DNA of 64,000 bases, taken from Podarcis filfolensis. Lineage: Eukaryota. The stretch lies in assembly GCA_964270895.1 (NCBI GenBank), contig OZ185435.1; one strand, written 5' to 3'. Below are positions 1-64,000 of this stretch, piece by piece. A program made the translations under genes and the position numbers. Position 1 is the stretch's first letter. The number at the start of each line of letters is the position of its first letter. The notes beneath the pieces were generated by a model that did not search any database, had not been told where the DNA came from, and worked only from the letters and a program-made list of their open reading frames with translations.

Positions 1-744
1 GCTGTAGAGCTTTTGAGAAATCAAAGTTGTTGAGCCCATGGAAGTCGCCATGCCTGTTTAAAGTGGTACTGTAGCACTTCAAATGTAAGATGTGAATGTG
101 GCCAATATTTAGCTTGTCCTCGTGCACCATGCAAACAGGTTTGGAAAAGCTGGACTACTGTGCAGTGCAGGAAAAAAACTCAAGAAAGGGTCTTGAGGGA
201 AAGGATGGGGAATCTCCTTCAGCTTGAGGGCTGCAGTCTCTTGGGGAACTTTTGGGGGGCTTCATGCCAGTGGTGGGTGCAGGGCAGTTGCAAAAATGGC
301 CAGAGCTACAGATGCACGTTTCCTTTATACAATAAGCTACACAAGCAGTTTGCACCTGTGAGCACACACTTCTTTTCAGGAAACAATTCAATGACACATT
401 CTGGCTAAACACTTGAAGAGAGTTTGGAGCAGGGCCAATGAGTGGCATTACCTGGGAAGCAGTGTGGCCTAGCGAGAGCCCCAAGGGCGAGGCCTGGAGG
501 GCCACATTCAGGCCCTGGGCCTGAGGTTCCTTCCTCCAGGCCTATAGTCCTGCAGCTGCCCTATAAATGTGAACTTAGGTCTGTACTCTGTCTCATACTT
601 AGGCTCTGAAGAAATACCCTTCAGCCTCAAGGAGCCGAGGCTCAGTCCCCACAGTTAAGAGCTGCCCCTCTCCTGGAGTCCATATACATATGGAGTTACA
701 TATTCCTCTTGAGCTAGAGGAGCATAGCAAAATTTAGCATTGGA

Positions 745-900
745 AATTACTTTTATTATTATTTATTAAATTTTGTATATCACCCTCCACCTGCAGATCT
801 CAGGGCAGTTCACAACATTAAATTACAACATAAAAAACACAAAATACATAGTAAAAATAAGTATAACTTAAAACATAACATAAAACAAAACTATCTAATA
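745..900 (-). mobile_element. L2-type 3' tail remnant
   Basis: Reverse complement of TTGTGAACTGCCCTGAGATCTGCAGGTGGAGGGTGATATACAAAATTTAATAAAT; similar tails near 21330-21400 and 62320-62370. Confidence 0.6.
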
Positions 901-2047
901 AATCTAATGCCACACAGGTACAGTCCAATGAAGTTCTTCAAAGTCTCCTTGGCTAACAAAGAGTTAAGCATGTGCTTGATTGAAATGGCCTGCATATTTG
1001 TTTGCTTCCCTGCTCCATCACTGTAAATAATTAGAGGGCCTCAACCCATTCTTGTTTTGGTTCTTCCGATTTCTGATTTGCAATCACGTATTATGGGGTA
1101 ATCACCTATTTTCTGATAGAACTCATGAGCTGTGAACAACTGCATACAGGTAGAAATTCAGTGGGTTTCTGACACCGTACTGCAATGTCTATTTGTCGTG
1201 CAGCTGCTAAAAGTAAAGCAGAGAAGCCTTGCCAAGAAAACAGGTGGCAGCCAGATCCGTTTGCATTACTCAACATGCCCTTTCAATCACAGGGCACATG
1301 TGGGCTGCTCCTTAGCACTTTCCCTCTGCCCTGCCTCCAATAAGGAAGTGCTTGCTGCAGGCCTCTCCCTATGCACAAACATTCCTTCACACACAGAACG
1401 TCCCACCCCACCGGAGCTCAGCTGGCCACCCTCCCTCCCTTTTGCAAGCAGGTAGCATACCTGAGGCTTTCCTTGCCAGGGCCACGTCAGCTTCTTCCCT
1501 GAGCGGGCCCACAGGTAAGTCGAAACAAAGCTGGGGGCAGATTATGCAGTGGGCGTCTGCTCCAGAGCCTCATGCAGGAGTTAGAAGTTTTGTGTTTATG
1601 GTTTTTTTTTAAGGGATGGGAAACTTGCACCTATTCAGGGTCTCTGGGCACAAGATTGCTGTTTTGTGCTGGTGAGAATAGACAGGTCAGCCTATGGCTA
1701 GAACCTCATAACTAGGCTGTACTCATCATTGGAGTAGACAGATTTCTTTTCCATATGTGAGTAGAAGTGGGGATGTGGGGATTTCAATCCATCACAGATT
1801 TGTGACTGAGTGCAGAATCAGGGTGGCAGAGATGATGGTTTAAAGGGTGCACACAAAATACACTTGGGTGAGCTTGTATCATTTATAATTTCCTTTCACT
1901 ACACTTGGACAGCCTAAAAATCACTCTCCTATCTCCCCCTGCCCTGTCTCTGGAACCTGCTCTGTTTATTTGCCTTCCCTGATCCAAAGCCTTTCAGCCT
2001 GTCCTCTATACAAATTCGCAATCCAGTTGAGGTTAGGACTTAACACT

Positions 2048-2174
2048 GATGACCTGGAAAAACTGTCTGCAGACAAACGTCTGCTCCCTCGGCCAGTAAA
2101 GCGAAATGAGCGCCGCAACCCCAGAGTCATTCGTGACTGGACTTAACTATCAGGGGTCCTTTACCTTTACCTTT
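2048..2174 (+). mobile_element. Sauria SINE 3' part
   Basis: GCTCCCTCGGCCAGTAAAGCGAAATGAGCGCCGCAACCCCAGAGTC...(ACCTTT)n tail. Confidence 0.85.
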
Positions 2175-3258
2175 TAAGAAGACAGCCAGGCTGGTGCCAG
2201 TGTGTTTGGAGGAGTGTGGTTCCAGCTCTTGATCAGCTATGAGATTCACTGAGTTGGGTTTGTCTCTGTATAGCTTGCCCTTTGGGGATTTTGGCAAGGA
2301 TAAAAAAGGGAAATAATATGCTATTTGATCCATCTACACAGAGGTGATTTGCTTTAAAAATGGAGGTTCCAGAATGCATGTTTGCCTAGAAGCCACATCA
2401 TCTGAAGAGAGGGATCGCCTTTTCCTGATCCCAGAAATATTGGGACTGACCATGGTCATCTATAGATGAGAGAGAAATGTACTACTTATATATTAAAGTT
2501 CCCTGCTTATTGTTACTGTACATGTTTCAAGGCTGTTTGTATAGCCTGCAATTTCATGCTTTCATCATGCAGGCACCAATTTCTTTTTATTTCTTTTCCT
2601 AGCCCTTATGGTTACAAATTGTGTGGGCAATACCTGGAAAAAATATTAGAAGCCTTGTGGAGCATTGAGCAGGATTTGCACTGGTAGAGAGGCTCTCTAA
2701 CCAGCAGAATATGAATATGCAAATGTGCAAATATATGCAAATTTGATTATTCATGTTGTAGAATTTGGGGGTGGGGTGGGGTGGCTGGTGAAATCTACCT
2801 TAGTGTAGATTTTCATTTTTCACACACAGTACACACAGTCTGCTGATTTTAGACTGGAGTGGTAGCTCTCCTTCTTCCCCTGTTTCTTACTCAACCTGGG
2901 TGCAAATTGCAAACAGTTAATAGCCCCAAGTTGTGTTTCTCCTTCACACCATGCACAGGGGTTAGATGTTCTGGAATACCTGCGCCACAGCAGTGGCAAG
3001 TAGATTTCAAGTTTGCAGGATCCACTTTGTTTTTTCCTGGAACCTCAAAGTCCACCAGCTGAAGTGCAAAAGAGTGGCTTAACTGGGGGCTGTGCTGGAC
3101 ATACGCTTGGAATTAAGGGATATGGCACCTCTGAGTGCATGTCTCAGCCCAGGAATAGAGCTCACGGTCCTTTCATTCAACAATCCATTCCTGGTTTCCT
3201 ACACACTCCCACTTCACAAGCTTTGTTTCAGCAACCCAGCTTGGTAGAAAGTCATTGC

Positions 3259-3432
3259 CAGTGTTTTTTTTCTGGGGGTGCGTAGGGGTACACATACACC
3301 TAAACATTTTGTGAATCTTTTTACTTTTGTCCATTTGCTGTATTTATTTTCCCCGATTTGAACTATAAAATGGTGTTTTTCTTGAGTCAAAAAGAGTACG
3401 CAGAAACAGTTTTTTTTTTTAAAAAAGCACTG
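3259..3432. mobile_element. hAT-type MITE with perfect 8-bp TSD
   Basis: TIR CAGTGTTTTTTT / AAAAAAGCACTG; TSD GTCATTGC at 3251-3258 and 3433-3440. Confidence 0.85.
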
Positions 3433-6400
3433 GTCATTGCTATAGTTAAACTACTGAGAATCAGAAATTCTTGGTGATCTGTTTCATGCAAACTACCCAG
3501 AAAGCTATTGGTAGATCCTAATTTACCTTCTGCCCTCTCTCACTGTGGGCAAATGACCCTTCTAGCCCCATTGACATTTCTCCTCAGAAAAGGGATGGGG
3601 AACTTGGGTCTCTCTACCTGTTGCTAAACTGCAACTCCCATCTTCCCTGACGGGCCAGTGGAGGTTGGAGTCCAGCAACACCTGGAGGGCCACAAGTTCC
3701 CCATTCATGCTCCTGAGCCACCTGTCTTAGAAGTGGATTCAACAGGGTAACGTAGATCCTCCTGATGGGGTAACTGGAGCCTCATAAAAAAAAAAAAATG
3801 GCGCAACACCAGCTCTACAAGCCAGACCATTGTATTCACCACCATGAAAGGGAGGGAGGCTGTAGTCACTATCTCACATCTCCTTTGCCTCCTCAAATGC
3901 TGCTTTGCTTCTTATGTCTCCAGAGACTGTGTGGAAAGCTTTGGGGGATCGAGAACCCAGTTCCACCATCTTTAATCTACACCACATATCCTACCTGCGC
4001 TGGGCTTGTTTTCAGTTGCCTGCGGCTGATTAATAGGACTCAGGCAGCTAAAGCAAGTCTGGGGCATGAAAGGAGAGCCCTCCATTTGTGAAAGATCAAA
4101 TGTAGCAAGCTGGAGAAGATGCACTTGAGCCAGGACATGGAGCAGGACATAAAGATGGCACAGCTGTGGAACACGATGGACCAATGGATCACAGGGCAGA
4201 GACGGGTGGAACTCCAACTCCCATCAGCCACAGCCAGAAAACCAATTGTCAGGAATGATGGGAGCTGCAGTCCAGCAACATCCGGGGGGAGAGGTGCATA
4301 GGTTCCCCATGTCCGCTCAGGGGTGACAGGATGTGAGTGGCTTGTCTGGCTTCCCAAATAGGTGATTTGGAATGACCTGGACAAATGGTTTCTGTATACC
4401 TAGAATAGGGAAACTTTTTCAGCCGAAGGGCCACATTCTCTTGTGGACAACCTTCCAGGGGAGGATCCACTTAACTTCCCATTCAGAAGTATCCCATCTC
4501 AATGTTTAAGAGGCAAAGTGCCTCTTAACACATAGTAACAGAAATAACAGATGAAATGGAAACCTTGGAATACGACATCATTGGTTATCCAAGGATATTT
4601 GAGCCCTGAACCCCAGACCCTTCCAAATGAGTATGTTTCCATGAGGGTCCACAAGCAGAAGAGCTTGTCTGCCTGTGGGACATCCTCTGTGCAGGAAACC
4701 CAGCCTAATCTTTTTCTACATACAGAGAGAGGTGAATAGAGGACACTTTGCACATGTTCAGAGGCATGCCACCTCCCAGTCAGCTTGCATGTACAGAAAA
4801 CCATTAACAGAGGGCATTAACATGAGATTCCTGAATCTGACAACAGTTTCTTAAAGAGGTTCTGATACTTTATATCAGGCCCCATTTCAACATCTGAAAG
4901 GATGTCTCTTGCAAACCACACAGAACCATTAACATAGCTTGCTGTGTCTGTTCTGGGGGCGATCTCTGAAGAAAGGCTCCTAGCAAAGGAAGGATGTCCA
5001 TTATGCCCATATATGGGAAGGGGAAAGGAAATTTTTGCCATTGATGTATTAAAACATTGCAAGGGAGCCTGAAATAACAAATCTCTTGTCTTACCACATA
5101 AACAGCACACAGCAGCCTGTTCCCACGCAGCTAAGCTGCCCTGACAAGGTATCATTTGAACATCACATTGTTATTTTGAACATCACAGTGTTAATTTGCC
5201 AAAACCAGCTAATGGGCCTTGGAATTCAAATGATTAAAGTCCTTCCAGTCCCCCATAACAGCAACTAGCCCAAAGCTTCTCAGATCTTCTGTGACAGCAA
5301 GCAATTCAAAGCATGCCTCCAGACTGTACCAATTTTCAGGAAGGATTGGAGCCCTCTGCCACCCTAGGACAGCAGATCCACTTTATGCAGTTAGGAAAGT
5401 GGCTGAAAAATGCACTGAAAAGTGTGGGATGAACAACAGTAAGATGCATGAGCACCCTGCAAGCAAATTGGGATGAATGCCCACTGTCATGAAACATATC
5501 TACAAACAAATCAAAATGAATGTTCAGTAGAGACTGAACATATTGTAACCTCCATGAAAACTTTGTGTAAACAAATCAGGATGAATGCTCAACAAACAGA
5601 TTGTGTGGAGGAACCCTAAGCCAATGACCAACAGTGGCGCTGTGACCCCCGCCATTGCATAGGCTGCATTAAGACACCAGAGAAGACCAGCCATCACTGA
5701 CCCATTGTCCATACGCAGGAATGTCATGAGATTACAGATTAGTGGCCCACCAGCACTGATGTTATATTGCACCAAACACCATATTAAATCAAGCATCCAT
5801 CTTAACTTAGCCTGGGCTATAAGCATGCTAGCAGTTATACAGTTGTTGTCTTGAACCCCTGACCTACCTAGCAGCAAGTCAGTAGTCCCCAGTCCAGTGT
5901 CAATCCACAAGTCCAAAGTCCAAACCTAAGCACAGAAATCCTGGAGCCTTCAAGCTGGGATCCATCAACATGAACAGACACAGCCCTAGAACTCTGCTGC
6001 CCTTTGTATGCTGATTGTAGCATCTGGGCTTGACGAGGCATGTGACCCTCATCTTTTTCAAACCTACTCCAGCTGAGGAATCCCATACCTCCTCCCAGAG
6101 CTATCAAGCCCCACCTGACCAGCTAGTGAACTGGGCTGTGGAACCTTGCCTGCCTCAGCCTCCCTATGCCTTAGAGCCCACCATGTTTGTGGAGCCAGGG
6201 GCCCCTCTGACTCTGGTGATGGGTCCTGCTGCTCTGGATCCTGTGCACTGACCCCTATGCCCTTGTCAACCTCCTTCACCCTGTAAGTACTTCCTACACC
6301 AAATTCCCCTTCCCCAGCTTGTCCCAGTGTGTCCCAGTTCATGACAGCTGTCCTTTAAGCCTCTAGTTACATTTTGTTGCAGGCTAATGAGAACCTTTGG

Positions 6401-6702
6401 GTTGGCCTGCAAACTGATTCCTACTTCGGTGAGATTTAACTTGCTTGTAGTGATGGAAGATGCGGAGGGAGATCCTGTGTGCAAAACAACAAGGGCAATT
6501 TTCATAGCAAGGGGGCCTGTTGCTATTATTTTTCTGAGATTAAAAGTAAGAACTCAAAAGAGAAAGGCAAGGAAGCAGATAGGCATTGGTCTTTCCAGAT
6601 CTCTCATTTGCCCACCCCATCTTCTTTCAGCTCTCTGAACAAGAGCGTAGACAACGTGTTGTTTTCTTGCTGCCTTCTGATGCCTTGATAGTGTGAAATA
6701 CA

Positions 6703-6737
6703 TGCATTTCCCCTTATTTAGCCACTAGATGTCTCTG
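6703..6737 (+). promoter_or_regulatory. Possible CTCF motif with upstream module
   Basis: TAGCCACTAGATGTCTCTG (two mismatches to the core) preceded at roughly the expected spacing by TGCATTTCC. Confidence 0.4.
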
Positions 6738-7599
6738 TTCTGTCTGCTTGCCCAGACAAGGCACAGTATACAGAACCTGGGGGAAATGACAGGACCTAAG
6801 GAGGTAATGCCCAACTTTTGTGCATGATATGATGATTATTGATTCATAAATATTTTGCCCCCAAAAAAATTAAAGGTAGACTGTGGTTCTGTATTCTAAC
6901 AGGGGACAGGATAGAGGCTCTTTGGCATTTTGGCAGAGAGCATATCAAACTTGCCAACTTGCCAACTCCAGCCTGCATTCGTCAACCACTCTTCTAACCA
7001 CGTTTCTGTAGAAAACTCTTCCCAACCTGGTGCCCTCCAAATGCTGGTGGACTACTGCTCTCATCAGCCCTGACCTCTGGCTGTGCTGGCTGGGGCTCCT
7101 GGGCCTGGAGTCCAACAGCATCTGGAGGGCACCAGGTTAGGATAGAGCCTTGGCAGCCCCTCCCCAGAAGCCAGTGGCAACTGGTGCTCATTGGTACTTG
7201 CGGGGCAGAAAACAGGGAGGACAACAGTAGGTAGGACAATTTTCTCACTGTCCTTCTTCCTGCCGAGTTCTACAAAGTTCTATACTGAGTCTAAAGAGGA
7301 AGGAAAAGCTGACAGCCATCACCCCTTTCCCTTGGGCTGGTTGTAAGTAAGAAGGCAGGCAGGTGGAGGCTGGCTGAGGGAAGAGGGAAGTTGGTGGGGT
7401 GTTGCCCCTTTTGCCCTAGCCTCCACTGCCAAGAGCAACACTGTTTCACCACCATCACCCAAAATCTGCTGTCTTGGATAGACTTCTCACTCGGCTCCAT
7501 AGTTGTGGCAGTAACCTTAGCACTGACACCACCATCATGTTTGCCTAGGAGGACCCTGTTTCCAAAGAGCTCCTTCCATTATCATCATCAATTTATATG

Positions 7600-8020
7600 C
7601 CACCCATCTCCCTACAAAAAACAAACAAACGAACAAAAACAAACAAACGTAAAAACACAACACATACACACACAAAACTTCAGACATATTTTAAAAATCA
7701 CATCTGCTGGGCGGATGCTCCACAGGGCAGGTGTGACTACTGAGAAGGCCCTCTGCCTGGTTCCCTGTAACCTCTTCTCTCTCAGTGAGAGAACCACCAG
7801 AAGGCCCTTGGTGCTGGACCTCAGTGTCTGGACTGAACAATGGGGGTGGAGACACTCCTTCAGGTATACAGGGTCAGAGCTGTTTCGGGCTTTAAAGGTC
7901 AGCACCAACACTCTGAATTGTACCCAGAAAAGAAGAAGCCCTCAGAAAGGAAAAGAGAGCCCTGCCCTAACCTGGCTCACATAATGCCACCCCCCCCCAC
8001 CGTTTTCCTGCTAAACCTCC
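7600..8020 (-). mobile_element. L2 LINE 3' fragment, older
   Basis: Minus-strand frame LVLTFKA...LRSSTKGLLVV...TRQRAFSVVTPALW is the L2 ORF2 C-terminus. Confidence 0.8.
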
Positions 8021-9475
8021 TTCAAGTAGGCTGAGATGTGGAACTCATTGTGACTGAGTGATGTGAGAGGTGGGGAAAGAAATAACTACTATAACGCACT
8101 ATTATAAGAGGGTTATAATACTGTTATATTTTACTGAGATTAAGAAACCCACCATATAATTAGTATTACTGACACATCCAAGAGTGCCCCTTTGAAAGCT
8201 ATCATGTGTTGGTCTTCAAGATGCAACTATCCAACATGGTTACCCCTTTGGAAATTCATCTACTTACTACTACTGTTGTTTTAAGTTACTAATGTATATA
8301 CAAATTTGATTCACTATTGTATAGATATTGGGGAGGTGGAATCGCTTTCCTCCACCAGAGTTATTGAGAGGGATTGGACTGTACATGCAAATACAATTAG
8401 TTTATTTCGGGGCGGGGGAGTTAGCAGTAGCAAGTAGTGAATGTACCATCTAAATCTTAGATGAGGTATGTTGTCAGGCCACAACTCCCATGAGCCCCAG
8501 TCAACATTGCAGGCAGCCCAAGACCTCTGGTGGCAGGGGTGGCAGCCAATCTGAATAAAATATTGGGGGGGGGGGTTGCAGGTAAACCCCACCCCACATA
8601 ACTGATCACATGATGCAGTGCATGCACACCATTTGAACGGCAATGCACACGAACTTTCGGAAGGCCTGACCCCCTCAAATATTTTATTGGGACAAAGGGA
8701 CCTTGGCCCCTAAGAGTTGGCTCCTATGTCTGGCGGGCACCAGGTTGCAGAAGGATGGGCGAGTCGATTAACAGATTATCCGATGGCAGCGAAATGGAAC
8801 CTCTTCATTCAGAGATGCTCGACCTCTGAGCATCTGGTACTGAGGACAAATATCAGGGAAGATCGTTGCCTTGCTGTGCTCCCTCTCAGCTTCTGGAAAG
8901 CATCTTGCGAGCCACGGTGGGAAACGACAGAAGCCTTTTGGGTGATTCTGCGAGGCTCCAGGGCGAGGAGGAGGATGGGGCACCTTCGCCGCGGCTCCGC
9001 TTGTGGGTGGGGGGCGGGGGGGCACAGAATCACTTTCAGGTTAAAGGCCCATTAGGGCCTCCGTCGGGGCTCGTTTCCTTGTTGGCTCAGAGGCACTGGA
9101 GCAGAAGCGCCGCCGAGCGAGGGCCAGGCCAGGCGCTGTGTGTTTGCAAAGAGTTAAGGAGGCGGAAAATGCGAGGGCCGCGGCTGCCTCTCTCCATAGA
9201 AACGGCGATCTTTAACGGGGGGAACTTTATTAAAGTCCGATGGGGCGATAAGCGCCCGCGCCGCGCCTTTAATTAAAGCGCAGAGGAAATTGCAGGCGCC
9301 CAGGCCCTGCGCCCCTCGCAGGTTGCTTGGAGACTGCCCCCACCCTCGCCGCCGCTCTCCCCATCCCGCGCCCTGCCTCGACGGGTGGGGACCGTAATAC
9401 ATAATAACAACCATCATCTTCCCCAGGCGAAGGCAATAATACCCCCCGCGGGCGCGGGGTGGGCGCAGAGCTGCC

Positions 9476-9524
9476 ATGAGACGCGGCGCGGCCCGGACCC
9501 TGCTGCTCAACATGTACCTGCCAG
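9476..9524 (+). CDS. FEV: FEV (Pet-1) coding exon 1
   Basis: ATG in GCCATGA context; translates MRRGAARTLLLNMYLP+G, matching the FEV N-terminus (human MRQSGASQPLLINMYLPD); phase-1 donor AG|GTAGGG at 9525. Confidence 0.9.
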
Positions 9525-10057
9525 GTAGGGCAGGGACCAAAGGCGAGGGCTGCCCGGCGGCGCCGCCGCAGCTTTCCATGTGGTGGATCGGTCCCTTTCC
9601 TCCCAGCCCAGACCCGAGGCTCCCACCTCTGCCTCCCGTTTCTTCTCCTGCTCGTTTCCCCTAACTGCCATTTCTCCCCCTCCACGAAGATCGCTCCTTG
9701 GCGCTCTTCAGCAAGCGCCCAGAGCCGTCTCTCTCGCCGTCCCTCTTTAAAGCTGCCCCGACGGCTCCCATCGGAAGTCGGATTTCCTTTTTCCTGGACG
9801 CGTTTCCTGGCTTCATAGCGGCTTGGCATGGGTGGGGGGGCGAGGCAGAGCGGCAGAGGCGGGCGGCGGGGGGACTTTGAAATACAACCAGGCTCGCTCT
9901 GGAGAGAGAGAGGGAGCTTGTCCAACGCGCCCGCCCCCTCCATCAAGTCCCAATTACGGGGAGATTCTTGGGTGGGGACCGGGATCGGTTTGGGTTTGCG
10001 CTCATTTTCCCCACCTCTCTTTCTCTCTGTCTCTCTTCTTGCTGATCTTATTTGCAG

Positions 10058-10132
10058 ACCCAGTTGGGGAAACTTTGTTCAAAGAAGGCAAAAGCCAGGC
10101 GTGGGGATCACTGGGGCCGGGAGTCCAAAAAG
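10058..10132 (+). CDS. FEV: FEV coding exon 2 (75 nt)
   Basis: Polypyrimidine tract plus TTTGCAG acceptor; translates (D)PVGETLFKEGKSQAWGSLGPGVQK(G), homologous to human DPVGDGLFKDGKNPSWGPLSPAVQKG; donor AG|GTAAGA at 10133. Confidence 0.93.
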
Positions 10133-10749
10133 GTAAGACCCTCGCTTCCCCGCCTTCCCGGAAAGTACCGAAAAAGGAGTGCGTGGGGCTACTGGGGCGC
10201 CTTTCAAGGTAGTCTGTTGCCAAAGGGCGATCAATTTGTAGGTTCTTTTCGAAGGGCAAATTTGCTAAATATCCAATGGGGGGGTTCTTCTCGCATCATC
10301 ATCTGCACCTGACGCTAAGCAGAGGATGCGCATCATCCAATGCAACAAAGTCTCCCCTTCAGGGGTTCGGAATCTGCGCCTTATAGGAAGGAGCGCACCC
10401 TCTTTTCTCTAGCAAACGCTCTTTAAAGTTGGGTGGGCCCCCAAAACCTTAGAAACAAACGATGGTGTATATGTGTGGTTGTTGCAAAACCACTTCAAAG
10501 GCAACGCGGTACCCGAATCAGCTGCGGGTGCAAAACAAGAAGCGCGCCCGGGGCAGGATTTGATCCTGCCTGTTATATCTATCATTTCAGTAATAATGGA
10601 GTTAGTAGGGTTAGGGTGTGCGCTGGTTGATTTGTACCTAAAGCACTTGGAGGCGCAAAGCCCCAAATAATGGTGGAAGAGATCTCTGGCTTTTTTTGAA
10701 TAAAAAGAGAGAGAAAGGAGGAATTAATATCGACTTCCTTCTCTGAAAT

Positions 10750-10900
10750 CCGATCCTTGGTCTGTCTGGCTCAGTATCGCCTGCCGTGGGTGGCAGCGGC
10801 TCTCCGGGGTTTTAGCCAGAGGGTCTTCCTCAGACCTACTTGGAGATGGCAGGAATTGAACTCAGCACCTTCTGTAAGCCAAGCAGAAGTAGCTACAGCC
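10750..10900 (-). mobile_element. tRNA-headed SINE of a second family
   Basis: CCTACTTGGAGATGGCAGGAATTGAACTCAGCACC (reverse-complement box B); shared with copies at 37465-37640 and 40062-40220. Confidence 0.6.
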
Positions 10901-12529
10901 GCTCCAAAACCTCTGCTTTAGCTTCCCATCGCTGTCAAGGGAACCTGCTCCTCAAATGCTTAAGGCGGCGAAGACGTCCTTCAACACCCTGCGCCTCCCG
11001 AAATCGGTGCTAGCTTGGATCAAACTGCGCGGAGAGCTGGACCCTGCCTTGGACTTCAGGGGATCTTGACCAGCAGGTTGCCACGGAAAGGAAAAATGGC
11101 ACCCTTCCTTAAGGCTGCTGGCAGAGTAGTAAGCTTTGGTATTGCACCGGGCTCTACTTCAGGCAAGATTGACTACTGCGTTGTTCAAATTCACGGGTTT
11201 CAGTGAATTTTTTTTTTTAAAGAAAAAACACTTTCAAGCTTTAGGAGCGTGGAGCGAGGCAAGGATTCCCCCCCCCCCAGCTCTGTGTAGCTTGAAAACT
11301 TCCTCTTTTAATACACAGTACTGCAATTTTAGTGGCAAGCCCATCTGGGTAAAGAGGGGTCCTATTAGATCTCCTTTCTGCCCTCCAAGAACCGGCACCA
11401 AACATCCCCAACCCCGCCCCCCCCCCCCACCAAGCGCCCTTTCCCTTCTTTCGGAGGCTTCCCCAGAAACCAGGCTCTGATCGGCCGGGCAACCCTGCCT
11501 AAGGTCGTAGGGACAGAGAGCAAGGGAAAGAATCGAGGGCATATTCGGCAAGGAGCTGCGGGAGACGTCTTGAAAGAAGGTGAAGCTGTTTTCTGGAGCA
11601 GAGAACTTAGCCGAAAAGCAGCTCTGAGTTCTGCAATATCATGGCTGGCTGCCGATTCATTTTTATTCTTATAAGAAGGTGAAAACAAAGTCACAGCCGC
11701 ACTCCTAAGACTCCTAAGACCCCGAGGAAGCGTTCTGTCCAAATGGCGCTGCCGAGAACTATTTGTATTCCCAACGCCCATCTCTTGCACCACCTCGAAA
11801 ATTCTCAGTCCCTCCGTTGGACTCTTTCTCTCACCTTGGAGATAAGGAAACAAGCAGCCCAGTTAAGCCCCAGAACTTGGATCCCGTTCTCTCTGAAAGT
11901 ATTAAATACGCTGAAATACCACTGACTCAAAACACACGTACAGTAACTGTTTAATTGCGTTTCGGGGTTTGGGCCACTTAATTACAAAACAAACAAACGC
12001 GGGGAGACACTCTAGCACCCCAGCCCTAACATCAGCCTCGATTCAGCTGCTACTGACCCACGTCCCTCTTGGCTTAATCGGTTCCCACTGATGTGCGCCT
12101 CTGGCGCAGTTGTGGACCAGCCTTTGGCATTCGTTTCAGCGGGATCTCTCAGGCAGGTTTTCTAGGAAGTAGTAAATCCCCTGAGTTTAACGAGATGTCA
12201 CTCCCAATCTGGACTACAACCGAGGAAACCAACTTCTTTCTTAACCTGTTAATGCCAATAGCTGCTACACAAATAATGGCTTAGGAGCGGGGGTGTCGCC
12301 TTCATAATTCCCAGGTGGGAGCACCGATGGTCCCTGGATCGCGCGGACTGACTGCTTAGAGCAATTTAGGCGCAGTTGGTTAGAGCATTTTTCACACCCC
12401 ATTTCCTACGGAATCCAGTTTCGCAACAGTAGCAGAAATAATCTATAGCATCTCAAAATCGCAGGTTTGAGGGAAAAGAGGCGCAGAAGTGCCAACTTTT
12501 ATTTATTTATCATTACCATCACAATTATT

Positions 12530-12730
12530 CTACCCCAATTTTCTTCCATGGAGCTTAAAGTGTCCTACATAGCTCTCCCCTTTTCTCATTTTATTCTTAC
12601 AACAACCCTGAGAGATAAGCTAGGCTGAGCGAGAAAGCGACTGGCCCAAGGAGAACCGCTGGCTGAGTAGAGACTTGAATCCTGGCCTCACAGGTCCCAG
12701 CGCTCTAACTACGATGCCACACGGGCTAGC
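12530..12730 (-). mobile_element. Squam3/MIR-like SINE, older
   Basis: TTCTTACAACAACCCTGAGAGATAAGCTAGGCTGAG...GACTGGCCCAAGG reverse-complement core. Confidence 0.65.
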
Positions 12731-15700
12731 GGGTTTGGCAAAAGGGCGAAATGATGAACGAACGCCATAAAGCCAAGGTTATTATTATTATTTAAAAGAA
12801 ATCTGATTTTATTTAACTTAAACGAAGTAACTCGTCGGTGTGCATTTACCAATTTTTATGTACATCTCTTACCCCAAATACAACTCCGAAGGGGGAGAGG
12901 AGGGGAATTCACGGTTTGGGGGGGCAACTGGCAAGGGATTCAACAAACGTCAAAATCCACAAAACGCGTGTCTTGCGCTGCGGTGCATCGCTGGGCAGAT
13001 CTCAATACATCGCGAGTGCAAAATAAATAGTTCCTCTTGAACCGGCCAAGTACCGACTCCGGTAAGAGAGAGTAAATAAATATTTCTAAATTCGGCCAAT
13101 AGTGCCCAATATATGAATAACGTTAGCGGAACCAATAATTCGTATGCATACAGCACTGTAGAGCGTACAAAATACTTCACGCACCTTATTTTGTGTTGGT
13201 GCTATCCATAAAACTGCCCTGCAAGGTAGATCAATATTATTATCCCAGTACAGTAACTGGATTTTTTCCCTCACCAGGGCAGTGTATGTATATTGGATAA
13301 AATATATTAAATAACATTACGATATCACTTAAAAGCACCATTAAAACACACAAAAATGCTATAATGCAGAAGGACGGAGGCAAAACCCGATGTAAACAGA
13401 TTCATCTGCTGAGAAATGTGGAATGAAGCTTCCTTTAGAGCCGACTCCATCTGCAGTTTATGCATCCTTGCCCAAAAATAAGGTTGCATTCCTATACTAA
13501 CTCACCTTGGAGTAAATCCCACGGAACTCAGTGGCTTTCTTCCACGTCAGTGGGTATAGGGCCGAAGCCTACAAAATCGGGTACCGCAGAGGGGAGCCTG
13601 AAAAAAAAAAAACAAAAACAAAAACAAAAAGCGTGATACTGTACATCAACATCATTATATGTCAAACGTATTTATGAATCGCCTTTCTGCCGCCAAGACA
13701 GTAATTACAAGCGCTGCAAGATTAAAAACCCACCAGTTTAAAGCAGAAGAAAACCAGAAAGAAGAATTAAAAAGCTAGGCGAAAGATGTAGGCCACCAGT
13801 TTGACCTCCCCAAGGGCGTCCAAGGCAGTCTCTTAGAAAAACAATGTTATTTTCGCCGCTTAAGACAGTGGGCTGGAAATAAATGTTGCCCATTTATTGA
13901 ATCTCGAGGTTGCAGATCAACGAAACACAGCGGATAGGGTTTCTCCTTTCTAAGAGAGAGCGAGAGAGAGCGCTTTTTCGAGAAATAAGATGGGAATAAA
14001 GTTTTGGGGTCTTGGGGACATATTTTCCCTCCACAAGGTAGTTTCGTTTGCTGTTGCCTGAACAATGGACTCCGCCCTTCGGTCTATTTGCAAAGTCAGT
14101 CTGCCACCAGTTGACAGCCTGCGTAATTTCTAAATAGCTTTGGGCACAATCACGATTTGAGGAGTTGATATCTGAAGTCCGGTTGATCTCAAGAGCGGTG
14201 GGGGCGGGAAGCAGGCGAGGTTTTAGGGGGAATCCGATGCACATTTACCCGAACGTAAACTTTACTGACCAGTCAACGACGCTTATTTCTGAGGAGCAGA
14301 AATTTGAGCAGGCGTGTTGTAGAGGATTGCAGTGTTAAGGTGAGGCAGTAGTCCCACGGCGATGGGTACGAAGTACTCTGCCTTAGAAGTGCTAAACAAC
14401 CATGCTCCTTGGGTTTATATCTAGGGCGCACGGGGTTGTACACAAGCATTTGCGTATATGTAACAGTGTGTATTAGCAAGCATACCCACTTTAAGTAAGA
14501 GAGCACATTAGAACCCTGACACGTGTTGGAAATCAACTACGGTTGTCTTGGTTTTTAAACGTTCGATTCCCTTTATAAGAGCGTGCACCCTTACAACATT
14601 ATAGAGGCTGATACGTGGTCGCCCTCTCCTAAAAGCAAAAAATGAATCGAACACACTTTTCCGCACCTGGAACTCAGAATTGTGAAGAGGAGGGTTAGCG
14701 CTTGGACAAAAGCTCTTTCCTCTTCCGGGTTTCATTTATCTGACTTCAAATGTGCTATAGCCTTCCAGATGTTGAATGGACTACACTTTCCCTTTTCTTT
14801 CTTGCTGGCTGGGGCTGATGGAATGCAACAACATCTGGAGGACCGGTTTCCTATCCCCTCTGATTCAGCTGTGGTCCTCCCCCCCCCAAAAAAAATTGCT
14901 GCTTAAGTTACATTTTATATTGGGCGACTGGTTTCCCCAGCAGCAAGTACGAAATACTTGAACTGTGCCTGATCAGGTTAAAACTGTCAGCGCTTTTCCT
15001 TGTGGCACCTTCAAGATTAGCAGGTTTTATTATGCCATATATTTTCTTGGGCTAAAATCCACTCAGCGTCTGATGAAGTGGGCTGTAGTCAATGAATGTT
15101 TGTGCTTGCGTTAGGGTGATAGCCAGCGTTAGTGATACTCCAGCAGCCACATTGAAATCAGTGGACTCCAGTGGCCCCTTGATCTCACTTAGTCTGCTCT
15201 GAGTATCACTAACCTTGGATATCACACTCAGTCTTCTAGAGGCTATAAGACCCTTTGTCGATTTTAACTGCCACATATTAACAGGGTTACCCTTCTGGAA
15301 ATGTTTCATCTTTTATCTGTAGCCTGGCCTACATATGCAGCAGAATAAAGTTTTTGTGGGTAGATGAGGAAAGTCATTTTTTAAAACATTCCCTAAGGAA
15401 AACAAAAAAAGCCCTTTGAAAGTAGAAAAAAAGCTAGCAGCTCAGGGAGAAAGGTTTTAGCCCAGCCACCTCTCTGCTGTTCTAGTTTTCTACTTGCAAA
15501 AGGGTGTGGTGGGTTTCTTGGGGGGGGGGGTTACACAGGGAAAGATTAAGAAATGTGATTTCCCTACCTGGCCTCTGAAATGGGTACCATTTATTCTACC
15601 ATCACCCAGTCTACCACCTCATTCTGTTGCAAGTGTAGAGGAGGCCTCTCTAGACTACAATAAAAAAGGAAAAGGATTAAGATCAGAAGTTATTTCAGAA

Positions 15701-17262
15701 CCATTTGTTCAGGACAGCAACATCAATAGAGGACATGCATGTGTGAAACTGCTAGCACTGGTCAAATGCTGAACAATATTTTATGTCACTTTATAATAGC
15801 ACTCAAACCAGTCACTTGTCAGTGTTTAAGCTGACACATATGGCTGTGTGAATCAGCTCTTCTTGTCTTGGAAGAAGTAAAGTTAAAAATTATATCATTA
15901 GTAGTGTGAGATTCCATAATTGTACACATACAGAAGGTTGGTTCAGATATTTTATTTATTTAATTAGTTATATGAACTATGTCTATGTTCACTATGCATA
16001 TTGTAATGTAACCTATCTGACTATCTAGAAACACAGAGAGCATTGATTTTGTTTTTCATTTTCTGACCTCCATTCCTTCAAATTAGTTCAGACAAAGCAA
16101 CTTCTCAGGTTTACCTGTAGTAAATAAATGTATCAGTTGTATATTTTTTATACAATTTTTGCTTAAAAACAAAACAAAAATATTTAGCAGGAAGCAACAC
16201 AATAGGTGTGCCATGCTGTGTAAACGATAATACTCTATGGCGCTTTGTTTGTATCTAATTGGTCACAACAGTCAAATGAGTGTAAGGCTGTGATCTTCAC
16301 TGCAAACTAACTTAGGGTATTAAATCCTAGGGTGCTTCTGGATGGGGGCTTAATATTGCAAACAGCTCATTCAGATACGGTAAATGGGGTGGGGTGGGCT
16401 TTTTTTAAATATCAGATTTTCCAATCCAGATTAAATAGGGGGAAATACGAACTGGTGTTTTTATGCCAATGATGTCATGTGGAAGCTGTGAAAACCTGCA
16501 CACATAGAGGTAATGATTCTGCAATATACACCCACCTAAAAGCACTGCATCTCATATAGAATGGATTCACTTCCTAGTAAAGGTCTATAGAGAAGAAAGA
16601 GAATATGGATACATTTTTTTTAATGAGGTAGGTTTTGGAGTGACTGGGAAAATGCAAAGGATCCAGCTCTGAAGAGTTCAAAGCAGTCAACAGTGTGAGC
16701 TATTTGGCTTTCTTAACAGACACAGAGGAATAAGAGTATTATTATATATTTGAGGGTGGGACAGTGGTTATGGGAAAGGGATTAAAATATTGTTGTGAGT
16801 TTGGGGGAAGGGGTTAGGCTATATAATGCCTAAGTCCCTTCAAATTCCTGGATCCAGCAAGGGTTAAAATCTAATGGAGGATTCTATTGCTGAATTACCA
16901 GTAGCCAGGCAAGGGCCATAGTTATCACCTAAGTATGGTCCTTAGTCTGACAAAGAAAGCTGTTCTGTGCCAGAGGGTAAATGGGTGGGCTAGAAGCAGG
17001 CTGCAGGCAGAAGCCAGGGAGTGAGAGCCATGCTTGATTCCAAGACTGTGTCTATGAAAGAAGCAAGACCACTTGGAGTGTTAATGCTGTAAGCTCCTTC
17101 ATCTTGAGCTCTGGTTGTATATATGTGTAAATAAGGATACCACAGTCTCCATTGTCCCTCATTCCAAGGAAACGGGACCCTGGGTAAGTTCCTGGAACCC
17201 CTGAAATCTTGCACCTCTTTGAGATTGGGGTGGCATGCAACAATATATTTTGAGCTCTTCTA

Positions 17263-18287
17263 GTGGGAGCCTTAGGTCATAGAAACTTATTGGTTAGATG
17301 TCTGGAAGCTGTGGCTGGATGGTTACGTGGGAGCCGGTTGAAGTTAAATCCTTCGAAGACAGAGGTCCTCTGGCTGGGACGGGACGATATGGGATTGAGG
17401 GGGCAACTCCCATCTCTTGCGGGGGTGCAATTAGTGCCAGCACCGTCCGTTAAGAGTTTGGGTGTAATCTTCGATACCTCCCTCTCTATGGAGACACAGA
17501 TTACAGCTATAACAAAGGCGGCATTTTTTCATCTCCGCCAAGCTAAGCAGTTGGCCCCTTATCTCTCTCGCCCTGACCTAGCCACTGTGATCCATGCGAC
17601 GGTCACCTCCAGACTGGATTATTGTAACTCGCTCTATGTGGGGCTGCCCTTGAGACTGACCCAGAAACTCCAGCGGGTGCAGAATGCCGCGGCGAGACTC
17701 CTTATGGGGTCTTCGCTGCGAGACCACATTCATCCGGTACTATACCAGCTGCACTGGCTCCCGGTGGAGTACAGGATCAGGTTTAAGGTGCTGGTTTTAA
17801 CCTTTAAAGCCCTATACGGCCTAGGACCCTCGTACCTATGGGACCGCCTCTCCTGGTATGCCCCACAGAGAAACCTACGGTCTGCAAATAAAAACATCCT
17901 GAAGGTCCCAGGCCTCAGAGAGGTTAGGCTGGCCTCAACTAGAGCCAGGGCCTTCTCGGCTGCGGCTCCAATCTGGTGGAACGCTCTGTCACAAGAGACT
18001 AGGGCCCTGCAGGACCTGACATCTTTCCGCAGGGCCTGCAAGACAGAGTTGTTCCACCAGGCCTTTGGTCAGGGCGCAGCCTGACTCCCTCCTCTGGCAA
18101 CCTGCACAGAATTTTGCTTAATGGTTGCCATCAACTTGATTTTAATTAATTTTTATAATGAAATATTTTTAGAATGTTGGATTATTTGATTGTTTGATTA
18201 TTTGATTGTTGTTAGCTGCCCTGAGCCCGGCTTCAGCTGGGGAGGGTGGGATATAAATAAAATTTATTATTAGTAGTAGTAGTAGTA
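17263..18287 (+). mobile_element. 5'-truncated young L2 LINE (ORF2 C-terminus, 3'UTR, tail) in FEV intron 2
   Basis: Uninterrupted 273-codon frame with L2 signatures SRLDYCNSLY, KLQRVQNAAARLL, HIHPVLYQLHWLPV; 3' end GCTGCCCTGAGC...ATAAATAAAA plus (TAG)n. The frame opens at GTG at the truncation point and is not a gene. Confidence 0.92.
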
Positions 18288-19401
18288 ATTATGGGTAGGG
18301 GGAAAATAGGAAAAGAGTTGACACTTCATATTTTGGCTCAGCCAGGAGTCTGATGTACCTTTTGTTTACCTTTAAATGTCCAAATGATAACGAAGAATGG
18401 CAAGGATTTACAGCGAAAGGAACACAGCAGTCAGTGGGTGGACTTCAACATAGCATTAAGTTGGGTATGCAGGAGCAAAACGATGTTTGCCTTCCCTTCC
18501 CCTATTCTATTCTCTCCTCCCCTCCTTTCATGCCTCCCCCTAAGCCTGTTCTGAAGGTTCCCCCAACCCTTTTGTTGCTTGTATTTCCTTTTGTTGTTAC
18601 CTTTACTTGTGTTTTAATCTGGAAGTTGCTTTCCAGGCCACTGGGGATAGAAATCTTTTGGGAAAGTGTTATGTTAGACTTGGGCCCCAAATATCTGAAA
18701 CAACACCTTCCCTGTACAGCAACCCTGGAATTAAGATAAAAGAAGGAGGGCCTTCTGGTGGTTTTGTTGCTCTCAGTAGTTGTGAGTGGGTTGAGCTCAT
18801 GACAGAGCCTTTTTGGTGATGGCCCCAAGAGATGCATTTGACACCACTTCTCTACAGCTTCCATTGACCACTGAAGACACATCTCTTTACCCTGGCCTTT
18901 GAAATTGGAAGTTTTGATGTTGGTGTCTTTTAACTGGAAGGATTATTGATGTTGAGCTTTATTGGGGGTGTTGTTTAGTTTTGACTGTTTTAATATGCTG
19001 TAATCTGCCCTGAGCGTTCTGGTGAAGGGCAGCTAAGATAGAACATTATCATTGTTTACTTATTTAGACGGTCCCGGTAGAGAGGGATCTAGTGGCTAGT
19101 TGGTGTCTTCAGCATGTGTTTGGCATAACATTTAGTCTGGCCCTCAGAATTGGCCTGGACAAGCCAAACATAATGCCCTCCTGATGTGGCTGGACTCCAG
19201 TTCCTGTCAGCCCCAGTCCACCTGCCCATGGCCAAGAGTCAAAGATCATGGGAGCTTTATTCTAACAACTTCTGTAGCAGCAATCCTGGGCTACAAGAAT
19301 GTATGGGTCAGCATAAAGGCAGTGTCCTATGTTCATGTGAGGGTGGCAGGTCTGCCCCTTCAAGATGGGCCTTTCTCACTGCCCCTCTTTTGGCTTTTCA
19401 G

Positions 19402-19904
19402 GCAGTGGGCAGATCCAGTTGTGGCAATTTCTGCTGGAGCTGCTTTCTGATCGTGCCAATCTCAACTGCATCGCTTGGGAGGGCACCAATGGAGAGTTCA
19501 AACTCCTGGATCCCGACGAGGTGGCCCGGCGCTGGGGGGAGCGCAAGAGCAAGCCCAACATGAACTATGACAAGCTGAGCCGGGCCCTGCGCTACTACTA
19601 TGACAAGAACATCATGACCAAGGTCCACGGCAAACGCTACGCCTACAAGTTTGACTTCCAGGGCCTGGCCCAAGTCTGCCAGCCAGCAACACCCGACCAT
19701 ACCCTCTACAAATTCCAGGCACCCCTGCCCTTCTCTGGCATTTCCAAACTCAACATCATGGCCTCGGGGGTGACTCCAACCAGCTTCTCCTATTGGCCAG
19801 GCTCTACCCCCACTCTGTACCCCAGCCACGGCTTGCAGCCTTCAGCGCCCTTCAGTGCCATGGCAACCTCCCATATCAACAACATGAACAGCCACTACCA
19901 CTAG
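19402..19904 (+). CDS. FEV: FEV coding exon 3: ETS DNA-binding domain and C-terminus
   Basis: Acceptor TTTTCAG at 19401; [17 protein letters not shown]...[29 protein letters not shown] is the ERG/FLI/FEV-type ETS domain; ends ...SHYH*. Spliced CDS 49+75+503=627 nt = 208 aa plus stop, in frame. Confidence 0.96.
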
Positions 19905-22337
19905 GCCTCTCACCACTGCAGGGCAAGGGGGAGGGATGGGGAGAGAAGGGACGGCCCTCAGATTTCATCCTAAGACACTTCCCATTTTGACCAAGGAGGC
20001 AACTGTGTGCAGCAGGGAGGGACACTGTATTGAGATGACATTTTAAGATGGGCTGGATCTCAGCAAAGGCGTTGGATGATCTAGGGGGCATTTTGTGGGG
20101 GGTGAGCTCCCTCCCCATTGAATACAGGGCCCTTCATTTTGTAGAGAACATTTCAGCAATGCTCCCAATTTCTCTCTTTCTTTTTTTCCAACCCCTCTCC
20201 CACTATATTGAAATGGCTTCAGAACACTCTTGTATGTTTTGAAGTCTGGTCATGGACAGGCGTAAAGACCAGCAAGGGCTCAGCTCAGCAACACACATAC
20301 AGTCACATATCCTGAGAGGTTGATGATGGAGGTGAGATAGACTTTCAGGTCAAAGTTAGGCATCCTTGTGAGGTGGGGAAATGCTTCTCCTCCTTTTAAA
20401 ATCCTGCTGGACACGAAGCCCATTCCCTTAGCTTCAGTGTCTTCATCTTCCCTGGATTAGATACATGGACAGGAATCCCATCCTATCAGGAATCCTGTAC
20501 TGAACAGGAATACATTACATAGCTGCCATCAGATTTAGCTGGCTGATAATGCCAACTGAGGGCAGTTGAAATGGACGAATGGACATTTTCACAAAGGGGG
20601 AGGGATTTCTTTTCTTATTCTTTGCTATTACCCGAAGTGCTGACAAAACCAAGTTTTGGCTCATCCCTATTCAAAATGCAGTTCTGCAGATACTTCCTCA
20701 ACCCACAGGAATTAATATTAAAGCAGGAGGACACAAATATTTGAAAAGATGCGGCATGGTGTTCCCCAAGCTCCAAGAATTTAAATGTATCTGCCTGAGC
20801 CTGAGGTCTCTGATCTCACAAACTAGTCTAGGCATCAAATACCCCTCTATGAGCCCCAGCCTAATTCTCAGCCCAGCTGGGCTTCTTCTTTGCCCCCAAA
20901 CCAAATCCCTTAATGCTGAACACACACAAGAGTTGCTGCTTCCATGTAGGCAGCACCAAAATACAAGTGTGGTAAAAGTTGTCAATGTATAAAGTTTCAT
21001 TTTTTAAAAATAGCGAGGCAATATAATGGAAATGAAATATTTAATGAAATTCATTCTTTGCCCACTCTAAGTAACTATCAATATCATTATCATCATCATT
21101 ATTATTAAATGTATTTATATCCCACCTTTCTCCCAAGTTGGGATTCAAGGTGGCTTCCAACATCTAAGAACATCATTATATAATACAAGTAATATAAACT
21201 AGTTAAAAACAATACTTAAAACACACTTAGAGCAGCAGTTAAAATAGGGAACTACCATGTATAACATCAGGATCTGTTGCTTTGAACACACTGTAGAGTT
21301 TGGGGGTGGGAGCTGTGGCCAAACACATATTTTTTATTTATTTATTACATTTGTATACCACCCTAGACCTACAGATCTCAGAGCGGTATACAAATTTAAT
21401 AAACAAATTTATCAGTACAGCTGTGTCGTCTCACACAATCTCGCACCCAAACTACCCAAGAGAGACACTAAATGGTTACCATTATCAACAGGGCACACAT
21501 GAAACTTAAAGAGGCATGTGCTTTAAAAAGTCGAAGCTACATTGGCCAGAAAGTTCATTTGCATTTACAAATGCCTTTCCTCTGTTTTCCATGTGGAAGG
21601 CTCAAATAGTGACATGAGCCTCATGTGTTATTGGCATTTTGACCTCTGAACCCTAAAAGTTATATTGATGACTCCTGTTCAGCATGGAAATGCACTTCAA
21701 ATGGCATACAGAGATTCTTTTATTTCAATAAGTTATATACCATTTAATTGCATAATTTCTAAGCAGTGTACAAGAGGGATATGACGGACACCAGAAAACC
21801 TGCCGGAAAAACTGAGATGGTAGCTAAAGTCAAGAAAATAGCAATTGTCCTGGAAAACAGACTGCTTCTGCCCCTTCCTTTGCTTTCATGATTTCATCCC
21901 CTTTTGTCCCATTCTCAGGTTGATGGACATCATTTCAGGTTTCTGTGTTTGTGTGTGTGACAATGTTCAAAGACCTACTCTTAAATATATTCATGGTAAA
22001 ATGCAAAAAGAGGGGGGAAAGGAAAAGTGTACTTTAATAGCACTTGTTCTGGTTCCTTTCTGGGGGTTCTTGATTTTAAAAAATGAGAAGACGACACAAG
22101 ACATACGGGTGCTCCTGAGGAAAAGTTCCACCGAAAATGAAGCACAGGGGCAGAAAAGCATGCATAGTGCCCTGCACAAGAGGCAACTTGATGGGGTCCT
22201 GTTCCAGCCTCGAGGCTTTGCCTATATATGGTAGGGGAAATGTAAACCCTCTTTGAAAATCCCAGGAGAAATGCACAATAGAAATGCAAGCTATTTCATT
22301 CATCCAGGGGGAGCTATGTACACCCAGAAGCCTAGAG

Positions 22338-22478
22338 CAGGGGTAGGGAACCTACAGCCCTCCAGATGTTGTAGGAATACAACTTCTCCCACCATCCCTG
22401 GCTATTGGCCATGCTGGCTGAGGCCAATAAGACTTGAGGTCCAGCAACAACTGAAAGGCCACAGGTTGCCCACTCCTG
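22338..22478. mobile_element. Palindromic hAT MITE (also duplicated near 28532-28672)
   Basis: CAGGGGTAGGGAACC...GGTTGCCCACTCCTG; degenerate TSD GCCTAGAG / GTCTAAAG. Confidence 0.7.
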
Positions 22479-22550
22479 GTCTAAAGGAACCTCTTACCTA
22501 GCTGGAAACATGACAGGAACCTAGTACCAACCTCAGATTTTGGGGGGTGG

Positions 22551-22750
22551 NNNNNNNNNNNNNNNNNNNNNNNNNNNNNNNNNNNNNNNNNNNNNNNNNN
22601 NNNNNNNNNNNNNNNNNNNNNNNNNNNNNNNNNNNNNNNNNNNNNNNNNNNNNNNNNNNNNNNNNNNNNNNNNNNNNNNNNNNNNNNNNNNNNNNNNNNN
22701 NNNNNNNNNNNNNNNNNNNNNNNNNNNNNNNNNNNNNNNNNNNNNNNNNN
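22551..22750. other. Assembly gap (200 N)
   Basis: Run of exactly 200 N, a fixed-size scaffolding gap. Confidence 1.
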
Positions 22751-23444
22751 ACTTCCTAGTAAAGGTCTATAGAGAAGAAAGAGAATATGGATACATTTTT
22801 TTTAATGAGGTAGGTTTTGGAGTGACTGGGAAAATGCAAAGGATCCAGCTCTGAAGAGTTCAAAGCAGTCAACAGTGTGAGCTATTTGGCTTTCTTAACA
22901 GACACAGAGGAATAAGAGTATTATTATATATTTGAGGGTGGGACAGTGGTTATGGGAAAGGGATTAAAATATTGTTGTGAGTTTGGGGGAAGGGGTTAGG
23001 CTATATAATGCCTAAGTCCCTTCAAATTCCTGGATCCAGCAAGGGTTAAAATCTAATGGAGGATTCTATTGCTGAATTACCAGTAGCCAGGCAAGGGCCA
23101 TAGTTATCACCTAAGTATGGTCCTTAGTCTGACAAAGAAAGCTGTTCTGTGCCAGAGGGTAAATGGGTGGGCTAGAAGCAGGCTGCAGGCAGAAGCCAGG
23201 GAGTGAGAGCCATGCTTGATTCCAAGACTGTGTCTATGAAAGAAGCAAGACCACTTGGAGTGTTAATGCTGTAAGCTCCTTCATCTTGAGCTCTGGTTGT
23301 ATATATGTGTAAATAAGGATACCACAGTCTCCATTGTCCCTCATTCCAAGGAAACGGGACCCTGGGTAAGTTCCTGGAACCCCTGAAATCTTGCACCTCT
23401 TTGAGATTGGGGTGGCATGCAACAATATATTTTGAGCTCTTCTA

Positions 23445-24469
23445 GTGGGAGCCTTAGGTCATAGAAACTTATTGGTTAGATGTCTGGAAGCTGTGGCTGG
23501 ATGGTTACGTGGGAGCCGGTTGAAGTTAAATCCTTCGAAGACAGAGGTCCTCTGGCTGGGACGGGACGATATGGGATTGAGGGGGCAACTCCCATCTCTT
23601 GCGGGGGTGCAATTAGTGCCAGCACCGTCCGTTAAGAGTTTGGGTGTAATCTTCGATACCTCCCTCTCTATGGAGACACAGATTACAGCTATAACAAAGG
23701 CGGCATTTTTTCATCTCCGCCAAGCTAAGCAGTTGGCCCCTTATCTCTCTCGCCCTGACCTAGCCACTGTGATCCATGCGACGGTCACCTCCAGACTGGA
23801 TTATTGTAACTCGCTCTATGTGGGGCTGCCCTTGAGACTGACCCAGAAACTCCAGCGGGTGCAGAATGCCGCGGCGAGACTCCTTATGGGGTCTTCGCTG
23901 CGAGACCACATTCATCCGGTACTATACCAGCTGCACTGGCTCCCGGTGGAGTACAGGATCAGGTTTAAGGTGCTGGTTTTAACCTTTAAAGCCCTATACG
24001 GCCTAGGACCCTCGTACCTATGGGACCGCCTCTCCTGGTATGCCCCACAGAGAAACCTACGGTCTGCAAATAAAAACATCCTGAAGGTCCCAGGCCTCAG
24101 AGAGGTTAGGCTGGCCTCAACTAGAGCCAGGGCCTTCTCGGCTGCGGCTCCAATCTGGTGGAACGCTCTGTCACAAGAGACTAGGGCCCTGCAGGACCTG
24201 ACATCTTTCCGCAGGGCCTGCAAGACAGAGTTGTTCCACCAGGCCTTTGGTCAGGGCGCAGCCTGACTCCCTCCTCTGGCAACCTGCACAGAATTTTGCT
24301 TAATGGTTGCCATCAACTTGATTTTAATTAATTTTTATAATGAAATATTTTTAGAATGTTGGATTATTTGATTGTTTGATTATTTGATTGTTGTTAGCTG
24401 CCCTGAGCCCGGCTTCAGCTGGGGAGGGTGGGATATAAATAAAATTTATTATTAGTAGTAGTAGTAGTA
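23445..24469 (+). mobile_element. Duplicate copy of the same L2 fragment
   Basis: Same as 17263-18287 at offset +6182. Confidence 0.9.
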
Positions 24470-25583
24470 ATTATGGGTAGGGGGAAAATAGGAAAAGAGT
24501 TGACACTTCATATTTTGGCTCAGCCAGGAGTCTGATGTACCTTTTGTTTACCTTTAAATGTCCAAATGATAACGAAGAATGGCAAGGATTTACAGCGAAA
24601 GGAACACAGCAGTCAGTGGGTGGACTTCAACATAGCATTAAGTTGGGTATGCAGGAGCAAAACGATGTTTGCCTTCCCTTCCCCTATTCTATTCTCTCCT
24701 CCCCTCCTTTCATGCCTCCCCCTAAGCCTGTTCTGAAGGTTCCCCCAACCCTTTTGTTGCTTGTATTTCCTTTTGTTGTTACCTTTACTTGTGTTTTAAT
24801 CTGGAAGTTGCTTTCCAGGCCACTGGGGATAGAAATCTTTTGGGAAAGTGTTATGTTAGACTTGGGCCCCAAATATCTGAAACAACACCTTCCCTGTACA
24901 GCAACCCTGGAATTAAGATAAAAGAAGGAGGGCCTTCTGGTGGTTTTGTTGCTCTCAGTAGTTGTGAGTGGGTTGAGCTCATGACAGAGCCTTTTTGGTG
25001 ATGGCCCCAAGAGATGCATTTGACACCACTTCTCTACAGCTTCCATTGACCACTGAAGACACATCTCTTTACCCTGGCCTTTGAAATTGGAAGTTTTGAT
25101 GTTGGTGTCTTTTAACTGGAAGGATTATTGATGTTGAGCTTTATTGGGGGTGTTGTTTAGTTTTGACTGTTTTAATATGCTGTAATCTGCCCTGAGCGTT
25201 CTGGTGAAGGGCAGCTAAGATAGAACATTATCATTGTTTACTTATTTAGACGGTCCCGGTAGAGAGGGATCTAGTGGCTAGTTGGTGTCTTCAGCATGTG
25301 TTTGGCATAACATTTAGTCTGGCCCTCAGAATTGGCCTGGACAAGCCAAACATAATGCCCTCCTGATGTGGCTGGACTCCAGTTCCTGTCAGCCCCAGTC
25401 CACCTGCCCATGGCCAAGAGTCAAAGATCATGGGAGCTTTATTCTAACAACTTCTGTAGCAGCAATCCTGGGCTACAAGAATGTATGGGTCAGCATAAAG
25501 GCAGTGTCCTATGTTCATGTGAGGGTGGCAGGTCTGCCCCTTCAAGATGGGCCTTTCTCACTGCCCCTCTTTTGGCTTTTCAG

Positions 25584-26086
25584 GCAGTGGGCAGATCCAG
25601 TTGTGGCAATTTCTGCTGGAGCTGCTTTCTGATCGTGCCAATCTCAACTGCATCGCTTGGGAGGGCACCAATGGAGAGTTCAAACTCCTGGATCCCGACG
25701 AGGTGGCCCGGCGCTGGGGGGAGCGCAAGAGCAAGCCCAACATGAACTATGACAAGCTGAGCCGGGCCCTGCGCTACTACTATGACAAGAACATCATGAC
25801 CAAGGTCCACGGCAAACGCTACGCCTACAAGTTTGACTTCCAGGGCCTGGCCCAAGTCTGCCAGCCAGCAACACCCGACCATACCCTCTACAAATTCCAG
25901 GCACCCCTGCCCTTCTCTGGCATTTCCAAACTCAACATCATGGCCTCGGGGGTGACTCCAACCAGCTTCTCCTATTGGCCAGGCTCTACCCCCACTCTGT
26001 ACCCCAGCCACGGCTTGCAGCCTTCAGCGCCCTTCAGTGCCATGGCAACCTCCCATATCAACAACATGAACAGCCACTACCACTAG
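25584..26086 (+). other. FEV: Second identical copy of FEV exon 3 (probable assembly false duplication)
   Basis: Same sequence as 19402-19904 at offset +6182, inside the repeated block after the N gap. Confidence 0.85.
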
Positions 26087-29071
26087 GCCTCTCACCACTG
26101 CAGGGCAAGGGGGAGGGATGGGGAGAGAAGGGACGGCCCTCAGATTTCATCCTAAGACACTTCCCATTTTGACCAAGGAGGCAACTGTGTGCAGCAGGGA
26201 GGGACACTGTATTGAGATGACATTTTAAGATGGGCTGGATCTCAGCAAAGGCGTTGGATGATCTAGGGGGCATTTTGTGGGGGGTGAGCTCCCTCCCCAT
26301 TGAATACAGGGCCCTTCATTTTGTAGAGAACATTTCAGCAATGCTCCCAATTTCTCTCTTTCTTTTTTTCCAACCCCTCTCCCACTATATTGAAATGGCT
26401 TCAGAACACTCTTGTATGTTTTGAAGTCTGGTCATGGACAGGCGTAAAGACCAGCAAGGGCTCAGCTCAGCAACACACATACAGTCACATATCCTGAGAG
26501 GTTGATGATGGAGGTGAGATAGACTTTCAGGTCAAAGTTAGGCATCCTTGTGAGGTGGGGAAATGCTTCTCCTCCTTTTAAAATCCTGCTGGACACGAAG
26601 CCCATTCCCTTAGCTTCAGTGTCTTCATCTTCCCTGGATTAGATACATGGACAGGAATCCCATCCTATCAGGAATCCTGTACTGAACAGGAATACATTAC
26701 ATAGCTGCCATCAGATTTAGCTGGCTGATAATGCCAACTGAGGGCAGTTGAAATGGACGAATGGACATTTTCACAAAGGGGGAGGGATTTCTTTTCTTAT
26801 TCTTTGCTATTACCCGAAGTGCTGACAAAACCAAGTTTTGGCTCATCCCTATTCAAAATGCAGTTCTGCAGATACTTCCTCAACCCACAGGAATTAATAT
26901 TAAAGCAGGAGGACACAAATATTTGAAAAGATGCGGCATGGTGTTCCCCAAGCTCCAAGAATTTAAATGTATCTGCCTGAGCCTGAGGTCTCTGATCTCA
27001 CAAACTAGTCTAGGCATCAAATACCCCTCTATGAGCCCCAGCCTAATTCTCAGCCCAGCTGGGCTTCTTCTTTGCCCCCAAACCAAATCCCTTAATGCTG
27101 AACACACACAAGAGTTGCTGCTTCCATGTAGGCAGCACCAAAATACAAGTGTGGTAAAAGTTGTCAATGTATAAAGTTTCATTTTTTAAAAATAGCGAGG
27201 CAATATAATGGAAATGAAATATTTAATGAAATTCATTCTTTGCCCACTCTAAGTAACTATCAATATCATTATCATCATCATTATTATTAAATGTATTCAT
27301 ATCCCACCTTTCTCCCAAGTTGGGATTCAAGGTGGCTTCCAACATCTAAGAACATCATTATATAATACAAGTAATATAAACTAGTTAAAAACAATACTTA
27401 AAACACACTTAGAGCAGCAGTTAAAATAGGGAACTACCATGTATAACATCAGGATCTGTTGCTTTGAACACACTGTAGAGTTTGGGGGTGGGAGCTGTGG
27501 CCAAACACATATTTTTATTTATTTATTACATTTGTATACCACCCTAGACCTACAGATCTCAGAGCGGTATACAAATTTAATAAACAAATTTATCAGTACA
27601 GCTGTGTCGTCTCACACAATCTCGCACCCAAACTACCCGAGAGAGACACTAAATTGTTACCATTATCAACAGGGCACACATGAAACTTAAAGAGGCTTGT
27701 GCTTTAAAAAGTCGAAGCTACATTGGCCAGAAAGTTCATTTGCATTTACAAATGCCTTTCCTCTGTTTTCCATGTGGAAGAGAAATCCACTAGAGGCTCA
27801 AATAGTGACATGAGCCTCGTGTTATTGGCATTTTGACCTCTGAACCCTAAAAGTTATATTGATGACTCCTGTTCAGCATGGAAATGCACTTCAGATGGCA
27901 TACAGAGATTCTTTTATTTCAATAAGTTATATACCATTTAATTGCATAATTTCTAAGCAGTGTACAAGAGGGATATGACGGACACCAGAAAACCTGCCGG
28001 AAAAACTGAGATGGTAGCTAAAGTCAAGAAAATAGCAATTGTCCTGGAAAACAGACTGCTTCTGCCCCTTCCTTTGCTTTCATGATTTCATCCCCTTTTG
28101 TCCCATTCTCAGGTTGATGGACATCATTTCAGGTTTCTGTGTTTGTGTGTGTGACAATGTTCAAAGACCTACTCTTAAATATATTCATGGTAAAATGCAA
28201 AAAGAGGGGGAAAAGGAAAAGTGTACTTTAATAGCACTTGTTCTGGTTCCTTTCTGGGGGTTCTTGATTTTAAAAAATGAGAAGACGACACAAGACATAC
28301 GGGTGCTCCTGAGGAAAAGTTCCACCGAAAATGAAGCACAGGGGCAGAAAAGCACGCATAGTGCCCTGCACAAGAGGCAACTTGATGGGGTCCTGTTCCA
28401 GCCTCGAGGCTTTGCCTATATATGGTAGGGGAAATGTAAACCCTCTTTGAAAATCCCAGGAGAAATGCACAATAGAAATGCAAGCTATTTCATTCATCCA
28501 GGGGGAGCTATGTACACCCAGAAGCCTAGAGCAGGGATAGGGAACCTACAGCCCTCCAGATGTTGTAGGAATACAACTTCTCCCACCATCCCTGGCTATT
28601 GGCCATGCTGGCTGAGGCCAATAAGACTTGAGGTCCAGCAACAACTGAAAGGCCACAGGTTGCCCACTCCTGGTCTAAATGAACCTCTTACCTAGCTGGA
28701 AACATGACAAGAACCTAGTACCAACCTCAGATTTTGGGGGGTGGGGGTGGATGCTCACAATACACCACCTTTCTCAATTCTCCTCTCTCTCACTCACATT
28801 GCCAATGGTCATTTGTTCGTTCTCTCTCTATGGGTCTACAGCTCATCACCCAGAGGGAAAGTGCAAGTTGAGTGGAGGAGGATGACTCATCTTTTCCCTC
28901 CAGGCACTTCCTGCATACTTAGAGATGGTAGACAAACAGGCAGTGACAGCAAAAAGGAGAAGGAGACCCTAGGAATCAACAATGAGTCCCCTCTGCAGGG
29001 GTGTAGACTTTGGCAGGCACCTGACAATGTCCAGCCCTTATTATGGCCTTAGAAGCACACACCTGCTTTCA

Positions 29072-29312
29072 CCAGTGTGGTGTAGTGGTTAGGAGTGGTG
29101 GACTCGTAATCTGGTGAACCGGGTTTGCGTCCCCACTCCTCCACATGCAGCTGTTGGGTGACCTTGGGCTAGTCACACTTCTCTGAAGTCTCTCAGCCCC
29201 ACTCACCTCACAGAGTGTTTGTTGTGGGGGAGGAAGGGAAAGGAGAATGCTAGCCGCTTTGAGACTCCTTAAGGGGAGTGAAAGGCGGGATATCAAATCC
29301 AAACTCCTCCTC
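29072..29312 (+). mobile_element. Full-length tRNA-derived SINE (Squam3/Ther1-like)
   Basis: Box A TGGTGTAGTGGTTAGG, box B GGGTTTGCGTCCCC, CORE-like GGGTGACCTTGGGCTAGTCAC, L2-like tail. Confidence 0.8.
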
Positions 29313-29788
29313 CACCACCACCTTTTGAAAGTGCTTCCCCTAAGCAAACACAACCTGGTCCATAATAGTGCTACTGAAAGTGTCTCTGTCTCCCTCACAC
29401 CAGGCATGTGGCCCCTGGAAGCTTGTGCGGAAGGGAATGAGGACCACAGGCTGCAGGTTCCCCATGCCTGCCCTGCAGTGTGTGTTTGTGTGAGTGTGAC
29501 ACAGCCTCCTAGAAGCCTTCAGGAGAGAACACAGAGGTCTGGGGTGGGGGATTTAGCTTGCAATCCATACCACTTACAAATTCTCACATGTCTCAGCTGC
29601 ACTAAGATATAGTGCAGGAGATGGAAGCTGTGCTACTTTTTCCGCTTCTTAACTCTGCCTCCTAAAAACTGCTTTTCTGCCTCTTCTTCCTTAAAGCCTG
29701 TTTAGGCTTTGCAGCCTGTGTTTATCAGGCAACACCTAGTTCGGCTCAAACTTGCTTGCTATTTCTGTGAAAGAAAGTGCTCTGGTTA

Positions 29789-29807
29789 TGTCCAGCAGGG
29801 GGCAGTG
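29789..29807 (+). promoter_or_regulatory. CTCF core motif
   Basis: TGTCCAGCAGGGGGCAGTG closely fits CCASYAGRKGGCRS. Confidence 0.7.
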
Positions 29808-32119
29808 GTGAAACACAAATAAGCTGCCCCATTGCATATTTGAGAATACTGTTGAACTGTGAACCACTTCCAGGTAGCAGCTATTTTAGTCTACTGGGGC
29901 TCCTCCAGACAACCTGTTTATTGAGCATTCATCCTGATCATTCCACACTTTCCTAACCACAAAAGGCTTGTTTGTCTTTAAGTAGATTTATTGCACTAGG
30001 ACAACAGGGCAACTTAATCCGCTTTAGGTGTGCAAACCCAAATTGTGCTTGAATCCATCCTACAACACAGTGACAGTTTGCAGGCACCCTTGAAGTAAAA
30101 CCAAACATGAGTCCTGTGGCATTTAATCAGATGAAGTGCTATCCTCTCTTGGCAGATACATGGATGCAGACAGAAGTGGGAGAAGTTGCGGCAAAGCAAA
30201 AAAGAGGTGGATCACAGTACTTCTTAGGGCAAAAATGAAAACAAGTATAAAAGATCCAATCAGAGTGGGAGTGACCCACTCCAAACACGATAAATTAATA
30301 AAACAAGGGCACTTCTGATCATCACTATTCTGTTACATACTGGAAAATTAAGGTTTTGTCATTACAGTTGATTGGGGCAGAGATGTACATAGGCTCCCTT
30401 GCGCCCTTGTCAAGGAGATGTATTGGTGTGTCTGTCCCCTCCCCAATCCCTTGTGACAGCCCATGCCAATGACAGGATTCCTCTGCCAAGACACACAGAG
30501 AAGGCAGTGTGCCTCACCTGGCTGCCCAGAGCAGTGGAGGAGGAGCCCAAGGAGTCTGTAGATAGGCAGGTGGGCTCATAGCCACTTCAGGCCAGAGTGG
30601 AGAGTCCCAATTTTGCAAACACTGGACCTGTCACTTTGGCGAGGGCCAACCTGACCTACCCTTAGGTAAGTACACCCCTGAATTGAGGGGTATTGCACAA
30701 CACACCCTCTTGCCAAAAAGATTGGACATTTTGCAGTAAGAAAAGTGATGGGGGAAAGGCACTTGAAAGTGTGGAATAACACTTGCTTTAATACAAACAT
30801 CATCTAATCTCTCCCACAAACAAATCAGGATGAACGCTTGTTAAGTAGCTAACATCATCTACTCTCCCTGCAGTGCAAACTAATTGGGATCAATTCACAA
30901 TGAACATGTTGACAGGGCTCCTTGAAGAAAGAGCAAAATACATGTGATGATGTTGTTCAGACGTTACCAATGAAACGTCTCATTATTTGTAGCCAGTGCA
31001 AGGTTTTGGAGGGGGAATTTCTCATGCTTTGCAAGTACTAAGAGTCATATTGGGACAGGAATCTTAGTCCTGCAGGCCAAATGCGACCTACTTTGCCCAG
31101 GCCACAACTCCTCCACCACACTTTCTGTCCAGGCCACACCCTTCACCAGCCTTGGTTTGCACCCTCTATGTTTGTTTCTGCCTGGCTGGAATGTGCCTTT
31201 GCTTTGACAATGCCTCTTGCTTGCTTGCTTGGATGGATGGAGAAAAGAGAGGGGTGTGTGCAGGAACAAGTCTATTATGCAAAGGTAACATTTACATTAA
31301 TTGCTCCTCCCTCCCCCCCCCCCAGCAGATGACACATATACACCCAAGTTGCCCAGAAAGGAATGCATCCTTCTAGCTGAAAAAGGTTCCACACCCCTGC
31401 AATGGGATATCTGAAATGCTTTATAGTCAAAAGACAATGAAGTAAAATCAAGTTTCAGACTTGCAAAACTTTTAGAATTTCCAGCAAGTGGCAAATCTAG
31501 TCTAAGTTTTCTTAACTTCCACCGCTTTATGCTTCACATTTTCATTTTTTTGGAATTATAATGTCATCTGCAGCAGTTATCTACGAAAGATAACATTCTG
31601 ATAAATTTGGGGGTGGGTTGTAATATGTCAGGAAGAAATAATGTTTGTTTGTTTGTTTAATCCAACAATGTAAGCTTTCATTTTTGCCATAAGTGGAGAA
31701 TAATTTTTGAACTGAAAAATGTTGCACTGTCCTCTGAGCTGGGATGTAATACAAGATCTTACCATAAGGTGTCCCACTACCCCCAGCATCACAGATACAG
31801 AAAGAGTCTTGCGGTGGAGTGTGCAATATAGGCAAACAATGGGACTTCTGATGTGTTTTATTATATTACTTGTCCACACAGGGTCCCATGAAGTTACAGG
31901 AGAGCTCTTAAACATGATGGCTTCCTCCCCATAGCACAATTTCCTTTTCTCTCCACATATCTAAAGAGTCACCTCACTTATACTGCCCCACTTTTGAATC
32001 TCATCACTCTCACGGAGATCCTGTTATATTTCTGCAGGAGCTGACCGTTCATCTCTTCCTGTACCCACACCTCTATTTATGTCTCCACACCTGGCTTCAG
32101 CTTTCTTCCTTTTTTCAGC

Positions 32120-32262
32120 AAGAAAGAGTCACAGAATTCTAGAGTTGGAAGGGACCCCACAGGTCATATAGTTCAAGCCCCAGCAAGGCAGGAATCCTGC
32201 CCACAACTGTCCCTGGGTGGGCTTGAACCACCAGCCTTCTGGTTAACAGCCAGACACATTGA
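32120..32262 (-). mobile_element. SINE with CR1-type tail
   Basis: AGAATTCTAGAGTTGGAAGGGACCCC (reverse-complement CR1 3' end) joined to a tRNA-like head GGGCTTGAACCACCAGCC; another CR1 tail near 52210-52270. Confidence 0.55.
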
Positions 32263-32804
32263 CCCATTGTGCCATGAATCACCTGGGAGGCTGGTGGTCC
32301 ATCAACCAACTCATTAAACCTATGGACCTCTCCATACGATGCATACCCAAGATATCTTTAAAGCACATTCAAAACACACTCTTTCTGTCAAACGGTTCTG
32401 GGAACTGTAGTTTATCCCTCACAGAATTACAATTCCCAGCAGCCCTCAACAGAACTACAGTGCCCAGAATTCTTTGCAGGAAATAATGCCCTCCAAAGGT
32501 GTTTTAAAGGGATAGTGTGTACACAGCTGTAATCCACTGTTGCTGACCTCAGGGGAGACTAATTCATCACCCAGTAAAAAACTTAAGTTGACCAAAGAAC
32601 TAATTCAGAATAATTTCAGGCAGATATTACATTGTGTGTTAAACTTCCATGTTCCCAAAAAAGCTATTCTTAGAAAATACTTCTCATGATTGGCAAATAA
32701 ATGAGAGAGAGAAGCAATGCGGCCGCTTTCCTAAGTGGCCTTGCCTTTTGAAATGTTGTGCTCTTCACAGCTCCACCCACAGCAGCTGTCACTGTGCAAC
32801 ACAC

Positions 32805-32809
<5 letters not shown>

Positions 32810-32845
<36 letters not shown>
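32810..32845. repeat. (CA)n microsatellite
   Basis: Pure CA run; others near 33823, 46458, 46693 and 48403. Confidence 0.9.
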
Positions 32846-32847
<2 letters not shown>

Positions 32848-34085
32848 CCATTGCCCGGATCCTGGCACAGAGCCCCTCCCTGGATTTCCCAGTGCTGACG
32901 TCAATTCTCCTTGTGTGCCTTTGTTAAATGGCTATAGCCAGATGCTTCAACTCTATGTGGCTTTGAGCCAAGAACCTCTGAGAGCTAGGGATTATGCTTC
33001 AGGGGAGGCAAAGGCAGATTGGGCAGGAGTGGGGAGAGCAGAGACACATTGTCCCTCTAATTGCAGTCACTTTCCAAATTGCTGATTTACAAGTAATCCT
33101 GCCCAAGGCCTGATGGGTACCATGGAGACCATTTGAGTAACACCTGGGGCCATGACTTCACCAAAACAGCTAGCGTTGTCAGTCTCCATTCATTACTGTC
33201 TGTCTAGCCAGCAGTTACCTGGTAACAGGTGTAGCGGTGGCTAGCTCAGTCAGGTATCCTTTGCTGGTTCTCCAAAATCAATATGCCACTTGGCTGCCCT
33301 GGCAGACTCTTTGTTCAAGACAGACTGGTGGCTCTCGGATTTGTCCCTCTCCTCTGGGAACTGAGCCCAAAAAGCAGAGGAAGACTGTGCAGGCAGGTTG
33401 TGAAGCATCCTGTTGAATGGAATCAGGTGTGTGACTTGTCCCAGTCCATCAAAAATGTCTCCCCCATCCCTGCACCTCAAGATCTAGTTTGCCCAATGAG
33501 ATCTAGCTTGCCAAACCAATAAGCTAAATTCATGGAGGAGAAGGCTATCAGCGATTCCTAACTATGATGTGTATGCTCTGCCTCCATGCTTCTGAATACT
33601 AATTGCTGGAATTCAGCAGTGTATCACTGCTGAAATTCAGCCCCCAGCAAGATACAGTCAGCACCTCCCAGCTGAAGAGGAACACCGTGTATTCATTCTG
33701 CTTTCCCTGAGTACATTTCTTGCAGGTAAGAGACGAGCTATGTTGCTTAGCAACTGGGGAGCAGGTTATCTGTTAAGCACCATTCCTTCCTCTTCAAAAT
33801 GTAAAAACATCCCCCTCCCATACACACACACACACACACACACACATACTTCACTCTTATTATTAGGGAAGAAGACTATCTGGCAGGAACAAGATCCTTG
33901 TTTCGCTATCATACTCTTACCTTTAGAAGAAACCTAGCAACTAGCTGCAATGCCCAAGTTCTACTAAGAGTGTCAGAGGAATACCAGTTGCAGGGAATCT
34001 AAAGTAGGAAGAGTCCAGCTGGACTCAGCCTTCTTTCCCATATGCATCTGGCTGGCCAACATGAGAAGGGGATGTTGGACTAGAT

Positions 34086-34339
34086 CAGGCACGTCCAACA
34101 GGTAGATTGTTATCTACCACTAGATCACTGGATGTCAGTGGTAGATCACTGGTAGATCACTGGCTCCCCCAAAGAAGCTCAAAACTTTGCCTCCCCTAAA
34201 AAAAGTGGGCTTTCCTTCCTTTCCTCCTCTCTAAAGAAAGCTCAACAGCTTTGACCTGAACTCCAAAAAGGGGGGTAGATCACTGCCAGTTTTTAACTCT
34301 GTGAGTAGATCACAGTCTCTTGGGAGTTGGCCACCCCTG
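34086..34339. mobile_element. hAT MITE with repeated TAGATCAC subterminal motifs
   Basis: TIR CAGGCACGTCCAAC / GTTGGCCACCCCTG; perfect TSD GACTAGAT at 34078-34085 and 34340-34347. Confidence 0.85.
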
Positions 34340-37169
34340 GACTAGATTAACCCTTTGGCCTGATCTAGCAGGGTTCTTATATGAACTCTGTTCCAGGGGG
34401 GGAAAAATCGCATCTGCCTATTTGAATCCAATAAGGATTCTAGGAATCCAATGCATTTTCAGACCCATTTTTCCCCACCTGCCACGTTCCTGGCATTAAA
34501 CCATGCTGCCATCACTTTGCACCAATGGCCATTAAACACTGGAAACAAAACAGAACCTCCAGATACAGAGGCAGTATGGTTCTGGGGACAACTGATGGCA
34601 AGAGCAATACTCCCTACTGAGTTGTACAAAGGCAACACTGAGACTAGGAGAAGGAAGCTCACAGGCAGCCTCAACCCCAGAGCTAGTTGCAAGTAAGAAG
34701 GCAGGCAGGTTGGGACTGACAAAAGCCTGAGTGTAGCCAGGATTTTTGTTGGGGGGGGCAGGCCATTTGTTTTAGGGGGGCATAACTTCAGTTAGCTGTG
34801 TATTTCTATTTATTTTTATTTATTGGGGTACATCTGCCCCTCCCTGCCCCCCCTTGCCTATGCCCATGGACTGAAGGCAGACTGAGGTTGGTGGGGGAGT
34901 GCTGCTGCAGCTAGACTGTGTGCATTCTCTCCTTGTACATTACATTGACAAAAGGCATAAGCCACTTCTGTGAAATATGACATGTGGGGGGCGGAGGATA
35001 ATTTCACATATGAATCAGTGCTTAGGTACAACTGACTTCCTCTAGACTGCACCTTTTGTCTTTTAGCAACTGGAAAGCAAACTAGCACAAACCCCCAGAG
35101 AGGAGCTCACCCCCTTCCTGACTTACAATGACTTTTGCCTGGTACGTGGCATCTCTTTCAACAAACCGCCTTCCCTTCTCACCCAGCCCACGATGTGCTT
35201 GAAGCTTGCCTGCTGCTCTTGCCCTTGACACTTGCTGTACATCACCCTAGTGATGCGCTGCCTGCTTCTCAGAGGCTCCAGCGATGCACACCTGCTGTGC
35301 CCAGGTTGCTTCCTGTATCTGGGGGTGATACGCTCTGCATTTCTTTCCAATTATCCGTTGACAGAGGGCAATTGGCATAATGGGGCCAAAGCCATTTGGT
35401 GGCTTTACGATAAATGCCTCCTGTCACCTGGTAGACAGGGACATCAGACCATTAGCTCATCATCTGAAAGGAATCTGCAATGCATCACGGGGAGGGGGGC
35501 ACACTAATTTGAAATATGCTTCTTCGGCTGCTGCTCTACAGCTGCGTGGAAAAAGGATGCTTTGAGCATATTTTATTGTCAGCACCAAAGTCTTCAGAAC
35601 AGCCTTTGCCAACCTGGTGCCCTCCAGTTATTTTGGACTACGGCTCCCATTAGAAGTTGTAGTCTAAAACTTTTGGAGGGGCATCTCCAATCATTAAGTT
35701 GCTGTAGCTCCTTGTTAATATTACCAGAGCTTGCTCAGGCTGTTCCAAAAGTTTCCATAGGGATCGATAACCTTGCTTGGCATAAATAAATGAATAACCA
35801 GAATCAGACCATTTCCTAGCTTGCTAAGGTAGCCTCCTCTCTGCAGGGAAGCTGTACTCTCTGAAAAGGCCAGCCAGTAGATTAAAGGTGCAAGCCAGCT
35901 TCCATGATTGCCTCTATCCAAGCTGGCACTGGGAGTGTCAGCTGCTCCCAGCTTCTGTTCATTACCCTCTTGTCCTGCCGCCAACCATCACCTAGTTCTC
36001 TGCTCTTTCTAATCATCTGTGCTGAAAGGCCAGGCCCCTGCTAACTGACCATACTTGCACAGTACTTTTTGCATGGTGGCTGTTTTCATCTCAAGGGCTT
36101 CTTTCAGGACACAGCTTCCATTTCCCTCTCCTCCTTCCCCACTTTGTGTTCCAGTTGCCTCCGCTAATGCTCACCATTCTGCCTCATTGACAGGTGTTGC
36201 TTCAGTTGGGAATGCTCATTTAAACTTGCTGAAGCTAGAGCTCCGAGCATTATTTGATGCAGCAGATATCTTTGGGGTTATTTGTGAAGCAGGGTTTTCC
36301 ACACCTCTTGTTTTTCTGTATGTTATTAATTTAAATTATTAAATTTATTAAATTACTTTGTACAAGGCAGTGTACAAAATATATAGTAAGGCTAATGCTT
36401 ACAGAAAAAATAAAATAAGGAGCAAGCATATAAGCCAAAAAATACATAGAATTACTCCTATATATTTAGGAGTGAATAGTTTGGTTCTCATTTTTTGTTG
36501 ACTTAGTAATATTAATGGAAGGCTGTCTTTTCTACATGAAAGGAAAATGCACTTACAAAACATCTGAAACCAACATCATTTAAAAAATAATAATAATCCA
36601 TGTTCTGCTCTAGGAAAAGGAAAGCCCCACGAACTGTACAAGTTGTGCAAGTTAATAAATCATTCCCCCATTAACCATGTTTGAATGGAGAGTGCCTAGC
36701 TTTATTAGACCACACAGTCCAGATCACAGTGTGCCACACAGAGAGAAAGAGTTATGTTCAGAACAACAACACTATAGTCACTCTCTCTCCTTCCTTTGAG
36801 AAAACCCCATCCTGACTCTAATGCTCTGTGTTTGCTGACATCACTGCTAGCTGCCCTTTCTCTTGGAATCCCTCACCTCCACTCCCCCCACAACACACAC
36901 ACAATCATCCACACTTGATCCAAGCCAATAAGCTGATTAGGACATAAGCACAGAGCAGCAGATGCTTTTGAAGTTGCCACTTAAAGGGGCAGTCACCATG
37001 TTCAGGATAGGCAGTGTGGCTGGGTTGGGGAGTGAAACATGCTTTGAGGGCATGCTGGCCACTTAGCACATGCTGGCATCAGTGCGCACCTCCTTCAGGG
37101 GTCTTCATCCTCCAGTTGTAATGTAAGCTGCCTCAGCACTGCTGAGAATAAAAAAAGGTATGTTCTGAG

Positions 37170-37330
37170 AGACCATGGTTCAAATGATTCAAATACTCTC
37201 TCAGTCATCATGTGGGGTGACCTCAGGCCAGTCACCATCTCTCAGCCTGACCTACCTTACAGGGTTATTGTGAGGATGGGGAGAGGGGAACATGTACGCC
37301 TCTTTGAAGGAAAGGTGGGCTAGAAATGCT
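37170..37330 (+). mobile_element. Squam3/MIR-like SINE, older
   Basis: GGGTGACCTCAGGCCAGTCACCATCTCTCAGCCTGACCTACCTTACAGGGTTATTGTGAGG core. Confidence 0.65.
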
Positions 37331-37464
37331 AGAAAAAAATATATATTATGGATGGAGACCAAATACTAAGAATTATCCTAGCTAAATCACACAAGACCTT
37401 TTGCATTTGTGCAAAAAAAAAAAAACCTCTTCCAAGGCGGGGGGGGGGGCAGAGAGAGAGAGAG

Positions 37465-37640
37465 AATGTCTTATACCTAGTCAGACTATTGGTCCACCTA
37501 GCTCAGTATTGACTACATTGACTGGTCATGGTTCTCCCATGGTTTCAGATAGGAGGTTTCCCCCCTGCCCTACCTGGAGATGCTGGGGATTGAACCTGGG
37601 AGGCAAAGCCAGAGCACCACTGAGCAATGGTCCTTCCTAA
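37465..37640 (-). mobile_element. tRNA-headed SINE, same family as 10750
   Basis: TATTGGTCCACCTAGCTCAGTATTG...CCCTACCTGGAGATGCTGGGGATTGAACCTGGG. Confidence 0.65.
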
Positions 37641-38618
37641 AGAGAGAGAGATCTGTGAGGTGCTTCCCCTTGTTATCACCCCACATCAGTGGGAAATGTG
37701 TAAACACTATAATAACATAGGCAATAATCCAGACAGGTCTTTCCCACCCTGTTTCTTAAAATGTTAGAGGTTAAAGACAATCAGTGGAGGGCCAGAATGA
37801 TGAAGTGGCTGGAGTGTTGGGTTTATCTATGAGAAACCCAGATTAAAATCTCTGCCTACTAATATGATAAGCCAGTCAAACAGCAGGTGAAAAGATATAC
37901 ATCTTGTAAGGAGATGTGATCACACTGAACTGGCAAGAGAGAGAGGGGGGGGAAGGGGTCGTTGGAGGAGCCCCCCTCCACCTTGCTAAAATCAATAAAA
38001 GGCTCTTCTTCACTTCAGTGGCGCTAAGATTTTTGCCATCTGTGCAATTTGATTATGCCCTTCCTTGATAGAAGAGACAAGGCACCATTAAGAATCACCT
38101 GCTGAGGTTGCTGCAAAAGCAATCAAAACGGTCCACTATCGACTAAAAAAGGTGGGGGGAATACATACTGAAGAAGACCTGGACTTTTAGAAACATTTGC
38201 TCTCTTGCACACAAGCTAGCACTGCATGCTAGTAGAGTACAGCTCTGAAGACCTGCACCTTCTTGCTCTTTCTGTCGTCCTGACTGCCTCTGGGTCATGA
38301 TGGATGCATGAGGGTGATTTGGTCAGACTGGAGTTGCAGGTCCTTGGATACCCCCAACCAGACAATTTGGTCTGTTGGTTAATGTTGTAGCACCAAGCAA
38401 ATGGTATCTCACACTTTCGAGTGCATTTCCGCATCACTTTCCTTATTACACAATGTGGGGGAGGGGATTAGAGGGAGAGCAGGCATGTTGCATAAGACCT
38501 CCAAGACAGCTTTAATTGCACAACCTAAATTTGCCAACATGTAATGAGAATCCACTGGGGGAGGGGAAGCAACAGTCTGCATGTGCCCCAGTCTGGAATG
38601 CAATTGCAACCTTTTAAC

Positions 38619-38853
38619 CATGGGTAGGCAACCTAAGGCCCGGGGGGTGGGGCAGATGCGGCCCAATTGCCTTCTCAATCCAGCCCACGAACAGTCTGGG
38701 AATCAGCGTGTTTTTACATGAGTAGAATGTGTCCTTTTATTTAAAATGCATCTCTGGGTTATTTGTGTGGCATAGGAATTTGTTCATCTCCCCCCCCAAA
38801 AAAAATTTTAGTCTGGCCCACCAAATGGTCTGAGGGACAGTTGCTGACCCCTG
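38619..38853 (+). mobile_element. hAT (Charlie-like) MITE
   Basis: CATGGGTAGGCAAC...GTTGCTGACCCCTG; TSD CTTTTAAC / ATTTTAAC; same family as 45889-46135. Confidence 0.85.
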
Positions 38854-39773
38854 ATTTTAACCTTCTTGAATTACTCCCCCAGGCTCTGCCCCATTCCTGT
38901 AGACTGGAGAGCTGTAAAAGAGCAGTCCTCCAGCCTAGAATCTCAGTCACCTTGTTCCTTGCCTGCACTAGTGAGAGGTCACTAGTGAGCATGAGGCCAC
39001 TGATATAAAGGGAGGTAGTGACTGAAGAGAATCTGACTTAAAAGGGATTCAGTCTGGAGGCATCTGGCTCACAGGGTTCCTGGCATCAGGGCCCAGGTCT
39101 GGATTCAACACCTTGTTCTGCTGGTCTTCCCAATACAGCTGAGTCAGAGCCCTGGCTGCAGCTCAGTGTTGAGTCATGACAACAGGTTCTTTCAGGACAA
39201 CACTTTAAAGGCAGAACTCTTTTATTCTGCCTGGGATTCTCTACACTTTCTCGGATAAGATTGGACTGAGTGACAGATTGATCCAATCCAGTCCAGCCCA
39301 TGGGCCTAGATCAATCAGGATCTTCTCAGTTGTTTTGACAGGGTTATGAAACACACTCCACAGGGATGTCTGCTTGGTCCCATCTCTGCCCAAGCAGAGG
39401 GCATAAAAAACATATCATTTTCAACAGGCTGTGAGTTGACTGATCTGATTTACATTTTAAAAAGAGAGTACTAAGGATGCTTGCTGAATTTTATTCTGTT
39501 TGTGTGGGTGTTTTGCACTGTGGTGTTTGAGCTTTAAGCAATCTTTAGTCTATTTTGGTAGTGTTTGATGTAATGTGTGCTGTTATTCCCCTGTTAGGAA
39601 CTCTGAGTATTTTAAAACGGAAAAGTGAGATAAAAAGTGCCCTGGTATGTAATAAATAGCCATTACATACCAGCTCTCCTGTGTGTCTGCCCAGGAAAGA
39701 AAACGCTTTGCTGAATAAACCACTCGGTGACCTAAGAGTGTCCTGGGATTAAGTGATATGGGTCAGCCAGGAC

Positions 39774-39794
39774 GTCAGCACCATGGACAGGGGC
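39774..39794 (+). promoter_or_regulatory. RE1/NRSE (REST-binding) motif, distal
   Basis: GTCAGCACCATGGACAGGGGC versus consensus TTCAGCACCACGGACAGCGCC; both half-sites intact with the canonical 2-bp spacer. Confidence 0.8.
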
Positions 39795-40061
39795 TGGTTT
39801 GTTTTACAGCTATTGGAAACCCAGCCTTTCGGTGGCACGAGGCTGGCACTTGTGCTTCTAGTAAAGGGAGGTTAGGGTGAGTGGCACTCTCAGTTGGTGT
39901 CTTGGGGAGCACATCCTCTTGGAGCTGAGGATGCTGAGTAGCTGAGTGCAGTAAATCTTGTAAGCTGGAGAACTTGTAGCAGTGGATAACTGAATTCACA
40001 CAATAGAGAAGCAGAGTTTGGAGGCTATGAAGCTATTCTGCCATGAAGCCAGGGCTGAAAC

Positions 40062-40220
40062 ATAGGAATCATCCTATTGGTTCATCTAGTTCAGTATTGT
40101 TTATGCTCACTGGCAATGGCTTTCCAGGGTCTTTCCCATCCCTACTTGGAGTTGCCAGGAATTGAACCTGTGATATTCTTCATGCAAACCAGATGGTTTA
40201 CCACTGAACTATGGCCCTTC
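40062..40220 (-). mobile_element. tRNA-headed SINE, same family as 10750
   Basis: ATTGGTTCATCTAGTTCAGTATTG...GGAATTGAACCTGTG...ACCACTGAACTATGGCCC. Confidence 0.65.
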
Positions 40221-43200
40221 CTTTGTCCGTACTCTGCCCTTCTCCTTGCAAATGAAAGCTTTACACCAGAAAAGAAACCTTTGGACTTAGATAATTAGCT
40301 TTACACCAGAAAAAACCCTGTACTTAGATAAGGAGCCCCTGGCTCCTTGGGGTGTGTGAAAGAGCTGAAGCACACAGTCTGTGCTTAGATAATTCTAAGT
40401 ACAGAATTACCTGTACTTAGACCACCAGCCTAAATTACACCATTTTATTTTGTGTTAGTGGTATCTTAAATTCTGAACCAGAAGGCAGATTCCATGTTTT
40501 ATATTTTGTTACTATGTGTGTGCTCTAGTAATAACAGCTGCCCTCTCCCCACCTGTTATGTATGCCAACCCAAGCTTATGCCATGTGCTAGTCTTTAAGG
40601 TGCAGAAGAGTCACTGTTGTTTAGAGAGAAGAAACTATCTAAGGACTCAGACATGGATACGGAGCTCTGCTCCATGTTGTCCACAAACCCAGAGCAGCTT
40701 CCAGCATCCTGCTATCTAGCCCAGCCCCTGGCTCCTTGGGGTGTGTGAAAGAGCTGAAGCACACAGTCTGTTTGCATTATAAGCACCCAGGAGATACCCA
40801 GACATTCCAGTGACAGGGGCCAAGGAGATACCCAATTAAAGAGTGATGCCTGGAAATGATACCATGGGGATGTTACTATGGCTACCAGGAATGCTTTAGT
40901 TAGAAAATCCCGTTCCTTGGTCTCTGCCTGAATGCAGAGTGCAGCCGTGCACAGATCTGTTCAAGGTTTTAGTTATTCAATGAGGGCTCACTCTCGTTCT
41001 CTGTCTCTCTCACACACATATATGCACACACCTTCCTCAGAAAGGGTGCCACAACTGCAGCAGAGGCGCTGTTCTGTTATCCATTAGTCTTTGACCCAGC
41101 CCAGCCTCCAAGTGTGGTGCACGTTTCAGTCACTAAACGACAGCTCGGAATAGACTGCAGCAAAATCTAACCAATCAGGAAGCAGGCACTCCCTGGGCCA
41201 TGTGGAGCATGCCTTATTCACAATTTTTAGAAAGGAATCCCTAATGAGGTTCCCGCCCCACTACAATTAGCTGCTGCAGACTGGAGGAGGAGGAGGAGGG
41301 ATTCCCCCCTCCCATTTATTTCTCCCTAGCATAAGAAAATGCAGAATAAATGATTTAATATTAGGGACAGGGGTGGAAGAATGGGATGGAATCCGACACA
41401 TGCACACCCAATCCCCACATCTGTTTGTTAGATGGTTTGTCTGTTGGGCACACCTGCCTGTCACATCTGGTGGCAAGCTCAGCCAACTGGTTTGATAAGC
41501 GATGATGCCGACTTAATCAGAATGACTGGGGCAGAGGAGAAAAAGCTGTCTCCAGTTGCTTCTTGATTGCTCTTGTACTTCATGCTATTATCTAACAAGG
41601 AGTTATAATGCTTGAGCCTTTCTAAGGAGGATTTGGAATTTGTTAGTTTTTTAAAAAGATATAACTTGCATTGAAACCTGAACATTGTAACCTTTACATA
41701 ATCTGCAGGCTTCATCATCATTTAAAACAGGTTTCTATGATCTAACATAAAAAGCACATCTCATTTTTGGTGAAACATAGACCCCTGGACAATGAGAGCG
41801 ATTAATCACTGGAGAAGGATAACCTGGAGCAAGATAAATTGAGGCCATTCTGCATAAGGAGAAAAAACTAGTTCCTGCTTTATTCACACCCTAGAAAGGG
41901 AGAAGGAAAAAGATTAACTATTTGACACAATCAAAACTGATGATATTAGCTGTGCAAAGGATTAGACTGTGAAAAATATGAAAGATCGATGGATTCTGAG
42001 GCTCCTTCTCTGTTATTCTCCTCTGACTTGACACTCTTTACTTTCTCCTGTCAGTTTGAAGTTCCCCTCCAGAGGGCCTCCTTCAAAGCTAAGTGAAGCA
42101 TTTCCATGAGGTTTGGCTAAAGCTCATATTGATTCTCTGCACAAAGGAAGAGAAGCAAACTGTATCATTTCAGCCATGAGCCCTGTAATTTTAGGGGTTG
42201 AGGGAGGGAAGCCACGAAGAATGAAAGAGCATACACTAGATGTACTGGGTGAATGATGCTATTGTGTTCTGAAACGAGACAAAGGATTTTTAAACACATT
42301 ATTTGGCTTACCAATTATTTGGCTTACCAATGCCAGAATGTCTGTGTAATCAAAACCTGTTTTATCAAGTATCACTGTTAAGGATGCAGTTGTCACTGTT
42401 TGTATTTGACTGCATTTCATTTCCCACTGACCTAACATTTTACAATCCAACACAAATACTTAGGCTAATTGTGGTCCATGAAAGCTTATGCCGTAGTAAA
42501 TGTGTTAGTCTTCGTTTCTTCGATGGCTTTGCTGCAGAAGACTAACATGGCTATGCCTCACTCCTACCAGGGTCAAGGGACCTCTAAATGTGATTGTATG
42601 TGCAGACTGGGGTCAGTTTTCAAAGAGCCCAACCCCATGCTTTCTTATGTATCAGCAGCAGAACATGGGATCAGAATAAACTGCTGGCACAAAGGGGGCC
42701 ATTGGCCTATTTAGGAGAAGCTTCTACACAAGGCATGGAGGCCAAATCCAGCCCGCAAGACTTCTTAAATGTCCCCCAGCATTGCCTCTGATCCCAAAGA
42801 TCCTTCCTCTAGAGTCTAGCATAGTGTCCATCTACTTAATCCTCTTCTGGGCCACATGGGTATGATTCTTTAAGCCTGCACTCATTCAGTTGTAACAGCA
42901 AAAGAGCCTTTTTCAGATTTATACGTCTTTGTTGTTTCTACCATAGGTAAATGGGCTCGAGCCTCTGGGTGCATAATAAGTGGAAAATTCTACCCATACT
43001 GCTGATGGGGAAAGGAAGCTGATGGTGAAAGGAGCTCTTTGCCTTTATCTTGGTTTGCATGGAAACAAACTCAGTGGACAGATGAAAAGTTCCTGGCACT
43101 TTAGCCCTGGCTTGGTTCTGAATTTCACCCTCCTTAAAAATGAGTCACCAAACCACATTTTCCATGGCACAAAAACCATGATCCTTTTTCAGGATGAAGA

Positions 43201-45542
43201 GTGCCTGGTAGGGGAGAATGTCCATCATCTGCCCCCTTGAAGCGTCCTGTTGAGGTCCACCACTGGGGTCTTTTGCTCCTAACATCAAGTGTATCTTTAT
43301 GCTGCACCAGGATCTGAAGTAATGGAGGTTTGCTTCACATTGAACAGCTTGTGGGGTGGGGGGAGAACTGATGATTTGTCTGATTGTGGGTGTTGTTTAT
43401 AGCTGCTGCACACTGCCAGTAAATGAAATCTGGGGGAATGTAGGAAGTCCTACTACTAATGCAGAAGAAAAAGAAGGCTGTTTTATTTATTTAAAAATCA
43501 CCAATCACTACAAGTGTAGTGTAAATGCTTAGGCATAAGTATGCAAATATTCGGGTGACTTCCTGCCATTTCAAATTCCCACACAATTCAAGGGTGTGGG
43601 GACTGCTCAGTCATTACACTTACTGCCCAAACAGATGTGATGGAGATCCAATCATGGAACTCCCAATCATTATTTTTATTTTAAAATGTAAAGCACCAGA
43701 GTTGTCTGTGGAGGGGATACATTGATTGAAAATTTATTGCATTGTAACTGTATTGTAACTTTTGAATAAATGTTGTTGTTGGTTTCTTTAAAATGTAAAA
43801 TACATGCAGCATTTGCAAAGTATGGGAACCAGTTTTGACTGGAACAGCAATGCAGGGGGAGGAGGTGTTTTAAGCATCCTTTTGATTGAAATCACTCCAC
43901 TCAGCTGCTATTAGCTCCACTGGTTGAAAAAAAGATAGGCACTCCCTTTCCTTTAGTGGGGCAGTGTGTGTGTGCACACACGCACAACTTCAATGGGGGA
44001 AATAGTGCAGGGGAAGGGGTTAAACACTCCTTCCCGCAACCAGGGCTCTGATTAAAAACCTACTCCAAGATCTACTGTAGAGTTTAAAAGCTGGGGGGGG
44101 GGGAGCATCCATCAGATCTCCTGCATTGGATCTGCCTTGATCCTTATCAGCAGCAGAAGCCCAACAAAGCTTACCTTGTAAATTCATCAGACCCTAGCAA
44201 TGATATGAATCTGTCTGATCCTGCCTTAGGGCACTGGGTGGATGATTGGCAGCCTTATAATTCCATGTCTGTGGGTATAGAAATATGAATATAAGTATTT
44301 TGTGTGCATTTATGATTCAGAATAAATGGTTCAGAGTCTTTAAAGAATGGCAATCTGCATTATCAAAAGTATGGTGTCTGTTGTCAAAACTGGCAGCATC
44401 TCCATCTTCCTTACAGTGTGTATTTCTCCTTTTTTTGCATTTGGCTTCATCCCTATTAGAGAACTGGTTCCTACAAATTGCAGGCGAGGATGTAAGGGAT
44501 TTGCTGTTTTTGCTGTACCACTTCAGAATGCAGACAGAAGGCTGGTCAACACTTCTGCTTGTGCCATGCCTAGAAACACGGGTCCAAGCAGTTTTTCTCC
44601 TTGCTCTGCTTCTTTCCAAGGAAGAACCCACTCACTAGTGATAAATCAGAACAAATGGCAATCTGGGGAAAGCTGCCATTGCGATTTGCTGTGATTGAGC
44701 ACTACAGAGCAGTCGGGAGCAGTGGGACAAAAGGAAGTGTGGATAAGCCCAGAAGCTCATATGACTGAAAGCTCTTTGTAGCGTGTGAGAAAATGACATA
44801 GTCCCTGCACATAGAAAATAAGCATAGTGAAGGCTAGTGTAGAACTCTTCACCCTGACACTCTGGCTTTCTATATGCAGGGTGTTCACCACCTGACTGCA
44901 CTGGGCCTTCATTTGCTAAGGTTGGGCAGCAATGGCACAAATTGCCCTCACATCTGAAGCTTTTTCATACCAAAATTGGTGGATTTGAAATGTCACTGCA
45001 CTGGGAAATCCTCTGCTAGGAACCGTTGTTACCCTCCCCACCCCTGAAAAAGGCAGTCTCCATTCACTTCTTTCTTTGAGCATTGCCTAGAACCAGCTAA
45101 ACACATAAACACACGCACACTAATGCCAGATTAACCACTAATGCAAAGCCATGGCCTGAACAGCTGGGGAGAGTGCAGGTCTTGACAAAGAGCCTTGAGC
45201 CTTCCATTTTCAGGGGCAGGGGTGGGGGAAACTTCATTAACAGGAGAGGAAATGATCACTGTGCAGCAAAGCATTCAAACCTACTGCTCATTCATTTGTA
45301 AACATCCTGAGCCTGTTCTGCCTGGACGGCTCACTTGCTGATTGATTGGGCTCCTGTTGCTGCTGTCTCATGTAAATGTGGAGGCTTCCACACACACTAA
45401 GCACCAATTTGTCCTAGGCTTGACCTCTTGCTTACTGTCAGTGGCACGTGAGGAAAAGAATATCCTACTTAGGGTTATTAAGGTGAAAGGCAGAGAGCGC
45501 GCGAATTATTTTCTTTAAAGACTACCGGATTGATTATGGCAT

Positions 45543-45876
45543 CAGGGGCGGAGGAAGGGGGTGCGGTGGGGGTGGTCTGCCCCAGGTGTCTTCGCTGAGA
45601 GGGGTGACATTTGGCGCACCACCCGCCTGCAATTCCCAAGCCTACCCTGAGCTGTCGGGGGAAGGGGGGAGCTGCACCGCTTTGCTGGCAGTATTCCCCC
45701 TTCCCCTGACAGCTGGGGGAGGCTTAGGAGTTGCAGGTGGGTGGTGCGCCGAATGTCTGCCATCGGCAGCTTGCTCTGCCCCCGGCTGCAGGGCACGCAT
45801 GCCACTCCAGGCACCCAAGCGGCTATCCCACACCAGGGAGGGCACCTGGGCAGTGCGGGCATATGCTCTGCCGCTG
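45543..45876. mobile_element. GC-rich hAT-type MITE with internal long hairpin
   Basis: TIR CAGGGGCGGAGG / GCTCTGCCGCTG; perfect TSD TATGGCAT at 45535-45542 and 45877-45884. Confidence 0.8.
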
Positions 45877-45888
45877 TATGGCATAAGG

Positions 45889-46135
45889 CAGGGGTCAGCA
45901 AACTTTTTCAGTGGGGGGGGGCGGTCCACTGTCCCTCAGACCTTGTGGGGGGGCCGGACTATATTTTTTTGGGGGAGAATGAACGAATTCCTATGCCCCA
46001 CAAATAACCCAGAGATGCATTTTAAATAAAAGGACACATTCTATTCGTGTAAAAACACACTGGTTCCCAGACTGTCCGCGGGCCAGATTTAGAAGGCGAT
46101 TGGGCCGGATCCGGCCCCTGGTTTGCCTACCCATG
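45889..46135 (-). mobile_element. hAT (Charlie-like) MITE, same family as 38619
   Basis: CAGGGGTCAGCAAAC...GTTTGCCTACCCATG; TSD GCATAAGG / GCATAAGC. Confidence 0.85.
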
Positions 46136-46214
46136 GCATAAGCCTTCATGGACTAGAGCCCAACTCACCAGATGCATAACATGTTAACAATGGATAGCAA
46201 ACAGTCAGAAACAC

Positions 46215-46430
46215 TTTGTTTATTACATTTAGATCCCACCTTTCCTTTAAGTTGTTCAAGACAACGTATTTGGTTCCTGCTTCTCATTTTTCCTCTCACA
46301 ACCACCCTGTGGGACAGGTTAGACTGAGAGGTACTGACTGGTCCAAGGCCACCCAAAGAGCTTTATGCTGGGGAGGGGACAATTTCAGGCTCGCTCTAGA
46401 TAGCGCTATCCAACATTGTAACCACTGCAC
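46215..46430 (-). mobile_element. Squam3/MIR-like SINE, older
   Basis: CCTCTCACAACCACCCTGTGGGACAGGTTAGACTGAGAG...GACTGGTCCAAGGCCACCC reverse-complement core. Confidence 0.65.
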
Positions 46431-46456
46431 AATGGTTCTATACATACATACAGACA

Positions 46457-46489
<33 letters not shown>

Positions 46490-46674
46490 CAGTGGTCAAA
46501 TTATTTGGGTATGTGTGTCACAAATGAGGCTCAACTCCTTAACTTTGTGATGAGCCCCTCATCTAATGTTTTAGAAGGATACAGGGGACATGATTTGACT
46601 AAGGTGATGAGGTTTAGGTTTCATTAAGCCCTCTATATTTTTGCCATAATTTGATACATTCTCATTCCCCCCCC

Positions 46675-46708
<34 letters not shown>

Positions 46709-46945
46709 GAAAAAAATGCATACAGGGTAGAAAAGTCATGAAACACTCTAATTCAGATAATTAATAAGGAAACAGGATAAATTCATCAGGGGGCCAGTTT
46801 CCTACCAGGGGAGTTGATAGCAAAAGTTTGTGTGCACTTCACATTTCACAGCACAATCTTATACATGTTTACTTGGAAGTAAATCAAACTGTGTTTTGTG
46901 ACTCTTATTCTCAGGTTAGTAGGCATAGGACTGCAGACTTAATTT

Positions 46946-47604
46946 CTTCCTTTTTAAAAATAATTTTTATTAAAGATTTTCTTGGTTTTCAAGCCAACCC
47001 CTAGTATATGTGTGGTTTTTGTGTCAGTGTCAACTGGGTAGGTTCTCTTTCTATTTGCTTATTACATTTCCTTAGTAGTGAGAGGGATTGGGGACAGGGT
47101 GTGGTTGGTTGTCTGTAGTTGGCTGCAGTGAGGTTTGTTTGCATTTGTGAGGCGGGGAGGGATTGTTGTGTCAAGTAAGCCGTATTGATTTGTATGTTTT
47201 TGGTGGATTCCTGTTGTTCTCTTGTTGGGCTGTGTATGTAATAAAGGGGAGCCATACTGGGGTGAAGGCATCCTCTTCTATTTGTCCCCATTGTCAGTTT
47301 CAGACTGTTAGCTTTTCTAGTAAGGCTGTTTCCCATGTGATTCAATACCAGTGGTGCATATTGACTTCTGGCAGGTCTCTCCAGTGTTTGGCTATGAGGC
47401 TTCTGGCTGCTGAGAGTAGGTGGGTTATAAGCTCTTTATAATGTGAGTGGGCATTATTATCTTGGAAAATGTTCAGTAGGGCCAGTTCTGGGGTGAATTC
47501 TAATACCTGATTAGTTATTTTGCATATCTCTTGTAGGACTGCTGTCCAGAAGGGTTGGATTTTGGGGCATCCCCACCACATGTGGAGGTATGTGCCTGTG
47601 GAGG
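46946..47604 (-). mobile_element. 5'-truncated L1 LINE with 14-bp TSD
   Basis: Minus frame MWWGCPKIQPFWTAVLQEI...LLSAARSLIAKHW (L1 ORF2 C-terminal Cys-rich region), then 3'UTR and AATAAA; TSD TGCAGACTTAATTT at 46932-46945 and 47605-47618. Confidence 0.85.
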
Positions 47605-48501
47605 TGCAGACTTAATTTATCTTGCCTCAGCATGATAGACATCAAGTGGTCTCTAACAATGCAATTTATACATCATGCACATGGTACAAAGCTCAGGAAT
47701 GTTTCACTGCTGAGTGCTTGTGAATACAGACAGAAATCTGAGCTGTGCATAAATGACTGCATAATACGAACTAAGATGTTTCTCCATATAGCATTATTAA
47801 CTTTGTCATGAAGCCCAACTGAATTCAATGGAGCTGCTTTCTCAACAAATGTGTCTAGGGTTGTGCTGTTTGTCTGTTTGCTGGTTATTCCCACTTCCCT
47901 GGGGAAGGTAGTTATGTGTGGAGATCTCCAACAGAGAATCTCCAGCCTCTTCAGCAAACCATCTTTTAGAGCCCTAAAGCAGATGTGGTGTGGTGAACCT
48001 GTGGTTGTTTGCACTCTAGCTCCCATCAGCCTCCAGCAAACATGGTCAATGGTCAGAGATGATGGGAACTGTAGGGCAGCAATATTGGGGGGGGGCAAGG
48101 CTCCCTATTCCTAACATAAATGACTGAGCCCTGTGTGCCAAGAAGACCATATTCTCTGCATGCAGCCCTCCCTGTCCACTGAGGTTGGATGGAGATCATG
48201 CCCTTTCATCAGATCAAGTCAATAAATGAGGGGAGGGATTCAGGGACTTCTCAGCAGCGGTTCAGCCAACATTGTGGAACTTCCTTCCTAGCTAGAACCA
48301 TCTGGTTACTTCCCTCTCTGTCCACCAGCCAGAGAAGACTTGCCTGTTTCAGCATCATTTTTGCATCTGTCTTGGGCTGAGATGGAAGTTGCACAGAAAC
48401 CACACACACACACACACACACCCCTATCTTTTTATGTTTGTTGTGTTTTTGTTCTTTTACTTGCTTTATGCATAGCTTCAGGAAAGCACAATGACAAACT
48501 G

Positions 48502-48651
48502 NNNNNNNNNNNNNNNNNNNNNNNNNNNNNNNNNNNNNNNNNNNNNNNNNNNNNNNNNNNNNNNNNNNNNNNNNNNNNNNNNNNNNNNNNNNNNNNNNNN
48601 NNNNNNNNNNNNNNNNNNNNNNNNNNNNNNNNNNNNNNNNNNNNNNNNNNN
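48502..48651. other. Assembly gap (150 N)
   Basis: Run of 150 N; no flanking duplication seen. Confidence 1.
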
Positions 48652-49826
48652 CTTTGCAAATAATTACCCTGACCTTGAACAGTATGGACTTAGGAAGCCA
48701 AACTGACTGTGTTTGGAATCCAAGTATTGCCCCATCTTTTACACTGACAGATCTGGATGTTATCTCAAATGACTCAGTGGGTTTTTTCTGTAATTGGATG
48801 TTTTGATATCCGCTTCTTTTTAATTTATTTATGAAAGGATTGTGAGAATGGAATTGCTACAGTTGCTTACTTTGCAAAAAGCATAAACAAAAGGAAGGGG
48901 AGCAGGGAATCTGAGCATTGTTTTCATTAGAACCAAACCCAACCCCCATACCAGGCTGGAAACCAAGAGCTGCAATAAACTACTAGAGATCTACACTCTT
49001 CTCCTGCACTGAGCTAAAAATACTTGCAAACAGGGCTTAATTTGTGGCCGGGAATGACTGGGGCTCAGCATGAGTTTTCAGTGCCATGGTTCAATCCAGG
49101 AACAGATGGCAAAACTAGATTAAAATTTCCCTGAGCAGGTGCAGAGTGCATTTCCCAATCAACAGTTACAGAGAGACCCCACATATGGTTGGAGTTTCCA
49201 GACAGATATAACTCTCAGCGTATCTCCCCCCCCCCAGAAACCAAACATAGTACTTCAAACAACCTACCAATGAATATATCCCACCCCCCACCCCCGCTCC
49301 CCAAAGGTAGGGAATTCCACAATATGACTAGTAGCTTTAGGTGTTGCATCTAATAACTAGAAAATATATCCTCCCCCACCCCCCACAACCTAAATCAGCC
49401 CTCTGTCCCAGACACATTAACTGATTGGCAGTCCAAAAAATAAAGCACAGGTTGGAAATAGGGATTGTTGTTTTCTATCCACATCTACACCCCCAAGTTT
49501 TCCCTGCAACTACCTTTCTTCAAGGTCCAGCATGAAGCAGGACTCCCTGAGGGCTGAGTAATAGTTGACGACACCTGAGCAGATGGAGAGGGGGGATTTA
49601 ACCCTTTCTTCTCCTGCTGTGGTCTTGAAGAAAAACCCTTTCCATAAAGCAAACATTTGCTTTGGGGAAAATCCCCACTGGTACAACTAGAAAACTCTGG
49701 GAACCAGATGGGTCAATGGTAACTACACATAACAGTCGGTATCTACCGTAAATCAAACCAAACTATATGGATCCTGGTGCCGTTGCAGTAGCTGATAGAT
49801 TACCGACATCAATCTATGGACTTACA

Positions 49827-49952
49827 CAATGCTACTTTTCTAGAAAAAGAGGTTCCGGAACTCACTATGAACACCGCCCCCATTCTCTTAGAATGGCAAT
49901 GGCGCCCACCTGAGAGGTGCTGGAGCTGAGTTTTGGCTGAAACAAAGTCCTG
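49827..49952. mobile_element. Short hAT-type MITE
   Basis: Perfect TSD GACTTACA at 49819-49826 and 49953-49960; internal GTTCCGGAACTCAC motif. Confidence 0.75.
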
Positions 49953-50379
49953 GACTTACATTGATTTAGACAAAGAGCTTAACACAATTTCCAAAATATT
50001 GTATTATTTTTGGTGTTTGTTAATAAAGATAAATTGTTGTCTTTATTAAACGTCCTGAGACTGCATATTGGAAACCCATACTAATTTATTGATTAAGAGC
50101 AAGACTCCTAAAAGTACTCAATAGCTGGCATCCTTGAACTAAAAAACCATCCCCCTTCTTGTTCTCCTTTAATAGCTAATCTCTGTATATCCATCTGCAT
50201 ACTGCTCTATCTGAAAGGGGCTTAGTAAGCCTGGAGGTGTGGAGGTATAACACAGAGGTTTGTCCTTGGACTCTGAATCCTGCTTGTTGGTAGAAAAGCA
50301 CTAGTTTAGAGACAGATATTTAGAAAACAGGTTGGTGATGCAGCTGACGCCAAGCAAGAAGGCCCTTAGGCCACATTCC

Positions 50380-50960
50380 TATACTGAAAGCCCACCAGTT
50401 AGGGGTCTATAGGATTTGGTGAAAGCCTCACTGGTCCAAGGAACATGTCAATGTCCCAAACATCGTTGGGCAGCAGGTGTGTCTAGGCTGCCATTTTCTC
50501 TACAGCCTCTTAGGCTCACCTGACATGATGGGCACATCTCTGGGGCAACCCCTGTCCTCAACTGTCCTGGCATGCCCAGAACCATAGTGGCTGGATCTCC
50601 ATCCTCTGCTGCTCACCACCAGGCATGCACATACCTGGTTGGCATGCCATGGGCTCCCCAACCCACCCAATGACCTTGGCGCAGCAAGCTAACATCCAGC
50701 TGCTACATCCTTACTCTAAGGCCAGTCCAATAATGCTGTGTCATGGGGCCAGAAGCATTTGGGGTGGGATGACAGTCACTGCAGACCATCAGGATCTTGG
50801 CCTTGGTGTGGTGCCGGCCTCCCATCAGCAACCAGAGTGACCCCAGAAGCATCCTGGCCCAACACTGCAGACATGATGGCCAACCTCCAACTCAGGGTCA
50901 TGCTGTAGAGGATCATGTGGACCACACACCTCTCTCACACATTCCACAATAAGGAGATAC
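50380..50960. mobile_element. Possible decayed retroelement internal fragment
   Basis: Coding-like GC composition with no intact frame; family not identified. Confidence 0.25.
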
Positions 50961-51395
50961 CAGAAATGCAACTTCCACAACCATACATGTTTTCTGGTAG
51001 TATTGTTCAGTGAGCTTCACCAAGCCCAGGGCAGCCAGAGTGAGTGTGGCACTGTGTGGGACCTCCTAGCTCCCGCTACTGTGAATGTTCTCCAGTGGCC
51101 TCATGAAGTATCTTCTTCCTGTCCGTACACACACCACTTCCTGCAGCTGTGGCAATGGATGTCCAGTTGGCTTTTCTTCCCCTGCCCTGGTGCGTCTTCT
51201 CTCAGGAAGGTCATTGCAAGCAGTTTGCCACTGGTTTTGTGGACAGTGCCCTAGAATTATTCCCTTGGTACCTGTGGCTGCTGCCATGTTTTGCTTCCTG
51301 GGCATATGGCAATGTAATACATGTCTTTGTTGGCCCTCCAGAGCCTGTGGGCCCTGACAGTCAGATCCTGATGCTGGGCCACCCCCACCCTGATA

Positions 51396-51629
51396 AAGGT
51401 AAAGGTAAATGGACCCCTGACCATTAGGTCCAGTCGTGACCGACTCTGGGGTTGCGGCGCTCATCTCGCTTTATTGGCCGAGGGATCCGGCATACAGCTT
51501 CCGGGTCATGTGGCCAGCATGACTAAGCCGCTTCTGGCGAACCAGAGCACCTCACGGAAACGCCGTTTACATTCCCGGCAGAGCGGTACATATTTATCTA
51601 CTTGCACTTTGACGTGCTTTTGAACTGCT
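51396..51629 (-). mobile_element. 5'-truncated Sauria SINE with 15-bp TSD
   Basis: Reverse-complement (ACCTTT)n tail and body; ACCCCCACCCTGATA duplicated at 51381-51395 and 51630-51644. Confidence 0.88.
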
Positions 51630-52951
51630 ACCCCCACCCTGATATATTGGCCAGTAAAATCCAGGACAACAGAAGAGGGTATAGAAAGCGGGCCCTGGTT
51701 GTTGGGCATTGCCAATATTTCCTGAGATGCAGCAGGGGTCTCTGCTGCCATTACAGCATTTTTCTCTTTCCCACATGCATGCCTTCCCAATCTCTCCTCC
51801 TGGGCTGAGCGCACATTGGATACAGCTGCTTTTCTCCCAGTGGAGCAGAGGTGTGCCCCCCACCCAGGCAAAATGTGAGTAAAGAGTTCCTCTTTCAATC
51901 ACTATTCAGGTGCAAGTTGGATAACCAGGCGCATGAGAAATACTCAGCAAATTTCTTTTTTTAAAAAATTATGAAAATCAGCCCCATGGACTAGGCTTCT
52001 TAGATAAAGTAGACCTTCTTGACCGCAGCAGAGACCAAGTTGCCAGGCCCTTATTTGGAGATAACGCCGATACCTTTCATAAATATCTGAGGCAACTGCT
52101 GTGACTCCTGCCCAATTCTTTCACCACCCTTTCTGCAATTCTATTATTCTTTCCCAACCTGCTGTAAGCAGTAGAATCCTCCTTCAACCTAGAGTAGGTA
52201 AATTGAATAAATAATAATTCCTGCATTGCAGGGAGTTGGACTAGATGATCCTTGTGGTGCCCTCCAGTTCTACATTATACTATAAAAAGCAATAAAAGTT
52301 TTCCTGCAGTTTCCTGAATTCCACTATTTAAGATTCTCCATGCCTTAAAGTCCAGGGTCAGCAGTGGATGCATCGGTGTCTGAGCATTTGCTTATTTACA
52401 CATTCATGGGCTATGAAGTAATAGCTGGGCAGCAGCAGGAAGTGCAATGCTCAAGGTAGAACTGGTCCAGGTCCAAGATGCTTCAACCGAAGCTCGGCTG
52501 CCACTACCCAATGCAGTCAACAGCTCAGAACAACAAACCTCCCTCCCTGCACCCCATTCCCAGCCTATTCCTTCAGTTCCTGAGTTGCTTTTCCTATTCA
52601 ATTTATCTGATGCACAGGGAAGTCTAACTATGGTAGTTTCAGATATTTTCTTGCCTCTCTGCCATGAATGCTTAAGTTGAACTACTCCAAAACAATGGAC
52701 CCCACCTTGATTTGCTTGGCTCTGAAGGCTCCAAAGGGATGGTGGAACTTCATCAGAGTTGTATGATACTATGAATTACACAAGTTCGCATCACACAATT
52801 TCTCCCACACTGCTATTGACTGTGCCAAAAGTCCTCCTTGTCCTGCACTGTGGAACATCAGTGACCCACTATTTTCCAGTTCACAGCAAACATTTTCAGG
52901 CAGCACCACAGGTTGCTCCTCACTCTAAAGTAAGTTTTCTAGTCCCTAAAC

Positions 52952-53087
52952 TGGGGTTTTCCAAACTTGGGTCTCCAGCTGTTGTTGGACTACAACTCCC
53001 ATCATCCCTAGCAAGGAAGACCAGTGGTCAGGAATGATGGGAATTGTAGTCCAAAAACAGCTGAATACCCAAGTCTGGAAAAGCTTG
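52952..53087. mobile_element. 136-bp palindromic MITE, variant 1
   Basis: CCAAACTTGGGTCTCCAGCTG...GGACTACAACTCCCATCATCCCT...CAGCTGAATACCCAAGTCTGG; flanked by CCCTAAAC on both sides. Confidence 0.8.
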
Positions 53088-53095
53088 CCCTAAAC

Positions 53096-53231
53096 CAGGC
53101 ATCCCCAACCTGTGGCCCTCCAGATGTTTTGGCCTACAACTCTCGGGATCCCTAGCTAACAGAACCAGTGGTCAGGGGTGATGGGAATTGTAGTCCAAAA
53201 CATCTGGAGGGCCGAAGGTTGGGGATGCCTG
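53096..53231. mobile_element. 136-bp palindromic MITE, variant 2
   Basis: TIR CAGGCATCCCCAACC / GGTTGGGGATGCCTG; perfect TSD CCCTAAAC at 53088-53095 and 53232-53239. Confidence 0.9.
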
Positions 53232-56200
53232 CCCTAAACCATCTGCACCCACAATTTTTCTCATAAACACTCTACAATGCAGGCCACACATCTGGGTACT
53301 ATGTTGCTGGAGACCCTATGCAAGTCAGAATAAACAATAGTGGACCAGTGGCCTGACTTGGTAAAAGGTCTTTCATATATCCATAGTAATAACCCTATTA
53401 CGTAGAGTGCAAAGACTTCTGCCTATCCCCAAGAGTTTTGCCATTCTAGATAGCAACTAATTTAAATGATTGAAAAAAGGTCTCTCAGACCTTCTCTCCA
53501 CCCTACTGAGGTAAGCAGTAATACTTGGGAGTCTAGCATGGCTAAACCCTCCTGGGGGGCAGTCTCTGGGCCATAAGTACTATATGAATTGTGGCTCTCG
53601 TTTTCTTCCCCGTTGTGGTATTTACTGTTATAGACACCAGCCACTGGAAAGCAAGCATATAAATTGGGGGGAAATAGAATGAACGTTACAAATCTGTCAA
53701 AACTTTGCATAGTGCTGAGTTGTATGTGCTTTGGGGGCAGAGCCTATGAGTAGTCCACACCCTATTCTAAGAGATCCCATCCAGCGGGACAGGGTCTGCC
53801 CAAGATGGAAGCAAACATGGTTTGTGTGGATCTCTTCAACTGAAATCTTCTCTGACATACATGCATAATGAGCTATAGCAAGCAGATAATATACATGGAG
53901 CAACATATAAAGTTTCAGAGGTGGATTCAGTTCTCAGAACACAGCTTTCATTGGAAAGATAGTTATAAACATCATGAACTGTAAGCACTGACTTTTCTGA
54001 AGGAAGAGGACATTTGCTTACAAAATTAGAATCAGAGATCATGAGTAAGAATGTGTATAATTATCTCAGTATCATGAGTAACATGTCAGTATTGAGGGTG
54101 CCCCAAATAGTCCTTGCTATTTTAAGAATGTGATGAAATTTTAAATTTTCTCCAGCTACATTATTAAAAAATCTATTTTTTTTAAATGGCACCTGCCATT
54201 TGGTTGGTTGGTTGGTTGGTTGGCTGGGGGGGAGGAATAGAAATACTTGCCCATTTACCCCCACCCCACATTGGACCCCAATTAAACCAAACACATGATC
54301 TGAGTGGAGTCTTATGTATGCCTACATATGTAGCACCTAGCTTCAAAGTACAGGATTGCAGCCTGCAGCCTTAAACTGTTAGATGCCTATCTGTCTACAT
54401 AAAGTCTGTTGACTTAAGGAGCGTCCCTATCAGGATGCATACTTTAGACAACAACAACAGCAAAGCAAAAGACACCAGATGCCGTTTGATAAGGACCCCC
54501 TGTTTTTGCTTACACAGGAGGTAATTGTCTATGAAAACATAAATAATAAAACACAAAACCAGGCTGCCCCCTTTCAGAACTGCTATGCTTATTTGCAAAT
54601 GTATCCAAATTTAAACCAATTAAGATGGATAATCAACTAATATTTAGTTGGCTGTCCTCAGCTATAAGCTTTTATGTGCTTCTCCACTGATTTAAAGCTG
54701 TCTGGGGCATTTGAGGCTGAAGGGGAATCCCCCCCCCCCAAATCACACTTGTCAAAAGGTCAAGAGATAATGTAAGCAGATGGAAGGCTATTAAATCACT
54801 TTTCTCCATGCTCTCAGAAGCAATGTTTTTAAATTGTCAAGACATAATATTCAAATTATAGAAACATAGGTGTGCTTCAGACAAAACAAGTCTCCACTGA
54901 AATTCTAGATCAAATCATGAAACCAGTCCTTAGCAGTTCTAATGCAGCCTTCCCCAGCCTGGCGCCCTCCAGATGTTTTTGACTACAACTCTCATCAGCC
55001 CCTGCCAGCAAAGCTAATGCTGAAAGGCGTTATTGTCAAAAACATCTGGAGGGCACCAGGCTGGGGAAGGCTGCACTAGTACATGCTAGCTCTCATAGTC
55101 AGAATAATAGAAAACCATGTATGAGTAGCATAAAGGCCTGTAAAATTGTGGAAGCTACAGGTGCAGTTAGTGGTGGAGTCAATTTGCTAATGCACAAGGT
55201 CTGAACTCTGGCCCTCTGAGCATTATGCTGGACCTGGCTCCTTTGTCAAGACCTGGCTCCTGTCGTTTTTTAAAAAAGAAGGAATAATGAAGCAGGCATA
55301 CCTTACAATTCAATCTGTAGTGGCAAGTACTATTGAAACACAGACTGACAGAGCCCATTCTAACATACAGAAAATTGGAGTCTATTATGAAGTCCATTAT
55401 TATCATAGTAAGTGTTAATTCTGCATAATCACGAAAACCATCCTTGATCATGCTGGCTCAGGCTGAGATTCTGCAACAGTTGGAAGGCACCAGATTGGTT
55501 ACCTCTCTCATAGACCAGGTGTGGTGGGGAACCTTCGACACTCCAGATGAACTACAACTCCCATCAGCCAGTTTTTTTAATTAATTTTTTATCTGCCCAC
55601 TTAACAAAAAAGGAAAAAGAAAAAATAAAGTAAGATAAATAAATAAAAAGTAACCAAAAAAGCCGCCACCATTTCACAATGTGAATTCAATAATGCCAAT
55701 GGCCAGGGTTGATGGGAGTTGTGGTTCAGCAACACATGGTGGGCAACAAGTTCCCCACAGCTGCTGCAGACAGTCAAAAAATGCTTTTGGCACATGACTG
55801 CCATAATATATCCAATAAATGTTTGAATTGTTCTGTGCCAGAAAAGCAAAACTCAGGTGTCAGATATTGTATCACTCAGTAGAAAACCACCTTCTAAATC
55901 TGAATTCATATTCCATAGTTATGAGGGTCTAGTTGACACAACAAAATAAAGGAATGAAGCTTTAACATGGACTACTCATAGCTCTCCTGTCAGAGAAGGT
56001 GGTAATACTGTAGCCCTCCATTGTGAATTCCTCACACACACAGTCCAATATCATAGAAAATTGATTGGCTCAGCTTATCTAGTTGCTTGTTGCAATTCTG
56101 GAATAAAAATCCATTTAATCTGTTCTATTTCAAATTCAAAATCATTATCTCAATTCCTAGCCCATTTCACTAGTAAGGTTAAGGCACAGGCCAAATTACA

Positions 56201-56486
56201 CAAGGGAGTTGTATGGCAGTTAATACTTAAAGCTGCCACTGACTTGATCATTGCAATAAGAATCTCCAGTTTTATTTAGTCACATGTCCAAACTACCTTC
56301 TAACAAAAAAATTCCCTCTTCAAGTTTCTGTTTATCAACATGTTTCGGACAACTGCAAGGGTGTCTTAATAACTGAAGTGGCATTGTTAGTTCTTCTAAA
56401 CACCCACAACCCAGTTCTTTAAATAACCCAAAAAAAATCCAGGGTGGGTGAGGGGCAGATTGAGGCAACAGAAATAGCCCACAGAA

Positions 56487-56507
56487 TTCAGTACCTTGGA
56501 CAGCTCA
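56487..56507 (+). promoter_or_regulatory. RE1/NRSE motif ~2.2 kb 3' of CDK5R2 stop
   Basis: TTCAGTACCTTGGACAGCTCA; one core C>T mismatch in the left half-site. Confidence 0.65.
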
Positions 56508-57629
56508 ATTTAAAAAATCCATTATGAAATTAAAAATAAAATCTGTATTAAGATGGAGAAGCTACAAACAGCATCATCACGGCTGTATAAATGCAAGCAG
56601 GGAAGAAAATGGTTTTAAAAAATACTAAATAGTGGTGGTGAGGAGATGGAAGGAACAAGACTGCATCCAAAACCATACATGTCTCCTATCCTAATGTAAT
56701 TAAGGGAATGCAAAGCACAGCATAGGTTGTGGCCCATCAGCATTCTTCAGAGGACTGAGCATTAGGACTGTCAGTCTGCAAACAGACTTCCTGTCTGGAA
56801 GAAGCACACAATAAGCCAACAATGTGCTCTTAATATATGCAGCTTTTTTTGTTAGCTGCACTTTGATACATGACAGCCAGGCTGTCTTGTTTGGTCAGCA
56901 GGGGACATTCAGGATTGCTTTTAAGAGCTCTCTCTCTCAAAAAAAAAAAAAATGTTAGGCATCCAATCAATTCCTTCTCTGATCTTGTCTGTTTAGAAGA
57001 TATCAGCCATAGATTATTTATTTTTAAATTCTGCATACTTAAGCAAACAAGACTAATGGCAAGCAATTTCCTTCTTGGTCTTTCTGTACATTTGCAGACA
57101 TTTTAATTGGAGACTATGCGTGTTTCATTTTAAAATTAGTTCTTGACTAATATTTGCCCAGCCAGATCTCAAGAAAACAGTGTGTGTCCTCATCTAAAAG
57201 GGCTCCGGAATAAGATGAACTGCAGTTCGATATCAATTCCCATTAGCAAGTCTGGGATCTCCTGCCAACACAGCCATTTAGGAAATCATCAGCCAAGGGC
57301 TAATGCACCATTGATGCTGACCGTAAACCCCCCCCAACACAAATTGCCATCCTTTTCTTCCCTCCTCCCTTCTTTGCCAGTCCCAATGCATTCTGCATTC
57401 CTCTTCCCATACATCTGCGGTTCTGAATGATCAAAGGATTCCAAAGCTCCGCTTTGACTCATTATTTTTATCTCTTTTAAATATACAATATAAAACAATA
57501 TGTTATTGTACATTTGAGCAACATTGGCACAGACATCCTGTAAGTCAAACATTGTTCTGTTACATTCAAACACCATGAGACAGCTTGTTTTCAGCTTCGA
57601 GAATGTGCAAATGTATGTCGGTCTAAGAG

Positions 57630-57650
57630 GCTAGCACCCTGGACAGCTCC
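57630..57650 (+). promoter_or_regulatory. RE1/NRSE motif ~1 kb 3' of CDK5R2 stop
   Basis: GCTAGCACCCTGGACAGCTCC; AGCACC-NN-GGACAG core perfect, first three positions mismatch. Confidence 0.65.
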
Positions 57651-58619
57651 TAGCCTCTGCTTCAGATGGGAGGGGACTGGGTGGGGGAAAGGAGGAGGCA
57701 GGGAGAGAATAGGTCAAATAAGGGCCATTGAAGGATAGCAGCACAGCTTCCCCAGCACTTCCTTTCAGTGTTGGAAGCAGATACACACACCTCACTCTCC
57801 CCCATCCCCATCCCCACCACTGCGATGAAGGAGGGAAAGAAATGATGAAAGGCATTTGACTTTGCAGAGGTGGACAGCAGTAGTATATAACCATCATCTA
57901 CTTTGTAGAACAACCACTATGGCAGAGCCATCAAACAGCAGGAAAGGGAAAAAACATGCAGGAATTGCTTCACTGGAAAAGTAAAAGTAAAATACAAGAC
58001 GGAATGCTCTGGGCTGTACTGTGATTCACAGTAGCAGCAAAGAGATCCAAAACCATGGATACACTGGTGGGGCTTCCACAGGTGAGGTCACAGCAGCTGC
58101 TTTTTCCTGCAAAAGGCAGAACTTTGTCAATACGTAATGCCTAAGGTTGACCCATTAGTCTAGGAATTCTCCCCATTTGGAAGGAGGAGGAGGGGAAGAA
58201 CAGCCCCTCCCTCCCAGGATGCACCCACAGGGCCTGAAGTGCACCCAGCTGGGACAAGGTAATAGAGAAGGGGCAAGTTCTGCTCCTAGCCAGAAGGCAA
58301 CAGTACATCATGGGTCAGACACCATCCCCATCCCCCAATATTCAGGTGCTGCAGTTGTGGGAAGGGGCTGATGTAATTTTGGGTGTGGCCCACAAGATGG
58401 AGGGTGGAAAGACTGGACTCCAGCAAGTCCTCACCCACCCACCCACCCCCAAAAAGCCTGACTGGCTCATGGAGAGCAGCACTCCACCCTGTACGATGGG
58501 GTGGGGAAAGGATATGTCCCTAGCAACTCCCCAATCCCAAAACTCCCCAGAGTTTTCCTGCCCCTGTGAAATCCTGGCTGAGAAGAGCTTGGGAGGGGAG
58601 AAGAGAGAGAGAACGAGGA

Positions 58620-60020
58620 GCAGTGCGTCCGGAAAGGTGGAGGGAGGAGATGGCGGGGGTCGGGTGGGGGGTGGTCGGGGCTCTCCTAGCGGTCCAGGCT
58701 TATAGTCCAGTGTTTGTTGGAGCCGGAGTCCTTTGTCGGCGCACCCTCGCTCTCGTTCTTGAGGTCCTGGAAGACCTGCGTGAAGAAGTGCGGGTCGGCG
58801 TTGATCTGCAGCATCTTGGCGCTCAGGCCCTGGATGATCGCGAGGCAGCGGTCCCAAAAGCGCTCCTTGTCGCCCTCCACCAGAAAGGGCTTGAGCGGGT
58901 AGGAGATCTCGTTGCCCATGTAGGAGTAGGCCAGGTAGAGGCAGGTGAGAAAGGAGGCCTGCAGCTCGGCCTGGCTGCCCACCTGATCGCCCTGCAGCGC
59001 CTCGCGGCACAGCAGGTACACGAAGACCAGGTTGGCCGGCGTGATGAAGCCCTGGTCCTGCCAGCCCTGCAGCAGCAGCGAGCGGTCCACGCTGCGGAAC
59101 CAGCCGATGACCTCGCCGGGACTCAGCTCCTTGAGGCGGTAGCAGCGGCGGCACACGAAGTCCCCCAGGCAGCGGAGCAGCTCGCCCGTCGAAGCCTGCA
59201 CGATCACCCGCCGCGGGGAGCCGGGGGCGGCGGAGGAGGCGGCGGCGCGGTTGCCGGGCAGCGGCGGGGGTGGTGGCGGCGGTGGCTGCTTGCCGCCCTC
59301 CTGGGCGGAGGCGGGCACGGTGGGCACCGGTACGGCCAAGGGCCCCTGCTTGGCGCCGTCGGGCTGGGACTTGCGCGCGTTTTCGCGGTTGCGCTGCTGC
59401 ACCAAGGGGTCGGGCGCGCCCGCGGAGCCCGGCTTGGGCGTCACCTTCTTGGCGTTCTTCTTCTTTTTGGCCGAGGCGGCCACCAGGCGCTTCCAGGTGA
59501 GCGCCGAGATCAGCACGCCCGGCCGCTTCAGGCGGCTCTCGCCCTTGCCGTGCGCCCGGCCCGGAGCCGCCTTCTCGGCCAGCACGCCGCCGCCGCCGCC
59601 CTTCCCCGGCGCGCTGGGCGACAGCGACAGCACCGTCCCCATCTTGGCTGCTGCTGCTGCTGCGAGCGAGCGAGCGAGCGGCTGCTTGGCGCCTCTGCTG
59701 CGCCGCCCGAGCGCTTACAGCTGCTGCCCAGGCGCGCCCGGCGCACCGGCCATGGGCTGGGGCGGGACGCAGCAGCTGCGCCGGCGCCCTGAGTCGGAGC
59801 TTGCGGAGAAACCTCGAGGAGCCGCAGTGAAGCGCGCCAGGACGGACGAGGACTCGGGTCAACCGGCGCTCAGCAGCTCCCCTCTCCGCACTGGCTGCCG
59901 CACTAGCCCCGCCGCGCCCCGTCCGGCCTCTCCCCGAGCAGCCAATCCCGTGCCGCGGCTCCCCCGCCCCTCAGCCAATCGCCTCGAGGCATCGACCCCC
60001 AGGTGCCTTCCTTTCCCGCT
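58620..60020. promoter_or_regulatory. CpG island spanning CDK5R2 CDS, 5'UTR and promoter
   Basis: Dense CpG across the gene; two CCAAT boxes (AGCCAATC at ~59940 and ~59973) and GC box CCCCGCCCC at ~59961 upstream of the ATG. Confidence 0.85.
58686..59642 (-). CDS. CDK5R2: Cyclin-dependent kinase 5 activator 2 (p39), single coding exon, 318 aa
   Basis: [10 protein letters not shown]-terminus (Gly2 myristoylation motif), basic KKKKNAKK patch, CDK5-activator domain ([15 protein letters not shown]...[17 protein letters not shown]...[11 protein letters not shown]), p39-type C-terminus KHWTISLDR; Kozak GCCAAGATGG; convergent with FEV as in human synteny. Confidence 0.96.
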
Positions 60021-60023
60021 GAG

Positions 60024-60026
<3 letters not shown>

Positions 60027-60076
<50 letters not shown>
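60027..60076. repeat. (GA)25 microsatellite upstream of CDK5R2
   Basis: Pure GA run. Confidence 0.95.
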
Positions 60077-60079
<3 letters not shown>

Positions 60080-60599
60080 TTGTGATGATGGTAGGAACAG
60101 CTGCACTTCCCGGATCCCAAAATTCAAGAGAAATAATACTGGGGAGGAGAGGGGGGCGTCCAAACAACAACAAAAGAGAGAGCTTGTTTCCCCCACAGTT
60201 CCTCCCTGCCAGAGCTTAATCTGAGTCAGCTGAGCATGTGCAGAGTACCTGAGCACCTACTTGTTCCTATGCAGGTTTGATCAGCAAGTAGGTTTACTGT
60301 CAGGAGTGTGTTTTACAGGCGGATATAAATCCTGGTGTCTCCCTATTAGGAGAAGAACTATTAGTCTGTCTCTTTTCCTCACTCCTTCACTAACGGCTTC
60401 GAGCTGATGCTTTGTATCTCTTAGGTCTGAGGTTGGCAACTTGCAGCCAGAGGGCCCTCATGTGTCCCCGATTTCAAAAGCTTTATGCAAGTGATCAGTT
60501 CAGGCCTCTGGCAACAGCAAGTTGTCCCTTGGCCACCAGCCAGCTGGGCAGCAAGGAAGACAGAGTGGGAGGCAAAAAGAGAAGAAGGTGAGATGTCAC

Positions 60600-60900
60600 C
60601 CACACACCCATGATTGGCTTCAGCTGGGCCCACAGTCAGCATGCGGCCCCTGGAGATTACCCATGAGAGGTCCAGTAACAGGCCTTTCCTGCAGTGGCTC
60701 CCCACTTGTGGAATGCTCTCTCCAGGGAGGCTTGCCTGATGCCTTCATTACATATCTTTAGGTGCCAGATGAAAATGTTTGTTTTTGGTTTTATTATGTA
60801 TTTTGTGTTCTCATTTTGTATTTTTATGTTGTGAACCACCCTGCGACCTTCAGATGAAGGGCAACATAGTAATTTAATTTTAATAAATAAGTAATAATAA
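60600..60900 (+). mobile_element. L2 LINE 3' end
   Basis: CAGGCCTTTCCTGCAGTGGCTCCCCACTTGTGGAATGCTCTC (RAFS..AP.LWN.L motif), then TTGTGAACCACCCTG...AATAAATAA tail. Confidence 0.75.
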
Positions 60901-60953
60901 GGTCTTCATGAGAAAATGGTTGACTACCCTGGCTTAGAAGACATTTCCTAAAG

Positions 60954-61049
60954 CAGGTGTGGGGAATCTTTGGCCCTCCATGTGTTGCTTAAATACAGCT
61001 CCTATCAGCCCCAGTAAGCATACCCAATGGCCAGGGTTCTCCACACCTG
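60954..61049. mobile_element. Internally deleted palindromic MITE
   Basis: TIR CAGGTGTGG / CCACACCTG; perfect TSD TCCTAAAG at 60946-60953 and 61050-61057. Confidence 0.8.
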
Positions 61050-61199
61050 TCCTAAAGAATACAAGGCCTGGTACCTTACACTGAGACCAGAAGTCAGTAC
61101 GGATTAGCCAAAATGGGTATCATACAAACTTTCCACCCAGCCCCTATCATGATTGATTCCATCCCTATCATGATCTGACTGGCACCTGCAGTCTGCACT

Positions 61200-61580
61200 T
61201 ACTGAAGCTTCCAAACTGTCTCCAAGGTGAGGCCCACATAGAACACTATACAGTAGACAATGCATGAATATTGGCAGCCTCAAAGAGCAGGGCTGGGTTC
61301 AGGAAGACAGCAAAACTGTGAAATCTAACACAAGAGGAATGCTATCGTGCCCAGAGGCGATAGTCTGACCTCCCCAAGGTCGCCAAAGCTGCCCAACCAC
61401 AGCAATGGTGTGCGGGTTCAATTTCAATGAACCCCAAGTCTGCCTCTCAACAGGAATTCAGAAGAACCAATGTTGCACCTGAATTGTCTGAGAAAGAAAA
61501 GCTGTATGTCACTGATGGCACTTCCCAAATGTTGGACTATCTATTCATGTCAATCATATAGACCCTTGCAGGACTCTTTA
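61200..61580 (-). mobile_element. Degenerate L2-like reverse-transcriptase fragment
   Basis: Minus strand CAGTGACATACAGCTTTTCTTTCT resembles the YADDTQLYLS region; heavily decayed. Confidence 0.45.
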
Positions 61581-61762
61581 TAATAAAAATCCAAGGGGGT
61601 TAAGCAGAAGCCACTCTTTAAATCAGGGGTGAGATACCCTTTTTCTGTCCAAGGGTCACATTAGCTAATGGGCAACCTTCAAAGGTCAGCATTTCAGTGG
61701 TGGGCATGGACAGAACAAAAGTGGGAGGAGCAACAGGTGTAAAAGGCAGAAGTTTCCACATA

Positions 61763-62300
61763 CAGTGGTACCTTGGTTCTCAAACTTAATCCGTTCCGGA
61801 AGTCCGTTCCAAAACCAAAGCGTTCCAACACCAAGGTGTGCTTTCCCATAGAGAGTAATGCAAAATGGATTAATCCATTCCAGACTTTTAAAAACAACCC
61901 CTAAAACAGCAATTTAACATGAATTTTACTATGTAACAAGACCACTGATCCATAAAATGAAAGCAATAAATAATGTACTGCAGTCACACAATCAATCAAT
62001 CAGTAGCTGAACTGGGTTCCACACAGTCACACAAAAAAGCTGCAGAAACAAACACACAAAATAAATAGCAAAAACAGACAGACCTCAGTGTAACACTCAA
62101 AACAGAAGTGTGGCACTCAAATCGGAGGCATAACACTCAAAATGGAAGTGTGGCACTCAAACTGGAAGTGTAACACTCAAAATGGAGCATGTCTGGCTTC
62201 TGAAAAATGTTTGCAAACCGGAACACTTACTTCCAGATTTGCAGTGTTTGGGTTCCAAGTTGTTTGAGTACCAAGGCATTTGAGAACCAAGGTACCACTG
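61763..62300. mobile_element. Tc1/mariner (Tigger-like) non-autonomous element
   Basis: Perfect 22-bp TIR CAGTGGTACCTTGGTTCTCAAA / TTTGAGAACCAAGGTACCACTG with TA on both sides. Confidence 0.9.
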
Positions 62301-62365
62301 TACACACATATAAAATTGTGGTTTTATGTTGTAACCGCCCTGAGACCTACAGATATAGGACAGTA

Positions 62366-62445
62366 TACTACTACTATTATTACTACTACTACTAATAATA
62401 ATAATAATTATAATAATAATAATACCCACCACCACCACACACACA
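62366..62445. repeat. Compound (TAC)/(TAA)/(CAC)/(CA) microsatellite at an L2-type tail
   Basis: Visible simple repeats following TTGTAACCGCCCTGAG. Confidence 0.8.
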
Positions 62446-64000
62446 CCAGATAAGCCAGAGGTGCTATCACAGTTCAAAGATGCATTTCAGCCAGGCAAAA
62501 ATGCTTGAGAAGGTCATAGAGCAGGGCTGTTGATCTGTGTAGCCTGGGGGATGGGCGTGGCTTGTGAAAAGTCCTGGGGGCCAGACAGTAAAGCCTGTAG
62601 GGCTACATCCAAATATACCCAGATAGGAAGGAGTAGAACTGCAGTGGAAATCAATCCCTGAACTTTCCAATCTACCAAAGGATTGCACAAAGATTTAGGG
62701 GTCAAGAGTAACAAAAGCTGCTGAGAGGTCCGGCAAGGCCAACAAGCTCAAAGTCCCATGTTGATCTCCAGTCAAGATTGCCCAGCAATGGCTGTGGCAG
62801 GAACACACTCGGATGTGTCTTGCTCACCCTGCAGCGAAGCAGCTGTAATGACTGTGGTAGATACTTGCACAGCGCCAGGCCTTTGCACAACAGCAAAAGG
62901 GTGTTTGCTGATGACCTGACAACATGTTTTGGCCTGCCTTGTGTGTTTATCCTATGCTTTACCTTCTCAGTGGCTTTAACTGAGGCTAAGGTCTATAGTG
63001 TTCACACTCATATTGTACCTTTGATGTCTGTTCCACTGCATACCCCAAGGATATTTGTTAATATTTGCTCAACAACCAATTTCTGAGAAAAAACATACAA
63101 GTCTGGGATTCATCAATCCAAGTAACAGAATTATCACTCTATCCATCTATGCTGTATACATGAGTACAGCAGTTTCTTTACCTCTTTTGCTGGAGAACAT
63201 GGTAAGAAGGAAGTAGATGGTAATCATTCCCATTTCACAGGCTGAGATGTTTCACGGTGGTCTGTCTTATCAGCTTCAGATTCAGGGAGACTCCCAAGAT
63301 CATGGCACCTATGCACTACTGTACAAAAGGACCTATCATGAGACAAATGAAATGCAAAGGATATGTTATTTTACTCTTCATTGGACCTACATAGGTTGGT
63401 GTGAGTGCACATGCAACTTTGAGCTTCTCAAAACTCTTAACCAGATAAATGAAACCCATCTGATTAAAAGTGCTGTGAGAGTTTAAAAAAGAGCACACTC
63501 CTACACCAGCTTGATAATAAATAATATAATTGTACCTACTTTACACCATGTATCCTTGGGATCAACATCAGAATAAGTGAATTACTGGGGGGCAGGAGAG
63601 TATACAAATATTCTAACTCATTCTTCATAAACCAGAGACAGTACTGAAGTAAAGCACTTTAGGCGAATACTAAATGTCTTGAACCGGTTTAAACTGGTTA
63701 AAAGAATATGTTAGCATGTTTTGTTGGCTGAGAAAAACAAGATGGAACAGCTCAGATCTTATGATAAAGTTAGCAACAAAAAGAGGAAAGGAATTTGTAG
63801 GAGAGCCTTGGATGAGGAGGGGTTGTGGCCTCACTGGATGACCCAGAGAAGGCCCCCTGACACAAGAAAAGGAAAAGTGTGCATTTACTACAGATATTAC
63901 TCAATTCACAGTCAAGTGCCTCAGACAACACTTCACATTGTAGAGCCATTCCGTCACCCCACCTTCATCCCACTTCTCACAAAGAGCAGTGGTGGTAAGC

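Follow-up and report, generated by a model that had tools for sequence, protein, structure and literature searches.

The interval between FEV and CDK5R2 raises the question of whether three RE1/NRSE motifs (sites 1, 2 and 3), found in the 64-kb stretch of lizard DNA analysed here (the window), act as one downstream silencer of both genes, as originally predicted, or whether they differ in age and in the gene that they concern. The gene geometry is clear. The single-exon CDK5R2 (p39) coding sequence lies at 58686–59642 on the minus strand, stop codon included, and specifies a protein of 318 amino acids with Pfam domain PF03261; it is 99% identical to the cyclin-dependent kinase 5 activator 2 of Podarcis muralis. 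The FEV 3′ end that faces the interval is set by the last FEV exon (25583–26086, plus strand), which runs from the ETS domain (PF00178) to the stop codon, is 97–99% identical to squamate FEV and aligns where the Ets gene terminates in both the duck and the alligator locus. With the FEV stop at 26086 on the plus strand and the CDK5R2 stop at 58686 on the minus strand, the predicted convergent arrangement was confirmed. A second, identical copy of the last FEV exon (19401–19904, plus strand) is located within a 6.18-kb perfect duplication that adjoins an N gap at 22551–22750, and both the copy and the duplication are probably assembly artefacts. FEV exon 2 was placed by tblastn at 10057–10134 (plus strand; residues 17–43 of Sceloporus FEV), and the FEV promoter is therefore expected near 8–10 kb of the window; GC content rises at 8001–10000. 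A further assembly gap (48502–48651) separates sites 1 and 2 and overlaps no motif or reading frame. Its flanks are collinear with leopard gecko locus L002 in the same order and orientation (window 45359–45429 and 49977–50049 matching gecko 20939–20868 and 18043–17970, respectively), so that the join is plausible; the distance of 16.7 kb from site 1 to site 2 is nevertheless to be read as an estimate only.

A search of the whole window for the core AGYACC-NN-GGACAG (AGYACCNNGGACAG) returned matches at 39777, 56490 and 57633, each on the plus strand, as compared to a mean of 0.03 expected from 100 dinucleotide-preserving shuffles, none of which (0/100) held three or more. The full 21-bp elements begin at 39774 (site 1, GTCAGCACCATGGACAGGGGC), 56487 (site 2, TTCAGTACCTTGGACAGCTCA) and 57630 (site 3, GCTAGCACCCTGGACAGCTCC); all three match the core exactly at 12 of 12 positions, and two of the three lie within three mismatches of the full 21-mer consensus. 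Agreement with RE1 extends to positions outside the pattern on which the original prediction was based, as TC or TTC precedes AGCACC in sites 1 and 2, and site 3 carries C at position 18 and CC at positions 20–21. Scored with a 21-column RE1 matrix, which is an approximation rebuilt from the published logo and not the JASPAR MA0138 counts, sites 1, 2 and 3 reached 25.9, 25.7 and 24.6, respectively (maximum 32.7), the next-ranking match in the 64 kb being 11.4, and no match of 24 or more was obtained with 200 column-shuffled matrices or in 200 first-order Markov windows. The claim of three same-strand motifs between the FEV and CDK5R2 3′ ends was thus borne out, and the shuffles and matrix controls led us to reject a chance origin for the three-site set; chance could account for site 1 taken alone. 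Alignment of the three sites with 75–80 bp of flank per side revealed no similarity beyond the motif, which indicates that they are not copies of one repeat, and a repeat origin was rejected on this ground and because site 1 is single-copy in related genomes while sites 2 and 3 are syntenic orthologs. As for their shared orientation, it is correct that all three sites lie on the plus strand, but this would occur by chance in one case in four and carries no weight as evidence for the three sites; sites 2 and 3 have the same orientation because the pair is orthologous across species.

Sites 2 and 3 form a pair behind CDK5R2, both antisense to the gene: site 3 (57630–57650, plus strand), the proximal member, lies 1036 bp beyond the CDK5R2 stop, and site 2 (56487–56507, plus strand), the distal member, 2179 bp beyond it. 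High-scoring RE1s antisense to CDK5R2 were found at corresponding distances in 10 other species, with elephant as the non-human mammal of the comparison. Orthologs of site 3 were assigned in eight species, at +954 to +1242 past the CDK5R2 stop in Podarcis, Eublepharis, Tiliqua, Liasis, Anolis, alligator (+1101) and elephant (+993), and at +420 in duck, the one exception. Site 2 has orthologs in five species at +1961 to +2324, namely Podarcis, Eublepharis, Tiliqua, Lepidochelys and elephant (+1961), or at +2081 to +2324 when elephant is excluded; the single RE1 of frog, at +1724 (approximately +1.7 kb), was counted with neither site type. The spacing between the two sites is 1143 bp here, 1096–1140 bp in other lizards and 968 bp in elephant. 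The 21-mer of site 2 is kept in gecko, skink and turtle within flanks that have diverged, and in duck and alligator the motif alone is kept at site 3, again within diverged flanks. In each of the two ortholog sets, variation affects 7 of the 9 degenerate positions but just 1 of the 12 core positions (Fisher p = 0.002 for each set). High motif quality, an excess over chance and orthologous conservation with RE1-shaped substitutions are features of the sequences themselves. At motif position 3, where C is preferred, site 3 carries a T that it shares with python and anole, the latter also bearing the core change GGATAG; the affinity of site 3 may be reduced on account of these substitutions.

The two members of the pair have been lost reciprocally: sea turtle lacks the proximal site, whereas python, anole, duck and alligator lack the distal one. 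Nevertheless, at least one RE1 is present behind CDK5R2 in all tetrapods sampled and, among amniotes, in the same orientation and at about the same distance, so the two sites look partly redundant. Comparison across species upheld the original prediction for sites 2 and 3, one or both of which are conserved in other lizards, python, turtle, duck, alligator and elephant; for site 1, the complete duck and alligator intervals contained no counterpart. Together, the matrix scores, the excess over chance and the conservation of sites 2 and 3 provide good support for the predicted RE1 identity of the motifs.

Conservation of site 3 could also have been imposed on the transcript. A conserved block downstream of CDK5R2 (56640–58685, minus strand), defined by contiguous squamate alignment, holds site 3 and ends approximately 130 bp before site 2; its blastn alignments to gecko, skink, python and anole span 1.8–3.4 kb at 70–76% identity. 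This block is probably the CDK5R2 3′ UTR, with a transcript end predicted from sequence, and a scan for poly(A) signals identified AATAAA on the minus strand at 57022–57017. Since squamates conserve all of the 2 kb that follow the CDK5R2 stop, and site 3 no more so than its neighbours, conservation within the block cannot separate constraint on an RE1 from constraint on a 3′ UTR, and what was kept at site 3 might be a target for a microRNA or an RNA-binding protein, read on the mRNA strand, instead of a DNA element for REST. Such an explanation is, however, highly improbable, as a full 21-bp RE1 is still present in duck, alligator and elephant, where the surroundings of site 3 can no longer be aligned, the variation of site 3 tracks RE1 degeneracy, and site 2, which lies outside the conserved block, exhibits the same pattern of a motif island. 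Furthermore, the corresponding mouse positions, as judged by distance, are REST ChIP peaks.

These peaks come from REST ChIP-seq of mouse E13.5 pancreas, in which two peaks were reported at +2387 and +3302 from the Cdk5r2 TSS (Rovira 2021, PMC8415321). The two peaks coincide with entries of the Whyte ESC set, and the distal peak overlaps a UCSC ESC/NSC track as well (PMC8415321). Their distances fit site 3 and site 2, in agreement with the original expectation of REST occupancy at the orthologous interval, the peaks having been paired with the lizard site types by distance. That CDK5R2 is a REST target, as had also been stated, is supported by three sources: Cdk5r2 is among the REST-bound genes with changed expression in Rest knockout pancreas, where it is described as up-regulated (PMC8415321); it was chosen from an RE-1 database as a REST target in a RIP-REST study of beta cells (PMC3447792); and in PC12 cells with high REST levels it displays a log2 fold change of -10.2 (PMC4639699 supplement). 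Published mouse and rat data are thus the source for the occupancy of Cdk5r2 by REST and for its REST-dependent expression, and we infer that lizard REST binds sites 2 and 3 and represses lizard CDK5R2. The conserved pair, the mouse peaks and the derepression of Cdk5r2 together identify sites 2 and 3 as an established type of element at an established REST target. Our preferred reading, to which we assign a probability of roughly 0.8, is that an ancient RE1/NRSE silencer pair of CDK5R2 is represented in the lizard by its orthologs, sites 2 and 3, and that site 1 is a separate, younger RE1-like motif.

Under the silencer-pair reading the two elements would act from approximately 1 and 2 kb downstream of the stop codon in the small intronless CDK5R2 gene, a position that is roughly 2–3.5 kb from its promoter. 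Each 21-bp element would be bound by the zinc fingers of REST, which would in turn recruit the Sin3/HDAC and CoREST/LSD1/G9a complexes; these complexes would be expected to maintain a deacetylated, silent state of the compact CDK5R2 unit in progenitors and non-neuronal cells, and the fall of REST in neurons and neuroendocrine cells would then release CDK5R2.

Site 1 (GTCAGCACCATGGACAGGGGC; 39774–39794, plus strand) stands apart from this pair, the nearer gene end being the FEV stop, at a distance of 13.7 kb, and the CDK5R2 stop being 18.9 kb away. It is located in single-copy DNA, with a depth of approximately 12 as compared to thousands for a SINE-like repeat 290 bp away, and it is intact in four close relatives, in two of which the sole change, 39791 G>C, is found. 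Among these relatives, which are approximately 1.5% diverged, the 21-mer has one variable position, in a degenerate column, against 17 in approximately 750 bp of single-copy flanks; at such low divergence the conservation of site 1 has no power. No counterpart was found in the complete FEV–CDK5R2 intervals of duck (5.6 kb) and alligator (9.5 kb), nor in the 10 kb that follow CDK5R2 in the gecko, skink, python, anole and turtle sequences; the 10-kb CDK5R2 flanks of five squamates end at window equivalents of approximately 45–49 kb, short of site 1. In Gekko kuhli, no RE1 was found in the 10 kb past FEV, where homology ends by window 29.3 kb. A hidden gene near site 1 was considered and rejected, as neither notable ORFs nor cross-species conserved blocks were detected around 39–41 kb. 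A spurious 74-aa ORF overlaps site 1.

Site 1 is best described as a separate and younger RE1-like motif in unique intergenic DNA, the sequence of which should permit REST binding. It is conceivable, although we consider it less probable than not, that site 1 is neutral, having arisen in one lineage by chance or recent mutation and without regulatory function, the pair alone being of importance. Several observations are consistent with this: at 0.03 per 64 kb, a whole genome should contain hundreds of chance core matches; no counterparts of site 1 were found beyond its close relatives (in duck, alligator or the covered squamate flanks); its surroundings include neither coding sequence nor a conserved block; and the variation of the 21-mer relative to its flanks in the four relatives gives no sign of extra constraint. 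Against this, the probability of one additional chance core match within this window is only approximately 0.03, the flank positions not used in the search (TC before AGCACC) conform to RE1 as well, the sole substitution is consensus-ward, and site 1 neighbours two neuronal/neuroendocrine genes. In mammals, canonical RE1s of such quality are mostly occupied.

The possible influence of these sites on FEV was weighed separately. Had the three RE1s formed one downstream silencer domain, repressive chromatin across the interval would silence both CDK5R2 and FEV outside neuronal and serotonergic cells. All three strong motifs do lie between the 3′ ends of the two genes, and GREAT assigns both mouse Cdk5r2 peaks to Fev also (+28098 and +27183; PMC8415321), though on proximity only. 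In a high-REST PC12 clone Fev (log2 fold change -10.0) and Cdk5r2 (-10.2) both belong to the most strongly repressed genes (PMC4639699), a clone difference that may be indirect, and gene-regulatory-network modelling identifies Rest as one repressor of the genes for which Fev+ endocrine progenitors are enriched (PMC10230264). FEV, strongly down in that PC12 clone, is moreover contained in a list of REST/Polycomb candidate targets (PMC4639699), and the original statement that FEV is not usually framed as RE1-controlled was consequently only partly true, FEV already having been a candidate target.

A single three-site cluster was, however, not sustained by the analysis, and we regard a shared silencer domain as unlikely. 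Site 1 is approximately 17 kb from the pair, no counterpart of it was found in the complete intervals of duck and alligator or in the covered flanks of squamates and turtle, and the mouse pancreas data contain no third REST peak between the Cdk5r2 pair and Fev (PMC8415321). As assembled, roughly 30 kb separate the FEV promoter (approximately 8–10 kb in the window) from site 1, and roughly 47 kb separate it from the pair. Loss of Rest leads to derepression preferentially at promoter-proximal sites (Rovira 2021, PMC8415321), and the complete list of REST-bound genes with altered expression in the knockout pancreas does not include Fev (PMC8415321). Control of FEV by these REST sites is on balance unlikely. 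A narrower proposal, in which site 1 is a squamate- or lacertid-specific gain that extends the REST repressive domain toward FEV and silences it from the 3′ side, appears quite unlikely too; if true, this gain would represent lineage-specific rewiring of a terminal-selector gene, the serotonergic/enteroendocrine FEV. Whether REST also acts on FEV is the point of wider interest at this locus, and current mouse data give no support for such an action. The ancient CDK5R2 pair, for its part, adds no new mechanism: its value lies in the recognition of genuine REST silencers, two of them old and stable, from sequence alone, and in a reciprocal loss that offers a small, clean case of redundancy among paired repressor sites.

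The lizard sites have the same 21-bp bipartite motif as the canonical RE1/NRSE elements of SCN2A and STMN2/SCG10 (Johnson et al. 2006 PSSM, PMC1557810), in which a left half CAGCACC and a right half GGACAG are separated by a 2-nt spacer, and which function in either orientation inside or downstream of their target genes; the SCN2A and STMN2/SCG10 elements have been validated by EMSA, ChIP or reporter assays, whereas the lizard sites are characterized by sequence and evolution. Transposon-borne RE1 copies, as well as RE1-like hERV sequences that are not bound, have also been described (Johnson et al. 2006, PMC1557810), and such transposition offers an established way for RE1s confined to one lineage, such as site 1, to originate. 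Unlike transposon-borne RE1s, site 1 is single-copy, and the three lizard sites have no common flanks. The elephant locus, with canonical RE1s at +993 and +1961, has the antisense orientation seen in the lizard. The closest known system is mouse Cdk5r2, which is REST-bound and REST-responsive, the lizard sites being recognised by sequence and site 3 carrying T at position 3; as in the lizard, the REST-bound sites of mouse Cdk5r2 are two in number, lie approximately 0.9–1.1 kb apart and are situated approximately 1 and 2 kb beyond the stop codon of this intronless gene.

At this locus of a lacertid lizard two genes converge, as originally predicted. The + strand carries FEV (exon 2 at 10057-10134, end of the ETS exon at 26086), whose ETS exon is 97-99% identical to squamate FEV, and the - strand carries CDK5R2 (p39) as a single-exon open reading frame at 58686-59642, the product of which shares 99% identity with that of Podarcis muralis. 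A long GA/CT dinucleotide repeat at approximately 59990-60060, which appears as RE or SL runs when open reading frames are translated, sits directly 5′ of the CDK5R2 coding sequence, probably in the 5′ UTR or promoter. The RE1/NRSE core AGYACC-NN-GGACAG was found at 39777, 56490 and 57633 in the 64-kb window, all three matches being on the + strand, as compared to a mean of 0.03 matches in dinucleotide-preserving shuffles, in agreement with the claim that their number exceeds chance. The positions first put forward for these motifs are the first bases of full 21-bp elements on the + strand, namely site 1 at 39774 (GTCAGCACCATGGACAGGGGC), site 2 at 56487 (TTCAGTACCTTGGACAGCTCA) and site 3 at 57630 (GCTAGCACCCTGGACAGCTCC), which score 25.9, 25.7 and 24.6, respectively, on an approximate 21-column matrix (maximum 32.7) drawn from the published RE1 logo and not from JASPAR counts. 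With this matrix the next best match in the whole 64 kb scores 11.4, and a score of at least 24 was never reached in 200 column-shuffled matrices and 200 first-order Markov windows. Similarity among the three sites is confined to the motif. We conclude that the RE1 motifs at sites 1 to 3 are real.

Site 3 (proximal) and site 2 (distal) lie 1036 and 2179 bp past the CDK5R2 stop, and their conservation was assessed across ten further species, using each CDK5R2 locus together with 10 kb on either side; these were the squamates Podarcis muralis, Eublepharis, Tiliqua, Liasis and Anolis sagrei together with Lepidochelys, Anas, Alligator, Loxodonta and Ranitomeya. The comparison revealed orthologs of both sites in squamates and other tetrapods. 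The proximal type is present at +954 to +1242 past the stop in all five squamates, alligator and elephant, and at +420 in duck; the distal type is present at +1961 to +2324 in Podarcis, gecko, skink, sea turtle and elephant, and the frog Ranitomeya has one RE1, of unassigned type, at +1724. All of these RE1s run antisense to CDK5R2, the orientation also seen in the window. Species keeping both RE1s space them 968-1143 bp apart. In the loci scanned, the distal RE1 is absent from python, anole, duck and alligator and the proximal one from the olive ridley sea turtle, yet none of the ten species, nor the window, lacks both, and this reciprocal loss suggests that the two are redundant. In squamates site 3 falls within a stretch of unbroken alignment that extends from the CDK5R2 coding sequence to approximately 56640, is probably 3′ UTR and contains AATAAA on the - strand at 57022-57017. 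The site 3 21-mer is retained in duck and alligator although its surroundings cannot be aligned, elephant likewise has a full 21-mer, at +993, and in gecko, skink and turtle site 2 stands out as an island of identity between flanks that have diverged. Variation among the orthologs of either site affects 1 of the 12 core positions and 7 of the 9 degenerate ones (Fisher p = 0.002 each), as would be expected of a REST site and not of a generic conserved block. Elephant also carries a third, weaker RE1-like motif (ACCAGCACCAGGGACAGCTGG; 14936-14956 (+) of its locus, score 21.7), 3.8 kb past the CDK5R2 stop, in opposite orientation to the pair; it is not obviously related to site 1 of the lizard. 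A separate non-coding block of approximately 90-130 bp at 52351-52479, some 6.3 kb past the CDK5R2 stop and without an RE1, shows 84% identity in gecko, 83% in skink, 76% in anole and 68% in python; it is a possible squamate enhancer between FEV and CDK5R2.

Site 1 lies downstream of both genes, at 18.9 kb from the CDK5R2 stop and 13.7 kb from that of FEV. An N gap at 48502-48651, which overlaps no motif or reading frame, separates it from site 2; the blocks on both sides are collinear with the leopard gecko locus, so that the assembly join seems plausible, with distances across the gap being estimates. In four related organisms, contigs span 39300-40300 at single-copy depth with approximately 98.5% identity, too little divergence to show constraint, and the only change within the 21-mer, 39791 G>C in two of the four, affects degenerate position 18 and shifts the site towards consensus. 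Near site 1, which it does not include, a SINE-like high-copy repeat with tRNA-like sequence occupies 40076-40225, 290 bp away, where contig depth in the four related genomes reaches 2000-5600 versus approximately 12 in the flanks. The intervals that are complete, those of duck (5.6 kb) and alligator (9.5 kb), hold no second strong RE1; no third RE1 was found in the 10 kb past CDK5R2 of five squamates and the turtle, and no RE1 in the 10 kb past FEV of Gekko kuhli, where homology ends at window position 29.3 kb. In the mouse REST data the stretch from the Cdk5r2 pair to Fev is free of peaks (PMC8415321). On these grounds site 1 is best taken as a candidate RE1 of lineage-restricted occurrence.

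In mouse E13.5 pancreas, REST ChIP-seq gave two peaks at +2387 and +3302 from the Cdk5r2 TSS (Rovira et al. 2021, PMC8415321), both of which overlap the Whyte ESC set, the distal peak overlapping a UCSC ESC/NSC track as well (PMC8415321). The original prediction, a downstream silencer of three sites acting on both genes, is not supported. Joint control of FEV by these sites is improbable. In its favour, GREAT assigns the mouse peak pair to Fev, by proximity, and Fev is down as strongly as Cdk5r2 in high-REST PC12 cells and is listed by the same study as a candidate target of REST and Polycomb. Against it, the FEV promoter is far off in the assembly as it stands, some 30 kb from site 1 and 47 kb from the pair. 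Derepression that depends on REST is enriched at sites close to promoters (PMC8415321), and the uncut list of REST-bound genes with a change in the Rest knockout does not include Fev (PMC8415321). A third Fev-assigned mouse peak lies upstream (Fev -6308/Cryba2 +1416; PMC8415321); no lizard RE1 scoring at least 12 occurs upstream of or within FEV in window positions 1-19000, the equivalent position perhaps falling outside the window. The FEV region itself contains a 6.18-kb tandem duplication of 99-100% identity (16569-22550 and 22751-28730), whose second copy starts at the first base past the intervening N gap (22551-22750) and which places the ETS exon at both 19401-19904 and 25583-26086. This looks to be an assembly artefact, a false duplication at the gap, and not two FEV 3′ ends; if it is, the promoter distances shrink by approximately 6 kb.

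CDK5R2 itself as a REST target is well borne out: besides the mouse peaks, Cdk5r2 is named as a REST-bound gene up-regulated in the Rest knockout pancreas (PMC8415321), was taken as a REST target in beta cells from an RE-1 database (PMC3447792), and shows a strong decrease in a PC12 clone with high REST (PMC4639699 supplement). As the coding sequence measures 1.1 kb and the 5′ UTR is short, the two mouse peaks fall approximately 1.0 and 1.9 kb past the stop, positions which match, by distance alone, those of the RE1s in elephant and of sites 3 and 2 in the lizard. Sites 2 and 3 represent, in the lizard, a REST-CDK5R2 module that is already known and deeply conserved.
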